The notes: generated by a model from the letters alone, not told the origin. Numbered from the stretch's first letter, positions 1 through 64,000 are shown. The stretch: 64,000 nt of DNA from an uncultured virus (IMG/VR IMGVR_UViG_2061766007_000920) (IMGVR_UViG_2061766007_000920); one strand, 5' to 3'. Program-made: numbers and translations.

Positions 1-49
1 TGTAGATATATGTCGTTGAGAATCGCGGTTTTACGCGAAAAAATCATTT

Positions 50-133
50 GGCTCTGATAGGGTAGCGCCCAAAAGCCACAAGCCTAGTGGTTTCAGAGCC
101 TTTATAAAGGCATTCACTTAAAAGGCAAGGTGA
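50..133 (+). promoter_or_regulatory. Putative three-way-junction leader RNA upstream of the HNH gene
   Basis: Outer stem GGCTCTG(50-56)/CAGAGCC(94-100), hairpins GGG-TAGCG-CCC (60-70) and AGCCAC-AAGCCTA-GTGGTT (74-92); loop GCCT is complementary to AGGC at 108-111 and 123-126 next to the RBS. Confidence 0.5.
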
Positions 134-137
134 AATT

Positions 138-1022
138 ATGAAATGCTTATTTTGTGGTAAAGAATTAACCCCGAATAAGTACGGTAGACCTAAAAAATAT
201 TGTTCAGATAATTGTAGGTATAATGCTGATCTGGAAAATAAAAGAATAAAATATACAGGGAAAAGACAAGAATTATGTATTACTTGCGGAAAACCTTTAC
301 CTAAGTTCAAAACAAAATATTGTAGTGAAATATGCGCGAAAAATAAAAAAGCTAAGATTTCAAAAGAGTGCGTAATTTGCGGTAAAGAGTTTAAAACAAG
401 TAGAGAAAACATATTAACTTGTTCAAAAGAATGTAGCAAAATACTTGAAAACAAGAGAGATAGAGAAAGATACAAAAAGAATAATCCCAATGCTAAGAGT
501 ATAAAAGAGATACTTGAACTTTCTCAAAAACGAAAAGAAGTAAAGCAAAAAGAGGTTTTAGAGCGTAAAGCCAAAAAAGAAGCACAGCTTAAAAAAGCCA
601 GAGAAAAAAGAGAAAGGGAAAAGCAGAAGCGAATTGATTTTTGGTTTCACTATAGCAAACTCCATGAGTGCGCGGAATGCGGAGAAATGTTTGTTGCTGA
701 TTACCCGACCAAAAAATATTGTTCTAAGAAATGCGCAAGAGCAAAAAGAAAAGGCTCTAAGCGTTACAACGGGATAACTATTGATAAAGATATTTCTTTA
801 AAAAAATTAGCTAAGAGAGATAAAAATATATGTGCTATCTGTGGAGAATTAGTTGATTGGAATGATTTTACCATTAGTGCGAACGGAGTAGTTATTTGCG
901 GGAATAAATATCCTTCTATAGATCACATAAAGCCGATCAGCAAAGGCGGCTTACATTGCTGGAGTAACATCCAATTAGCTCATAGATTTTGCAATTCTTT
1001 AAAAAGCGATAAGGATAGGTGA
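138..1022 (+). CDS. HNH endonuclease with tandem C2C2 zinc-finger repeats (homing-type)
   Basis: Four CxxCG...CSxxC repeats; C-terminal CAICG...SIDHIKPISKGG...NIQLAHRFCN HNH motif. Confidence 0.9.
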   Translation: MKCLFCGKELTPNKYGRPKKYCSDNCRYNADLENKRIKYTGKRQELCITCGKPLPKFKTKYCSEICAKNKKAKISKECVICGKEFKTSRENILTCSKECSKILENKRDRERYKKNNPNAKSIKEILELSQKRKEVKQKEVLERKAKKEAQLKKAREKREREKQKRIDFWFHYSKLHECAECGEMFVADYPTKKYCSKKCARAKRKGSKRYNGITIDKDISLKKLAKRDKNICAICGELVDWNDFTISANGVVICGNKYPSIDHIKPISKGGLHCWSNIQLAHRFCNSLKSDKDR

Positions 1023-1026
1023 AAAA

Positions 1027-2241
1027 ATGGATTATTACGGAATTGGATATTTAGAGCGGAAATTATTATTAAAAAAATTGTATGTAGATTTAAGATACCG
1101 CTACTATGACATGAAGAACCTAACTTTCGATTTTGGTATCTCTACACCGCCAGAGCTAAGAGGGTTTAACTCAATATTAGGATGGTGCGCTAAGGGTGTT
1201 GATTCATTAGCCGACAGATTAACCTTATACGGCTTCACAGATGATGTTTTTGATTTTGAAACAATCTATTCCATGAACAACAGGGATGTTCTGATTGATT
1301 CGGCTATTCTTAGCGCTCTTATCGGTTCGTGCTCTTTTATTTACATTAGTGAAAATGAAAACGGATTCCCACGGTTTCAGGTTATCGACGGAGCCAACGC
1401 CACGGGAATCATTGACGATACAACACAGCTTTTAAATGAGGGCTACGCGGCACTTGAGCGTGATGATTACGGAGCTATCACAAAGAGCGCATATTTTACG
1501 AAAGAGTACACAGCTTACTATGAAAACGGGAATCTTGTAGATTGGCGCGAGAATAAAACGAGTTATCCGCTTCTGGTTCCTATCATTTTTAGACCGGACG
1601 CAAAACGCCCTTTTGGACATTCAAGGATATCACGGGCTTGTATGTCATATACTCAGGGCGCGGCAAGAACAATTAAGCGCTCAGAGATTTCAGCCGAGTT
1701 TTATTCATTCCCGCAAAAGTATGTACAGGGCTTAGATGATAATGCCCAGCTCTTAGAAAAATGGTCGGCGGCTATGTCGGCGTTAATGCAATTCTCACTT
1801 AATGCTGATGGTACAGATCATGTAAAGGTTGGACAATTCACACAGGAAAGTATGAGCCCTCACATAGATCAACTCAAAATGTTTGCAAGTCTTTTTGCCG
1901 GAGAGGTTGGTTTAACGCTTGATGATCTGGGATTTCCACAAAGTAATCCTTCAAGCTATGAAGCGATCAAAGCTTCACACGAAAATCTTAGGCTTACGGC
2001 GACTAGGGCGCAAACGTCATTTAGTACCGGCTTAATGAATGCGGGTTATCTCGCGGCTTGTATACGCGACAACTTCAAATATACACGCGATCAGATACGA
2101 TTTACTAAAGCAATTTGGCTTCCGGCGTTTAGGGCTGATGTTTCAACCTTGGGCGGTATTGGTGACGCAATCCAGAAGATTGGCTCAGTAATGCCCGATT
2201 ACATCACTGAAGAGAAGCTTTTGCAACTTACGGGAATATAA
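1027..2241 (+). CDS. Portal protein (SPP1 gp6-like)
   Basis: 404 aa, GWCAKGVDSLADR and RPFGHSRISRA motifs typical of this portal class; head-module position. Confidence 0.85.
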   Translation: MDYYGIGYLERKLLLKKLYVDLRYRYYDMKNLTFDFGISTPPELRGFNSILGWCAKGVDSLADRLTLYGFTDDVFDFETIYSMNNRDVLIDSAILSALIGSCSFIYISENENGFPRFQVIDGANATGIIDDTTQLLNEGYAALERDDYGAITKSAYFTKEYTAYYENGNLVDWRENKTSYPLLVPIIFRPDAKRPFGHSRISRACMSYTQGAARTIKRSEISAEFYSFPQKYVQGLDDNAQLLEKWSAAMSALMQFSLNADGTDHVKVGQFTQESMSPHIDQLKMFASLFAGEVGLTLDDLGFPQSNPSSYEAIKASHENLRLTATRAQTSFSTGLMNAGYLAACIRDNFKYTRDQIRFTKAIWLPAFRADVSTLGGIGDAIQKIGSVMPDYITEEKLLQLTGI

Positions 2242-2251
2242 AGGGGGTTTT

Positions 2252-2461
2252 ATGGTAACACAATATAACACAGGCGATTCCGTCTTAATACCGGCAACGA
2301 TTGAAAGCGCCGAAGAGATAGACGGAAAGATTTTTTATATCGTTAAAGCTGATTTATACGACAAAATACCGGAAGAGGCTATTGTTGTAAATAAAGATGC
2401 TCAGATTCAGAACGCAATGAAAGCGTTTCTTGATGATTTCAGAATAGAGCGTTGGCGTTAA
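2252..2461 (+). CDS. Hypothetical protein
   Basis: 69-aa ORF with GGGGG RBS between portal and minor head genes. Confidence 0.6.
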   Translation: MVTQYNTGDSVLIPATIESAEEIDGKIFYIVKADLYDKIPEEAIVVNKDAQIQNAMKAFLDDFRIERWR

Positions 2462-2479
2462 GGGATTATCCCTTTTCGT

Positions 2480-2562
2480 GGCAAGGAAAAGCGATTGCAA
2501 GCGCTTAGAGCGTTATTCCGCCAACGCTCTTTTTTCTTGCCTTAATAGGCGGGGAAAGGCGG
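2480..2562 (+). promoter_or_regulatory. Putative three-way-junction leader RNA with anti-RBS loop
   Basis: Outer stem GGCAAGGAAA(2480-2489)/TTTTCTTGCC(2532-2541); hairpins GCG-ATTGCAAG-CGC and AGAGCGTT-ATTCCGCC-AACGCTCT; loop CCGCC complementary to GGCGG in AGGCGG at 2547-2552 and 2557-2562. Confidence 0.6.
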
Positions 2563-2566
2563 TTAT

Positions 2567-3505
2567 ATGGCTGATGTAGTACCAGAGCTTAACCGAGCTA
2601 TTAAGACGGACTTTCAAGGGTATGTTATGAAGGATAAGCAAATAGCAACGGTATCAAAGCGTATCAGGGATGGAACAGCGACTTTTGCAGATGGGCATTT
2701 ATATTCTGAGAGGTTAGGCGAAAACCTATCAAGGGCGCTAGTTAATAACCTTAACGAAAACACGCTTCCGGATGGAAAACTATATTACAACATAGCAAAG
2801 CGCACTGTTACACCCAACCTAATGAATAACTATGATCTAACAAATGAAACAGCGGCAGAGATTCAAAGGCAAATTGACCTTGCTAATGGAATCGGACTTA
2901 AAGCCGCGAAAGCTGAGTTTCCTGAATCACGTATACAGGGATTGATTGACAAAATGACAGCCGACAATATCACGCTTGATAGAGCAATCCAATGGCTTAT
3001 AGAGCCAATCGTTAATAACTCAGAAGCGTTTTTTGATGATTTTATCAAAGAGAATGCGAAAGTTAGAAATGATCTGGGGCTTAAGACGACAATAACCCGA
3101 ACTTATCAATTTGGATGTTGTGATTGGTGCGCTAATCTTGCGGGGGTATATGATTACGATTCAGTTCCTCAAGATGTGTATAGGCGGCATGAGTTTTGTA
3201 GATGTACCGTCACTTATCAAAGTAAAAAACAATCACAGAACGTTTGGAGCAAAAAAACTTGGAGCACATCCCAAGAGGAACTTGATAGGCGAAAAGATGC
3301 GGGCGGCGTTCCTGTTATGAGTGCAATCGAAAGGCTTAACCAGTTAGATCAGATTGAACGCGATAATGAAATTGCTAATTTTATAAAACAAACAGGTTAC
3401 GACCGAGAAACGGCGCGGCGTTCAACTTTAGGAAAGGATCCGGATGAGATTGAAAAAGAGATAAAGAAAATCATAGAAAGGCAAAAAGCTATTAAACGGA
3501 GGTAA
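2567..3505 (+). CDS. Minor head protein (MuF/SPP1 gp7-like)
   Basis: CCDWCANLAG...RRHEFCRCT Cys/His motif; follows portal. Confidence 0.75.
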   Translation: MADVVPELNRAIKTDFQGYVMKDKQIATVSKRIRDGTATFADGHLYSERLGENLSRALVNNLNENTLPDGKLYYNIAKRTVTPNLMNNYDLTNETAAEIQRQIDLANGIGLKAAKAEFPESRIQGLIDKMTADNITLDRAIQWLIEPIVNNSEAFFDDFIKENAKVRNDLGLKTTITRTYQFGCCDWCANLAGVYDYDSVPQDVYRRHEFCRCTVTYQSKKQSQNVWSKKTWSTSQEELDRRKDAGGVPVMSAIERLNQLDQIERDNEIANFIKQTGYDRETARRSTLGKDPDEIEKEIKKIIERQKAIKRR

Positions 3506-3508
3506 AGA

Positions 3509-4945
3509 ATGAAGGTTGATAATCAGAACCCTTCTTTTACCAACGTAGAATATACAAAGACAAACGGCGATAGGGCTATTGATACATATAGCCAAACAGG
3601 TAAAGAACTTTTTGAATGGCAAAAAAGACAGATAAGAGCAATCGAAGCGGTTAATGATTCGGGCGAATGGAAGTATATCAATTACGGTTTAGCTGTTAGC
3701 CGAAGGAATGGAAAAGGCGAAATTCTTGTTGCCCGCGAAATGGACGGGATTAAAAATCTTAAAGAAAAGATTTGCCACACGGCACATAGAACAACGACTT
3801 CACATGATGCGTTCTTAAGGCTTTATGATGCGCTCAAAAAATCTGGGATGATTGAGCATAACCGAAAGAAAAAGGTTATGCCTGAAAATTCATTTTTTGC
3901 TTCCAAACAGTACGGACTTGAGCATATCGAGATCAGCGGCGGCGGAATAATTGATTTTAGAACAAGAACCGATAGCGGCGGCCTTGGTGAAGGTTTTGAC
4001 CTTCTTATAATCGACGAAGCCCAAGAGTACACCAGTAAACAAGAATCGGCGCTTCAATATACAGTATCAGCTTCAGATAACCCACAGATAATCCTCACAG
4101 GAACACCGCCAACAGTTACATCCGGCGGGGATGTACTTGTAAGAATTAGAAACAAAGTGCTTGAAAAAAGCGCTTACGAAACGGGTTGGGCTGAATGGTC
4201 AACACCGGAATATGTAAAAGGTGATGCAATCAATGATGTTGAGCTCTGGAAGTTATACAATCCTTCTTTTGGGCTTAAGCTTACCGAGAGAAAAATAAGA
4301 AATGAGCTTTCAGGCGATCAGCTAGATTTTAACATTCAGCGTCTTGGCTTCTGGGTTAGCTTCAATCAAAAATCATGTATCTCTGAAGAGGAATGGAAGG
4401 AACTCAAAGTCGACAGAATGCCGAAGCTTCAGGATTCTAGGTATATAGGCATAAAGTACGGCCGCGACGGTGTTAATGTTGCTATGAGTATAGCTGCCAA
4501 GACCGAAGAAGGAAAGATTTTTGTAGAAACAATTGATTGTGTATCTGTTAGAGCCGGTAATAGATGGATTTTTGAATATTTCAACAATCCAAAGCTCAAA
4601 GCCATAGCAATAGACGGAGCCAGCGGGCAAAAGTTACTTGCCGACGAAATGAAGGATAAAGGAATTAGGCTTAAACCAATCCTTCCAAGTGTCGGGGAGA
4701 TCATAAATTCAAATGCCATGTTTGAGCAAAATCTATTTGCTAAGAATCTATGCCATATGGGGCAAGAATCACTTGCTAAGGTGGTTACGAATTGCGATAA
4801 GAGGCTTATAGGTTCAAAGGGCGGCTTTGGTTATAAGTCGCTTGTAGAATCTCAGGATATCGCGATCATGGATTCTATGATTTTAGCCGCTTGGCTTTGC
4901 GCCACAAATAAGAACAACATAATGAAACAAAAAATCAACATTTAA
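3509..4945 (+). CDS. terL: Terminase large subunit
   Basis: Walker A-like SRRNGKGE, Walker B LLIIDEAQ, coupling motif TGTP, C-terminal nuclease region. Confidence 0.92.
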   Translation: MKVDNQNPSFTNVEYTKTNGDRAIDTYSQTGKELFEWQKRQIRAIEAVNDSGEWKYINYGLAVSRRNGKGEILVAREMDGIKNLKEKICHTAHRTTTSHDAFLRLYDALKKSGMIEHNRKKKVMPENSFFASKQYGLEHIEISGGGIIDFRTRTDSGGLGEGFDLLIIDEAQEYTSKQESALQYTVSASDNPQIILTGTPPTVTSGGDVLVRIRNKVLEKSAYETGWAEWSTPEYVKGDAINDVELWKLYNPSFGLKLTERKIRNELSGDQLDFNIQRLGFWVSFNQKSCISEEEWKELKVDRMPKLQDSRYIGIKYGRDGVNVAMSIAAKTEEGKIFVETIDCVSVRAGNRWIFEYFNNPKLKAIAIDGASGQKLLADEMKDKGIRLKPILPSVGEIINSNAMFEQNLFAKNLCHMGQESLAKVVTNCDKRLIGSKGGFGYKSLVESQDIAIMDSMILAAWLCATNKNNIMKQKINI

Positions 4946-4969
4946 GGAGCATCTTAGGATGCTCTTTTT
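4946..4969 (+). terminator. Rho-independent terminator-like hairpin
   Basis: GAGCATC-TTAG-GATGCTC followed by T5. Confidence 0.6.
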
Positions 4970-5015
4970 ATGTGCATAAATCTACGTTACTCACGGTAAA
5001 GAGGGAGGTTTTACA

Positions 5016-5510
5016 ATGGGCGATTTTAAAGTAATCGAAACACAGGAAGAGTTTGACAAGGCTATTAAATCAAGGCTTGCACAGAAAGATAGAGAGCTTG
5101 AAGAGAAGTATAAAGATTTTCTTTCGCCGGAGAAGGTGAAGGAACTCAAAGCCGAACAGGAAAAAAGGCTTAAAGAATTCGAAGAAAAGCTTAAGGAAGC
5201 CAATGAAAAGATAGCTTCAAATGATGATGTTGTTTCGAAGCTCACAAATAGAGCTACAGAGGCAGAAGGGAAACTTCTTAAGCAGAAAGTAGCTCACGTT
5301 AATAAGTTACCGCTGGAGCTTGCGGATAGGCTTATAGGCACTACAGAAGAAGAACTTTCTAAAGATGCCGAGAGTTTGGCGGCATTACTTAAGCCTTCAA
5401 ACACGCCACCGCTAAGAACTACAGAGGGAGCTAAAACAAGCACAAACAGTATAGATGCTCAGTTCATGGGGCTTTTGTCTCAGGTGAATGAGCAGTTACA
5501 GAGCTTATAA
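5016..5510 (+). CDS. Capsid scaffolding protein (DUF4355-like)
   Basis: IETQEEFDKAIKSRL N-terminus, charged coiled coil, directly upstream of capsid gene. Confidence 0.8.
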   Translation: MGDFKVIETQEEFDKAIKSRLAQKDRELEEKYKDFLSPEKVKELKAEQEKRLKEFEEKLKEANEKIASNDDVVSKLTNRATEAEGKLLKQKVAHVNKLPLELADRLIGTTEEELSKDAESLAALLKPSNTPPLRTTEGAKTSTNSIDAQFMGLLSQVNEQLQSL

Positions 5511-5524
5511 TAGGAGGTTTAATT

Positions 5525-6427
5525 ATGGGTGATACTATTTCAAGAGGTTCACTTTTTCCCGCTCAGTTAACAAATGAGCTTTTCAACATGGCAAGAGGCA
5601 AGAGCTCACTTGCTAGATTGTCAAATTCTGAGCCTATTCCTTTCAACGGAAAAGAAGTTTTTACTTTCGATATGGATTCGGAAGTTAATCTTGTTGGAGA
5701 GAACGGCGTTAAGTCAAACGGCGGCGCAACTGTTGAGCCTGTAACCATGATTCCGGTTAAGGTTGAGTACGGCGTAAGAGTATCAGACGAATTCAGATAC
5801 GGAGCCGACGAGATCAGATTGCAGTATCTTAGAACTTTTGCGGAAGGATTTGCTAAAAAGGTTGCAAGAGGTCTTGATATCATGGCTTTCCATGGAATCA
5901 ACCCCCGCACAGGTTCAACCGCTTCAGTTCTTACAAATAAAAACTTTGCTGATCTTGTAGACCAGACAGTAACATATGATAGCTCTACACCGGATACAAA
6001 CGTTGAGGATGCTATCAGCCTTGTAACAACAAATGAGCATCTTGTTACAGGTATGGCTATGAGCCCCACTTTTAGAAGCGCACTCGCAAAGCTTAAGAAG
6101 GGTTCAACATCTAATGAGCCTATGTTTCCAACACTTGGATGGGGTTCAGAGGTTACAGAGATCAATGGCCTTCCTGTTGATTCAAACAGCACCGTTTCGT
6201 TTAATAATAGCGGCGTAGAGGCTATTGTTGGAAACTTTGCGGATTATTTCAAGTGGGGATTTGCTAAGGAAATTCCTTTCGAAGTAATCGAGTACGGCGA
6301 CCCTGATAATTCCGGAAAAGACCTTAAGGCATACAATCAGGTATATCTTAGAGGTGAGGCATACATTGGCTGGGGAATTATTGCGCCTGATGCTTTCGCA
6401 ATGATTGCAGATAGCACTTCAGCTTAA
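5525..6427 (+). CDS. Major capsid protein (HK97 fold)
   Basis: 300 aa, VGENGVK, NQVYLRGEAYIGWGI motifs, follows scaffold. Confidence 0.9.
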   Translation: MGDTISRGSLFPAQLTNELFNMARGKSSLARLSNSEPIPFNGKEVFTFDMDSEVNLVGENGVKSNGGATVEPVTMIPVKVEYGVRVSDEFRYGADEIRLQYLRTFAEGFAKKVARGLDIMAFHGINPRTGSTASVLTNKNFADLVDQTVTYDSSTPDTNVEDAISLVTTNEHLVTGMAMSPTFRSALAKLKKGSTSNEPMFPTLGWGSEVTEINGLPVDSNSTVSFNNSGVEAIVGNFADYFKWGFAKEIPFEVIEYGDPDNSGKDLKAYNQVYLRGEAYIGWGIIAPDAFAMIADSTSA

Positions 6428-6442
6428 TTTCTTGGGGGCTCT

Positions 6443-6610
6443 ATGAGGTATAGAAATACAATCACAGGGCTTATTTTTGAGGCAACGAGCGAGATTCATT
6501 CAAAGCACATAGAGGTTTTGGATGAAACTCGCTCTATTACGTTAGTAAAGCCAGAGGAAAAAGCCGAGGAAAAGCCAAAGCCCAAGAGAAAAAAGAGGGT
6601 AAAAAAATGA
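6443..6610 (+). CDS. Small basic head-associated protein (55 aa, absent from ORF track)
   Basis: ATG 6443 after GGGGG RBS, MRYRNTITG...KRKKRVKK, stop overlaps next ATG (ATGA). Confidence 0.65.
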   Translation: MRYRNTITGLIFEATSEIHSKHIEVLDETRSITLVKPEEKAEEKPKPKRKKRVKK

Positions 6611-7023
6611 GTAATGCTTTTGCGACAGTAGAGGATATTCAAACACTTTGGAGGCCGCTAACATCCGAAGAGCAATCAAGAGCGGAGGCGCTTTTGCCGC
6701 TTGTATCGGATGAGATAAGGGTTGCGGGTAAGAGTGTAGGGAAAGACGTAGATCAGATGATAGCCGAAGATAGCGCATATGAGAGCGTTGTTAAGGTTGT
6801 CACGGTTGACGTTGTAACCAGAATCTTAAGGCAATCCACAGAGGGCGACGCAATGACACAGGAAAGCCAATCAGCTCTTGGCTATTCTTGGAGCGGAACC
6901 TATGCGGTAGCCGGTGGCGGAATAGCGAATTCACTTCTTAACAATGATCTTAAAAAGCTTGGCCTGTTGAGGCAGAAGATGGGAGCTATGTTTATATGGC
7001 AAGGATTAAAGGCACCACAGTAA
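6607..7023 (+). CDS. Head-tail connector (Gp19/Gp15/Gp42-like)
   Basis: FATVEDIQTLWRPL and QESQSALGYSWSGTY motifs; synteny. Confidence 0.8.
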   Translation: MSNAFATVEDIQTLWRPLTSEEQSRAEALLPLVSDEIRVAGKSVGKDVDQMIAEDSAYESVVKVVTVDVVTRILRQSTEGDAMTQESQSALGYSWSGTYAVAGGGIANSLLNNDLKKLGLLRQKMGAMFIWQGLKAPQ

Positions 7024-7391
7024 TTTTATACGAGGAAGAACAAATTGGAATCGACCCTTTGGGGAACCCGATCATCAAGGAAAACACTGTTGAAGTTGAG
7101 AATGTTTTAATTGGCGAACCAACAACGGATGATATCACTACTTCAACAAACATATACGGGAAAGTCATTAAGTATATGTTGGGGATTCCAAAGGGTGATA
7201 CTCACGATTGGGTTAATAAGAAAGTTGAATGGGTTGACGCTTACGGAATCAGCCACGTTGTGCAAACTTTTGGCTTCCCGATTACTGGGATTGGAGCCAA
7301 CCTTCCGGCGGTGCTTCCTTGGCACATGAAAGTAAGGTGTGAAGATTATGGGAAATATAAAAGTAGTTCTGAATCGGGCGGGAGTGCGTGA
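6996..7391 (+). CDS. Head closure protein
   Basis: GIDPLGNPI...VENVL, IPKGDTHDW; synteny. Confidence 0.7.
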   Translation: MARIKGTTVILYEEEQIGIDPLGNPIIKENTVEVENVLIGEPTTDDITTSTNIYGKVIKYMLGIPKGDTHDWVNKKVEWVDAYGISHVVQTFGFPITGIGANLPAVLPWHMKVRCEDYGKYKSSSESGGSA

Positions 7392-7587
7392 GCTTTTGCG
7401 TTCACCTGAAATGATGGATATTTGTGCGGGCTATGCAAATAACGCCCTTGGCCGTCTTGGTGCGGGCTACGAGGTTACAACTCAAACAGGTAAAAACAGA
7501 GTTAATGCACAGGTTGCGGCTATCTGGAAGCAGACACGAGCCGCAAACTCGCGCGACAATACAATTTTAAAGGCGTTAAGAGGATGA
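7348..7587 (+). CDS. Neck/tail completion protein (HK97 gp10-like)
   Basis: LNRAGVRELLRS...NTILKAL motif; synteny. Confidence 0.7.
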   Translation: MGNIKVVLNRAGVRELLRSPEMMDICAGYANNALGRLGAGYEVTTQTGKNRVNAQVAAIWKQTRAANSRDNTILKALRG

Positions 7588-7928
7588 TTATAGAAGAGAT
7601 CATATTAAATTTTCTTTCCGAAAAAGTAAATATCCCCGTTCTTACTGAGAAGCAAAAGAAGGATAACCCCCAGCAATATTATCTTATTGAGAAAACAGGG
7701 GGAACTACGAACAATCACATTAAGCGTTCAACTATTACTATCCAGAGCTACGGCAATAGTTTATATGAAGCCTCAATATTTAACGAACAGGTTAAATATC
7801 AGATGGAGTACAACGCTATAGCTTTAGAGCAGATTGTAAGTGTTAGCCTTAACAGTGATTACAATTACACAGATACAACAACCAAAGAATACCGCTATCA
7901 GGCGGTGTTTGACATAGTTCATTATTAA
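7584..7928 (+). CDS. Tail terminator protein
   Basis: IEKTGG, SDYNYTDTTTKEYRYQAVFD; immediately before tail tube gene. Confidence 0.75.
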   Translation: MIIEEIILNFLSEKVNIPVLTEKQKKDNPQQYYLIEKTGGTTNNHIKRSTITIQSYGNSLYEASIFNEQVKYQMEYNAIALEQIVSVSLNSDYNYTDTTTKEYRYQAVFDIVHY

Positions 7929-7941
7929 GGGAGGCTTAATT

Positions 7942-8508
7942 ATGAATAACGCTAGTAACGTAAGTGCTGGAAAGCCCGATATAAACGGCGCTATCAAAGT
8001 AGCACCTAAAGGAACCGTGCTTCCTGTTTCGCCGGATGAGGAACTTGATGCGGCATTTGTTGATCTTGGTTATTGCTCAGATGCCGGATTAACAAACGGA
8101 ACAAATCTTGAGGTTCAGAAGATTAAGGCATGGGGCGGCGATACTGTGCTTGTTATACTTAGCTCTAAAGAAGATACATTCCAGTTTGTGCTTCTTGAGA
8201 TCAAGAACATCAACGTACTTAAGCTTGTTTATGGCTCAAGTAATGTATCGGGCGACCTTGACACAGGTATAACCGTACTCGCGAACAATCAGGATATCGA
8301 GGAAGTTTCTCTTGTTATTGATATGATTCTTTCAGACAACACCAAGAAGAGAATCGTCATTCCAACCGCCAAAGTTTCAGCCGTTGGAGATATTGTTTAT
8401 GGTGATGAAGATGCGGTTGGATATGATACGACAATTGATTGCATTCCTGACAGCGCCGGCAATACTCATTATGAGTATATGGTTAAACCGGTTGTTCCTT
8501 CAGCTTAA
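7942..8508 (+). CDS. Major tail (tube) protein
   Basis: LGYCSDAGL, IKAWGGDTV, GNTHYEY motifs. Confidence 0.88.
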   Translation: MNNASNVSAGKPDINGAIKVAPKGTVLPVSPDEELDAAFVDLGYCSDAGLTNGTNLEVQKIKAWGGDTVLVILSSKEDTFQFVLLEIKNINVLKLVYGSSNVSGDLDTGITVLANNQDIEEVSLVIDMILSDNTKKRIVIPTAKVSAVGDIVYGDEDAVGYDTTIDCIPDSAGNTHYEYMVKPVVPSA

Positions 8509-8527
8509 ATTTTGAAAGGCGGAAAAC

Positions 8528-8815
8528 ATGGATATTACAACAAAGAGCGGATTCACCTGTAAGGTAAAAGAAAAAAAGGCGAAAGATTGGCGATTTGCCA
8601 AGGCTTTAGCCGAATGTGATTCGGGTAATGAATCAAAGATTATCAAGGGAATGACATATGTTGTTCCCTTTTTGCTTGGAGAAGATCAGGAGCAAAAACT
8701 TATTGAACACGTTTTGGATAAAGACGGAATTGCTTCAACAGAATTAATCATGAAGGAGTTCCGCGAAATACTCGAAATAATTGGGCAGAATAATAACGAC
8801 GCAAAAAAATCATAA
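8528..8815 (+). CDS. Tail assembly chaperone (gpG-like)
   Basis: Between tail tube and tape measure; ends in A7 slippery site. Confidence 0.8.
   Translation: MDITTKSGFTCKVKEKKAKDWRFAKALAECDSGNESKIIKGMTYVVPFLLGEDQEQKLIEHVLDKDGIASTELIMKEFREILEIIGQNNNDAKKS
8803..8809 (+). other. -1 programmed ribosomal frameshift site A AAA AAA
   Basis: GCA AAA AAA TCA TAA; the -1 frame reads ATC ATA ACC TTA TCA AGC ATG, open into ORF 8827-9186. Confidence 0.85.
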
Positions 8816-8826
8816 CCTTATCAAGC

Positions 8827-9186
8827 ATGATTGCACTTGATGAGGATATGCTGATTTGTGATCTTGCTCAATATTACAACATTTATGAACTATATGATTA
8901 TCCTGTTGAGCTTATCGCAACCCTTGCAAGCGGCTTGCCGATAAATTCACGGATAAAAGCGAAGGAATTAGGGCTAAGGGTAGACGTTCACACGCTTCTC
9001 TTAGCCCATATTTGCGATAACACGGCAATCAATGTTTACGCAAAAACTAAAGATGCAAAATCGGGCAGAAATAAGCCTAAATCTCTTGTCGAAGCATTCA
9101 CTAAAACAAGCGAGAAAAAGAAAACAAGAGAGTTCAGGACGGGAGCCGATTTTGATAGAGAATGGAGGCGATTAGGTGGCAACTGA
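8827..9186 (+). CDS. Tail assembly chaperone frameshift extension (gpGT-like, DUF5361-like)
   Basis: LICDLAQYYNIY...SRIK motif; reached by the -1 frameshift. Confidence 0.75.
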   Translation: MIALDEDMLICDLAQYYNIYELYDYPVELIATLASGLPINSRIKAKELGLRVDVHTLLLAHICDNTAINVYAKTKDAKSGRNKPKSLVEAFTKTSEKKKTREFRTGADFDREWRRLGGN

Positions 9187-11173
9187 ACTTGCTAAAGCTT
9201 ATGTTCAAATTATTCCTTCAGCTAAAGGAATTGGAAACTCAATTTCAAGCGCTTTAGGCGGTGAAGCTACAAACGCCGGTAAAAGCGCTGGGTTAAATAT
9301 AGCGGGCGCAATAAAGGGCGCTATTGCGGCGGCTGGAATTGGTGCGGCAATTAAAACAGCTCTTTCGGCCGGTGGCGATCTTCAGCAATCTTTCGGCGGC
9401 CTTGATACAATTTACGACACGGCGGCAGAAGGTGCGAAAAAGTACGCGGCAGAAGCGGCAAAAGCTGGAATATCAGCCAATTCGTACGCGGAGCAAGCTG
9501 TTTCTTTTGGTGCGGCTTTAAAGCAAGCTTATGGCTCTGATCTGAACGGAGCAATGGAAGCGGCAAACGTCGCAATTCTTGATATGGCTGATAATAGCGC
9601 AAAAATGGGTACAGACATAGGCTCGATACAAACAGCTTATCAAGGCTTTGCAAAGCAAAATTATACAATGCTTGATAACCTTAAGCTTGGATATGGTGGC
9701 ACTAAGGCAGAAATGGAAAGGCTTCTAAAAAATGCCGAAGAGATTTCAGGCGTTAAGTATGATATTAATAACCTTGGTGACGTATATAGCGCAATCCATG
9801 AAATTCAAACAGATTTAGGGCTTACAGGTGTAGCCGCAAAGGAAGCTGAAACAACTTTAACAGGTTCCTTTGGAGCTATGAAAGCCGCCGGCCAAAATCT
9901 TCTTGCTAACCTTGCTCTTGGTGAAGATATAAAACCCGCGCTTGATGTTCTGGGGCAAACAGTGCAAACTTTTCTTTTTAATAATCTTTTGCCGATGTTT
10001 GGGAATATTTTACAGGCACTTCCGGATGTATTGAACGGTATAACTCCAATCATCATAGGCACGTTAAACCATCTATCAAATAACGCCTCTGAGATTGCTC
10101 AAACTGGGGTTAGTATAGTGACAGCTCTAATTGAAGGTATAGTTTCAGCGCTTCCGTATCTTGTGGAAGCGGCTCTTAGAATCGTTATGGAGCTGGGAAA
10201 AGGCTTGATTAATACTGATTGGAGTAAAATCGGTAACGATATGCTTAACAGCCTTGGAAATTCTCTTGATCTTGCGGCTATGGAGATTTTGGGTACAGAT
10301 GGTTCAATCGTTGATGGAATATTTAACGGTATTACAAATGCCCTTCCTAAGATTCTGGATGTTGCCGTAAACATAATCACAAATTTAGCAAACGGATTGC
10401 TTTCGGCGCTTCCGACCGTCATAACAACAGCGGGAAATATACTTACAGGGCTCTTGCAGTTCTTTTATCAGAATGCCCCACAGCTCTTAAGCTCAGGAAT
10501 TACCTTACTTTTCAATCTGTCTCAAGGTATTATACAGAGCCTTCCGAGCGTGATTCAAAGTGCGGTTTCAGTGCTTCAGGGCGTGCTAAGTACGATAACA
10601 AGTAATGCCCCTCAGTTCTTGGCTCAAGGAATTGCTTTAATCGGCCAGATAGCGGCTGGATTTATCCGCTCTATCCCTACAGTGGTAGCCGCAATTCCCA
10701 AGATCATACAGAGTATCGTTAACGGCTTTGGAAGTTTTGATTGGCCTTCAATTGGTGTCAATCTGATTAAGGGAATCGCTAAAGGCTTGAAGGATGCGGC
10801 GGGCTTAATTGTTGATGCGGCAAAAGATGCGGCAAAAAGCGCGTTTGATGCGGCAAAAGAAGCCCTTGGAATATCATCACCGGCAACAACCGGTATATAT
10901 GTAGGTGAAATGTTTGATCTTGGTATAGCTAGAGGTATATCGAAAGATAGAGCAATAGTTAGTGATGCTATTGAGGGGTTAGATCAGCAACTTATAAGCG
11001 GTATTAATACAAATCCGTCCTTCAACTTCCAGCAATCTAATAATGATTCTAAGATTGACACGCTTATAGCTCTTCTTAGTAATTATTTGCCTCAGATTGC
11101 GGAAAAAGAAGGTATATCAATGAATGATCTGTTTAACGGAATCAATAGGCAATTAGGCTGGGGGCTTCAGTAA
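9176..11173 (+). CDS. Tape measure protein
   Basis: 665 aa Ala/Gly-rich, AYVQIIPS start, YQGFAKQNYTMLDNLKLGYGGTK motif, amphipathic repeats, LGISSP near end. Confidence 0.92.
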   Translation: MATELAKAYVQIIPSAKGIGNSISSALGGEATNAGKSAGLNIAGAIKGAIAAAGIGAAIKTALSAGGDLQQSFGGLDTIYDTAAEGAKKYAAEAAKAGISANSYAEQAVSFGAALKQAYGSDLNGAMEAANVAILDMADNSAKMGTDIGSIQTAYQGFAKQNYTMLDNLKLGYGGTKAEMERLLKNAEEISGVKYDINNLGDVYSAIHEIQTDLGLTGVAAKEAETTLTGSFGAMKAAGQNLLANLALGEDIKPALDVLGQTVQTFLFNNLLPMFGNILQALPDVLNGITPIIIGTLNHLSNNASEIAQTGVSIVTALIEGIVSALPYLVEAALRIVMELGKGLINTDWSKIGNDMLNSLGNSLDLAAMEILGTDGSIVDGIFNGITNALPKILDVAVNIITNLANGLLSALPTVITTAGNILTGLLQFFYQNAPQLLSSGITLLFNLSQGIIQSLPSVIQSAVSVLQGVLSTITSNAPQFLAQGIALIGQIAAGFIRSIPTVVAAIPKIIQSIVNGFGSFDWPSIGVNLIKGIAKGLKDAAGLIVDAAKDAAKSAFDAAKEALGISSPATTGIYVGEMFDLGIARGISKDRAIVSDAIEGLDQQLISGINTNPSFNFQQSNNDSKIDTLIALLSNYLPQIAEKEGISMNDLFNGINRQLGWGLQ

Positions 11174-12006
11174 TGAGAACATTTAGATTATATGATAATG
11201 ATGGTAACAGATATAACTTAACGTCACGAGATCATCTTTTTTTCTATGCTGTTGATGGTCTTGGGTTCGCTCAGGAAGCTGAATTCCAGAGAATAGAAGA
11301 GAGGTTTGCGCTTCTTGATAGCCATGTTGCACAGGGGAAGGTTGAAGGCACAATTAAGTTTTGGCAACCAGAGGCAGAGCTTCAATACTTCAATTTTTCC
11401 CAGTTTTGCCAAAACAAGCCCATTACTATGGATTATAACAACAACTACGGAACTTACTCGCGTAAGGGAATAATCACTAAGGTAGTAAGGGGCGACGGTG
11501 ACGGGAACGAACTCAGAATAAAGATAGAGTTTACAGCTCTTACGCCTTGGTATAAGACGGTATCAGAATACAATGAGGGTACGATAGTAGGCGGTAAGGT
11601 ATACAACTACACGTATGATTATACATACTCTGATAGTGTTGTTAACACGGTTTCGATTGATTCTGATTCGTATCAGAGTAGCCCCGTAAGGCTTATTATT
11701 TTTGGCGAAGCTGTTAATCCTACTTGGAGGCACTATCTTAATAATGTATTGGTTTCGAGCGGAAAGGTTAACGGTACAGTGCTTGCAAATCACAGGCTCA
11801 TTATTGATACAACAACGATTCCATATAGTATCAAACAAGTTGATATGCTGGGGAATGTTATTTCCGATATGTACCAGCAATCAGATTTTTCAACCCAGAG
11901 ATTTGTGAGATTCGGGCATGGTGTCAACACGGTTACTTTCGGAGCAGACAACACAAACGTGTTAAATGTCGGCGTTGAAGCGGAGATTGAGTATGCAACC
12001 ATATAA
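11173..12006 (+). CDS. Distal tail protein (Dit)
   Basis: Directly after TMP; TPWY motif. Confidence 0.7.
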   Translation: MRTFRLYDNDGNRYNLTSRDHLFFYAVDGLGFAQEAEFQRIEERFALLDSHVAQGKVEGTIKFWQPEAELQYFNFSQFCQNKPITMDYNNNYGTYSRKGIITKVVRGDGDGNELRIKIEFTALTPWYKTVSEYNEGTIVGGKVYNYTYDYTYSDSVVNTVSIDSDSYQSSPVRLIIFGEAVNPTWRHYLNNVLVSSGKVNGTVLANHRLIIDTTTIPYSIKQVDMLGNVISDMYQQSDFSTQRFVRFGHGVNTVTFGADNTNVLNVGVEAEIEYATI

Positions 12007-13069
12007 CATTGAAATTTTCGACACTTCTTTTAATTTAATCCAACATTACAATTCCGGAGTAATTGACTATAAGTTTGACTATCTTTCAACGGTCGAGAAT
12101 TCGGTTTTGGTCGCTTTTAATGACAACGTAAAGAAAGGCGACTATATAAGGCTTGTTAACGATACGGATGATTATTTTGGTTATATAACAGCCATACAGG
12201 TTAATGAATCGGTACAGGGCTTTTCTGAGATCAGATTTAAGCCGTTTATTTCGCTTTTTGATTCGTCAATTCTGTTTGATACAACTTTACAGGGTTCTGG
12301 AACCAGCCTTGAGCAAGCAATCGCTAACTATATTACGGCTTACTGGATTAACAACAGCGATACATCACAGAACATATACGGTCTTACTGTTTCAGTAATC
12401 TCAGTTACTTCCGGTTGGACTTTTCATATAACACCGGATGTAAGCGGCCTTACTAAAGCGATTGTCAACTTTATGAGCTCAATAGTAAGGAGAGCTTTAA
12501 CCAAGTATCAAATAGGCTTATATGTCACGCCTGATTTTCAGAATAAGGCTATTAACGTAGCGATAGGCATAAAAGACGCTTCTACGTTTAACATAGAGGC
12601 AGATTTGCCTTCAGTTATGGAAAAGTCGATTATTCTCAATGAAACGACAGAAGATACAAATAAGCTTGTTATTTACGATCAGGCCGATTTAGCAACGACT
12701 ATAATTTATTACAAGCATCCCGACGGCTCATACAACACATCTAACACGGATAGAATTGTACCGGTTAAATATGCCATGACAAGCGTAGCCGTTGCAAGTG
12801 GTGATACGTTTGCACACGCCGCACAGGATGCCGCAAATAAGCAGTTTGATGTTGATTCGTACAACAACCTTATTGAACTGACCGTTCAGAATGATGATAC
12901 GCTTGTTAATCCTCAGAAAATAAGCATAGGCCAAGCGGTTAACGTCATTACTAACGGAGCATCTTATACATCTATCCTTACAGGGATAGAACGGAGCAGT
13001 AAAACCAAGCTAACATTTGGCTCTATTAGGTTAGACCTTACGAAAATCCTTAAGGGAGGGGGCATATAA
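11993..13069 (+). CDS. Baseplate hub/Tal-like tail protein
   Basis: Synteny after Dit; C-terminal LTFGSIRLDL. Confidence 0.65.
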   Translation: MQPYNIEIFDTSFNLIQHYNSGVIDYKFDYLSTVENSVLVAFNDNVKKGDYIRLVNDTDDYFGYITAIQVNESVQGFSEIRFKPFISLFDSSILFDTTLQGSGTSLEQAIANYITAYWINNSDTSQNIYGLTVSVISVTSGWTFHITPDVSGLTKAIVNFMSSIVRRALTKYQIGLYVTPDFQNKAINVAIGIKDASTFNIEADLPSVMEKSIILNETTEDTNKLVIYDQADLATTIIYYKHPDGSYNTSNTDRIVPVKYAMTSVAVASGDTFAHAAQDAANKQFDVDSYNNLIELTVQNDDTLVNPQKISIGQAVNVITNGASYTSILTGIERSSKTKLTFGSIRLDLTKILKGGGI

Positions 13070-14064
13070 TGGGAATCAATCTTGTTACTTATGCGGCTCA
13101 AACAGTAACGCCGCAAGACGACGCATTAATATATGAAAAAGCTTTACAGGAAAGCGGCATGATCTACGGCGGCACTGTTACGATCAAGAACGCTAATGTA
13201 CTCCATGTTGCGGAAGGCCACGGCGCTTTATGCGGTAGAAAGTTTACTATCGAGGAAACGGATGTTACCGTACCGCTTACGGCTTCCGGTTCCCTTCTTG
13301 GGCGTTTATATATCCATATGGATTTAGCTGATTCCGGAGAGCCTATTTCTTTTCAGGTTGAAACAGCAAACTCATTAACGCCGGTTGTTCAGCAATCCGA
13401 CGTTAATATTAATAATGGTGTGTATGAGATCAATATTGCGACGTTTACCGTTGACACTTCCACGATCAGCAACCTTGTGAACGTAGCACCATTTATTGAT
13501 ATAACCCCAGATTCGGGCTTTAGTGCTCAGAGCAATAATCCTGTTATGAATAAGGTTATCACCAAGGCTTTGGGCGACCCTGAAACAATTGGGGGTAGTG
13601 CAAGCCAGCCATACACTAAAGACGCTTTATTACTTGCCACGGATGGGCAGATTTACGAAGTTACGGCAAATATTGCGCTACATGGTTCAATAGTTAACGG
13701 TGGTAACGTAGCGCCGACAGGCAACATTATTTCGCAAATTAGCAATTTAGCGAACCAATTAAACTTTTCTATTACATCAATGAACTTATCAAGAAGCACA
13801 CTTCCAGCGGGGCAAGGAGTCTCAATCGGAACACTTCCATCAGGCGGTGTGTATCTTGTAAGCGTAAATCTAAGATTACAATCTGGAACTTTTGGAAATG
13901 GTGTCATTGTGTCGCCTTGTGACGGTATTATTCAGAATAATCACGACTATGGGCAACATTTCTGTGTTGCATCTGGTGGCTCTAGCATAATAGTATATAA
14001 CTATTCTGGTAGTCAATTAACGCTACATTCTGGCTCAAGTATAAAATACGTGAAAATCAAATAA
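13069..14064 (+). CDS. Receptor-binding/tail fibre protein with exchangeable C-terminus
   Basis: Last tail gene before lysis; baseplate-anchor-like N-terminus; recombination-like site at codons ~222-229. Confidence 0.75.
   Translation: MGINLVTYAAQTVTPQDDALIYEKALQESGMIYGGTVTIKNANVLHVAEGHGALCGRKFTIEETDVTVPLTASGSLLGRLYIHMDLADSGEPISFQVETANSLTPVVQQSDVNINNGVYEINIATFTVDTSTISNLVNVAPFIDITPDSGFSAQSNNPVMNKVITKALGDPETIGGSASQPYTKDALLLATDGQIYEVTANIALHGSIVNGGNVAPTGNIISQISNLANQLNFSITSMNLSRSTLPAGQGVSIGTLPSGGVYLVSVNLRLQSGTFGNGVIVSPCDGIIQNNHDYGQHFCVASGGSSIIVYNYSGSQLTLHSGSSIKYVKIK
13731..13754 (+). repeat. Left inversion site TTCGCAAATTAGCAATTTAGCGAA
   Basis: 20/24 identical (17 of first 18) to the reverse complement of 14397-14420. 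Confidence 0.75.
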
Positions 14065-14107
14065 ATTGTTAGGACGGTATTTAGCAAAATTTTTCCCATT
14101 AGTATAA

Positions 14108-14420
14108 TCATCTATACTTAATCGCGTTTATATGAGCATATTGAGCAGCCCACCCATAAGCAGTGTTAACCGTAACCCTGATGCGTCCAAGAGAAGGCTC
14201 GAAGATATAATTAGCATCAACGTAATTGTTCGCGGGATTTCCGAAATGCGTCCATATAGTGTTGCCAAAAGGAGTTAATACAATTTGACTCCCAAATCGA
14301 TTTCTTACAACTACATCTTTTGCAGTTTTTAAAACGTTATTCGAATATGAATCAGTAGGGTTGTTAGAGAGGTCGATAGTGTTCCAATTAAAAGAGTTCT
14401 TAAAATTGCTATTTTGCGAA
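14108..14420 (-). CDS. Silent alternative RBP C-terminal cassette (~103 aa)
   Basis: Only antisense ORF in the late operon, no convincing RBS/start, begins at the inverted site, converges on the RBP stop. Confidence 0.72.
14397..14420 (-). repeat. Right inversion site TTCGCAAAATAGCAATTTTAAGAA (minus strand)
   Basis: Inverted copy of 13731-13754 in the same reading frame (SQISNL vs SQNSNF). Confidence 0.75.
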
Positions 14421-14568
14421 CCAAGATTTACCCGCTGATATACCAAAAGTAGGTATAAACAGTAACGCTAATGCTACGTGCAAAGGCTGAATGACGTTTT
14501 TTGCGAACTGAATTAAAACCGAACGTTTAAAGCTTATAAGCAAGACTATTTTAACAAACAATTAATTT

Positions 14569-14594
14569 GGCACCCTGAAAAGGGTGCTTTTATT
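14569..14594 (+). terminator. Rho-independent terminator-like hairpin
   Basis: GCACCCT-GAAA-AGGGTGC then TTTTATT. Confidence 0.65.
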
Positions 14595-14613
14595 ATGAAA
14601 GGAGAAAATAAAA

Positions 14614-14871
14614 ATGGAAACAAAATTTTACGCTCTTGTGATTAGAACATACGACAATGGAACACCTGATAAAACCTCACTATATACATACGATACGCTT
14701 GATGAGGCTATAGCACTGGTTCACACACAGTTCGGGCAGAATGTAGGAGCCGCAACGATTGCGCGTATCATGGCTAAGATAACCAATAGTTTCGGCGCTG
14801 AATATCCTCTTCATACGCTCTATTGGGAGAAGCCAACACCGGAACCGGAGGAACAGGAAGCAACTGAGTAA
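14614..14871 (+). CDS. Hypothetical protein (tail/lysis junction)
   Basis: AAAGGAG RBS, 85 aa, acidic PEPEE tail. Confidence 0.7.
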   Translation: METKFYALVIRTYDNGTPDKTSLYTYDTLDEAIALVHTQFGQNVGAATIARIMAKITNSFGAEYPLHTLYWEKPTPEPEEQEATE

Positions 14872-14892
14872 TTGATTCGGAAAGGTGGCGTT

Positions 14893-15348
14893 ATGCAAAC
14901 TAAAAGTATTTTCTCTTGTGCAATCGGCATAATAGCGGCGTGTTTCACAAATCTATTCGGAGGTTGGAGCTCAGGATTGACAACACTTCTTATATTCATG
15001 GGTATAGACTATTTAAGCGGCCTTGTTGTCGCCGGAGTATTCCAGAAATCTAAGAAGAGCAAGAACGGAGCTTTGGAATCTGGGGTGGGATGGAAAGGAT
15101 TATGCCGTAAAGGTATGACGCTTTTGTTTATCCTCATAGCATACCGCCTTGATCTGATGATAGGAACAAATTATATAAGGGATGCGGTTGTAATCACCTT
15201 CAGTATCAACGAAGTGCTTTCTATTGCCGAGAACGCCGCTTTAATGGGTATACCGTTGCCCACAGTTATTATCAAGTCGCTTGATGTTCTTAAGGATAAA
15301 GCCAACATTGGCGGGGAGGATATTAATGAGCGAAGCAATGGGGATTGA
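14893..15348 (+). CDS. Holin (phage holin 4_1 family-like)
   Basis: Hydrophobic segments, DYLSG, GWKGLCRK, NEVLSIAENA...GIPLP. Confidence 0.88.
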   Translation: MQTKSIFSCAIGIIAACFTNLFGGWSSGLTTLLIFMGIDYLSGLVVAGVFQKSKKSKNGALESGVGWKGLCRKGMTLLFILIAYRLDLMIGTNYIRDAVVITFSINEVLSIAENAALMGIPLPTVIIKSLDVLKDKANIGGEDINERSNGD

Positions 15349-16210
15349 TGTAAGCCATTATCAGGGGCTTATTAATTGGGGATTGGTTAAGGATGAGGGC
15401 AAAAAGTTTGCTATCATGAAATGCCAATATGAAGCCAAAGGGCACCGCAAGGATGAGCAGTTTGATAATAATTACAACGGGTGCGGTTATTACGGCATAG
15501 CAAGGGGCGTATATATCTATATAGCTAGGGCTTCAATGGCTGATATAGAGGGTGACGCTAGAAGCTTACTGAGACACATAGACGGGCGAAAGCTTGAATA
15601 TGGAATATGGCTTGATCTTGAGGATGAGAGCTTAAGAGCCAAAGGTAAGGCATACATTAGGGAGCTTGTTTATAAGTATGCCAGCATCTTTAAAAACGCG
15701 GGTTATTACGTCGGAATATATTGCAATAGGGATTGGTATATAAACCTCATTCACGACAATCTGAAGCATGATTTTGAGTTCTGGATTGCCAGATATCCAA
15801 AACTTGATACCGGCATATATAACCCTTCCTCATTTCTAAAGCCTGATACTTCCCTTGCTGTTGCTTGGCAATATTCAAGCAAAGGAAAGGTTAAGGGCAT
15901 AGATTGCCTCTGTGATCTTGATGTTGATTTTGACGGAGCAATTAACCTGATTGCGGATTTTGACAACTATAACGAGAACCCTTTTAAAGCACCAGAGAGG
16001 ACGCTTAGAAAGGGAATGATTGGCGCTGATATCATGTGGCTTCAGTGGGAACTTGTAATGAGGGGCTATGATCTTGATATAGATGGGATTTTTGGAGAAA
16101 AAACGCAAAAAGCCCTGTTATCTTGCCAAAGCTACGCAAAATTAAAAACGGATGGAATTGCGGGGAATGTTACGATCAGTTACCTCATGCGAAGAGGCGG
16201 GGATATATAA
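15326..16210 (+). CDS. Endolysin, GH25 muramidase with C-terminal peptidoglycan-binding domain
   Basis: GIDVSHYQG, WLDLE, WIARY, WQYSS; LDIDGIFGEKT...DGIAG PG_binding_1-like repeat. Confidence 0.92.
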   Translation: MSEAMGIDVSHYQGLINWGLVKDEGKKFAIMKCQYEAKGHRKDEQFDNNYNGCGYYGIARGVYIYIARASMADIEGDARSLLRHIDGRKLEYGIWLDLEDESLRAKGKAYIRELVYKYASIFKNAGYYVGIYCNRDWYINLIHDNLKHDFEFWIARYPKLDTGIYNPSSFLKPDTSLAVAWQYSSKGKVKGIDCLCDLDVDFDGAINLIADFDNYNENPFKAPERTLRKGMIGADIMWLQWELVMRGYDLDIDGIFGEKTQKALLSCQSYAKLKTDGIAGNVTISYLMRRGGDI

Positions 16211-16338
16211 GCCCGTACTGACATATCACAATTTAATGATATAAGCTATCTTGTAAGGTGGCTGTTAGTGCGGCGATATCCCCTCTGTGATATAATAATC
16301 ATATAGCATACATACCTCTGTATTTATTATTCAGAGAG

Positions 16339-16382
16339 ATAAGCCCGAGAAGTTTGAGAGATACTTCTTGGGCTTATTTTTT
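16339..16382 (+). terminator. Terminator of the lysis operon
   Basis: ATAAGCCCGAGAAGT...ACTTCTTGGGCTTAT followed by a T run. Confidence 0.7.
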
Positions 16383-16521
16383 GTTGTGAAAACAAGTCAA
16401 AAAGAAGTAAAAAGGTTTTAACTTCTTGGCTTTTTGCTTTTAACTTTCTACCATAAACTAAAATCAATAAAATGTATAGAATAATCGACAAAACAAACAC
16501 AAATAAACAAGGTTACATAAA

Positions 16522-16768
16522 TTTCGTGTGCATTTTCGTGTGCATTCGTGAGTAATTGTATTTAGATTTTACTTCTATTTTTTAGAAATGAAGTTTAAAT
16601 AATAGAGTTTAAAAAAGCAGTAACCACGCGGGTTGTAGGGATTTATCCGCGTGGTTACTGAAATGCAAAAATATGTACATTGGAATGCTTATTGGTTTCG
16701 GAAAATAAGGTTGTAAATAGCTTAAAAAGGCGCTTTGTTTTTTTGCGTGTGCATTTTTGTGTGTATTT
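16522..16768. other. attP region with integrase arm-type repeats
   Basis: TTTCGTGTGCAT x2 (16522-16545) and GCGTGTGCATTT/TTGTGTGTATTT (16745-16768) flank a central region with hairpin CAGTAACCACGCGG...CCGCGTGGTTACTG, directly downstream of the integrase. Confidence 0.7.
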
Positions 16769-16770
16769 TG

Positions 16771-17841
16771 TTATTGATTAAAAAATTCATCTTCAATAAA
16801 AGAATTAGCAAGGTTGTTATATTTTCTTGAAGCTTCTGGAAGTTTATCATCATAAAAACGTTGTAAAGCTTTTGAGCCACGTTCCCAGCCGCCCACTTCT
16901 TCTATATATTTCGTCGGTATTTGCAGATCAGAACGAAAACTTGCGGCATAATGTCTTAATGAATGAAAAGAGTAAGATAATCCTAATTTTTTCCCTAAAT
17001 GTTTAAATCTATAATAAATCAAATCATAATTAGTATCTTTAAAAACGAAATCATCTGGATTATCTGATCTAGGTAGCAAATCCATAACTGAAGGCGGTAA
17101 TGTGACAACTCTAATGCTTGAACCAGTTTTCGCCGCCGGTCTATAGAAAAAGTGGTATTTACCGTTTTCGTCTTCAGCCGGTACTATTGTTCCACGAATA
17201 AAAATAGTGTTATCTTCATATGAAATATCTTTAAATCTCAATCCCGCTACTTCTCCACGGCGTAAAGAACCAAAAGCCGCAAGAGCAATCATTGCTTTTA
17301 AATCTCCTTCAGCATTATCTAATAAAAGTTTTATTTCGTGCGTTCGTGGAGCTGTTACTTTTTTGGTATTAACAGAAGGAAGCGTAATTTTAAAATTTGG
17401 ATCAACTTTATAATATCTCATAACTGTTTTTAAAAACTTTAATCTATCCTGTATAGTCGATCTGTTGAGCTTCAAACTCCATTCATTAACCATTTTTTGA
17501 ATGTCCTCATTTTCAATATCATCCAAATGCAAGTTATATATAGAACTAAAAGTTTTTAATTGCTTTTTATAATTATAAGAAGTTGCTTTTGATATAACAT
17601 TTTTCCTATGCTCGATATATTGCTCCATAGCTTCACCAAGAAGAGGTTTTGAATTAGTTTCAATCTTTTTGCTTATTTGCCATTCACGCGCTAATAATTC
17701 AGCTTTTTTCTTTGCTTTTTTTGAATCACCGCCGAATTCTTCTGGTTTTACTGTAAACGATTTTCTGATGATTTTTCCCTTAACTGTTTTAGATGCTTGG
17801 ACACGCCAAGCGCCGCTTGGTAATTTGGTAGCCTTTGCCAT
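16771..17841 (-). CDS. int: Tyrosine integrase
   Basis: LRRGEV, FHSLRH, VGGW, RFY catalytic motifs; N-terminal arm-binding region. Confidence 0.93.
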   Translation of the reverse strand: MAKATKLPSGAWRVQASKTVKGKIIRKSFTVKPEEFGGDSKKAKKKAELLAREWQISKKIETNSKPLLGEAMEQYIEHRKNVISKATSYNYKKQLKTFSSIYNLHLDDIENEDIQKMVNEWSLKLNRSTIQDRLKFLKTVMRYYKVDPNFKITLPSVNTKKVTAPRTHEIKLLLDNAEGDLKAMIALAAFGSLRRGEVAGLRFKDISYEDNTIFIRGTIVPAEDENGKYHFFYRPAAKTGSSIRVVTLPPSVMDLLPRSDNPDDFVFKDTNYDLIYYRFKHLGKKLGLSYSFHSLRHYAASFRSDLQIPTKYIEEVGGWERGSKALQRFYDDKLPEASRKYNNLANSFIEDEFFNQ

Positions 17842-17846
17842 AAAAT

Positions 17847-18233
17847 TTATACTTCCTTTCTTAACTTTCTTAACTGTTTCATAAAATTGATAGTTAGCTC
17901 AATCTCTGAATCAGTACATTTTCTAGCGTTTGATAAAAGCTTTTTTTCGAGAGGCTTTAGCTCTGGGGCTAAGATAATAGGTTTTGGCTTATGCTTCTTA
18001 TTAGCCTTGACCGTAAAGCCGTAATCAAGCTGATAAAAGATATCATCCGGATTGCAGTGCATTCCCTTAGCCGCTTTTTTGATTATGGTAATGCTTGGTA
18101 CAATAGGTTCGCCGCATGTGTTCCTGTTGTTGATAAGCATGTACACATAAGCTTTGGATATGCCTGAATCTTTTACGAATTGCGTCATAGAATTTTTTTC
18201 GGCATATTCTTTTATAAGGTCGCCTAGTGTCAT
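17847..18233 (-). CDS. CI-like repressor (HTH)
   Basis: MTLGDLIK...SGISKAYVYML HTH; divergent from Cro-like gene. Confidence 0.78.
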   Translation of the reverse strand: MTLGDLIKEYAEKNSMTQFVKDSGISKAYVYMLINNRNTCGEPIVPSITIIKKAAKGMHCNPDDIFYQLDYGFTVKANKKHKPKPIILAPELKPLEKKLLSNARKCTDSEIELTINFMKQLRKLRKEV

Positions 18234-18311
18234 GTGCGTTTCCCCTTTCCTTTTTTGTATATGATAATATACAACGCTAGAAAAAATCAATAATTTTTTT
18301 GTTTAATAATA

Positions 18312-18340
18312 TTGACCATTTTTTTTTTTTTTTCTATACT
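18312..18340 (+). promoter_or_regulatory. Lytic sigmaA promoter TTGACC-N17-TATACT with T15 spacer
   Basis: -35 at 18312-18317, A+T15+C spacer 18318-18334, -10 at 18335-18340, upstream of cro. Confidence 0.75.
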
Positions 18341-18388
18341 GATTACAGGCACTTTTTTAACGGAATACTGAAAGGGGGGCAAAGCGGG

Positions 18389-18580
18389 GTGGTTACTAAG
18401 AAAATCAAGAAGCGAAGAAAAGAGTTAAGAATGAGCCAATCGTATTTATCGGAGGTTAGCGGGGTTAATCGAGCGACGCTTTCACAGCTTGAGAGCGGTA
18501 AAGAGATTGATATAAGGATATCTACACTTTTAGCAATCTCAAAAGCGCTTAAGTGTAGCCCAAGCAAACTATTCGATTAA
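18389..18580 (+). CDS. Cro-like XRE HTH regulator
   Basis: KKRRKELRMSQSYLSEVSGVNRATLSQLESG. Confidence 0.88.
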   Translation: MVTKKIKKRRKELRMSQSYLSEVSGVNRATLSQLESGKEIDIRISTLLAISKALKCSPSKLFD

Positions 18581-18595
18581 TTTTTTAAATAAATA

Positions 18596-18611
18596 GTCTA
18601 CAATAGTAGAC
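18596..18611. promoter_or_regulatory. Operator-like palindrome GTCTAC-AATA-GTAGAC
   Basis: Perfect 6-4-6 inverted repeat between cro and the next early gene. Confidence 0.45.
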
Positions 18612-18631
18612 AAAAGGAAAGGGGGATAAGC

Positions 18632-18847
18632 TTGAATGAAGAAGAATTCAGGGGATTAGTACGTAAGTACATGGAATTGCGTCACGTAAGAAGGCTTGAA
18701 GATGTTAGGCTACATACGACTTTATCAAAGGGTACATTCTGTAAGTACTGGCACAATCCAACATTTTTTTCACTTGGTAATGTAATTGATATTTTTGAGT
18801 ATTTAAAGGTTCCACATGAAGAGCGTAGTAAAGTACTGAAAAAGTAG
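18632..18847 (+). CDS. Small early protein, possible HTH
   Basis: AAAGGGGG RBS, TLSKGTF turn-like motif. Confidence 0.55.
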   Translation: MNEEEFRGLVRKYMELRHVRRLEDVRLHTTLSKGTFCKYWHNPTFFSLGNVIDIFEYLKVPHEERSKVLKK

Positions 18848-18863
18848 TACAGGGGGTGAAAAA

Positions 18864-19367
18864 TTGAAGCTATTAGCAAGCGTTTTATCTATTTCGCTGG
18901 TTTTCTTGCAACCGGCAGTATCAAACAATGAAAGTTATCTGAATCAATCTATATCAGATGAAGTACCAGAGGATTTAATTGAATATTTTGAGTGTGTGGC
19001 CGCAAGCTATAACATTTGCCCTGAGTTCTTGGAAGCTATTGCTTATTATGAATCAAGGTATGATGCAAGTGTTAAAAACGGCAATCACTACGGACTTATG
19101 CAGATAAACGTGAGAGTTCACGCCAAAAGGATTAAAAAATTTGGCTGGACTAAAAAAGATATGCTTGAGCCTTACAAGAATCTTACGATAGCGGCGGATT
19201 TTCTTTCTGATCTATATGAGAAGTACGAAGATACGGCTATGGTGGTTCTATTGTACACAGGGAACAAAAAAGCACTACATGATTACTTAAGAAATGGAAC
19301 GCTACCAGATCAGGCACAAAAGATACTTGATAAGAGCTATGAGCTTGAGCGGATTCATGGCAAATAA
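18864..19367 (+). CDS. Secreted lytic transglycosylase (SLT-domain)
   Basis: Signal peptide, AIAYYESRY (catalytic Glu), GLMQIN motif. Confidence 0.82.
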   Translation: MKLLASVLSISLVFLQPAVSNNESYLNQSISDEVPEDLIEYFECVAASYNICPEFLEAIAYYESRYDASVKNGNHYGLMQINVRVHAKRIKKFGWTKKDMLEPYKNLTIAADFLSDLYEKYEDTAMVVLLYTGNKKALHDYLRNGTLPDQAQKILDKSYELERIHGK

Positions 19368-19478
19368 AAAAGGGCTTATTTATGGCGAAATAAGCCCCGA
19401 CAGGAAAACAATAATGGCGGCTACCAACCACCACAAAACCATGTTTAATTATACCAATTAACGAAGGAAAAAACAATT

Positions 19479-19733
19479 ATGAGTGATAAAGCAAAAGAGA
19501 TTATCAAAAGCGAGATAACAGAGAAGTATGGGCGTGAAAACATAATGATTGTTGAAAACATCAAAATGAGAAGTGCTCTTTTACTTCTCAAGAGAAAGGC
19601 AACGGCTCAAATGACAGCAACAAAAAACACTTGCTTCTTAACTGAGGATGATATCAATGATGTTTTATGCGTTGCTGATATGGAGATTGAGCCGCTTAAA
19701 GAATTGGAGGTTATTAATGCTAAAAAGCTATGA
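19479..19733 (+). CDS. Hypothetical protein
   Basis: 84-aa ORF overlapping next gene start. Confidence 0.6.
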   Translation: MSDKAKEIIKSEITEKYGRENIMIVENIKMRSALLLLKRKATAQMTATKNTCFLTEDDINDVLCVADMEIEPLKELEVINAKKL

Positions 19734-20364
19734 AGAGCTTAGGCAAATCGACGTTGCTAAGTATTGTAAAGACCGTGACGGGTTCAAATATCTAAATTGG
19801 GCTAAGTGCATAGAGCTCTTACATGAAAACGGGGCGGAGGTTGTCTATTTTGAGCCCGTAGCCAATGCAGAAACAGGCTCTAGCCTTATTATGACGGATA
19901 TAGTTTTTGGAGAAAAAGATAAGGCTAACAGGTGCTACGAAACCAAGATCAAGGTAGTTATTGATGATAAAACATATTATATGCAAACGCCGGTGCTTAA
20001 TGGGAAGAACCCAGTAAGAGATAGTTATCTTAATCAACAGCTTGTTTGGAACTCTATGTGCAGAGCCTTTGTTAAATGCGTTGCAATCAGAACGGGATTA
20101 GGGTTTTCTATGTGGATCAAAGAGGAAACCGAAGAGGAAAAGCCAACATTTGAACAGGCTCCAGAGATTGGCGGCCTTGCAACAGCGGCGGACATTAAAT
20201 GTATTAAGCATTATGGGGAAGTGTTCCATCTTGATCTTGATAAATGGATTAAAGACAACGGGGCAACTTGGGAAACACTTACAGGAATGCAAGCTGCACA
20301 AATGCATAGAACACTTCTTAAAAATTTTGGTGAATTAGAGTATGGAGATAACCGGAAAACCTGA
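19717..20364 (+). CDS. Single-strand annealing recombinase (Sak/DUF1071-like)
   Basis: KYLNWAK and RAFVKCVAIRTGLG motifs. Confidence 0.75.
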   Translation: MLKSYEELRQIDVAKYCKDRDGFKYLNWAKCIELLHENGAEVVYFEPVANAETGSSLIMTDIVFGEKDKANRCYETKIKVVIDDKTYYMQTPVLNGKNPVRDSYLNQQLVWNSMCRAFVKCVAIRTGLGFSMWIKEETEEEKPTFEQAPEIGGLATAADIKCIKHYGEVFHLDLDKWIKDNGATWETLTGMQAAQMHRTLLKNFGELEYGDNRKT

Positions 20365-20893
20365 AAGGCTTGTTTTGTTCTTAATGCAAGCGCCAAAAGA
20401 TAAAGTTTATTGCCTTAAGGAAAAGAAAGAAAAGCGTAGCCTTTCACAAAATTCTTATTACTGGGTGCTACTTGGTAAGGTTGCGATCAAAGCCAAAGTA
20501 CCAGCTTCAGTTTTACATAATAAAAATTTGCGCGATTTAGGGCTTGTTATGAGGTTAAACGACGAACTTATAACAGTTTATATACCAGATACAGAAGAGG
20601 CCGAAAATGAGGCTCTAGGCGCTGATACGTACCACTTAAAACCGACCTCACATCTTAAGGCGGGTAAAAACGGGAAAATGTTCAGGGCTTACGTGATGCT
20701 TAGAGGGAGCTCTACGTTTAACGTTCACGAAATGACCGCATTGCTTGATTTAATGATTCAAGAGGCTGTTTCTGTTGGGGTAGACATAATAAGCCCTGAA
20801 GAGTTAGCACACATAAGGGAGCTTGAATATGCACGAGAGAACAAAAGCCGTAGCAATAAAGCCAGCGGTACGGCTGAAAGTGGAGGCGCGTGA
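20342..20893 (+). CDS. NinB-like recombination protein
   Basis: KRSLSQNSYYW and GSSTFNVHEMTALLD motifs. Confidence 0.75.
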   Translation: MEITGKPERLVLFLMQAPKDKVYCLKEKKEKRSLSQNSYYWVLLGKVAIKAKVPASVLHNKNLRDLGLVMRLNDELITVYIPDTEEAENEALGADTYHLKPTSHLKAGKNGKMFRAYVMLRGSSTFNVHEMTALLDLMIQEAVSVGVDIISPEELAHIRELEYARENKSRSNKASGTAESGGA

Positions 20894-21134
20894 TAATCAT
20901 TGTTGTATCTTTTGCGGAAGCCCACACGCAAGAGGGGAAGCGCACTTTATAAATCGTTCACAGGGCGGGCTAGGCATAGAAGAGAACCTTGTAACAGTAT
21001 GCCGAGCTTGTCACGCGCAAATGGACGACGGGCAAGCAAGAACGATCTATAGGAACTTTGCAGAAAGCTACTTAAAAACCTTATATCCAGATTGGGATAA
21101 GGCAAAGCTTGTTTACGACAAGCATAAAAATTGA
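20829..21134 (+). CDS. Small HNH-family nuclease
   Basis: RDNHCCIFCG...AHFINRSQGG...NLVTVCRACH. Confidence 0.78.
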   Translation: MHERTKAVAIKPAVRLKVEARDNHCCIFCGSPHARGEAHFINRSQGGLGIEENLVTVCRACHAQMDDGQARTIYRNFAESYLKTLYPDWDKAKLVYDKHKN

Positions 21135-21206
21135 AACCTTCCCAGAGGTGGGAATTTATCACACAAATATCCGGTTCCTTTTGGAGCCGGAGAAAGGGGG
21201 AGAGCA

Positions 21207-21401
21207 ATGAGCTCAAAAATTACACATGAATTCAACTCAGATTTTGATAAGGTGCTTGACGAAGCCAGAACAGGCAAGTTACCCAAGCCAAAGCTTAGAT
21301 TTTATATGCCGGCATACTACGGAACCAGCTTGAGCGGTGAAGGTATGGGCATATACGACGGTAGAAAGCTTGTTGCTAAGGTTAATGAGCGTAAGAAATA
21401 A
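21207..21401 (+). CDS. Hypothetical protein
   Basis: AAAGGGGG RBS, 64 aa. Confidence 0.5.
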   Translation: MSSKITHEFNSDFDKVLDEARTGKLPKPKLRFYMPAYYGTSLSGEGMGIYDGRKLVAKVNERKK

Positions 21402-22128
21402 ACGTAACAGCTTTATCCTCTATACAGATTACTCAGATCATATTGATAGCCTCACACTTGAGGAAAAAGGGCTTTTGTTTGAAGCCTTACTTGAATATGC
21501 CAAAGGAATAGAAGTTGAGCTTTCCGGAGCTGTTAAAGTGGCTTTTAGCTTTATCAAAGCACAGATTGATAGAGATTCTGAAAAGTATGAGGAAGTGTGC
21601 GAAAAAAGAAGGAGTGCGGGAAAGAAAGGGGGAGCACCCAAAGGCAATAAGAACGCCGAAAAAACAACCAAAAACAACCAAAAACAACCAAAAACAACCA
21701 AAAACAACCTAAAACAAACAAAACAACCTGATAATGATAATGATAATGATAATGATAATGATAATGATAATGATAATGATAATGAGAATGATATTAATAC
21801 AAAAACTAAAGAATCAAAAAAGAGTACCAGAAAAAAGTTTATCATTCCCAGCGTTGAGGAAGTCAGGGCATATTGTCAGCAAAGAAATAACAGGGTTGAC
21901 CCAGTGGCTTTTATTGCCTATTACACCGCTAAAGATTGGATGATTGGCAAGAATAAAATGAAAGATTGGAAAGCGGCGGTTATTACGTGGGAAAGACGAG
22001 CGAAACAGGCAGATAAAAGCCTTGAGTTTAATAGGCGCATGGTTGTTGATGATGAGTTTTTTAGGAAAAAGATAGGGGGAGAGGATGACAAAACAAGAGA
22101 CTTGGAAACTTATAGCGGTTATGCGTAG
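21385..22128 (+). CDS. Replication initiator (DUF6291-like N-terminus)
   Basis: NSFILY, GKKGGAPKGNKNA, internal iteron repeats, PSVEEVRAYC...MKDWKAAVITWE C-terminus. Confidence 0.85.
   Translation: MSVRNKRNSFILYTDYSDHIDSLTLEEKGLLFEALLEYAKGIEVELSGAVKVAFSFIKAQIDRDSEKYEEVCEKRRSAGKKGGAPKGNKNAEKTTKNNQKQPKTTKNNLKQTKQPDNDNDNDNDNDNDNDNDNENDINTKTKESKKSTRKKFIIPSVEEVRAYCQQRNNRVDPVAFIAYYTAKDWMIGKNKMKDWKAAVITWERRAKQADKSLEFNRRMVVDDEFFRKKIGGEDDKTRDLETYSGYA
21661..21728 (+). repeat. 10-bp tandem iterons AAAACAACCA (putative origin)
   Basis: Four perfect plus ~3 degenerate copies inside the initiator gene. Confidence 0.75.
21730..21783 (+). repeat. (GATAAT)9 microsatellite encoding (DN)9
   Basis: Nine perfect copies directly after the iterons. 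Confidence 0.95.
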
Positions 22129-22624
22129 CGCTTACCCTAAGACCTATGAAAAGTTCACAGAAGAGGATTTTGAGCACCTTTGCTCTGTGATGTTTATGTG
22201 TCTTGAAGAGTTTAGTTATCAACAGGCGGCGCTAGGCTTAAAAATGTTTCTCATGAACGATACTAAGGGCTTCCCACCTGTTGCGGGGCAGATTATCGAG
22301 CAGATCAGGAAGATAACGCCAAAGCCTATAGAGCTTGACGGGTTACAGGCTTGGAATCTTGTCATGAAGGGGATCCGTAACGGCACATACGGGGCGGAAA
22401 AGGAATTTAATAATTTGCCGGAGCTGGTTCAAAAGACTATCGGAAGCCCTCAGTATTTACGCGACGAAGCATCAAACAGCGGCTTCAATCTGGATGTAGC
22501 CAAGGGGCAATTTTTGAAAAACTACGAGAACACGCTTAAACGTGAGGCGGAACTAAGTAAGATACCGTTAAGCGTGAGGATTGAGGCGGATAAGCTCTTA
22601 AGGATTGGCGAAAATGAAGTGTGA
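22085..22624 (+). CDS. Helicase loader/inhibitor (G39P-like)
   Basis: MTKQET...AYP, KGFPPVAGQI; follows initiator. Confidence 0.72.
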   Translation: MTKQETWKLIAVMRSAYPKTYEKFTEEDFEHLCSVMFMCLEEFSYQQAALGLKMFLMNDTKGFPPVAGQIIEQIRKITPKPIELDGLQAWNLVMKGIRNGTYGAEKEFNNLPELVQKTIGSPQYLRDEASNSGFNLDVAKGQFLKNYENTLKREAELSKIPLSVRIEADKLLRIGENEV

Positions 22625-24143
22625 TCTTAATTGTTTAAATTGCAAGCTTCCTGAGTGCATAGAAAATACCAAGGCCACACAAAAGCCTAAGAAAGACCGT
22701 ACCGCCTACTTTCAGAAGTGGTATCAAGAGCATAAATATGAGCTAAAAAAGAAACGGTTAACGGAGACACTTGCAAGAAAGGGCAATAAGAAAATGATTT
22801 GTGAAAATTGCGGGTGTGAGATTACGGGGAACTGGCTCAAATATAAGGGGAAATGCTTTTGTCGTAAAGACAATGATTCGTGCTTTAAAGATTGGCTTTA
22901 CGATCAGACAGATGGAGAATGTGAGTACGGAACAATGCTTGATGGAGAGGAAGTCCAGCTTGCGCCGAGTTGGACAGAAGAGTATCTAAATACGCTAGGA
23001 CTAAGCAAGAAAGATTTTTGAGGTGGGTTATGAAGGATTGCACGGGGCAAATGAGCATTTTTGACTTTATTCCGGAGAAAGAAACAAGGTATATGTTGGA
23101 TGTTCGGGGATTGTGTGATGATGCTTATTGCCCTAAGTGCAATTACGGATTTAACGAGTTAAAAGAGCTTGATTGCAATAGATGCCCAAGTTGCGGGGTA
23201 TTGGTTGATTGGAGCTTTTGGCACAGGTGTAACGATAACGACTAAGGGAGGTAACAAGATGGGTACAGTTGATACAGTGGAATTAAAAGAAAACACAGGT
23301 TGCAAGGAAGTTTTAAGCCATTTATATGACGATATGCTTAAGATTTACGAAGATAGTCTTTATGCTTCTGAGCAGTTAGGCGTTAATAGATGCCTTGAAA
23401 CGGTTGAGAAATATATTGAATCTGAGGAATAAAGGGAGGGTAAAGATGTACAACAAAAAAGACGCAATAGAAATACTTAACAACATCAAAAGATATTGCG
23501 AAAATATATCAGAAATATTTTGCTTAGATATGGCTATTTCAAGCCTTGAAAGAAATGATATCAAGCAAAGCAATGTTTTAGATCACATAAACAACCTTGC
23601 AAATGATTATAAGTGCTATGATAACCGGCTAACACATGAGGAAGTGATAGAACTCTATTGTATTTTGGAAATAAGAAAAAATAAGGTTCTGAAGGTATTA
23701 ACCGAATTACGTGATGAGGTTTCAAGGGTATTTGATGATAGTTGCTACACAAAAGAACAACTTGGAGCTGATAAGTGCAAAGAGGTTATTGATGCTTTTA
23801 TCGAAAGAGAGGAAGCAGAAAGGCGAACAAATGACAAAGCTTGAAGCAATAAAATATCTAAGAAGCTCAGGTTTTAGCATAGAACAGATACAGGAAATTA
23901 ACAAAGCTTTTGAAGAGCCCTCTATTATCACGCTGGGCGAACTATGGAATACGACAAAATGCCGAATATTCAATGAATGCACCGGCGATTATATCAATTT
24001 TAACGAAATGCAAGATAACAAAAATTGCATTATCAAGAAAATAAAGATTTATTTCGACCCGTTTAATTTTGTCCACGCAATAGCGGTTATTTTGGGAGAA
24101 GAAAAAAGAAAATGGGAAAGAGAGAATATACAGGAGGCAGAGA

Positions 24144-24554
24144 ATGACGAGAGCGGAAGCTATTGATCTGTGTAAAAATTTAAAACTTTTCATGGAAATA
24201 AATGATAAATTATATGCTAATAAATTTCTGGAATCGTATCACGTTGCTCTTAGCATGGCAACAAACGCCCTTAGTGAAGTTTCTGAGCTCCAAGCAATCA
24301 ATCTTGATCTTGCTTCAGAGAATGAGAATCTATTAGAACAGATTCAGGAAATGAAAGCCAAAGCATGGATCCCTGTTACTGAGAGATTGCCCGAAGTGGA
24401 AGGGGCTACAAGGTGCTTAGTTACTGTTGACAATTACGGAATTGATGCTTACACAGCAATTCGAACATATTTCCCTGAAACAAAGAATTTTAACGATACT
24501 GTAATAGCATGGATGCAATTACTGGAACCATATAAAGAGGGAAATGAGGAATGA
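24144..24554 (+). CDS. DUF551-domain protein
   Basis: WIPVTERLPE...VIAWMQLLEPY. Confidence 0.75.
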   Translation: MTRAEAIDLCKNLKLFMEINDKLYANKFLESYHVALSMATNALSEVSELQAINLDLASENENLLEQIQEMKAKAWIPVTERLPEVEGATRCLVTVDNYGIDAYTAIRTYFPETKNFNDTVIAWMQLLEPYKEGNEE

Positions 24555-25104
24555 CAAGAGAAGAAAAATTACATTGGTTAAACGTAGAAATACAGACTTG
24601 GGAAAACGATTGTCAGAGCAAGCATCCTATCAAAGAAGCACTTTATGCGGCGCGTAAGGCATTAGAGCAAGAGCCTTGTGAGGATGCGGTAAGTAGAGCA
24701 GAAGTAAAAAAGATTGCAAAAGAAATGTATCTTGAAGTTGCAAACATGGAGCTTGATGTTAAAACAATTTCTGATTGTATATCTTACACAGCAAGTAAAT
24801 GTAGAGAAGTGCTTGAAAGAAAATTGCAAGTCTTGTCCTCAGTAACACCGCAAGAGCCTATACTTGAAAAAGACGGAACACTTATTGTAACTACCGAGCA
24901 TTGCGAAAAAGTTGGCAGGGTACTTGTACAATACGGCACAAACGGAACTCTATTTTATCAAGATCAAGAGCCAAGCAAAGGGCATTGGGTAACAAAACCT
25001 AATGTTTTCGGGGTTGCATATTGCTCAGAATGTGGCTTTGAGTTGAGAATTGATAACACAAATTTCTGCCCGAATTGTGGTGCAGATATGAGGGAGGGCG
25101 AGGA

Positions 25105-25458
25105 ATGACAAGAGAGGAAGCAATAAAAGTACTAGAAATGTTTTTACATAAACAATGCGATTTAGGTAGAACTGAATTTGCTTACGATCAACTTACAATA
25201 TGGGATGCTGTGAAAATGGCTAGTGATGCGTTAGAACAAGAGCTAAGTTGGATTCCTGTTGCTGAGAGATTACCCCAAGAAAGCAGAATGTTTCTTGTTA
25301 CATTAGTAGATAAAGAAGATGATTATGTATGTATTGATGTTGCGTGGTATGCACACCCAAACGATTATTCAATAGAATTTGGAGAGTGGCGAGAGGTTCC
25401 GAAAAGCGAAAAAGTAATAGCATGGATGCAATTACCGGAACCATATAAAGGAGAATAG
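25105..25458 (+). CDS. DUF551-domain protein
   Basis: MTREEA start; WIPVAERLP...VIAWMQLPEPY. Confidence 0.78.
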   Translation: MTREEAIKVLEMFLHKQCDLGRTEFAYDQLTIWDAVKMASDALEQELSWIPVAERLPQESRMFLVTLVDKEDDYVCIDVAWYAHPNDYSIEFGEWREVPKSEKVIAWMQLPEPYKGE

Positions 25459-25773
25459 TATATGAAAGTAGTAATTGATATCCCTAAATTAGAATGTGAT
25501 AGGCTACGGAGAGATGCCGGATGGACTAACTTAGAGATATATAGAAAATTAATCAAAGATGCTATAGAGGTTGCCGACAACGAAACAAAAAGAGGTAAAC
25601 AGGATGGAAAACAATCAAATTGAAAGAGAATTATTTTTTGCTGATATGATTATTGGCCTAATAGATAACGTTGAAAGGCCAATACTTTTATATGAAGGAG
25701 AAAAAGAGGTAGTTAAGAAAGCCCTTAATGAGTACATTGATAAGCTTAAGAGCGAACAGCGAGGAAGATAAAA

Positions 25774-26112
25774 ATGAGGAAACTTGAAGAGCTGAATAAA
25801 AAAGTTATGTGGGTTAGGGATTATAAAGTACCATATGGCATTAAGGCGGGCTATATAAATCTTCCGAGCGGCATAAAGGCTCAAGTAATTGTTGGATTTG
25901 CAGAAAATGGCTGGGAGCACGTAAGTGTGAAGCTTTTAGCAAGAAGGTTGCCTACTTGGGATGAAATGCAATATATCAAAGAAGTATTCTGGGAAGATGA
26001 AGAAGAGGTTGTTCAGATGCATCCCAAGAAAAGCCAATACATAAATATTGCAGAAGCTTTACATCTGTGGCGGCCTGTTGACGGTGATTGGAATTTAATC
26101 AAGAAGGGGTAA
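25774..26112 (+). CDS. Conserved phage protein (WEHVSV...PTWDEM...LHLW family)
   Basis: Recognisable conserved motif set; function unknown. Confidence 0.65.
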   Translation: MRKLEELNKKVMWVRDYKVPYGIKAGYINLPSGIKAQVIVGFAENGWEHVSVKLLARRLPTWDEMQYIKEVFWEDEEEVVQMHPKKSQYINIAEALHLWRPVDGDWNLIKKG

Positions 26113-26388
26113 GTATGAATTACTTAGAAGCTTGTAGCTTTTGCGAAACTCTGAAGCAATCAATACGAGACAGGATTATACACGAGAAAAACGTTAATAA
26201 AGAGTATTCGGTTGCTTTAGTTGAAGAAATTTATGATCTTGAGGGCAATTTTAAATGTCAGTTAAGATTTGGAGGGCATGATTTAAAATATTGCCCACAA
26301 TGTGGCAAAAGATTAAATATTTGGCTTATGTCAAAACAGATTGAGGATAATATAAAACTATTTAGATATAAAGAATGAAAGGGGATAT

Positions 26389-26592
26389 ATGGATAATCAT
26401 AAAAATCCGGTTCGCGGGATAACTTACACAGAGCTCTTACAAGTAATGCTCATAGGGCTTAAGCTTACCCACTTAATCAAATAGAGCTGGTTCTGGGTGT
26501 TTATTCCTACATGAGGCTCTTTATTATTTGTAATTATATATGTTTGTGTAATTTCTCTGTATTGCATTATTAAAAGGCATTTGCACAAATAA
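26389..26592 (+). pseudogene. Small membrane protein (LKL..I.WSW.WV..P.W family) with two in-frame stops
   Basis: RBS AAAGGGG, ATG 26389; TAG 26482 and TGA 26512 fall where the family has Trp; natural stop TAA 26590. Confidence 0.65.
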
Positions 26593-27583
26593 AAATGTTG
26601 ATTTTAGCATAAATACTGAGATAATCGTATTTGTGCAATAAAAAAATAAGGGAGATAAAGGTATGAGTAAGGAAAAACAAAAGGATGAGGCGATTAAAAG
26701 GCTCAAGAAGATGGACTTAAAGAGCATAATCTTAGAATCGTTTCAGGACAACGGCAAGTTGTTATGTTCTAATTACGGGGAAATAAAAGAAGTACCGGTT
26801 AACATCCTCAAGCAGATCAGAAGATGGGAAGAGCAGTTTGGAGGGCTTGCCTTCCATGTAATCTATAGCGAGCTATACGGCTTTAAAATTTATAGTGCGC
26901 TTTCTGTTTCAAAATATCCGGAAGATTGGCTCTATGAAAACGCGGCTCTTGAAGATAAATGGCCTATAGCCTATACAATCAATCTTACAGAGCCGGATTT
27001 TTCGGAATCTGGACAAATCAACATAATGAACAATGACGGAATATTATTAAGGATGGTGTAAGGGATGATTATTTGTGAGGAAATGACAAAATTACGAAAA
27101 TGGCTTGATGAGCAAGGTATTAAATGGGAGGATATGTCTGAGGATTTGCTAAAAGATAGCCCTGATGAGCTAATTAGTGAAAGCTGGATTGTAAGAACTA
27201 GATTTATTGTTAATAACAAAAAAAGCTCAGTGATTAATGGCTTTAGCACATACGGCGGGTATAGGTTTAGCCCAGATGATAACGAGGGATTGTTAGAAGA
27301 GTGGGGATTATATGAGCAACCTGTTGGCAATCTTACCGCCGAGGATATTATTAACAAAATAAAGCAAATATTAGGGGAGAAAAAAGCATGAATTTTATCA
27401 AAGCAAAAGAATATTTACAGGAACAGAGGATTATTTTTGCAAAAACAATGAATCCGGAAATGAAAGAGGCACTTGAGGCGGCTGATCTGGCACTAACTAG
27501 GTGTATAGAACAGGAGGCAAATATAACATACATTCCGCCTGATTACCTCAAGAGTATTAAATAATAATTTTATGAGGGGGTTT

Positions 27584-29518
27584 ATGAGCAATATCAAATT
27601 ATCAATTATCATTCCTTGCTACAATGCGGAGCCTTATGTTTTCGAACTTCTTGACCGCCTTAACCCGCAAATAACGGACAAAGTAGAAGTTATTCTTGTG
27701 GATGATGGTAGTGATAAGCCTGTTGAATCAAATTACAAGTGGCTTAGGATTGAGCGCCAAGAAAACAAAGGTTGTGCAACGGCAAGGAATAAGGGGCTAG
27801 ACCTTACAAGCGGCGAATATGTTTCATTTATTGATGCTGATGATCTTGTATCAGTAAGATTTGTTCAATCTGTATTTGAAACAATTAAACAAAAGCCGGA
27901 TGTAATAGAACTATCTTGGAGAAACTACGGAAATGGAGCAAAGCATGATTACAAGCTTAATTCCCTGAAAGACAGGCTTCCTAATCCTTCTGTTTGTACC
28001 AGAGTTTTCAGAAGGGCATTTATTGGGGATGTAAGATTTAATGTTAAAAAGGATTCAACAGAGGATGAGGATTTTTCAAGGAAAATAGGCTATCTTATAC
28101 CAGATTCTAAGATAAAACGGGCAATTATAACAGATTATATGTATTTCTATCGTACCGACGTAGTTAATTCTAAGATCAAGAGATACGCCGCCGGTATGAT
28201 GAACACTAAGCGGGTAGTATATTATTATGACGTTGTAACGGCTGATATGAAGTGGCTGTTTGAAGAGATCAAGGAAGAGGATGAGATCAACGAAGTATAT
28301 CTCATGACAAACAGGTGCGACCTTAAGGGGATTGAGCGCTATTGCAAGGTTATTAAGCCCCGAAGTTTCTGGGGACATATAGTAAGAGGCCAGCCATATG
28401 CTCCACTTGTTGAGAAAACACCGCCCTATAAGACACAAATAGTTTTATATCGCAAAGGAATAACCCAGATTGGCGGCCTTAGTAGTTTTATTGATAACTT
28501 CCTTGATAAGTTTATAGATAAGTACGATATTACAATAATGGCTGATACAATCGACGTTATAAGGCTTAACCAGTGGCGAAAGAAAGTTAAGGTTATAGCG
28601 GCAAAGGTTAAGGAAAACGGGGCGATCAGGAACCTTGTAAGCGAAGCACCTTTTGTTATGTGTGACAATCTAATTATGCTAAGTTTCCTTGATTCAATCC
28701 CAAACGGAATAAAAGCCAAGAAAATTATCCGGATGTGTCACGCTTGCAAGACGGATGCAAGATGGAGGATTGAACATGATTACAATGATCTTGTTTTTGT
28801 TTCCGAAACGGCTATGAAGTCACACGGTTACTCAAAGGGTGAGTGTAAGGTTATTCACAACTTGATTAAGAAGGATGTAGATAAGGCGCTTATACTTGTT
28901 TCGGCTACGAGATTCCCAGCACCGGATAAGGGTAAGATAGAATTTAGGATGCGAAAGTTGGCGGAAATGCTGAACGAAAAGAAGATTAAATATATTTGGC
29001 TGAATTTCGCCAATGGAAAGCTCAAGGAACCGCCTAATAACTTCTACAACATGGGAACTAGCTCAGATATGGCAAGCATTATTAAGGCGGCTGATTACGT
29101 AGTACAACTTAGTGATTCGGAGTGCTGGTCTTATAGTTGCCTTGAAAGCCTAGTTAATAAGGTTCCTCTGATCTGTACGCCGTTTCCTTCTACTATTGAA
29201 ATGGGGATTATAGACGGGGTTAACGCTCATATAGTTCCTTTTGATATGAACTTTGACGTTACAAAGCTTTTGGATATTCCTGTGTTTGATTATGAGTACG
29301 ACAATGAAAGCATAATGAAACAATGGGTTGAGCTTCTGGGAGATAAGAAGCCACAAACAAGATATGAGCCGGTAGAATCGGTAAGGGTAAGAGTAAGAAG
29401 AACTTATGATGATGTGCTACTAGGAAAGAGGTTATACATAGGCCAAAAACTATATATGGATAGGGAAAGAGCAGATTATTTACAAGACGTAAAGAAACTT
29501 GTAGAGATTATTTTATAG
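27584..29518 (+). CDS. Two-domain glycosyltransferase (GT-A/GT2 plus GT-B-like) with short C-terminal domain
   Basis: LSIIIPCYN, VILVDDGS, ARNKGL, FIDADD; second domain IGGL...HAC...ADYVVQLSDSECWSYSCLESL. Confidence 0.88.
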   Translation: MSNIKLSIIIPCYNAEPYVFELLDRLNPQITDKVEVILVDDGSDKPVESNYKWLRIERQENKGCATARNKGLDLTSGEYVSFIDADDLVSVRFVQSVFETIKQKPDVIELSWRNYGNGAKHDYKLNSLKDRLPNPSVCTRVFRRAFIGDVRFNVKKDSTEDEDFSRKIGYLIPDSKIKRAIITDYMYFYRTDVVNSKIKRYAAGMMNTKRVVYYYDVVTADMKWLFEEIKEEDEINEVYLMTNRCDLKGIERYCKVIKPRSFWGHIVRGQPYAPLVEKTPPYKTQIVLYRKGITQIGGLSSFIDNFLDKFIDKYDITIMADTIDVIRLNQWRKKVKVIAAKVKENGAIRNLVSEAPFVMCDNLIMLSFLDSIPNGIKAKKIIRMCHACKTDARWRIEHDYNDLVFVSETAMKSHGYSKGECKVIHNLIKKDVDKALILVSATRFPAPDKGKIEFRMRKLAEMLNEKKIKYIWLNFANGKLKEPPNNFYNMGTSSDMASIIKAADYVVQLSDSECWSYSCLESLVNKVPLICTPFPSTIEMGIIDGVNAHIVPFDMNFDVTKLLDIPVFDYEYDNESIMKQWVELLGDKKPQTRYEPVESVRVRVRRTYDDVLLGKRLYIGQKLYMDRERADYLQDVKKLVEIIL

Positions 29519-29526
29519 GGGTTTAA

Positions 29527-29934
29527 ATGGGGAAACATAAAGAACTTACAAGCAAGGCGACAAAATATTATTTGCCGAAAGAGGATTATTTAACAGCAAT
29601 TCACTACGCTTTAAGATATCCTACACTACTTGCAGAGCTTCCCCCAGCGGATTCAGGTAAGGCAATTGATTACTCAAAAGAAAAGGTTCAATCATCTTCA
29701 TTCTATGATGCAACTTCAGAACTTGCGATCAGGAGACAAGAGGTACTTGCTAAGATCATTCTTATTGAGAACACTATCAAGGAAACGGCGGGGGGATTAG
29801 ATTATTATCTTAAGCTTGCGGTATGCTATGGGCTTACATTCGACCAGCTAATAGCTAAAGGGATGCCAATGTGTCGGCGCTCTTTCTACGAAATGCGAAG
29901 GCACTTTTATTTTGAACTTATCAAAAAATTATAA
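29527..29934 (+). CDS. Late transcriptional activator (ArpU/RinA-like)
   Basis: Last gene of the middle operon; C-terminal HTH-like RRSFYEMRRHFYFEL. Confidence 0.65.
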   Translation: MGKHKELTSKATKYYLPKEDYLTAIHYALRYPTLLAELPPADSGKAIDYSKEKVQSSSFYDATSELAIRRQEVLAKIILIENTIKETAGGLDYYLKLAVCYGLTFDQLIAKGMPMCRRSFYEMRRHFYFELIKKL

Positions 29935-30063
29935 AATAGGACACTCAGGGGAAAACAAAAGCGATATATTAAGTATGCAAGATAAATCAAATTTATCTCC
30001 CCTGAGTTACACATTAGTCCAGTTGAACTAGGTCCACAATGTAATCCTGTACAACAAAGCAGA

Positions 30064-30096
30064 AAAACCACCAGCGTAAAGTTGGTGGTTTTTTAT
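30064..30096 (+). terminator. Terminator-like hairpin
   Basis: AAAACCACCAGC-GTAAA-GTTGGTGGTTTTTT. Confidence 0.6.
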
Positions 30097-30131
30097 TGTA
30101 CCGAGGGGGGTAAAAACATACAGGGGGGCAT

Positions 30132-30485
30132 ATGGCAAAGGGTAGCTACTCAAAAACACCCGCCACCACTAAAAGGCCGGAGAGGTTAAGTGCATTAAGT
30201 GCACAGTATAAAGCAAATAAGAAAATAATTCTTGCAACACAATCTATTTGTGGAATTTGCGGGAAGCCTGTTGATAAGTCAATTAAATATCCTGACCCAA
30301 TGAGCCCGACTATAGATCATATTATTCCCGTGGCTCTTAACGGCGACCCTGTGGCGCTTGAAAACTTACAACTTGCTCATAGATGTTGCAATCGAATGAA
30401 GTCGGATAAAATGCCAAATTTTGACACTAAGGTGGTAGAACAAAATCGCAACCTTCCATTGTCGGCAAATTGGCGAACAGACTAG
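30132..30485 (+). CDS. Packaging-associated HNH endonuclease
   Basis: CGICGKPVD...TIDHIIP...NLQLAHRCCNRMKSD; last gene before genome end. Confidence 0.88.
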   Translation: MAKGSYSKTPATTKRPERLSALSAQYKANKKIILATQSICGICGKPVDKSIKYPDPMSPTIDHIIPVALNGDPVALENLQLAHRCCNRMKSDKMPNFDTKVVEQNRNLPLSANWRTD

Positions 30486-30528
30486 AGAGGATGGGGGGAG
30501 TAACACCAAAACGGATATACGCGGAAGG

Positions 30529-30538
30529 NNNNNNNNNN
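30529..30538. other. Assembly gap / contig join (10 N)
   Basis: Run of N; the right side starts mid-gene in a DUF551 ORF unrelated to the left side. Confidence 0.97.
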
Positions 30539-30740
30539 TCTCAGTAACACCGCAAGAGCCTAGATGGATTCCTGTTACTGAGAAGTTACCCGATAACAGC
30601 GGGCGTTATTGGGTTAATTATAGTTCGGGCTATGTAGGTATAGCGCATTATTATGAGTCGGTTTTAAAGTGGGGTTGTACAACCACCGAAAGAATCGTTG
30701 CATGGATGCCATTACCTAAACCATATAAGGAGGTGAAGGA

Positions 30741-31067
30741 ATGACAAACGAAGAAGTAATAGAAGTTCTCGAAAAAGAAGAAAGTTATATGTTATCACAC
30801 GGCGGCGACAGACAAGCAAAAGCGCTAAGAATAGCAATTAATAAAATAGAACAAGAGTATGAATGGATTCCTGTTACCGAGAAGTTACCAGAAGATAGCC
30901 ACGCGGTACTTGTATGGTGTCCAGAAAGAAAGAATATCTATTGCGCCTACCGCGAAGTAAACCAATGGTGGATATTTGGAGCTTATTTTGAAAAAGTAAC
31001 ATTTAAAGTTATAGCATGGATGCCTTTACCAGAAGCATATAAGGCAGAAAGTGAGGATAAAGGATGA
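30741..31067 (+). CDS. DUF551-domain protein
   Basis: WIPVTEKLPE...VIAWMPLPEAYKAESEDK. Confidence 0.8.
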   Translation: MTNEEVIEVLEKEESYMLSHGGDRQAKALRIAINKIEQEYEWIPVTEKLPEDSHAVLVWCPERKNIYCAYREVNQWWIFGAYFEKVTFKVIAWMPLPEAYKAESEDKG

Positions 31068-31741
31068 CAAGAGAGGAAGCTAGAAATAAGGCACAGACAA
31101 GAGTATGGTGCTATATGAACAAAGGAGATATTGACTACTATTTTGATTTCTATGAATTAACAGTATTAGGTAAAAATGGCAAAAAGAAAGCAAAGCCCAA
31201 TAGAACAGAAAAAGAAAATGCTTTAATCGAATATCTAACCGACAAACTTACAACAGAAGATGAAGGCAAGGCAGAACGTCAGCAGAAAGCATACGAGGAA
31301 AGATGTAAGCACGATGTAGCTATGATTACAGGTACAACAATATGAAAAAGAAAGAAAGCGAGAAAGAGGGATGACAGCAGACGAATTAAACGCAATTAGA
31401 TATTTAACAATAGGCTTGGCTAAAGAGACATTTAAACAAGATTATGAAAGCTTTGGTAAAGAAGATGATGATTACATTAGAGAAAAGTTAGCATTGGATA
31501 ATTACTGTAAAGGCGTAGAAGATGTTTTGAAAATATTAGGAGACATAAAGCAAGAGCAAATACATGATAAGCCATATATAAAAGGTAATTACTATGATGG
31601 TTTTAAAAACGGATTAAGAACAGCAGAATGGAAATATAACAAGATAAGAACAGCAATTAAGAAATTGCCGATTACAGACACAGCAATATGGTTGGTGGAT
31701 GAAATCTTCGATACATACATGGAAGAAAGTGAGAGTAAAAA

Positions 31742-32227
31742 ATGACAGAAATAAACGAATTAGACGAAAGAATATCAGAATTAAAGACATTATATCAAGA
31801 AGCAGAGAGATTAAACTTAAAAGATAAAGCAAATGAGTTACTGGTAGATATAAACTACCTAGAAGAACTACGGGAATTAAGAAATAAACAAGAACTTTGT
31901 GAAGATGCAGTAAGCAAAAAAACGATAGACCAAAATATATATGACTATGCAGAATCAAACGGATTAAGTTATGCAAATTTGAAAAATGCCATATTAGATG
32001 CACCATCGGTGACGCTTACACAAAAGTGGATTCCTGTTACCGAGAAGTTACCAGAAGAATCGGACGATTATCTAATCACTAATATTGCAGGTGATGTGGA
32101 AATGGCATATTTTGCGCATCCAAAAGATTATGCAATAAGTAAAGGCGAGTGGCGTGAAATATGGTACGAAGATGATGTTATAGCTTGGATGCCATTGCCT
32201 AAATCATATAAAAAAAGTGAGGAATAA
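31742..32227 (+). CDS. DUF551-domain protein
   Basis: CEDAVS module; WIPVTEKLPE...VIAWMPLP. Confidence 0.8.
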   Translation: MTEINELDERISELKTLYQEAERLNLKDKANELLVDINYLEELRELRNKQELCEDAVSKKTIDQNIYDYAESNGLSYANLKNAILDAPSVTLTQKWIPVTEKLPEESDDYLITNIAGDVEMAYFAHPKDYAISKGEWREIWYEDDVIAWMPLPKSYKKSEE

Positions 32228-35200
32228 ATATGGGAACAATAAGAAATGAAATGACAATAGTGCATGATTGGGAAAAAGAAAAAATAGAAAAACTAAGAGA
32301 AGATGCTATAAAAGTGTTTAGTGAAGTTATTAAGCAAGATTTAGGAAATGAAGAATATATTGAAAAAATGATAAGTCCAATAATGGAAAGCTATATAAAT
32401 CGAGAATATACTTTCATTATCAACGGCGATTGCTCAAAACTCGGGTGGGACACATCTGAACGATTCCATAAAGCAAGAATGGAGTGGTGCGAAAAGCATA
32501 AGAATACTCCACAAAATATCATAGTAATAAATTTTGGTGAAGATTACGAGCCTAGTTACATAGTATTTGATAACAGAGCAGAGAAATGGAATGAAGAATG
32601 AAGAAATTAAGAATGTACTTTTTAATACTAGGCACAAAGCCATATCGCAAAAGGGTATCATCTGCCGAAGAAGCAAGAATTATGATTGATGCAATATCAA
32701 GTTTTGTAAACGCAAAGGTTGACGAGGGGGTATTCCCAGACCATTGCAGTACAGCAGGACTTGAGGAATACGACGAAGAAGAAAAAGACTGGGTAACATG
32801 GTACGACGAAGAAGGACATGATTTCGACAAGCATTTTGAGAGAAGGTGAATGAATGACAATACAAGAACTATATGATTGGGGAAAAGAAAATAATATGCT
32901 CGATAAAGAAATAAAAGTGCATGATAGTACTGGAAATTTTGGATATTCACAAGAACCAGAAAAATACAAGACAATTTTCAACGAATTTGTAACGCTGTTA
33001 TGGTAAGGAGGACAAAATATGGAAGTAACGTTTATTGACAAGAAAACGGCGAAGTTTGGTGATATGTGTATAGGTGACACGTTCACTACGGGCGGCGACA
33101 CGGTATACATGAAAGTTTGTGCGTGGGGATATAATAACGCAATGCCACTAAACAATGACCATTGTGGAATGGGTAGGACGTTCTATAAAGACGATGAAGT
33201 AATGCCATGCAAAGCAAAATTGACGGTAGAGATGGGGTGAAGGACAAATGGAATATACCGTAAAGCCGATAGTGTGTGATTATGCTGTTATACGTATAGG
33301 TGGAGACGGAATTGTATGCATTTGCAACATTAGAAGAAATGCAGAATTGATAGCGGATATTCTCAATGGTGACAAAGAAAATTCTTGTGCTTATTCTTAT
33401 GACGTATACCCGTATGCAAAATATAAAGTTGTTGAAAAAGAAAAGAAAGTACAAGAAAGAAAGCGAGAATGAATAATGAATTTAGTTAAAATAGACGGTA
33501 TATATTTCAATATAGACAGAGTGGATGGGATATCATTCGGAAGTAAAACAGGAGAAACACATATATTTGTTGGCGGTTCAGAACATCCTTTTGCCGTTAA
33601 AAGGAATATTGATGAAGTAGCGGAAAGAATGGAAATAGCACACAAAAGGTCTTTAAAAGAACAGGAATAAAAGGAGAAAAGAAGTGATTAAGAGAATAAG
33701 ATATGTTATTGTACGAACCGAAGATGAAGCCGTATTTTGTGGGTTTGCTAAAAATTATCAGTTTAAGACATTAGACGAGCTTGGCGACACAGAGATTAAA
33801 ACATATATGTCAGAAGCTAAAGCAAAAGCAAGTTTCCTCAACAGTTGGTGGAATAGTAAGAAAGAAGATTTTGAGAATGGAACATACAAAGCGGTTAAGG
33901 TATTTCAGATTTTAGAAGAAGCTAAAAAAGAAAGCGAGGATAAATAAGATGACTACTGTAAAAGTAATAGCGGGAATTATTATTTACATGATAATTTCAA
34001 TTCTCACAACAATGCTTTTTCTTTATACAGAAAGAAAAGATGGAATGTCTGCGCAGGAAGTTTACGAAGGAGATGATTTTTATGCAAATTGCGTGGCGGG
34101 ATTTTTATTCCCAATTTCCATTACATTGATAGTAATTATGGCGATAAGTAAATTAATAAAAATAATATGTATAACAATTGTTGAATTAAAGATTGCAACA
34201 GAGGAAAAGGATGAGGAAGAAGATAAAACAGAAGTAGAGCAAATTATAGAAGCAGATAAAGAAAGTGAGAATAAAAAAATGAACAATCTTGAAAAGGCAA
34301 AAGAAATAGTAAAAAAATATTATAAAGATGCCGATTGTGGTATTTTCAACAGCAGAAATGTTCTTGGGGATGGAATGATAACAATATATAAAAATGAAAG
34401 CTTAACCATTGATATTTGTTATAACTATGCATACTTCGAGGTATTAGGATTAACAAAAGAAGAGTTTGAGGAACTTGAAAAATATTACGGCTCTTTAGAA
34501 GACAACGAGGATAAATAAATGGAAAAGAAAAAACTAAAAGCAACAACACAAAAAAGTTATTACGGGAAAGCAATAGTAATAGAAGATAAATTCGGAAATA
34601 AAAGACTGAAAAGCTATAAAACAATAGTAGCAGAAATCACAAAAAAGGGGAAATTCAAAAGGCTATGGGAAGGATATAGCCAAACGACAATGAATCATAT
34701 AAATGAATTTAGAAAAGAAAATGGGCTAGAAAAAATCAATGCAAAAGAATGGAAGAACATGCAAGTAGAAAAGGGAGATGAAAAAAGAAAAAGATGGGTA
34801 TATGTTCTAAGAGATACAAAAAAGAAAACAAAAGAAATATTTGAAATGGAACAAAAAAGAAACACTCTAACAAGAGCTTTAAGAAAAGAAAAATACGGAA
34901 ATTTTCTAGCATTAAAAAGCTTTATAGAAATAGCACACAAAGGAGCGAAAATATATTTAAGTGACAACGCAATTCTATCAATAGAGCAAATTTAAGAGGT
35001 GAACAATGAATATAATAACATTACAAGCATTAACAAAAATGTGCTTAAAAGAAATGGATAAAGGAAACGGGAATAAGGTAATAATGGTAAGAAACAATAC
35101 AAAGTTTGGAAATTTCACACCAATATTAGCAGAATTTGAAGATAACAAAGAAGAAATAAACAAAAATATAAAAACAAGCAGTCCAGAAAACTTTATATTA

Positions 35201-35637
35201 CTAGGGTGAAAAATGAGCGAGAAAGAATTTGAAAGATTCATAAAAAGATACAAAGAAACAAAAATAGCAAATAGAATAATGAATATAACGATAAACGTAA
35301 TGATAATACTGTTAATCATAGTAAATATAGAAATATTAATATTATTAAACATGAGGTGAGAATGAGGTTTATAGCGACAAAAGAGGCAATAAATAAACTA
35401 AATGCATACAAAATGACAGAAATGGAAGTAGCACAAGAGCATAAGGCGCTATGGAATATTGAGCATGAAGGAGGGAATATTGGACAAGCAATAATAAATT
35501 TCAAGAACAAAGATTTAATAATAGCACCAGTAGGCAAAAGAACAGCATTGATATATAAATACAAGCAAGAAATAAAGGGTGATTATAGAGCATTGCCAGA
35601 AATAGAATATAACGGGAAAGAATGGAAAACAAAATAA

Positions 35638-35666
35638 TAGACAAAGCGAATATATATTCGTATAAT
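35638..35666 (+). promoter_or_regulatory. sigmaA promoter TAGACA-N17-TATAAT with palindrome CGAATATATATTCG in the spacer
   Basis: Exact 17-bp spacing; 14-bp perfect palindrome at 35647-35660. Confidence 0.7.
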
Positions 35667-35680
35667 AAAAGAGAAGCGAA

Positions 35681-35917
35681 ATGAAAAAAGATGAATGGAT
35701 TTTAAGCAAAGAGCTAGGAAGAATAAGAAAGTATGGAATACATTTTCAAGCGCAAAGAGCGAATGAAACGCAAGCAGGAAATCAAGCGGAATTAAGATAT
35801 GACATAGTAACAGAAAAGACAAGAGAAGTAATAGTGCCGTACTGTACAATAGAGGAAATAATGTCAGTAACACTAGCGCTAGAAAAAGTAATGGAAAGAT
35901 TGAAAGGTAGTGGATAG
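35681..35917 (+). CDS. Hypothetical protein, first gene of FtsK operon
   Basis: 78 aa directly after promoter; overlaps next gene. Confidence 0.6.
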   Translation: MKKDEWILSKELGRIRKYGIHFQAQRANETQAGNQAELRYDIVTEKTREVIVPYCTIEEIMSVTLALEKVMERLKGSG

Positions 35918-36590
35918 ATTGAAGAAAAGACACGAAATATGGATTGCAATAGCAATAGTTTTAATGATGATTAACGTCATATTTGTAATAATCTCATTAC
36001 CAATATTATTAGTCGTATTTATAGATTATAGTTTATGTAAAAGTAAAAAGGAAATAAAAGAAGAAGAAATAATACCAGAAGAAACAAAAAACCCAGAAAT
36101 CATAAGAGCAGTATATGAAGACATAGAAGAAAGAAAACAAAAAGAAAGAGAATATGAAAAAAGTATAGATGTAAGGCAATTTGAAGGAAGAGAAGATGTA
36201 AAAAAAGAAGAGGTAAAAGAATATATATGGCATCATCAAATAGGAGCAGGAAGAAAAGAAATAGAATTAATAATAAAAAAAATAATAAAAGTATGTAATA
36301 TAACAGAAGAAGAAGGAAAAGAAATAATAGCAGAGCATTACTTAAAAGGAAGAGGAGATTGGGAGAACAACGAAGAAAAGAAGATAGAAAGAGAATATAT
36401 AAGAAAAAGAATACGTGAAAAAGAAAATGATTATAAAAAAGTAGATGAAATAATAAAAAAAGTAGAAAGCAAAATAGGAGAAAGCGAAAAAATAACAAAA
36501 GAAATAAGGGATAAGAAGAAAGAAAATGCAACATATGAATACATATTTCATTATGAAGAATGGTTAAAGAAGAGGAAAAAGAATGAATGA
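35910..36590 (+). CDS. Membrane-anchored protein with charged cytoplasmic domain
   Basis: N-terminal hydrophobic stretch IWIAIAIVLMMINVIFVIISLPILLVVFI; overlaps ftsK start. Confidence 0.65.
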   Translation: MDRLKKRHEIWIAIAIVLMMINVIFVIISLPILLVVFIDYSLCKSKKEIKEEEIIPEETKNPEIIRAVYEDIEERKQKEREYEKSIDVRQFEGREDVKKEEVKEYIWHHQIGAGRKEIELIIKKIIKVCNITEEEGKEIIAEHYLKGRGDWENNEEKKIEREYIRKRIREKENDYKKVDEIIKKVESKIGESEKITKEIRDKKKENATYEYIFHYEEWLKKRKKNE

Positions 36591-37899
36591 AAAAGGATTG
36601 ATGAGATTTTCCGTAGGAATGTTCGCACTAGGACAAATGTTAAAGAAAAACGACAACAAAAGAAAAGAACTTTTCAAAAAGAATAACTATTATAATCCGT
36701 TCAGATTACCACAAATGAATCATCCAGTATTCGGGAAATTATTTACAACCACAACAAAAGGAGCAGAAAGAAATAAAAAAGCAAAAGAAACAGCGGAGAA
36801 AATATGCGATGAGATATATAGATTGGAAAACATAGAAATGATACCGCTTTACTATAAAGAAGGCGCAAGCACAATAAAAATAAAAGTAAAACCAATAACA
36901 AACATAAAGAAAAGCTTCAATATACAACGACAAATAAAATACATAGTAGGAAATGAAGAGGCAAGAATATATCCAGAAGGAGATAGAATAACAATAGAAA
37001 TACCAAACAAAGGCAATGCAGTAAGGTTTGGAAATCTAATAAATGACGTGAAATACAAAATAAATCAAAGCAAAACATACGTACCAATAGGAGAGAATAT
37101 AGAAGGAGAAACTGTATTTGGAGACATAAAAGAAATGCCGCATATGCTAGTGGCAGGAGCGACAGGAAGCGGTAAATCAGTGTTTATAAACGGAATAATT
37201 GCATCGCTATTAATAAAAAACACGCCATATGATATGAAAATGATATTGATTGACCCGAAGATGGTAGAGTTTAGAATGTATGCAGAACTTGACTATGTAA
37301 AATACGTAACAGAGATAAAAGAAGCGATAGAAGTATTGAATAGTCTATGTACAGAAATGGATAAGCGATATGACTTAATGGCATCAAAGGGATGTAGAAA
37401 TATAGAAACATACAATGAAAAATACAAAAATGTAAGACTGCCGAAAATACTACTGGTAGTAGACGAGATGGCAGATATGATAATAAACAAAGCACACGGA
37501 AAGGAAGTAGAACGAAACATAATAAGATTAGCGCAGAAAGCAAGAGCATGTGGAATACACATGGTATTAGCGACACAAAGACCATCAAGAGAGGTTGTAA
37601 CAGGTTTGATAAAAGCAAATATTCCATGTAGAGCATGTCTGGCAGTGACTTCAAGAACAGAAAGCATGATTATGTTAGACCAAACAGGAGCAGAAAAATT
37701 GCAAGGACATGGCGACATGCTATTCTTAGACGGAATAAATAATAGAGAGCCAAAAAGATTACAGGCAGGTTTAATAACAGACAATGAGATAAAAAACCTA
37801 GTAATATCACTAGCATTAGACAACCAACCAGAGTATGCAAATAAATTCAATTGGAATAATAAAGCAGAAGAGATAAGAAAGTATTACGGGAAAGCGTGA
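36583..37899 (+). CDS. FtsK/SpoIIIE-family DNA translocase motor (no obvious TM or gamma domain)
   Basis: PHMLVAGATGSGKS, LIDPKMVEF, LVVDEMAD, RLAQKARACGIHMVLATQRPS, GAEKLQGHGDML. Confidence 0.93.
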   Translation: MNEKGLMRFSVGMFALGQMLKKNDNKRKELFKKNNYYNPFRLPQMNHPVFGKLFTTTTKGAERNKKAKETAEKICDEIYRLENIEMIPLYYKEGASTIKIKVKPITNIKKSFNIQRQIKYIVGNEEARIYPEGDRITIEIPNKGNAVRFGNLINDVKYKINQSKTYVPIGENIEGETVFGDIKEMPHMLVAGATGSGKSVFINGIIASLLIKNTPYDMKMILIDPKMVEFRMYAELDYVKYVTEIKEAIEVLNSLCTEMDKRYDLMASKGCRNIETYNEKYKNVRLPKILLVVDEMADMIINKAHGKEVERNIIRLAQKARACGIHMVLATQRPSREVVTGLIKANIPCRACLAVTSRTESMIMLDQTGAEKLQGHGDMLFLDGINNREPKRLQAGLITDNEIKNLVISLALDNQPEYANKFNWNNKAEEIRKYYGKA

Positions 37900-38495
37900 A
37901 TGGAATGAACAAAAAAACATCATGCATAACAGAAGAACAATTTAATAAGATAATAAATATCATATATAACGGAACAAGTAACGGCAAAATAAAGCCATCA
38001 AAAGAAATAGCGCTAATATTAACAATAACAGGAAATTGTGCGCTAAGAATAGGAGATTGCACAAAACTAAAATTAAAATCATTCATAAAAGAAGGAGGAG
38101 AATATAAGTATAACATAATAGAAGAAAAGACAGGTAAATCAAGAACATGTATCATTCCAAAAGAAATATATGGGATGATTAAAGAATATGCAGAGAAAGA
38201 AGGGAAAGGCGAAGAAGAAAATATATTTAGTATAACAGTAAGAGCAATACAATACAAATTAGCAAGCGTAGCAAAATATTTAGGAGAGGATTATGTAAAT
38301 ATAAGCACACATTCATTCAGAAAATGCGCAGGAATGAGAATATACAGGCTAAGCGGAAATGATATAGAGCTAACAAGAAAGTTTCTAAATCATTCATCAG
38401 TAAGCACAACGCAAAGATATCTTGGCGTAAACAATGATGATATAAACAGAATATTAAAATCAAACTACAAGATACCATTTAAGGAGGAAAAATGA
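37896..38495 (+). CDS. Minimal tyrosine recombinase (catalytic domain only)
   Basis: LRIGD, EEKT, THSFRK, LNHSS, TQRYL = R-K-HxxR-H-Y; 199 aa; GTGA overlap with ftsK. Confidence 0.9.
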   Translation: MNGMNKKTSCITEEQFNKIINIIYNGTSNGKIKPSKEIALILTITGNCALRIGDCTKLKLKSFIKEGGEYKYNIIEEKTGKSRTCIIPKEIYGMIKEYAEKEGKGEEENIFSITVRAIQYKLASVAKYLGEDYVNISTHSFRKCAGMRIYRLSGNDIELTRKFLNHSSVSTTQRYLGVNNDDINRILKSNYKIPFKEEK

Positions 38496-38647
38496 GCTAT
38501 ACGGTCAACATAAGAAATAAATACCATAATTTCATAGAAAAGATAGACGAATTTGAAACATACAAAGAAGCAGAGAATTATATTAAAGAATCACACATAG
38601 ATATTGATAATTCATGCGAAGAATTTGAAATAATAGAGGTAGAATAA

Positions 38648-38977
38648 ATGAAAAGATATTTAGGAATAATAACAATAATAATAATGATATTTGCAATGAG
38701 TATTAAAGTCAAAGCCTCATACGAAGAAGAATGGCTTGCAAAAAAGAAAGCACAACAAGAAAAATACATGGAAGAATTGGAGGCAGACGGAAATTTAACG
38801 GAAGAAGCATACAAGTCAATAACAAAAAAGAATGCAAAGAATAAGAAAAGAAATGAAAAGAATATTCAGCAAGAAAATAAAGGCTTAGTGTATGGTGTAG
38901 ATGAATTACATATAACAGGATTACCAACAGACGAAAGAGGTTATACGCAAGCAGGAAATTATGGGGAAATAGACTAA
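38648..38977 (+). CDS. Putative secreted protein
   Basis: Signal peptide ending VKA; 109 aa. Confidence 0.55.
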   Translation: MKRYLGIITIIIMIFAMSIKVKASYEEEWLAKKKAQQEKYMEELEADGNLTEEAYKSITKKNAKNKKRNEKNIQQENKGLVYGVDELHITGLPTDERGYTQAGNYGEID

Positions 38978-39008
38978 AATATCAAGGCAAATAGGATAGG
39001 GAGAAAAG

Positions 39009-39275
39009 ATGATAGATTGGCTATATAAAAACAAAAGGAATGAAAATAAATTCATCGAAGTAAGAAGATATGACGATGGACATTATGTTTGGAAACAATC
39101 AATAAGGCATAAAGCAAAAATAGAAAAGAAATCAAACATAGAAATCGACATATTGAATTATACAGGATGCTCATTAAAAAGATGTAAGAAAGGAGTGTGG
39201 AAAAGACAAAGAAAAGGCGTAATTGATGAAGTATTAAATGATTACAATATTGTAAAAAGCAAAATAGAGGCTTAA
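39009..39275 (+). CDS. Hypothetical protein
   Basis: GGGAG RBS; last + strand gene. Confidence 0.6.
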   Translation: MIDWLYKNKRNENKFIEVRRYDDGHYVWKQSIRHKAKIEKKSNIEIDILNYTGCSLKRCKKGVWKRQRKGVIDEVLNDYNIVKSKIEA

Positions 39276-39294
39276 TTTCAGCCTCTATTTTTTT
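39261..39294. terminator. Bidirectional terminator at convergence point
   Basis: AAAATAGAGGCT-TAATTTC-AGCCTCTATTTTTTT. Confidence 0.7.
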
Positions 39295-39322
39295 AGCATT
39301 GCGCACCAAGGGGTTACTATAA

Positions 39323-39586
39323 TTACTTTTTGAAGTCAAGTGTCTTAGCCTCAACTATGCTCTTAAAAATTTGTCCAAAATCGGAATGCCCTACAATTTC
39401 ATAATCAGTAGTGATTGCTCTAAAACAAAGGACATTGCCATACTCTGTCATAGCAAGTAAAACTTGTTCGTCAGAAGTAAAACCGTAAAACGGAGCGAAG
39501 GCACAGCCCAAAGCATAGCCAAAAATAATGCCAGTCTTGTCTGGCATAAACCTATACCGAACAATATCACCTATTTTATACTCCAT
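39323..39586 (-). CDS. Hypothetical protein
   Basis: GAGGTG RBS right after the tail fibre stop. Confidence 0.6.
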   Translation of the reverse strand: MEYKIGDIVRYRFMPDKTGIIFGYALGCAFAPFYGFTSDEQVLLAMTEYGNVLCFRAITTDYEIVGHSDFGQIFKSIVEAKTLDFKK

Positions 39587-39594
39587 AAATCACC

Positions 39595-42500
39595 TCATTT
39601 AAGAAAAGCAAAGAAAGAAACTTTAATATTAGAATTATTAGTTATTGTAAGATTAGTACGCAAACAAATAACAGTACCGTTAGTCGAATCAGTGGAGATA
39701 AAGGCAGGATAAGTAGTCGCACCAACAGTAACAATACATTCATAATACCCAGCTATGTCAATTCCCAATGGGAAATGAACAAACACCTTATTATTGCCAC
39801 CATTGTATGACGGAAATGTAATAGTGTTAGCCCCTTGATTAGTAGCAATTTCAAAACTGCCAATAAGTATTCTGCCTTGACGCTGTATATTGCACGACCA
39901 TGAATCAGTATTATAGTTATTTCCAAGCACGCTACTCCACACAACTTGGTCTCTCTGAACATAATTCATTTGAGAAGTAGAGGCATAGTCTGTAGACAAT
40001 AAATGATAACGAGTTCCATCATAAACAAATAGCGCAGTACATCCTGCGAGAATGATATTATTGCCAATAGCGGAATTATTGTAATAAATTGGCTTAGCTC
40101 CTCTTGAATTAATATTCATAGTGGAATTACGATTAACAGCATTAGTAAACCTAACAGAAACATAACCACCATTTACTAAATTATATCCACTAAGACTGAC
40201 AGCTTTCTCTAAAGTGGAAGAAGCGGTTGAACATGTGCCATAGCCAAAACCTAAACTTTGTGGAGTATAAGTAGTATTATCATCAGAGCCATGTGATTGC
40301 CAAACCCAAGAACCGCCATCGAATACATATGTAACAAATCTATTAGAAGAACCGAACGCAGTTCTATTAGTTCCTGTAGGATTACCGTTGTTAAAATAGA
40401 TATTATAAGCACCGGTTCCGTTAACGTTAAGAGTAACCTTATTTTCACTAGTAGCACTATACGAATTGGAGTTTTTGAATTTAACGCAAACGGTAACACC
40501 TTTTCTTAATTTAAAATAGCCATCAACTGTAGCAACCTTATCTTTCACATTGCCTGCTGTCTCGCAATATCCTATATAAAGATTGCCCTTATGAAAACTA
40601 TCATTAGGTATATACGTGTCACTTGAAAAAGCAGGTCTGAGCATAGGTTTAAAAACTAAATTATTAGCAGTATAACCTTTTGCTATTCTAATATAATAAT
40701 TTGTTCCAAGGTTAGGATAAGAACTTGCGTGTTCATTAAGAGCAAATCTAACAGAGTTTCCATAATCATCAAAATTTAAAATGCTACTATTAGGAGAACT
40801 CGCGGCTTGCAATTTTAGCATGTATGAAGACACAGAACCACCGCTAGGGCATCCAGATAAAATATATTCTCCTTCGGGAAGGTCATAAGGGTTCATAGTA
40901 GAACCCGCAAGAACACAGTGAGCCAAATCAGTCGCAGTTCCATTTACAGTAATCTCGCCAGTAGCAGGATTAAAAGTAAAAGTAATACCATTAGTAGTGT
41001 AAGAGGAAGAAATGTAGCTCCATGAAGGCAAAAGGTTCTTACCAGTAGCGGTCATAAGAGAGGATGAATCCCTATCATTCGCAACTCTTACCCATGGTTG
41101 CCAAACTCCTGCGTTGGCTTGCCTTCGTCTATAAATACCATCAGCATTATTCGTTACATAGATTTGCATATTCCAAGAAGAAAGTTCAGTTAACGACATA
41201 ACAATCAACTTGCCGCTTCTCTTATCTGGAATATTAGTCATAGTATCAGCATCAGCTTGATTGAGTACATAATAAATTCCTATACTTCCATAATCATTAA
41301 AATTAGAATTAGCAGGAATCCTAACACCTCTATATATTAAGGACTGGTCTTCTTCGATAAGTCTTCTATCACCTCTCCATTCGCCGTTTTTGAAATAATT
41401 ATACATTAAAGCACCGTTAGCTACGTTATGCTTTAATACAAATCCATTTTTGTCAAAATAAACGTTATCAACAACATAGCCAGAAGTATCAGCCACATAA
41501 TTTTGACCCACAACACTACTAGAAATATCAAACGAAACAATATGATAAACGTCGTTAACAGAGTCATACATAAGCGTTATATAATGCGCACCCGATATAA
41601 TGCGTATGCTATCAGCACTCCTTACAGGATTATTACGGAAATACCAAATAGTTTTTGCGCCAGTATTACTAATATTAAGAGTTGCGTTCACAGGAAGCGC
41701 TTTTTCAACTCTAATCATAACCATAACGCCATTAACAAGAGAAAAGTTATCTATACTCGCAGTAACAGCCGAACCGCTAATAGTAGCGACAGCATATCCA
41801 CCGTTAGGCACAGCGTCGCTTGGTGTTAATTCGCACCATGGTTGAGCTGTTCCATCGTCATCAATGCATCTAACACAAATATGAACCTTATGTCCAGTGC
41901 CTTGCCAATTAGTTATATACATTTGAACGACGCGATTGCTAGAATCTGTATCAAGAACCCAGAGTTTTCCAGACCACGCTTTGCCCATGGGCATATTTGC
42001 AATAGTAGCCGCTTTGCCGTTATCAGAAACATAATAACTGCCCGCAGTAACATAATCATTAAGGTCAGCGTTATCGGGAATAGCAGTTCCTTTGAAATCA
42101 AGAGTATGAATTGCCTCACGAAAAGCATCCATATCAGCAACTTCATACGTAAGCTTTCCCTGTTTATCCATATAGAACTTTATGCCCTTTTGTCCTTTAC
42201 GATTGCCTTGCTCATCGTAATTTCTAACATAAGCGTACCATCCAATTCTTCCGTCAGGTTCGACAACGGATTCTGTACGCATAAAAATTCTTCCATCTTT
42301 ATCAAGATGACTTTCCATGGTAGGGTAAACCACACTTGAAACGTTATTGTTTGTCTTTGAAGCAATAATGTTGTGATGTTTAATTTCAAGTGCATCAGCA
42401 ACATTCCTAATTGTATAACCTTTATTTTCTGGCTGTCTAGCCACAAAATAATCTCTTATTTTTGAAACAAAAGAAGAGAAAAGGCTTTTTCTCTTCTTCT

Positions 42501-42708
42501 TTTCAGACACATCATAAAAAGGGATATAATCTTCACTAGAAATATCCGCTACTTCATCTTTTACAGCGTAATAATCCGCTTTACCTTCTATTCCTACGCC
42601 AGATTTCTTATGCGCTGTATCGCCTTTCGTGAGCTTTTCTTCGTCAACAGAATCCTGTCTTAGATTTATCAAATCATCACCATTAAATCTAACTTGATTA
42701 ACAGCCAT
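39595..42708 (-). CDS. Large modular tail fibre (pyocin-knob-like and repeated beta modules)
   Basis: 1037 aa; IPDNADLNDYVTAGSYY and IPANSNFNDYGSIGIYY repeats; repeated TLNVNGTGA-type modules. Confidence 0.82.
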   Translation of the reverse strand: MAVNQVRFNGDDLINLRQDSVDEEKLTKGDTAHKKSGVGIEGKADYYAVKDEVADISSEDYIPFYDVSEKKKRKSLFSSFVSKIRDYFVARQPENKGYTIRNVADALEIKHHNIIASKTNNNVSSVVYPTMESHLDKDGRIFMRTESVVEPDGRIGWYAYVRNYDEQGNRKGQKGIKFYMDKQGKLTYEVADMDAFREAIHTLDFKGTAIPDNADLNDYVTAGSYYVSDNGKAATIANMPMGKAWSGKLWVLDTDSSNRVVQMYITNWQGTGHKVHICVRCIDDDGTAQPWCELTPSDAVPNGGYAVATISGSAVTASIDNFSLVNGVMVMIRVEKALPVNATLNISNTGAKTIWYFRNNPVRSADSIRIISGAHYITLMYDSVNDVYHIVSFDISSSVVGQNYVADTSGYVVDNVYFDKNGFVLKHNVANGALMYNYFKNGEWRGDRRLIEEDQSLIYRGVRIPANSNFNDYGSIGIYYVLNQADADTMTNIPDKRSGKLIVMSLTELSSWNMQIYVTNNADGIYRRRQANAGVWQPWVRVANDRDSSSLMTATGKNLLPSWSYISSSYTTNGITFTFNPATGEITVNGTATDLAHCVLAGSTMNPYDLPEGEYILSGCPSGGSVSSYMLKLQAASSPNSSILNFDDYGNSVRFALNEHASSYPNLGTNYYIRIAKGYTANNLVFKPMLRPAFSSDTYIPNDSFHKGNLYIGYCETAGNVKDKVATVDGYFKLRKGVTVCVKFKNSNSYSATSENKVTLNVNGTGAYNIYFNNGNPTGTNRTAFGSSNRFVTYVFDGGSWVWQSHGSDDNTTYTPQSLGFGYGTCSTASSTLEKAVSLSGYNLVNGGYVSVRFTNAVNRNSTMNINSRGAKPIYYNNSAIGNNIILAGCTALFVYDGTRYHLLSTDYASTSQMNYVQRDQVVWSSVLGNNYNTDSWSCNIQRQGRILIGSFEIATNQGANTITFPSYNGGNNKVFVHFPLGIDIAGYYECIVTVGATTYPAFISTDSTNGTVICLRTNLTITNNSNIKVSFFAFLK

Positions 42709-42931
42709 TCAAGCCATCCTTTCTAAGATATTCTATCAGCATAACAGAATACTTACTTATAATATTACTAACTTGCCTATTAGACATGTTGATTTCTTCA
42801 CTAATTTTCTCGTGCGAAAGCCCATCAATAAAGCATTTTCTTAAAATGAGTCTATCTCTTTGTGAATGGATATTTTCTTCAATTACCTCACTCATCTCGC
42901 TATTGGTATAGTTAATATTTTTTAGTCTCAT
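42698..42931 (-). CDS. Sigma70 region-4-like HTH regulator
   Basis: RDRLILRKCFIDGLSHEKISEEINMSNRQVSNII. Confidence 0.72.
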   Translation of the reverse strand: MRLKNINYTNSEMSEVIEENIHSQRDRLILRKCFIDGLSHEKISEEINMSNRQVSNIISKYSVMLIEYLRKDGLNGC

Positions 42932-43006
42932 TAGTCCTCACTTAATCCCTTTGAAAAGCAAGGGTTATTTTACGACAAAATAATAGCCAACCTCCGCGAA
43001 AAGGTT

Positions 43007-43024
43007 GGCTCTCTTTGGCTCTAC
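43007..43024 (-). repeat. 18-bp motif GTAGAGCCAAAGAGAGCC, copy 1
   Basis: Identical to 45432-45449; runs into the 5' arm of a terminator-like hairpin (42985-43010). Confidence 0.8.
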
Positions 43025-43053
43025 ATTCATAAAGCTTTTGATTGTAGATGCAA

Positions 43054-43308
43054 TTATGCCTCATCAGAATCGTTATTATGACTCTTTTTTACAAGTTTAA
43101 ATACATCTTGCATCTTATTTTTCTTTAAAAAACAACACAAGCCAATCTCTTCTGCAAAAAAACCATAAAAACATATCGTTAAAACCGTCGATTCAGCACC
43201 CGTTACGGCAAGGATTATTGTATGAGCAATCGTATATATGATAACAGAAATAACGCTTAAAAGCAACCATTTGTCAAGATTGTCCATCTTCTTCTTATCC
43301 TGCTTCAT
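43054..43308 (-). CDS. Small membrane protein (holin/antiholin-like)
   Basis: Two hydrophobic segments; lysis cluster. Confidence 0.55.
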   Translation of the reverse strand: MKQDKKKMDNLDKWLLLSVISVIIYTIAHTIILAVTGAESTVLTICFYGFFAEEIGLCCFLKKNKMQDVFKLVKKSHNNDSDEA

Positions 43309-43672
43309 AAGAGTTCTCCTGCTGTTTTGTTGGCAAAGCCAAAGCTTTTTCCTTATACGATTTAGCAACATCATTGCCTCCGAGCTTAGAATATATAGAA
43401 TATGTTTTATCAAGCGTCAAGCGTTCATCGCTATCACAATAGCCTTTTTCTATATACTTTTCGCATGAATTGATAATATTCATCCTCAGTAATGCTTGCA
43501 CGCCGTCTGCTATTAGAGCGACTTGTTCACGTTGCTTTTTCTCTGGCTCTCTGATTTTCTTTAAGCTGTTCAAAACTATCGTGGTAGCCCCAGAAACCGT
43601 TATTACTACCCCGCACACCCACGCTAAGATTGTTATGTAATCTTTTATTGATAATACACTTGCAGTACTCAT
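43295..43672 (-). CDS. Holin-like protein
   Basis: One TM segment then GVQALLR...YSKLGGN motif. Confidence 0.65.
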   Translation of the reverse strand: MSTASVLSIKDYITILAWVCGVVITVSGATTIVLNSLKKIREPEKKQREQVALIADGVQALLRMNIINSCEKYIEKGYCDSDERLTLDKTYSIYSKLGGNDVAKSYKEKALALPTKQQENSYEAG

Positions 43673-43691
43673 CTCAAACCCCTTCCCAAAG

Positions 43692-44006
43692 TCAGTCTTT
43701 TACAAATTCAGTCATTACATACCCTACAATCTTACACCATCCATCCTTTTCCTCTTCGACAATAACAGGAGTTCCTGTTTTAAGTCTAAAAAGAACTTCT
43801 CCGTTCGGGTTAGTCCTTACATTAATTAAATTAGCAGAAGATGAGATTATTTTCTTTCCCTTTTTCTCGGGAATCTTTTTCTCCACCTTCTTTTCATCCT
43901 CAATAGGAGCTTTAATATCTTCCACAGGAGGATTAAAAGCATCATCTTTCATTGGTTTTACAACTTCGTTTACATTCTCTGAATTTTTCTTTCTCGGCAT
44001 GTCCAT
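43692..44006 (-). CDS. SH3b-domain protein
   Basis: INVRTNP...GWCKIVGYV. Confidence 0.7.
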   Translation of the reverse strand: MDMPRKKNSENVNEVVKPMKDDAFNPPVEDIKAPIEDEKKVEKKIPEKKGKKIISSSANLINVRTNPNGEVLFRLKTGTPVIVEEEKDGWCKIVGYVMTEFVKD

Positions 44007-44032
44007 TCTCCTTTGTCTAATTATTAAAGGCT

Positions 44033-44785
44033 TTAAACCTTCAATTCATTCAACTTATTAATTGTTTCTTTGCCAACAATTCCGTCTTGAGTTAAACCGT
44101 TATCTTTTTGGAATAAAATAACGGCTAGTTTTGTTTTGACTCCAAATTGCTTGTCAACATCTAAATTAGCCCCATGACGATTTAGCTCGTATTGAAGCCA
44201 TGCGACACTCTCTCCAATACTACCTTCTTTAAGGAGTGAACTTGTCAACTTGTACGGATTGTCACCAATATCTACTACTACAACAACATGATGACCTGCT
44301 TTTAATAGAATATCTCCGCGTTTTAAACGCGCTGTGTTTGCAGTATAAAGAGGCGTTGTAAATATTTGAACGTCACCAGTCGCTTTTAGCACTGCTTGTA
44401 ATGTACTAGTTGTAGCACAGTTACCAGAAAGAGTCAATGCGCTCTCTGGAACACCCGCATACATACACGCGACACTAACTAAAGCAGAGCAATCAGTTTC
44501 ACAAGGGGTATTGACTTTTGACACATCGTAATTATACTTTCTCGCTTGGAAAAGAAGCGTGTTTCTTTGAAGTTGGTCGTAGCCAATATTATTATTTTTA
44601 CAAGCGTTCTCCATGCACTGAGCTACTTTCTCCGCCATGCGAGGCTCATTAAATCTTATAACGCATGTCCATCCGTTTCTATACCATGGACGAGTACAGA
44701 CCTCCTTTTTGTTTTGGTCTCCTGCTGTTCCATTTTTTACCGTTCCATTCTCACTTATACTTGCATGTGCTATTGTCACACTCAT
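44033..44785 (-). CDS. Endolysin (NlpC/P60-CHAP-like Cys peptidase plus PG-binding domain)
   Basis: ETDCSALV, GDILLKAGHHV; LKEGSIGESV...FQKDNGLTQDGIVG. Confidence 0.85.
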   Translation of the reverse strand: MSVTIAHASISENGTVKNGTAGDQNKKEVCTRPWYRNGWTCVIRFNEPRMAEKVAQCMENACKNNNIGYDQLQRNTLLFQARKYNYDVSKVNTPCETDCSALVSVACMYAGVPESALTLSGNCATTSTLQAVLKATGDVQIFTTPLYTANTARLKRGDILLKAGHHVVVVVDIGDNPYKLTSSLLKEGSIGESVAWLQYELNRHGANLDVDKQFGVKTKLAVILFQKDNGLTQDGIVGKETINKLNELKV

Positions 44786-45102
44786 TAGTCATCCACCTCT
44801 TCGTAATCATATTTGCTGTTGCAATAATTGTTTTCTAAAGAAGCTAATAATCTTTGTCGTTCTTCGTCAAAATATTCTTTCAACACTTCTTTAAATTTTT
44901 CCAATCCGTCTGGGTTGTCGCTTAAATACTTACCAACGTCAACACTTTTGCCGTCAATAGTAAAATCATAAGCGTCCAGAGTGTCAAAAAAATTATTAAT
45001 CGAATCTTCAACCGCATAATCAAAACCCTTCACATATTCTTTTGTGATACCCGTATCACAAAGCTTCCTTCTCATTCTCGACATAGGCTTTAGCCTTTTC
45101 AT
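44785..45102 (-). CDS. Hypothetical protein
   Basis: ORF between holin and endolysin. Confidence 0.55.
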   Translation of the reverse strand: MKRLKPMSRMRRKLCDTGITKEYVKGFDYAVEDSINNFFDTLDAYDFTIDGKSVDVGKYLSDNPDGLEKFKEVLKEYFDEERQRLLASLENNYCNSKYDYEEVDD

Positions 45103-45382
45103 TCTTTGAGAGTATATCTTTCATGTCTTCAAGTACGGCATCCACCCATGCGCTAAAGACAGGAAAAGGAATAATCTTTGAAAAAATCGGGTACTTTTCA
45201 ATAAAGTTACCATAAACCACCGAGAGCTTTATCTTTCCTGTGCCACTGCCTAAATCTTTTTCAGCCATGACAACAGCCTGTAGCAGAAATTCGACAACCG
45301 AACGCTTACCGTTCAGCAAGAAATACACTACCACGGCTACTACAGTGATAATTAAGCTCCAATTATTAATTATCCATTCCAT
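45056..45382 (-). CDS. Holin (LL-H-like)
   Basis: N-terminal TM, AEKDLGSGTGKIKL motif. Confidence 0.75.
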   Translation of the reverse strand: MEWIINNWSLIITVVAVVVYFLLNGKRSVVEFLLQAVVMAEKDLGSGTGKIKLSVVYGNFIEKYPIFSKIIPFPVFSAWVDAVLEDMKDILSKNEKAKAYVENEKEAL

Positions 45383-45431
45383 ACTACCACCATCCTTCTA
45401 ATCAAAAAAGAGAGTCAAGGATTAAATCCTC

Positions 45432-45449
45432 GGCTCTCTTTGGCTCTAC
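45432..45449 (-). repeat. 18-bp motif GTAGAGCCAAAGAGAGCC, copy 2
   Basis: Identical to 43007-43024; overlaps terminator hairpin 45408-45441 followed by T run on minus strand. Confidence 0.8.
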
Positions 45450-45487
45450 CTAAATGGTAGCATGGTTTACCTCATTAAACAAACAAT

Positions 45488-45925
45488 TTAATTGTTCATT
45501 GACTCGATTGCAACTCTGATAGCCTCTTTTTCGGTTTCATTAGTTGCTTTATCCATTAGCCTTTGAAGTTCCTCTTTTGTGTTTGAACTGCCCGCATAAT
45601 ACCCGTTATCTCTCGAATATCCATCGGCATATCTTCCTTGATTATCTCGCTGTGCATTAGCACCACGTCCTCTCGCAAAAGAATAGCCGCCCATCGGGTA
45701 CATACCAGAATATCCATCTTGTCCATTCATAGAATTTCCAATATAAGATACTCCTGCGTATGAGCTTCCTCTAAAATCTTCCATAGCCTCAATTGTATCA
45801 ATGTCTTTAATAACATCAACTGCTTTGTAAACAACCTCAAGGCTATTCATATCAAGAGCGTTTTTACGGCTTATATGCTCAAGTTCATCACACATAAGTT
45901 CTTTTATCTGATTATAAACTCTCAT
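45488..45925 (-). CDS. Cassette gene 5: helical protein with Tyr/Gly/Ser-rich low-complexity middle
   Basis: AAAGGAG RBS; RGRGANAQRDNQGRY motif. Confidence 0.7.
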   Translation of the reverse strand: MRVYNQIKELMCDELEHISRKNALDMNSLEVVYKAVDVIKDIDTIEAMEDFRGSSYAGVSYIGNSMNGQDGYSGMYPMGGYSFARGRGANAQRDNQGRYADGYSRDNGYYAGSSNTKEELQRLMDKATNETEKEAIRVAIESMNN

Positions 45926-45938
45926 ATTACGCTCCTTT

Positions 45939-46388
45939 CTAAGCTATCCTCGATACAGTCAAATTTGCATTTGCCACTTCAACTGTTGGAGTAGGCGTTG
46001 TAGTGCCATCTGTCACACCGCTTACGTATCTTACAGACACGTTAAAACAGCATCCTTTAGGAACTGTTATAATAGCTGTACTGGTTAAATTCTGAAACTC
46101 CTCTACTGCTTGTGGAGTAGCAATAGCTAAGCTACTCGGACGAGTTTCACCATTAACTGAGATAGCAATACCAACAGGGGTTACTTCACCACCTGTCGGT
46201 ATCTGTACATTGCCATTCCAAATAAGTTGATAACGAGCAAAACAATTAGGGGTTGCACCTCGGAGAGTAAAGTTCCCTGTTCCGTTGTCATGTATCACAT
46301 AACCTCTCGGACAAGGAATGGAAGCATTAAACACAATCGGATTGTTTAAAGCTACAGTCTGATTGCTTATTTCTATATACTCAGCCAT
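45939..46388 (-). CDS. Cassette gene 4: all-beta protein, possibly BclA-C/C1q-like
   Basis: MAEY start, alternating beta pattern, Cys pair KGCC, ANANLTVSRIA end. Confidence 0.55.
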   Translation of the reverse strand: MAEYIEISNQTVALNNPIVFNASIPCPRGYVIHDNGTGNFTLRGATPNCFARYQLIWNGNVQIPTGGEVTPVGIAISVNGETRPSSLAIATPQAVEEFQNLTSTAIITVPKGCCFNVSVRYVSGVTDGTTTPTPTVEVANANLTVSRIA

Positions 46389-46403
46389 AGTGTCATCCTC
46401 CTA

Positions 46404-47309
46404 TTAAAATTGACCGCATCCACAACTTGCTGTTTGAGGACAACTAAAAATCGGAGTATTGCCGTAAACGGGTGTTGTTCCAACAGGACAATTTTTCAGT
46501 CTGTTGTACAACTGGTCTACCTCATTAGCAAAGCCCTGTGAAATGAATGCATTCTGCGCTGTCTGTGATTCTCTAAGCGTAGCCATGTTAAGCTGTGTTT
46601 GAAGCTCTGAAATCCTGTCATTCTTTGCTTCAACCTGTGCCTTGACTCCATCTAGTTCAAGCTGACAGAGCTTGTCAAGAATTGCTTTTGTGCCCATTGC
46701 TTGAGAATCTATGATATTTCTTGTGTTTGTTGCACTAGCATTTCTTGTAGCACATTCCTCAGTTGCGATAGTATAGCGAATATCGCCTAATCCACCCTTA
46801 ACATCAGAATTATTCTGTGCTAATTGTCCTTGAACAGCATTGAAGCCTTGTGCTGTAGCTGTTTGGCTTGCAAAAGCTTGTTGCATACTAGCCATCTGTC
46901 TAGCATTATCAGCTATTTCAGCCTGTGAAAAACCACTATTTACAGCTTGAACGATTCCATTTCCTGTCTGACAAAGATTCTGATTGATTCCTGCAATGCC
47001 AAGTTGAACATCACCGAAACCAGATGTTACAGAATTTTGCAGTCCACTAATAGCGGTGTTTAAAGCTTGATTCTGGAAACCATTAGTAGTAATCTGTGCG
47101 TTATTCATCCATGGATAAAGAAGATTTCCGTCAGCACCACCAAAGCCTCCGAATCCTCCGTTTCCCCATCCTCCGAAACCGCCAAAAGCGAAAAGAAGGA
47201 TAAGAATAAGCCACCAATCACCATTGTAGCCAAAGCCTCCTCCCATGCCACTATTAGCGGCGTAAGCAGGAGCTACTGGCATGTAAAGCTGTGAGCTATT
47301 TTCTACCAT
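46404..47309 (-). CDS. Cassette gene 3: Gly-rich membrane segment, Q/N-rich coiled coil, Cys-rich tail
   Basis: GDWWLILILLFAFGGFGGWGNGG; C-terminus SCPQTASCGCGQF. Confidence 0.75.
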   Translation of the reverse strand: MVENSSQLYMPVAPAYAANSGMGGGFGYNGDWWLILILLFAFGGFGGWGNGGFGGFGGADGNLLYPWMNNAQITTNGFQNQALNTAISGLQNSVTSGFGDVQLGIAGINQNLCQTGNGIVQAVNSGFSQAEIADNARQMASMQQAFASQTATAQGFNAVQGQLAQNNSDVKGGLGDIRYTIATEECATRNASATNTRNIIDSQAMGTKAILDKLCQLELDGVKAQVEAKNDRISELQTQLNMATLRESQTAQNAFISQGFANEVDQLYNRLKNCPVGTTPVYGNTPIFSCPQTASCGCGQF

Positions 47310-47461
47310 TCAATAGCGTCTCCTTTCGTTTGATTTATTTCCATATGCGCATAATAGAAACCTTGCTTAAACCTCACAAAAGGAATATAATATAACCATC
47401 CGTATAGTTACTTTACATATTAGTTTTGCGAGGGAAGCAATTAACTTACCACCCATTAAAG

Positions 47462-47737
47462 TTAATTGCTTTTTTCATTCATCATGTTTTGCACTTGATT
47501 AACTTGACCTTCAAATTGCCGAATATTATTAGGCATCATACCGTTTTGTATGAGATATTGCCCTATTTGTTCATAATTACACCCCATCTTCTGTATTTCT
47601 TCCGCTTGAACATCATTTATCATCCCGCGTTGGCGCAATATATTAGACAACATGTTTGGGTTCTGTCTTATTTGCTGTAGTTGATTAAAAAAACTCATCA
47701 TAGGGTTATTCATCATATTAAAAAAACTATTCATCAT
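47462..47737 (-). CDS. Cassette gene 2b: Met/Asn/Gln-rich small protein
   Basis: MMNSFFNMMNNPMM...QNP. Confidence 0.7.
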   Translation of the reverse strand: MMNSFFNMMNNPMMSFFNQLQQIRQNPNMLSNILRQRGMINDVQAEEIQKMGCNYEQIGQYLIQNGMMPNNIRQFEGQVNQVQNMMNEKSN

Positions 47738-48187
47738 TTAGTCCTCTTCATTTGTCTTTTTCTTAGTAGGCTTAAACGAAATCTCAGAAATCTTCTTTTC
47801 AACTTCTTCCTTTATTTTATCTGAAACAATCTGCTCAACTAAGTCTTCTATTTTATCTGATATAAGACTTTCAAATTCCTCTCGCTTCATATAATCTTTA
47901 AGCTGTTCAGAATCTTTCGGTTCAGTTTCATCTACAAGCCTTTTCTTAATAAAAGTTACTTTACCTAGTTGGTCTACAGACTTCATGTAAAGATAATCAG
48001 CTCTTTGATTCATCAAAAAGATACTTTGTCCTGCGTTAAGAGGATAATTCGCACCTTCTTCCTCGCTTTGAACCCAAGCAAGTATTTGATTCTGAGCTTG
48101 TGAAGGCTGTGGTATTACTGGTTGTTGAAGTTGTTGTTGAAAATTTGGATAGCTTTGATAATAGCTAGGATAGGGATAGTTGTTCAT
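47738..48187 (-). CDS. Cassette gene 2a: Y/P/Q-rich N-terminus plus small globular domain
   Basis: MNNYPYPSYYQ...WVQSEEEGANYPL...YMKSVD. Confidence 0.7.
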   Translation of the reverse strand: MNNYPYPSYYQSYPNFQQQLQQPVIPQPSQAQNQILAWVQSEEEGANYPLNAGQSIFLMNQRADYLYMKSVDQLGKVTFIKKRLVDETEPKDSEQLKDYMKREEFESLISDKIEDLVEQIVSDKIKEEVEKKISEISFKPTKKKTNEED

Positions 48188-48573
48188 TCTTTTTCCTCTC
48201 TTTTCCAATAAAATATCGGGGTCTCGTCACTACTATTCCAAGAATCATAGATATTTGAATCTTTGATACAGGCAACGTGTGTACCCGTTCCAACAATGAA
48301 TGTTCCTTTAGGATGGTCTTTTGCAAAATCCCTAAAGGTATAACAATCTGGACACAGATTAGAGATTGCGTATCGCCTAAAGCCTTTTGAATGCAAATAC
48401 GAATTAAGGACAATATTCGATGAAGGCATATCCTTCAAGAAAAATCCTTGCGAAGCTAGTTCGATATACGCACTATCCCATGACGTATTTAATGCTTTCG
48501 CTAAACACCTTATAGTGCAATCTCCTATTCCGCGTCTCTGGTATGGATTCGGGTTATAATACACGTATGCCAT
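48184..48573 (-). CDS. Cassette gene 1: putative papain-like Cys-His-Asp enzyme
   Basis: YNPNP...GDCTIRC...GTHVACI...YDSWNS. Confidence 0.6.
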   Translation of the reverse strand: MAYVYYNPNPYQRRGIGDCTIRCLAKALNTSWDSAYIELASQGFFLKDMPSSNIVLNSYLHSKGFRRYAISNLCPDCYTFRDFAKDHPKGTFIVGTGTHVACIKDSNIYDSWNSSDETPIFYWKREEKE

Positions 48574-48590
48574 CTTGCTTCCTTTCGTGA

Positions 48591-48777
48591 GGGGATGACA
48601 ATTTATTTTATAGGGGGCTGTCATCCCTCTGAACTGTATTATATAATACTTGTTCAAATAGGAACACGAAAAAAACATGCAATTTTTATGAAATTTTCAT
48701 GCAATTTTCGAGAAATTTATCATTACAATCAAATAGGAACACTTTTTCTCGTTAATTGAGAATAAAGTGTTCCTATT
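48591..48777 (-). promoter_or_regulatory. Cassette control region: 4 x 11-bp tandem repeats, TATAAT, two hairpins
   Basis: CATGCAATTTT/TATGAAATTTT/CATGCAATTTT/CGAGAAATTTA at 48676-48719; inverted repeat AATAGGAACACTTT (48732-48777); GGGATGACA...TGTCATCCC (48592-48627). Confidence 0.6.
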
Positions 48778-48797
48778 ATAAATAACGTCTTCACAAT

Positions 48798-50483
48798 TCA
48801 CACTGCTTCACGACTTCTATACAGCACATCGAGTGTATATGCTAAAAAGGTGATTTCATTAGTTACTCCATCTATTTCTACATTAGAGTTTCCTCCAACC
48901 AAATAAATCCTTGATTTATTAAATATCCCACTGGGAGCTTCACCTTCAACATGCGTTATAGCAATTCGCCCTCCGTAAAAATCTCTAGGCAATTTGCCGC
49001 CAGTAATCCAAGCATCTGTTCTTATATTATAAATATACCAGTTATCTCCCTTTTTTCCGTATGCAACAATAAAATATAAATCCGCTTCTGATTCCCCAAA
49101 AACTCTGGAATAATAGCAACATCCACCTTCTATACCTATCGGTAAATCTCTTTTCTTTTCAAAGGTTTTTGTGTCTTCATCAAATCTATAAAGAGCTTTT
49201 GACAAAACACCATCACTATTACCACCCATTATATAGCACAAAGCTCTTGACGGCCAATAACTATTTCTTATCATAGCACTTGTGCAACAAATATTTTTTT
49301 TACCAATGTCATTGGGGAGATTAATAACTTCACCAAACTCGCTCCATCCTTCAATAACATCAGTAAAAATCATCCTTCTGCCGATAGACTCTCCGCTTGT
49401 ACTTACCTGCCCGCCCACGTAGCAATCAGAGATTTGTATCGTAGGTAGACATTCAACGCCTATATTATTCGCAAATTTTATATTTTTATCAGAATCACTT
49501 CGATGCTTCACTTCCCAAGCGTTATCCCAGTATGCATCAACCAAATAATCCTTACCGTTCTCACCAAATTCCAAAACGTCCCTTTTTCCTGCAACGCGAT
49601 TTTTCAGCGACGCAGGAGCAGGTGTTTTCATTTTAAACATAGGCGCATTTTTTGCATCATTACTAGTATTCAACTCTAATGAATCATTAGTAAAATCCCC
49701 ACCATAAATAGTATTGCTTGTAGACATACCACCGCTCCCCCAATATGCACTATGACTAAAATGACGAGGCATCTTAAAATTATTAATTCTAATAACCCTA
49801 CCAAACAAACTATACTTTTGGTACACTATTCTTCTTTCGGGGTTATAAATTACGATATTATGATTAATAACATAACCGTCTACTAAACTTTGTCGGTTTT
49901 TAAATTTAATAACAATTTTACCTCCACCCTGAGTATATTGTTCTTCCAATAAATCAACTTCATCGGGGTCTATAGTGGGATTTGTATTAATACGCACTTG
50001 ATACCCACTTGGAAGAGTTGGATTAATAGTATAAAGGAGCGTAATTTCCTTATCTGGGAAATACCCATTAGCGATATGTCCAGTATAGTCGGGAGCGGGA
50101 ATCATTCTTGTCTCAACAGTAAACTTTATATTTATGTTCGGCTTCCAATTTAAACAGTTTTTTTCTATTCTATTTAGTGAAGCAAAATCAATAAATGAGC
50201 TGTTCCCTTTGTAATTAATCCTCTCTCCTATATTAACATTTATTCCTATTCTCTTAAATGATTCCAAAGCATCTTCAAAAGCCTCGAATTCAGAAGGGTA
50301 ATAATCGTTAGCATACCCTGTCTTTTCCTCACCTAAGTCAAGTTCTTTTGAAAGATTCGGATAATTTACATTAATCTGTTCGTTTAAATATAACAGATTA
50401 TTTCTTATTCTATTATAGTCTTGATATGTAAACTGGTCGGTCTTAACCCAGTCTGTTTTAGGAGTTATCCATTCGTAGCTCAC
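48798..50483 (-). CDS. Tail/baseplate protein with C-terminal Kelch-like repeats
   Basis: WITPKTDW...DYNRIRNNL N-terminus typical of tail proteins; YIMGG, YLVGG repeats. Confidence 0.68.
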   Translation of the reverse strand: MSYEWITPKTDWVKTDQFTYQDYNRIRNNLLYLNEQINVNYPNLSKELDLGEEKTGYANDYYPSEFEAFEDALESFKRIGINVNIGERINYKGNSSFIDFASLNRIEKNCLNWKPNINIKFTVETRMIPAPDYTGHIANGYFPDKEITLLYTINPTLPSGYQVRINTNPTIDPDEVDLLEEQYTQGGGKIVIKFKNRQSLVDGYVINHNIVIYNPERRIVYQKYSLFGRVIRINNFKMPRHFSHSAYWGSGGMSTSNTIYGGDFTNDSLELNTSNDAKNAPMFKMKTPAPASLKNRVAGKRDVLEFGENGKDYLVDAYWDNAWEVKHRSDSDKNIKFANNIGVECLPTIQISDCYVGGQVSTSGESIGRRMIFTDVIEGWSEFGEVINLPNDIGKKNICCTSAMIRNSYWPSRALCYIMGGNSDGVLSKALYRFDEDTKTFEKKRDLPIGIEGGCCYYSRVFGESEADLYFIVAYGKKGDNWYIYNIRTDAWITGGKLPRDFYGGRIAITHVEGEAPSGIFNKSRIYLVGGNSNVEIDGVTNEITFLAYTLDVLYRSREAV

Positions 50484-50641
50484 TCTTCATCCTCCAAAAA
50501 ATCAACAAACAATTCGTCACAATCCGTAGAACTAGCCTCTTCTTGCGCTTGACTAATTTCCTCTATGCCTTCTTCCATTCTGTTTAGAAGAACCGCAGTT
50601 ACAATTTCGCCAGTTACCCATACGTGTTTATTATAACTCAT
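50480..50641 (-). CDS. Small tail-associated protein (53 aa, absent from track)
   Basis: MSYNKHVWVTGEIVTAVLLNRMEEGI; overlaps both neighbours. Confidence 0.6.
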   Translation of the reverse strand: MSYNKHVWVTGEIVTAVLLNRMEEGIEEISQAQEEASSTDCDELFVDFLEDEE

Positions 50642-52848
50642 AAATTCTCTCCTATCTTAAATCTGCCTACAATAGCTCTCTCTAAGTTTGCGTCCGTTCT
50701 GTAAGACACTCTTCTTGCTACAAGTTTACATGAAAAATCCATTCCCATGCTTGTATTAATGGTTTCTTCTTCGATTCTCACTTCATTATCAGCAACATAA
50801 TTATTCTCAAGATAAATCAAATCATCAGCGTCAATTGAAGTGTCTCCTCTATAAGTTAAAGAATATTCTACATCATTATCATAATATTCCCTAAGCCACT
50901 CTGCTTGCTGATTTGCCATTATAGACGAACCTATCAATGGGTTTGTTGATTTCTTTTCAACTCCCGTTTCGTGAATATCAAGAGTATATATATTGTCGGT
51001 GACAGTAAAGGGATGCGCATAAACTTCTATATCCTGCTCCTTATTAGAGCTTACGACAATATAATACGCTCCGCTTTCTTTTATAGTACCATTGGAAACC
51101 TTGTAGTCGTAGTATGGCTGTGAGAAAGTCATTGTATTGTCTCCGACTACAGCACTAATTGAACCAATAGCCGAACCGTAAGCACCCTCTATGGTTGTAA
51201 TATCTACGGTTTCCCCGCCTTCTTCATTCGGCGTGGTAACAATATTGACTCGTGAGTTTCCGCTTTCCGAATCCGTTTTCTCTAAATCGTAAACATAGCT
51301 GTGAACATTTATCCTAGATACTCGCTCTAAATCATTCACCATAGGAACATTCTTTAATTCATGGTAAGTCAGATTGTATCTAACACCACCATCAAGCTCG
51401 ATGCTGTTTAAATGAATCCTCTGATTTGGCGATGCTCCATTAAACGTTATTTCTATTTCATCTACAATACCGTCATAAGAGTAAACAGTTGTAATACTAA
51501 GATTTGTTAAAGACTGAGTATCTACCACACTTCCAGACCTCTTTGAAACAACTGTTACAGAAGTAGGAATAACTACCGCAAACTTTAAGAAAACTCTCTT
51601 AAGGTCAAATTCCGTTTTAAACGTCATAATTATCTTATGGCTATGCGTAAATGCTCCGTTTAAATCAGCTATCTCGTCAGAAACATAACCTACTTGTCGA
51701 TACGTTTCATTCTCTGGTAAAAACAAGAGTGAGCCATCTGCGTATACATATTCATGTTCTGCGTCAGCATAATTGTACAAAGAATTATCATTAAAAATAG
51801 CTGACGGAATAGAATATGAAGTAGCACCTTCAAAGAATATATCCTTTATATACTCTGCTCTCGTACCGCTAACAACACAAATATTCCCATCCCTATCCTC
51901 ATATAATACACTTCTTGAGGCGTTCGCTATCATCTGCAACGCTTCATTATGAGGACAAATAGGCAACGGATTAGAGAACACTGTTTTTCTTAAAGAAGAA
52001 TCAATAATGTAATCCTCTACTCCTGCATCAATTAAAACATTCTCAGCCAAATCATATGCTGAAATACCGTCTTTATAATATTGCCCCTTATAGTAATCTC
52101 CCACTAAGAAATTCAGCTTCCCCGTGCAATTAAATGTTGCTTGGTAATCATCGCTATTCCATGATTTAACAAATACCTTGCCGCCCTTAATCGTATAAAC
52201 AGAACCGTCAGACATTTCATAACCATAATTATATTCAATCATTTGTTGCTCTTGAATATACTCTGCATAACCATAAGGGTTATCCTTATTAAACAAATGA
52301 TTTCTATTATCTACGACAAGAGTAAACGTCTTTACTGGCAAACTATTAGATATATGACTTACGGCATTATCTCTTACTGTTGAAATGATTTGCTTGTCAG
52401 TAAACTCAAGTTCGATTCCGAAGTAAACAGTTTTTAATGCAAGTTTACCGCTATTAGGGGTTATTTTAATATATGGAGACGACATAAACCCTTCATCATA
52501 TATTAACGGATTTTCAGTAACAGCTACCGTATCGCTTTTTGTTCCGTTAGTAACAGTTATAGTCGAAGGCAATGTTCCAGAAAAAACAAGAGTCAATCCC
52601 GCAATGTTAAGTTCGTGATATTGCCCAAACGTAAATGTAATACTTCCGTCATCTTCCGTGCTTACAACGCCTTGATAAGAAGAAGGACTATCCTTATACA
52701 ATAATTCTTCGCTTCCCGTAAAAGAAGATGAAATCGAAGCATTCTTTTGAGCGTAGGGATTATACAGCTTTAGCTTTGCAGTAACAGATGTATGTCCTCG
52801 CCATCTTTCTTTCATTTCTTCCTTATATTCATCAGATACATACTGCAT
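50638..52848 (-). CDS. Tail protein (hub/Tal-like)
   Basis: 736 aa; EALQMIANA...YEDRDGNI; YRGDTSIDADDLI. Confidence 0.7.
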   Translation of the reverse strand: MQYVSDEYKEEMKERWRGHTSVTAKLKLYNPYAQKNASISSSFTGSEELLYKDSPSSYQGVVSTEDDGSITFTFGQYHELNIAGLTLVFSGTLPSTITVTNGTKSDTVAVTENPLIYDEGFMSSPYIKITPNSGKLALKTVYFGIELEFTDKQIISTVRDNAVSHISNSLPVKTFTLVVDNRNHLFNKDNPYGYAEYIQEQQMIEYNYGYEMSDGSVYTIKGGKVFVKSWNSDDYQATFNCTGKLNFLVGDYYKGQYYKDGISAYDLAENVLIDAGVEDYIIDSSLRKTVFSNPLPICPHNEALQMIANASRSVLYEDRDGNICVVSGTRAEYIKDIFFEGATSYSIPSAIFNDNSLYNYADAEHEYVYADGSLLFLPENETYRQVGYVSDEIADLNGAFTHSHKIIMTFKTEFDLKRVFLKFAVVIPTSVTVVSKRSGSVVDTQSLTNLSITTVYSYDGIVDEIEITFNGASPNQRIHLNSIELDGGVRYNLTYHELKNVPMVNDLERVSRINVHSYVYDLEKTDSESGNSRVNIVTTPNEEGGETVDITTIEGAYGSAIGSISAVVGDNTMTFSQPYYDYKVSNGTIKESGAYYIVVSSNKEQDIEVYAHPFTVTDNIYTLDIHETGVEKKSTNPLIGSSIMANQQAEWLREYYDNDVEYSLTYRGDTSIDADDLIYLENNYVADNEVRIEEETINTSMGMDFSCKLVARRVSYRTDANLERAIVGRFKIGENL

Positions 52849-52870
52849 TTCAAAGTCTCCTTATACAGCA

Positions 52871-53356
52871 TCACTCGCTAGTTTTCGCTTCCCATGAATA
52901 CACAGGAGTTCCGTTACTAATAGTAGCTGTTAATACATATTCGCCATCTGCACCTTCCGCAAGGGGTAGTAACTTGTCAGAAGAAGCATATCCTACCCAT
53001 GTATTCCAATCAGATGAATAATTTCTCATGTACAAAGAAGAGTCTTCATTGATTATAAATATCTGTACAACGCCGCTTCCTGTTTCAGCTACAATAAACT
53101 TTCCACTTTTCTCAACAGGCAAATGAGCGATTTCAGAGGCATCTGAATCACTCGCTATATAGAACACTCCTTTTACAGTCATATCATTTACATCAGCGCC
53201 CGTCTCGATGCTTTCTCCCGCTCTTATCATCAAATCGGAAGTTGCATCTCCCATAGTCTCTGTTATAGGCGTTAGCTTTTCTTCAACAAAAGTCTTTATC
53301 GCAGTATCTAGTTTTCCCATAAATCTCTGCATAAAAGAAAGTGTTATTACCGACAT
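52871..53356 (-). CDS. Pyocin-knob-like tail-associated protein
   Basis: ADVNDMTVKGVFY...P...SG...QIF...YMR...WNTW, paralogous to knob modules of 39595-42708. Confidence 0.65.
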   Translation of the reverse strand: MSVITLSFMQRFMGKLDTAIKTFVEEKLTPITETMGDATSDLMIRAGESIETGADVNDMTVKGVFYIASDSDASEIAHLPVEKSGKFIVAETGSGVVQIFIINEDSSLYMRNYSSDWNTWVGYASSDKLLPLAEGADGEYVLTATISNGTPVYSWEAKTSE

Positions 53357-53396
53357 AGTTACCTCTTTTCTTCAATCTAACATTTGCTCTCTCAAT

Positions 53397-53425
53397 ATTA
53401 TATTACAGTTTACCTTTATTGTGAA
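53397..53425 (-). promoter_or_regulatory. Hybrid sigmaA promoter TTCACA-N17-TATAAT for the tail operon
   Basis: -35 formed by the IS right end TTCAC plus flanking A; perfect -10. Confidence 0.65.
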
Positions 53426-53804
53426 GCCTCACACGACTAAAGACGCGTGCTTCCTAAAGGTGTCTTGCGACACCTGCTCGCTTTAGGCGAGCGGACTACG
53501 TTTCTACCATACGGCTAACACTCAGTATTTTATATCTATGCAGATATAAGTACCGCATTTAAGCTAACTAAAGTAAAGAACGTGCAGGTGCTTCTCTTAC
53601 TGCATTGAGGAACTTTAGCCTCAATAAGCAACCTTGGACTCTCATTCAAGGATTTTAAGATTTCACGTATGAAATATCTTGCACCTATGTTATAGGATGC
53701 CGATAAATCACAGTTATAGGTTTTTCCGTTTTGGAATTTACAAAGCTCGTAGGTATCGAAACCACCATCTTTACCACGAAGAACCGTACCACTACCGTCA
53801 TAGT
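53421..53804 (-). mobile_element. Truncated IS200/IS605-family element: tnpB 3' fragment, omegaRNA region and right end
   Basis: Preceded by TTGAT (53805-53809); multiple hairpins after the stop; subterminal hairpin CACGCGTC-TTTAG-TCGTGTG and terminal TTCAC. Confidence 0.75.
53536..53802 (-). pseudogene. tnpB: C-terminal 88 codons of a TnpB-like nuclease
   Basis: YDGSGTVLRG...NGKTYNCDLSASYNIGARYFIRE (RuvC-III-like motif); no start. Confidence 0.72.
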
Positions 53805-53809
53805 ATCAA

Positions 53810-53836
53810 AGAAAAAGAGTAGCTTTCGCTACTCTA
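53810..53836 (-). terminator. Rho-independent terminator
   Basis: AGAGTAGC-GAAA-GCTACTCT then TTTTCTTT on minus strand. Confidence 0.75.
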
Positions 53837-53840
53837 ACCC

Positions 53841-53966
53841 TTACTTCTTTTTCGGAACTTTCTGTTCACCAGTTACCTTATTGACTCTTACTGTCTGCCC
53901 TTTGTTAGAGTCGCTTTTCTTCTCTCTACTTGTTGTTGTTTGAGTAATCTTCGCTTTCTGCCCCAT
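53841..53966 (-). CDS. Small basic protein (41 aa, absent from track)
   Basis: MGQKAKITQTTT...KVPKKK with GGAG RBS. Confidence 0.5.
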   Translation of the reverse strand: MGQKAKITQTTTSREKKSDSNKGQTVRVNKVTGEQKVPKKK

Positions 53967-54219
53967 ACATCACATCTCCATTTCCGATTATGTTTACACC
54001 ACTTCCGTCTTGCTGAGCTTCAATAGTTGTAGTTGTTTGAACGCATTGCCACTGACACTCATACCATATCCACCCTATGTTTGTTGCTATAAGGCATAGT
54101 ATTAACGCCAATATCACAATCCATAATTTCATTACAAATCGTTCCATTCTAGCTTGTGAGCTTTCAAAAGCTAAATAAGATACGTTTAAAGACTCAGCTT
54201 TTTCTTTTTCATTGCTCAT
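53926..54219 (-). CDS. Single-TM membrane protein
   Basis: KLWIVILALILCLIATNIGWIWYE; GGAGG RBS. Confidence 0.65.
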   Translation of the reverse strand: MSNEKEKAESLNVSYLAFESSQARMERFVMKLWIVILALILCLIATNIGWIWYECQWQCVQTTTTIEAQQDGSGVNIIGNGDVMYGAESEDYSNNNK

Positions 54220-54854
54220 ATTAACACAGTACCTCCAATTTATCAATCTTTTTAGTGCGCATCTGGTATTAATTTTATTCCCGTAACCTCTTCAAGACGG
54301 TCAACAATGTCTTCTGTATTATACCCCATATTGGAATATTTTACGATTTTTTTATTTACTCTTTCAAATAAAGACATTACCTGTCCATGCTCATTATCTT
54401 CCGACTCTTTCCAATTATAATCTTCTATCATCGTCATGCCAAGACACGCAAAGAAATGTATGTAATTAGAATCTACTGCTTTCTGATACTCTTCATACGC
54501 CTTATAATCAAGATGTTTTTGTGCATGAGCCATTATTGTCTCAACCTTGCCAAGTGACTTTTCTAACCTTCGTCTCTGACTGCGATTTCCACCCTTCGCA
54601 TTTATTATATTGGCAACATCGCCTATCACATCATCCGTCATGTAATTCTTTCTATTAAGAACATTTAAACTGCTATACTTATTCATGTCTGCACCTCTTC
54701 TTGATAATATATCAACTCCACAATTTCCATAGGCGATACCCACGTTCCGTCCTTCACAACATCCAATTTTATGATATCTGCTTTAGGGATTCTAGCTTTA
54801 TTCATATAGTCGATAGCTTCATCCATTCCTTGAAAGACAACTCTCTTGTACAAT

Positions 54855-55169
54855 TTACTCTCCTTCCAAGCGTTCTTTTATATAAACATACGCTTTTCTT
54901 AATGCCAACCAGTTATTAGTTTCCGTTTTCGAGAACAAACTAGGAACATCACTATACTTTTTCTTAACCCATTCATAATACCATTTTGCTTTGGCTACAT
55001 CTTGTTCTTTAGGGTTATCCTGTTTTTCTCCTGCTCTGTATAAATACTTATAAGCATTTGTCAAACAGAATGAGATTGCCATTTCTAAACCAAAATCATC
55101 AACCATTTCATCAATACATTCTTTCTTTCCTTTTACATTATAATGCGCAGGATGGTCTACGTTGTTCAT
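54855..55169 (-). CDS. DUF3310 family protein
   Basis: NVDHPAHY...ECID...NAYKYLYRA...DVAKAKWY. Confidence 0.85.
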   Translation of the reverse strand: MNNVDHPAHYNVKGKKECIDEMVDDFGLEMAISFCLTNAYKYLYRAGEKQDNPKEQDVAKAKWYYEWVKKKYSDVPSLFSKTETNNWLALRKAYVYIKERLEGE

Positions 55170-55588
55170 CTTTTCCTCCTATGTATCTTGCTCTACAAGC
55201 TCTCCTTGAATGCATCTTTTTCTTAGTATATATATCCGAATACTTTCTAAAATAACCTTCTATATTATACAAGAAAACTAAGTCTTTACCGCATTTCTCA
55301 TCATGTTTCAACATTGATATTAAATCCTTGATGGGAATTGCCCTATCTATAATATTGTTCTCGTCTACCACATAATCATCATCCATGCTTCTATTCCCCT
55401 TTAACTAAAATAATAACCCTTTTCCTTTATTTCTTCCCACTCTTTTGCGATAAATAATTCATCAATCATGCTTCTTTTTTCACCGCATCTAATAATTGCA
55501 GTAACACGATAAAATTCAGCGCCCTTCTTACCATTACCCATAATTTTTTCTTCGCTTATAATCTTATCCACATAATATTTTAATATAC

Positions 55589-55753
55589 TCATTTATTTCC
55601 CCTACCATCTTCCGAAAGCCATACGGATTTCATTATAGATAGTGCATCTTCCATAGCCTTTTTATACTGCGGATTATCTGAATTATAGACAGCCAATGAA
55701 ACTTTAGACATAGCATCTAATGCTTTATTCTGAAATTCCAAACTTGCTACATT
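55589..55753 (-). pseudogene. 3' part of a small gene interrupted by the tnpB element (5' part MKKII at 57051-57065)
   Basis: Removing 55754-57050 gives in-frame MKKIINVASLEFQNK...GRGNK behind a GAGGTG RBS. Confidence 0.6.
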
Positions 55754-55900
55754 TTGACACTCCCCATGCCTAAAGGCAGGAGATTCTTGCTTCATCCACT
55801 ACTGCGCTGACCTAAAAGGTTCAACGTCTTACATTGTGTCCACAAGCATAAATTCCCGTATGCCCTACGGTATTTGTCACTATCTTAGGCTAGTGACAGC
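55754..55900 (-). ncRNA. Predicted TnpB omegaRNA (reRNA) scaffold
   Basis: Region between tnpB 3' end and right end; boundaries approximate. Confidence 0.6.
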
Positions 55901-56976
55901 CCTTTGTTTAAAATGTTAATCGCCGCATTGTAGTCACGGTCATGCTTTGTATGGCAGAATGGACATTCCCATTCTCTTACAGACAGATTTCTCACAATCG
56001 GATTAGCTTGACCGCAATTATTACAGGTTTGACTACTCGGATAGAATGTGGGTACTCTTATTATCGTGTTGCCATACCACGTAGCCTTGTAGCCTAGCAT
56101 TGTGAAAAACTTGCTCCATGAAACACTTGATATTGCTTTCGCTAATCTATGATTGCGTATCATTCCCTTGATGTTTAAATCCTCTATGCAGATTGTTTGG
56201 TTTTCACGCACTAGCCTAGTGGATTCTTTCTGTAGAAAGTCATTACGCTGATTAGTTATCTTTTCATGGACTCTTGCAACCCTTATCCTTTGTCTATTCC
56301 TGTTCTTTGAGCCTTTCTGTTTTCTTGAAAGTTTGCGCTGTTCACGGTTTAATTTCTTTTCAGACTTTTCAAGATACTTAGGGTTATCAACCTTATTACC
56401 ATTACTATCCGTATAAAACTCTTTAAGTCCTACGTCTATGCCAATTTTCTTCCCGTTGTTCTGCTTAAGTTCGGGTTCAAAATCTACATTTAGCACTGCA
56501 AAGTATTTACCCGTAGGTGTTTTCTTGATGGTTACGTTATTGATACGCCCTACTTCCATTGATTGTTTTACTTTTACATATCCCAATTTTGGAAGTTTAA
56601 GATAATTGCTAACAATACGGATATTATTGCCATGATTCAAGGTTCTATATGATTGATGATTATTATGCTTACTCTTAAACTGTGGAAACTTCGCTCTCTT
56701 CTTAAAGAAATTCTGATAGGCTCTATCTAAATCTCTTAGTGATTGTTGGAGCGCAATAGAATCAACATCCTTTAGAAAAGCAAAATCATCAGACCTTTTT
56801 AACTTTGTGAGCATAGCAGATGTTTGGGTATAGTTAGCTTTATCTCCGTTCTTATAGGCTTTATCTCGCATATCTAAGCCTTTGTTGTAGATTAGTCGGC
56901 AACAACCTAATGTCTGCAATATTAAGTTTTCCTGTTCTTTATTAGGATATATTCTAAATTTAACGCCCTTTTTCAT
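55885..56976 (-). CDS. tnpB: RNA-guided endonuclease TnpB
   Basis: KFRIYPNKEQ HTH, IGIDVG, ICIEDL, SSQTCNNCG...CPFC, HDRDYNAAINIL. Confidence 0.95.
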   Translation of the reverse strand: MKKGVKFRIYPNKEQENLILQTLGCCRLIYNKGLDMRDKAYKNGDKANYTQTSAMLTKLKRSDDFAFLKDVDSIALQQSLRDLDRAYQNFFKKRAKFPQFKSKHNNHQSYRTLNHGNNIRIVSNYLKLPKLGYVKVKQSMEVGRINNVTIKKTPTGKYFAVLNVDFEPELKQNNGKKIGIDVGLKEFYTDSNGNKVDNPKYLEKSEKKLNREQRKLSRKQKGSKNRNRQRIRVARVHEKITNQRNDFLQKESTRLVRENQTICIEDLNIKGMIRNHRLAKAISSVSWSKFFTMLGYKATWYGNTIIRVPTFYPSSQTCNNCGQANPIVRNLSVREWECPFCHTKHDRDYNAAINILNKGLSLA

Positions 56977-57179
56977 CGACTAATCCTTTACATATTAGCT
57001 TTTATCACTTATATCCCCATAGCTAAAACTAGGGGCTTTACGCTCAGTTTAATAATTTTTTTCATGCTATCACCTCTTATTCATATCATCATCAATCCAT
57101 TTTGTTATAGCTATCGCCATTATTAAAATTCCAATGCTTATAATTATTCTTATCACTTAAACCCCTTTATTATACTTAG

Positions 57180-60100
57180 TTACTTATCTTCATCGCATGG
57201 CTTACCTAATATTTTCGTCGCAAACTCTGGGTCTTTTAAAGTCAAATTTCTATACATCTGTTCTGCTTTATCTCCCGTGATTACTTTTACAATATTTATT
57301 GAAGGATTAAAGCCAAAGCCATATCCTTCTTTCCCAACCACCAACACAGGAACGTCTTCTTGCGATTTATCGTATGTTACTATCAATTTCTCACTCATTT
57401 CTTGTCGCCTTTCTTCCCTTTAACTGATTTAATACCTCAACTACGAATCTTACATCTTTTTCATTCCTGCGCCAAGCATCGTAGCCAGAAACATTAAAGC
57501 TTCATATCTAGTCATATCTGTTTCTTTCTGTGCTACTTCAATGAATTTATTTATTTCACGGAGCGCTTTGCGAAGTTCAGTCTCGCTCCCACCCATCAAT
57601 CCAATAAATTCATTTTCTTGAGCCTTTCTAAGTTCATCACGTTCTTTGTTTGTCATATCGGTTCTCCTTTCGTAATATCAAAGACTTCTTTACAAAAACA
57701 ATGTTACCCTATAAGGGCAACATTGTCAACACGTTTCTTCCATTATTTCAAAATATTACATGTCAATAGCTTATTCCTGTCTAGTGTTTTGTACAATTTT
57801 CTTCGCTTCTTCTTTTGCTTTCCTAACTCCATCAATAAAGCCTTGTTGATATGCGCCCCATTCCGAATCTGAATACTTCAACTGGTCGCCATATTTTCTC
57901 CATGGAGTAGGAATATCAATATCATGTATTTTCACCCTAACAACATCATTACTCAAAGCTTTCTTTGCAATTTCAGCCTCTCTTTCAAGTCTTTTCAGTT
58001 CAACTTCATTCTTTGATGCTATATATGTTATACCTAATACTACCAATCCAATTATCACAACTACTATTACTATTGTTATTGCCATATACATTCCACGTCT
58101 CCTTATTTACTTAAATCAATTCCAAAAGCATTAGTTTTCACATATACTTTCCCATTTACATCTTGAAAAATAGGCTCAGTACATCCATATTCAATAAGCT
58201 CATATCCATCCTTGATTATATTGTCGTGACTATCTGAGACATAAGCTATCAACTCATTGGTATTTGCATCTACAACGCATCTATTCATTCTTTCACCTCA
58301 TTCATCTGCTTCAATACTTCGGCTATTTGTGGATAGTTTTTACCAGTTTTAACCCAATAGTCATTGAATGTATGCTTGTCTATAATAAACTGACTTCCCC
58401 CATCAGTGAAGCACTCATATCTGTTCCAAGCGTCTATGTGATGAACCACTGCTTTGCTGTCGGTTAGTTCTGAATAGATTTCATCTCCAACATGAACGAT
58501 TTTATCATTAGTTTGTTTAAGTAGCTGTTCTTCTACAGCCGACACATCTTCTATAAAAGACTTTGATACCTCTTCGTCTGTACAAGCGCAATGTACCTCA
58601 CTATTACTTTTCACGCCACCATTCATTCTAGCCAACTCATCCGCTATCGTTGCTAACTGCGTTACAATTAACCCAAGATATGTTGTCTGTTGAGCTTCGC
58701 AACTCAAGTCTAACTTCCTCATATCTTCTACTAATTTGTTCAATCCCTCTAAATATGTCATGCTTTTACCTCCCGTTCCGATAATAAGTTGTTTATCATG
58801 GATGTGATGGTGTTAAGACAGCTATTCCAACCTGCTGAATACTCGTTCATAAAATCAACTTCACGTTCTTCTGCCATGACCTGCTCTTTCAGCTTCTCAA
58901 GATAAGGCTTGATTATAGCTTGCTCTAACGGCTTGCAGTGAAAATCAATTTTTACTCCTGCATACTCCAAATCCATGTGTTCGGGCATTGTATCACCATC
59001 TTCTAACTCAAATTCAGCTATCCATTTACTCATTCCTTATCCTCACTTTCTGCCTTGTGTTCTTTAACTACAATACAATTATCTGGACAAGTACAATAAC
59101 TACAAGATGGATAATCTTCATGTATATAATATTTGCAGTTATGCTTTTTACATACTGATTTCCACCACTCTTCAACTCGACCAGTTATTCTACTTTTCAT
59201 TACTTGCCCTCACTTTCATGCTTTCACCACCTTCGCATTATTATATCTAAACTGCTTGCACACCTTCACGGCTTCTTCTTTTGAATTGAACCACCTCGCA
59301 TTGTTTCTGTATAATGTCCATTTCCCGCCGTAGCCGCTTATACGCTTATCTTGCAAGTAAATTGTTGAATGGTTGTAAGGCGAAGTAGCTTGAATTATGT
59401 ATATATCATTTGTCGGGTGAACTCTCCCGAGAATGTCGCGTTCTTCGCTTACTAAATCTTCGGCGTATAAGTACGGGTCAACGTCGCTTAAATATTCTGT
59501 TTCACACCCCATTATTTCGCCTCCGTTAACGCTTTTACTACTTCTTCTATATCTACACTTACGATATATGGTTCGTCTGAACCCCCTATAAAAATAGATG
59601 TTCCCACGACTTCAATACCTTGTACATACTTACGCGTAACCGCATCTACTCTGTCGGGGTTAAAGTATGCCCCGTCTATTTTAACTAATCTCATTCTTTT
59701 ACCTCCACTCAATTTTATATACCGTCTGTACATATGCCTTTTTAGACCAATCCATAAAAGTTCCGCACTTGTCACAAGCGATATCCCCTCGCCATATTAT
59801 TTTATTGCATTTAGGGCAAGTATATTTTATTTGCATGTTGTTATCCCTACCATCATTGCCATTATCATATATAATCTCTGCACAAGGGCGAATTTTATTC
59901 ATTCTTTCACCTCCTGTTCTGATAATAGTTTTTTAATAATCTCGATTGCTTTCAATAGCCCCTCGTCGTAGGCTTGAACCTCTCTTTCGCCTGTGCCACT
60001 ATACTTTATCGCTTCGGCTTCTATGGCTTCAAGATAGGGCTTAACTATATCCTGCTCAGAAAAAGAATGAATACGCCCTATCTGACTTTTAAATGCTATA

Positions 60101-63100
60101 TCCTCATAATGGATGCTGTCTCCTTGTAATATAGGTGCTATCGGTGCGTTAACATATACAATTTCTCTTGTTTCTATAAATTCACGCTTTGCCATTCCTT
60201 ATCCTCACTTTCTGCCCGCTCATAGCATTCACAAATATTCCTCTTACCATTATCTCCAAATGGGTAAGATGCTGTTTTCCCAAGTTCGCAATACGGGTAT
60301 AACATATGGCTAAAATATTTAAGCCTATCATCTTTAACCACTTCATATCTTACGTGTTTGCATTTTTCTGATACGCAATTCATACTCCCTCGCTTTTTGT
60401 CTTGTATTTGTCGATAATCTGTAATACGCCGTATAACGTCATACCTTTTTCATGGTTATTAACTCCGTGTACTATTGGATATGCGTTTTGTTCTATTTCG
60501 GCTCTTATCTTGTCAAGCACTTCACGTTCAATGTATTTCTGCTTGATTACGGAATACAGGTCTATTTCTACCATTGGCTTAAACGGCTCTTGTGGTGTTA
60601 CTCTCGGTAACGCTCTGATTTTATCCATGCTTTCAGATACATCTTTTTCAGTGATGCTTCTGTCAAAATCATACGGTATACTCATTAGATTTCCCATTAT
60701 TTCAAATACGCTTGCAACACTTACTGCATCCTTGCAAGGCTCTTGCTCTAATGCCTTGCACGCCACATAAAGAGCTTCTTTGATAGGGTGTTTGCTTTGG
60801 CACTCATTCTCCCAAGTACGCAGTTCTTCGTTTAGCCACAGTATTGCTTCTTCCCTTGTCATTTCCTCTCCTCACTTTCTGCTTTGTACTTGTCAATTTT
60901 CTGTTGAATAAGCTCACCGCATCTTTCAACAGAATGGTTATACCCTAGCCCCCATTCGCTTAAAATGTTATCTTCACTGTGAGTAAGTGATTGTTCCTCA
61001 ATCTCCAACTGCGCCTCAGTAAGTATAGCCACCATATCAGCCTTCAAGCGGCTTTCGTAATCTTTTTTAAAAGAATCATAGGCTTCCTTAAACGCTTTTA
61101 CCCTAACTCGTTCTAATACATATGCCTGTTGTGCCGCGGTAGTCCATGCTTTTGTAATATCTGCTCCGTATAAAACATAGTTTTTAGCATAAACATAAGC
61201 TGTCTCTAATACCATTGTCGATTCTTCTGATAATTTATCTAATAATTGCTGTCTAACATTATCGTCTGTATTATTTTTCATCTTCACACACTCCGCATTT
61301 CTTTAGTATTTCATCTAATCTTGCCAAGCTGATATTGATAAATCCTTCATGCTCATATTTCATCATTTCTTGAATTGCTTTATATACATTGTCTTTTGGG
61401 ATTGCTTCTACTGTTCCTTTTTCACTTACAAAATACTCGATATTACTTCTAGTGATTTCATCTATCGCATCATTTCCGAAATAATCGAATAATACGTCAA
61501 TATCAATCAATCTCCCCATCTTCCATCACCTCTAATATTCTTCTTTCAATGTCACTCATTTCATCAAAGGATAATTTTTTTAATGAATCGGCTATTTCTT
61601 CTATCTTCTGATACTTGCACATGGTATCTTTGGCTGTCTGCAATGCTTCAATCATATCTGAATAGGCTTTATTAAGTGATGTGCTTGCTGTCCATGTTCC
61701 TCTAACGTCTGTTCCGACAACCTCTCCGCTAGACACGTTTTCATCTATCAGCTTTTGATATGCGCCAATAGAAAAATCTAATTTATGTATGCAATCATCA
61801 ATCGTCATTCCCATCTTCTATCACCTCTTTGATTTTATTCACCAATATCATTGAATTTTCATCATCATCCCATGCTTTTACAATCTGTTCTATCTTCTGA
61901 TGCTTACGCATGATATCTATTGCTATTTTAAATGCTTCGGATATATAAATTGCTCTTGGTTCTCTTCTTTGATGCATATAGTTATGGTTGTCTATCCGTC
62001 TAATAGCTTCATCAATTGTCATTCCCATCTTCTATAACTCCTTATCTGCAATACCTACAGTGAATTGTCCATATCCTATCTGTATTGTTAAATGGACAAC
62101 TCCGCAACAAGCAACATCTGCACGGTCTCTACCAATTCTTATATTTAATCCGCAAAAATCTTCATTTATTATCCATGCTATAAAGAATCTCCCAAAGGTT
62201 CTGCTCCAATCAAAGTCATTCATGTTTATACTCCTTTAGCTTTCCATATTATCAAAAATGTCTGCAACTAATTGAATTGCATCTTCCTGTGCCTTATCAT
62301 CTTGATAAATATATTCACTTCCACATTCTTCTGCCAATGGGTGTTTTTCTACATATCCTGCTATAAGTGCTTTAATTTCTTCCATATCGTAAATCATTCC
62401 TTGTCCTCACTTTCTCTCTTTAACTCTCTGCATTGAACTTTATCCCACTCTTGGCAAAATGAACTATCATTTGAATTATCAAACTCAAATTTAGCTCCTT
62501 CAATAGCTTCTTCTTTATTATTTGCCATTTCTGTATACTCTTTTATCAACTTGACTTTATATGTTTTCATGCGTTCTCGCTTTCTGCTTTGTATTTGTCG
62601 ATAATCTGCATAGCTACTTCCAATCCACTTGCAAGCGCATTTTTGACAATTCTAGTATCTTTATCTATAAATCTTGCCTTATCTATCTCTGCTCTTATCT
62701 TGTCCAACACTTCCCGTTCAATGTATTTCTGCTTAATAACGGAATATAGGTCTATTTCTACCATTGGTTTGTCCTGCTCTTGCTCTAATGCTTTGATGAT
62801 TTTCTCGCAATTATCAGCGTCTATAACATCCATTACGCCATGGATGTTATATGCTAGTCTGCGCAACATTTCTATTGTTCCGACACAACTTTTAATTTCT
62901 TTATTTGTCATTCTTTCACCTCCGTTGGTTTGTAGCTTTTCGGCACATCATGATTATCAAAAACATATCCATCACATTTATCTGCATCAATAGGTGTCAT
63001 AGTTTTCCTATAGTAGCACCCATGTCCATACCCTTCAAAATATTCCCACTCTGTACATTCTTCACATTTTTTTGCCATCTTCCCGCCGTCTCCTATTAAT

Positions 63101-64000
63101 TACTGCGTACTTTCTTATTTCCTCTATACATTCTTTATTTAGTCGAATTTCTCTTTCACAATCGGGGAACAAAGCCTTTATCAAATTCTCCATAAGGTTA
63201 AGACTTTTCCTCTTGCCCTGTGCCGTGTTCCGCAAGAAGTCAATATATCCAATAAGATTTCCGATTTTCTCCTCTAAGTCCTCTTTTGCCTGTATCTCTC
63301 GCTCTTGGCTATCTCTTTCTTCCTCTAACATATCGCCTATAAGTGCTTTAGCATAATAAAAGCCTTCAATAAAGCTAGAATTTATATCAATTTTGTCAAC
63401 GTCCTCATATTTGTACTTTTCTAAATAGTCTAAGATTATCCTTTTTGACCGTTTCGGAAGTTGAGGCGAAACTAACCGTAAATCTCCTAAATCAAAAAGC
63501 GCTAATTTCATTCCTTACCCTCACTTTCTGCCTTGTATGGCTGTGGTAACGGCATCCAAGCGACTACATCCTGCCGAGCAAACCAATTCTTATCACTATA
63601 CCAACAAGTTTTTGAGTATCTTCTATTATGCTCGTTTTTTACGCTAACAAGATATAACCCTTCTTTCTTGGGCAATCTCTTAGTAACAGGAATCCAAGTC
63701 GAACTCTCTAGCCCTTTGATTGCAAGGCTTAGAATTTCGTCAAAATCTCTCCCAAATTCAGCCTTATCCTGTTCGCCCATTCCCTCGAAGTTCTCTTCGA
63801 GTAGTTTTTTTTGTACAAATGGTTTTACAATTTTAGTAAAATCCTCAATTAGCTCTCTTGTCATTCCTCGCCCTCCCTCATATCTGCACCGCAATTCGGG
63901 CAAAAATCACTTTTTATTGCGTGTTTCGGAGAATTGCCGCATCTTGAACACCTAGCCGCAATCACAGTTCCGTTTTTATTTTTTATATCTATCCAATGCC
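57180..64000 (-). other. - strand microgene array (~25 ORFs)
   Basis: Abutting ORFs e.g. 57771-58091, 58285-58761, 58758-59033, 59216-59512, 59899-60195, 60380-60862, 60859-61287, 61271-61519, 61503-61820, 61798-62028, 62567-62911, 63062-63511; shared junction motifs. Confidence 0.72.
63508..63864 (-). CDS. DUF551-domain protein
   Basis: MTRE start; WIPVTKRLP...VVAWMPLPQPYKAESE. Confidence 0.8.
   Translation of the reverse strand: MTRELIEDFTKIVKPFVQKKLLEENFEGMGEQDKAEFGRDFDEILSLAIKGLESSTWIPVTKRLPKKEGLYLVSVKNEHNRRYSKTCWYSDKNWFARQDVVAWMPLPQPYKAESEGKE

Follow-up and report, generated by a model that had tools for sequence, protein, structure and literature searches.

How can the tip of a receptor-binding protein (RBP) be exchanged by DNA inversion when no recombinase is encoded beside the invertible segment? 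This question is raised by a locus in a 64,000-nucleotide stretch of DNA from an uncultured virus, here called the window. An earlier note on this DNA had proposed that inverted sites bracket the 3′ end of the RBP gene together with an antisense head, and that the switch must rely on the integrase of the phage, on a host recombinase or on an enzyme of another phage. We analysed the sites, the heads on either side of them, the recombinases of the window and the occurrence of the same sites in related phages.

Inverted in-frame sites at the 3′ end of the RBP gene

The RBP gene and the elements of the switch, together with two features that lie downstream of it, are arranged as follows.

13069-14064, + strand: RBP gene, 331 aa (open reading frame and translation, synteny, PHROG tail hits)
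13069-13730, + strand: RBP residues 1-221, the constant part with N-terminal and middle domain
13731-13754, + strand: site L, 24-bp recombination site with arms TTCGCAAAT and TTTAGCGAA and spacer TAGCAA
13755-14064, + strand: expressed head cassette, all-beta domain of 110 aa, up to the stop codon
14108-14396, - strand: silent inverted head cassette, 103 aa from the site, stop codon at 14108-14110
14397-14420, - strand: site R, inverted partner of site L, reading SQNSNFKN in the same codon phase as site L
14569-14588, + strand: terminator-like hairpin downstream of the invertible segment
14614-14871, + strand: small phage ORF of 85 aa, conserved, lying outside the switch between it and the holin gene

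In a repeat search, inverted arms of 25 nt with 84% complementarity were found at 13731-13755 and 14396-14420, 640 nt apart. Comparison of the two 24-mers by eye showed that 4 of 24 positions differ and that 20 are identical in opposite orientation. Both results bear out the description of quasi-palindromic 24-bp sites that enclose a segment of 690 bp. Each site is built of 9-bp arms on either side of the 6-bp TAGCAA spacer, and the linker SQISN is encoded in it. The 18-nt core TTCGCAAAWTAGCAATTT has exactly two exact copies in the 64-kb window, which are sites L and R. If up to three mismatches are allowed, 3 matches are found compared to 0.47 expected, a number that 2 of 100 shuffled sequences reach. 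No other site-like sequence was observed in the whole window, where sites L and R have 4 mismatches to a 23-nt template and all other hits 7.

Both sites are read through by open frames. The RBP ORF (13069-14064, + strand) passes site L as ...GNIISQISNLANQ..., also given as ...NIISQISNLANQ..., and the antisense ORF (14108-14446, - strand) passes site R as ...NLGSQNSNFKNS..., with a codon phase relative to the site that equals that of the RBP. Due to this shared phase, inversion would fuse the constant 221 residues to the alternative head of 103 aa. The translations of both ORFs thus agree with the earlier proposal that turning the segment over yields an intact RBP with a new head. The two heads, for which about 110 and about 103 aa had been estimated, are indeed 110 and 103 aa long and unrelated, with no significant similarity between them (best BLASTP E 0.026, out of register). 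No Shine-Dalgarno-like sequence was found before the TTG of the antisense ORF, and promoter-like sites in the segment region are not above chance (5 found, 5.4 expected).

The RBP gene lies 3′ of genes for the tape measure, Dit(-like) and tail proteins. It is followed by the 85-aa ORF, a holin and a GH25 endolysin, and an integrase and a repressor are encoded on the opposite strand. Small ORFs like the 85-aa one are present at the same place in the related loci L030 (21-nt match) and L003 (by eye), and also at this position in L004/L005, which carry no switch (by eye). An AlphaFold (AF2) model of the RBP (pLDDT 79.8, 53-row alignment) begins with a beta domain at the N-terminus, followed by a middle domain, a helix that spans residues 220-230 and, at the C-terminus, a beta head. 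The predicted helix is exactly the stretch encoded by site L, whose codons specify S222-N229, so that the site coincides with the predicted linker helix. Using Foldseek, the top PDB matches of the model were the RBPs of the lactococcal phages 1358 and p2 (4l9b, 4l92, 1zru, 2bsd), with E-values of 2e-7 to 1e-6, a probability of 1.0 and a global TM of 0.25-0.36, a low score that is expected for flexible multi-domain chains. At the sequence level, no PDB match to the RBP was found. As modelled, the RBP fits the lactococcal p2/1358 type, being a multi-domain protein with a beta-sandwich head that is encoded after Dit and Tal. Among GenBank phages, neither a DNA match to 11966-14620 nor a protein match to the RBP was found, and the RBP query in genome contigs gave 90 pattern matches, none of which was confirmed.

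Heads as exchangeable cassettes behind a conserved linker

The silent head was searched among longer proteins, of which five were found (P0003-P0007). Its homologues, with 80-83% identity, form the C-terminus of four full-length tail proteins, and P0007 is a truncated relative. P0004 (324 aa) is 94% identical to the RBP of the window over residues 1-234. After residue 234 it continues with a head of the silent type (P0002) at 83% identity, with the junction SQISNFANSFNWN, and in the model of P0004 this head region has block pLDDT values of 62-90. In P0003, P0005 and P0006, the silent-type head follows EISN or QISN on two unrelated backbones. Judged by these homologues, the silent head is a genuine RBP head cassette. 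Its presence as the C-terminus of full-length RBPs, together with the lack of a ribosome binding site or of promoters above chance, supports the view of the antisense ORF as a cassette and speaks against an independently expressed moron. In metagenome contigs, 162 pattern matches to the silent head were obtained and none was confirmed; in IMG/VR, the silent head query matched only the contig of the window itself.

The search for the expressed head among shorter proteins returned four. Three of them are 94-aa ORFs starting from an internal Met and are ambiguous, as they may represent an unfused head or a cut contig. P0011 (129 aa, 67% identical) starts with ...GSQNSNN..., which places the expressed-head family in the silent position. 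The expressed head is also found on another backbone (P0012).

A full HMMER search yielded 849 relatives of the RBP. P0013-P0017 are 83-87% identical to it up to about residue 230 and carry unrelated heads right after SQISN, and P0018-P0019, with 72-73% identity up to residues 250-260, likewise have unrelated heads directly after SQISN. Over residues 1 to about 230, identity amounts to 83-94% in P0004 and P0013-P0017 and is followed by complete divergence. In total, at least nine different heads are present after SQISN on the same constant region (P0001, P0004, P0013-P0019). P0004 and P0164 are identical at 227 of 229 positions up to the site (99%) and then carry two different heads. The same two heads are found on a second backbone, in P0003/P0005 versus P0161; P0003 and P0161 share 92% identity over 241 residues, and their backbone is that of L039, a locus that carries a recombinase. 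The protein of L003 is 85% identical over residues 1-232, and the locus has conserved sites and two other heads, of which the silent one was found expressed in four proteins. Between the window and L003, site R has the same 18-nt core, though the heads are unrelated.

A cognate tyrosine recombinase beside the same sites in relatives

IMG/VR was scanned for the core, which gave 18 stretches in 17 contigs, and a second site was then sought with up to four mismatches. An inverted partner 560-1130 bp away was observed in five of the 17 contigs, namely the window's own, that of L003, L021, L030 and L032. One contig (L002/L027) ends one base away from the site, and the other 11 contain a lone copy in unrelated contexts. 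L030 is part of an 83-kb genome with terminal repeats. Its tail fibre of 653 aa ends ...NISSQISNLGNY... and is followed by a silent cassette in inverted orientation, then by the homologue of the small ORF and a 359-aa tyrosine recombinase, beyond which two further sites bound two further cassettes. In L030/L041, four sites bound four cassettes with the recombinase in the middle, and L044 likewise has four sites. The recombinase of L030 contains the domains PF00589 and PF13495, and its best NCBIfam matches are XerA/XerC/XerD. In the relatives, the cognate Xer-like tyrosine recombinase is 335-360 aa long.

With the L030 recombinase as query, six loci in IMG/VR and four in genome contigs were obtained. 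In all six loci with a recombinase at least 60% identical to that of L030 (L030/L041, L038, L039, L040, L042 and L044), inverted site pairs adjoin the gene. A site pair was absent from the four loci (L043, L045, L046, L047) whose enzyme has no more than 52% identity. An alignment-based scan of IMG/VR for the recombinase found 14 loci, consisting of the six known ones and eight at 41% identity or less, and hence no new close relatives. In GenBank phages, identity to the recombinase is at most 37%. Because the same sites adjoin an Xer-like tyrosine recombinase in relatives, the serine invertases Gin and Cin, with which the switch had been compared before, belong to the wrong family.

A table of 27 site hits, including two with 4 mismatches that belong to no pair, gives a consensus with the arms TTCGCAAAW and TTTWGCGAA around TAGCAA. 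The spacer is TAGCAA in most of these hits and variable in the rest. In L042, both partner sites carry TAGTGA, which indicates that the spacer co-varies within a locus. Such behaviour is typical of tyrosine recombinases. Additionally, the motif (Q/E)IS(N/K) carries I in 19 of 19 full-length proteins fetched, and silent sites have N, Y, F or I at that codon. The residue after N (L/F/C/K/V/I) travels with the head. The constant I in full-length proteins and the variable codon in silent sites place the exchange between site positions 10 and about 16. The crossover would thus fall in the spacer, as with a tyrosine recombinase having a 6-bp overlap. A 256-bp cassette adjoins the right site in L041 and lies inverted beside the left site in L044, with 89.8% identity between the two copies.

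Recombinases of the window and remnant of a probably lost gene

The following features of the window bear on the enzyme that could act on the sites.

14434-14489, + strand: leader remnant of a recombinase gene, directly after site R, with homology stopping at 14489
14500-14507, - strand: lone arm-like 8-mer TTCGCAAA, a possible scar that is not significant alone
16771-17841, - strand: phage integrase, tyrosine type with SAM-like N-domain, not the cognate invertase
37896-38495, + strand: 199-aa tyrosine recombinase with the catalytic domain only, not the cognate invertase

A Pfam scan that covered all 101 window ORFs of at least 100 aa detected no serine recombinase (PF00239), two tyrosine recombinases and one TnpB (55885-56976). 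This bears out that no recombinase is encoded beside the segment. Compared by BLASTP with the cognate family, neither the integrase (E 0.54) nor the 199-aa protein (E 0.37) gave a significant match. No homologue of the L030 recombinase was found in the 64-kb window (best tblastn E 6.5), nor was any site-like sequence present in the attP region or near the gene of the 199-aa recombinase. This gene adjoins an FtsK/SpoIIIE gene in an AT-rich island with 29-32% G+C.

The DNA directly downstream of site R gives a clue to the missing enzyme. Positions 14434-14489 are 94.6% identical over 56 bp to positions 3872-3927 of L040 (E 3e-19), which are located between the site and the recombinase start in that locus. 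In two independent runs (X5 and X8), contigs have 14402-14489 in common with the window and depart from it exactly at 14489. Past this point they read TTTTTTAGAAACATAAAG..., like L040 from 3928 on (30 letters visible), and they presumably continue into the recombinase gene. The 56-bp leader remnant points to a loss of the recombinase gene in the lineage of the window. Our comparison suggests that the missing adjacent enzyme reflects a secondary loss of the gene by deletion. A degenerate half-site had also been proposed at 14497-14507. An arm-like 8-mer, TTCGCAAA, does exist there at 14500-14507, but with 6 copies compared to 4.6 expected, and 33 of 100 shuffles reaching 6, it is not significant and was rejected as independent evidence for a half-site.

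Inversion state and further orphan loci

In contigs of the source run, the window orientation alone was present, and no flipped form of the window phage was found. Rare variants are lost from contigs, so that the lack of a flipped one in this run carries little weight. The best full-length protein with a silent-type head is 83% identical in the head and is therefore a relative and not the window phage in its flipped form. The source run X1 contains a 46-bp site-like unitig with three differences at a depth of 196, compared to 101-110 for the phage, as well as a 378-bp unitig at a depth of 96 in which another flank adjoins site R. These two unitigs point to a second locus of the site family in the source sample, at a depth similar to that of the phage. 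This locus, known from the 46-bp and 378-bp unitigs alone, is a possible provider of the recombinase. A 30-nt junction pattern for it had 0 matches in metagenome contigs and 0 in IMG/VR. In run X6, two continuations leave site L, with depths of 8.1 and 2.8, which could be two states or two strains. The joint 13753>14395 in X8 most likely arose from a double match of the quasi-palindromic site. Where cassettes lack cover in parts in X5, X6 and X8, different heads are present there, and these gaps are not evidence of absence.

Sites without an adjacent enzyme are not confined to the window. The L003 record (85% complete according to CheckV) encodes an integrase only and no family recombinase. 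A site pair and a silent cassette are also present in G007, of 75 kb with terminal repeats, and in G008, of 45 kb. Both genomes are rated 100% complete, and neither encodes a tyrosine or serine recombinase. In four of four orphan loci (window, L003, L021, L032), the frame of the silent head is open and intact from the site onward. No PF00239 domain was found in records G001-G009. The complete, recombinase-bearing G009 has a second tyrosine-recombinase match about 23 kb from its shufflon enzyme. A pattern scan of four genomes with recombinase relatives, including one recombinase-bearing MAG, gave no extra orphan site pair.

Proposed flipping in trans and alternative explanations

Based on its sites, its heads and the enzymes beside the same sites elsewhere, the segment very probably is a module of a Rin-like family of RBP-tip shufflons that use tyrosine recombinases. 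As the dedicated recombinase is absent here and present beside the same sites in relatives, the window represents an orphan module and not a complete system. In the proposed mechanism, the 9-bp inverted arms of each site would bind a recombinase dimer. Strand exchange within the asymmetric TAGCAA spacer between the inverted sites would flip the 690 bp, and the flip would join the constant RBP to the other head, with the first head parked as the silent copy. In the RBP, the site supplies codons of the conserved SQISN linker helix that is predicted between the middle domain and the head. Since the cognate gene appears to be lost, flipping could happen only with a family recombinase supplied in trans, and the provider would be a co-resident prophage or a co-infecting phage with a full system. 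The analysis shows the sites, their frames, both heads as cassettes, the enzyme family in relatives and its absence from the window; we infer that the gene was deleted, that the crossover takes place in the spacer and that an enzyme acts in trans. Taken as a whole, the statement that this is an orphan two-cassette module which has lost its gene and flips with a family recombinase supplied in trans has, in our estimate, about an even chance of being correct. It has to contend with the result that the window phage was not seen in flipped form and that the source contigs show one orientation. Head diversity on one backbone could also come from ordinary phage-phage recombination, and the pattern scan of the recombinase-bearing MAG gave no extra orphan pair.

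In another explanation, the module came without its enzyme, by inheritance or by recombination from a shufflon-bearing phage, and no longer flips, and co-infecting phages exchange heads at the conserved linker sequence by homologous or phage-SSAP recombination. This would fit the absence of the family recombinase from the 64-kb window and from the L003 record, the complete genomes G007 and G008, which keep a site pair without any tyrosine or serine recombinase, and the single orientation in the contigs of the source run. The phage also encodes Sak-like and NinB/Orf-like recombination proteins. Against it stand the intact silent frames in four of four orphan loci and a site R core that the window shares with L003 despite unrelated heads. 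A homology of 24 bp is short for general recombination, a start-less head parked in inverted orientation is useless without inversion, and a 99%-identical backbone bears two heads (P0004/P0164). We regard a frozen module as a real possibility, with a chance clearly below even. Flipping in trans could also be part of a wider exchange, with the SQISN site as a shared ‘universal joint’ of the ruminant-gut phage community, in which a minority of phages that encode the Xer-like recombinase serves many orphans, among them complete genomes devoid of any recombinase, and cassettes are exchanged between phages. Orphans would then flip their own heads in cells that hold a provider prophage. As the head pairs are flanked by inverted compatible sites, they could trade heads by double site-specific crossover, and such trading between phage genomes would amount to a natural form of recombinase-mediated cassette exchange. 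The occurrence of the same heads on unrelated tail-fibre backbones, always at the same codons, would find an explanation in this way. We consider the extended scheme rather unlikely.

An enzyme of the phage itself was considered as well, and the earlier note had named both the integrase (16771-17841) and the recombinase at 37896-38495 as candidates. Both are tyrosine recombinases, the right chemical class for a 6-bp spacer, and no other recombinase was found among the 101 ORFs of at least 100 aa. On the other hand, neither resembles the cognate family to a significant degree, neither the attP region nor the vicinity of the small recombinase contains a site-like sequence, and the 199-aa protein is without a core-binding domain and lies in the separate AT-rich FtsK-like island. 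Moreover, G009 has its second tyrosine-recombinase match in addition to the shufflon enzyme. Inversion by either of the two enzymes is thus very unlikely, and of the candidates proposed before, the recombinase of another phage is the one that stays plausible. A serine invertase of the Gin/Cin/Hin type that is encoded elsewhere would match the overall layout: the Mu G and P1 C segments likewise couple a constant N-terminus to an alternative C-terminus and have inverted sites about 25 bp long. The core of serine-invertase sites is 2 bp long; the sites described here have an asymmetric 6-bp spacer that co-varies between partners and are consistently paired with a tyrosine recombinase. As PF00239 is also found in 0 of 101 window ORFs and in 0 of the records G001-G009, it is most improbable that such an enzyme flips the segment.

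Relation to known switches

In the shufflon of plasmid R64, the tyrosine recombinase Rci inverts segments at asymmetric sites and thereby swaps the C-terminus of the PilV adhesin. R64 differs from the window in being a plasmid with a pilus protein, in its site (sfx) and enzyme clade, and in having the enzyme adjacent. The switch of the window itself has precedent in phages, as RBP shufflons with tyrosine recombinases, and an orphan inversion with an enzyme proposed to act in trans, were described in 2018 (PMC6109161). For Rin, that paper reports an RBP shufflon with a tyrosine recombinase in prophages of Bifidobacterium breve/longum, and a second inverted locus without flanking recombinase, for which an enzyme in trans was proposed (Mavrich et al. 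2018, PMC6109161). Rin has also been noted in Eggerthella lenta prophages (PMC8778435). Rin and the window family share the swap of the RBP C-terminus among cassettes by inversion at short in-frame sites. Judged by domain layout, the enzymes are alike in being Xer-like tyrosine recombinases without an arm-binding domain and not phage integrases. Rc of Rin is described there as resembling the RBP of phage 1358, as does the constant part of the window RBP according to Foldseek. The sites differ, being 24-bp palindromic with a TAGCAA spacer in the window and an 11-bp TTCCCTAACCC repeat in Rin (PMC6109161). The hosts differ as well: the window family consists of ruminant-gut phages with about 40% G+C and relatives in MAGs labelled Lachnospiraceae and the like, and Rin belongs to Bifidobacterium. 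Unlike Rin, the window contains two cassettes only, and its recombinase is missing.

[quoted passage not shown] It differs from the window in a 10-bp motif, another host phylum and an adjacent recombinase (PMC13596623). The Mu G, P1 C, p15B Min and e14 P switches have the same outcome, an alternative tail-fibre C-terminus, and are listed in PMC6109161 with the serine invertases Gin, Cin, Min and Pin and another type of site; the window encodes no such enzyme. Literature searches on rumen phage shufflons and intragenic tail-fibre inversions yielded neither the TAGCAA-spacer site, nor this enzyme clade, nor any shufflon of a rumen phage. We place the locus, with its two cassettes, as an orphan within a known class of switches; its site and recombinase clade are newly defined.

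In gut and rumen phages, RBP tips determine the host range. The locus described here shows that such a tip can be a plug-in cassette, with the recombination site embedded in a conserved linker helix, and that a tip-cassette system can occur in phages without its enzyme. Additionally, Terrisporobacter phage TPELB_ph1 and Clostridium phage phiCp-D suggest a practical rule for annotation: in Clostridia phages, an ‘integrase’ gene located between the genes for tail fibre and lysis may encode a tip invertase. If orphans are served in trans, the effective host range of a phage would depend on the other prophages in the infected cell, and heads could move between unrelated phages at a defined joint. 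Such movement would matter for the interpretation of virome diversity and for host prediction based on RBP sequences.

Orphan modules and candidate tip invertases in other phages

Record G007 (75 kb, terminal repeats; locus L032) and record G008 (45 kb; locus L021), both phage genomes rated complete, share the window's pair of inverted sites, and each also carries a tail-fibre tip that is inverted and silent. A tyrosine or serine recombinase was not found anywhere in either genome. Orphan modules, which lack the Xer-like shufflon recombinase, are therefore also carried by phages that appear to be non-integrating. In two cultured Clostridia phages, an Xer-like gene annotated as 'integrase' sits after the last tail gene and before the holin:

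L048, Terrisporobacter phage TPELB_ph1, record 17645-18640
L049, Clostridium phage phiCp-D, record 21639-22616

Their products are 30-37% identical to the shufflon recombinase, and TPELB_ph1 carries a separate integrase farther along. Both Xer-like genes may be unrecognised tip invertases.

Contig ends and genome form

In L002 (positions 2-19 of record G003), the contig end lies one base away from site L, the left inverted site. G003 is an independent 7.9-kb contig from a close relative, with receptor-binding protein residues 1-227 being 89% identical. Several Logan contigs (runs X5, X6 and X8) also start or end within the site region 13719-13755 of the window. Contig ends near site L are assembly breaks of the type expected where a junction is variable or repeated.

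At 16210-18290, the lysis genes run straight into the integrase and repressor on the opposite strand and then the early genes, so that nothing interrupts the attP region. L003, L004 and L005 show the same junction. Rather than a simple prophage, the window contig appears to be either a tandem lysogen or a phage genome that is not integrated (circular or concatemeric).

Other genes in the window

Between two phage regions lies an AT-rich island (29-32% G+C) that resembles a small integrative element; its tyrosine recombinase consists of the catalytic domain only. The second, minus-strand phage-like region contains a TnpB gene, and four DUF551 paralogues are distributed across both regions.

33949-38977, AT-rich island: O-antigen-ligase-like membrane protein, FtsK/SpoIIIE-type ATPase, 199-aa tyrosine recombinase
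55885-56976, minus strand, IS605-type TnpB: OrfB_IS605, Cas12f1-like TNB and HTH domains
25075-25458, 30741-31067, 31742-32227, 63508-63903, DUF551-domain ORFs
138-1022, 20823-21134, 30132-30485, among four HNH endonuclease ORFs
27572-29518, plus strand, two-domain glycosyltransferase (648 aa): GT2 and a weak, below-cutoff GT1 match

The glycosyltransferase, encoded in the early region, may be a moron that modifies surface polysaccharide, in which case it could bear on receptor variation.
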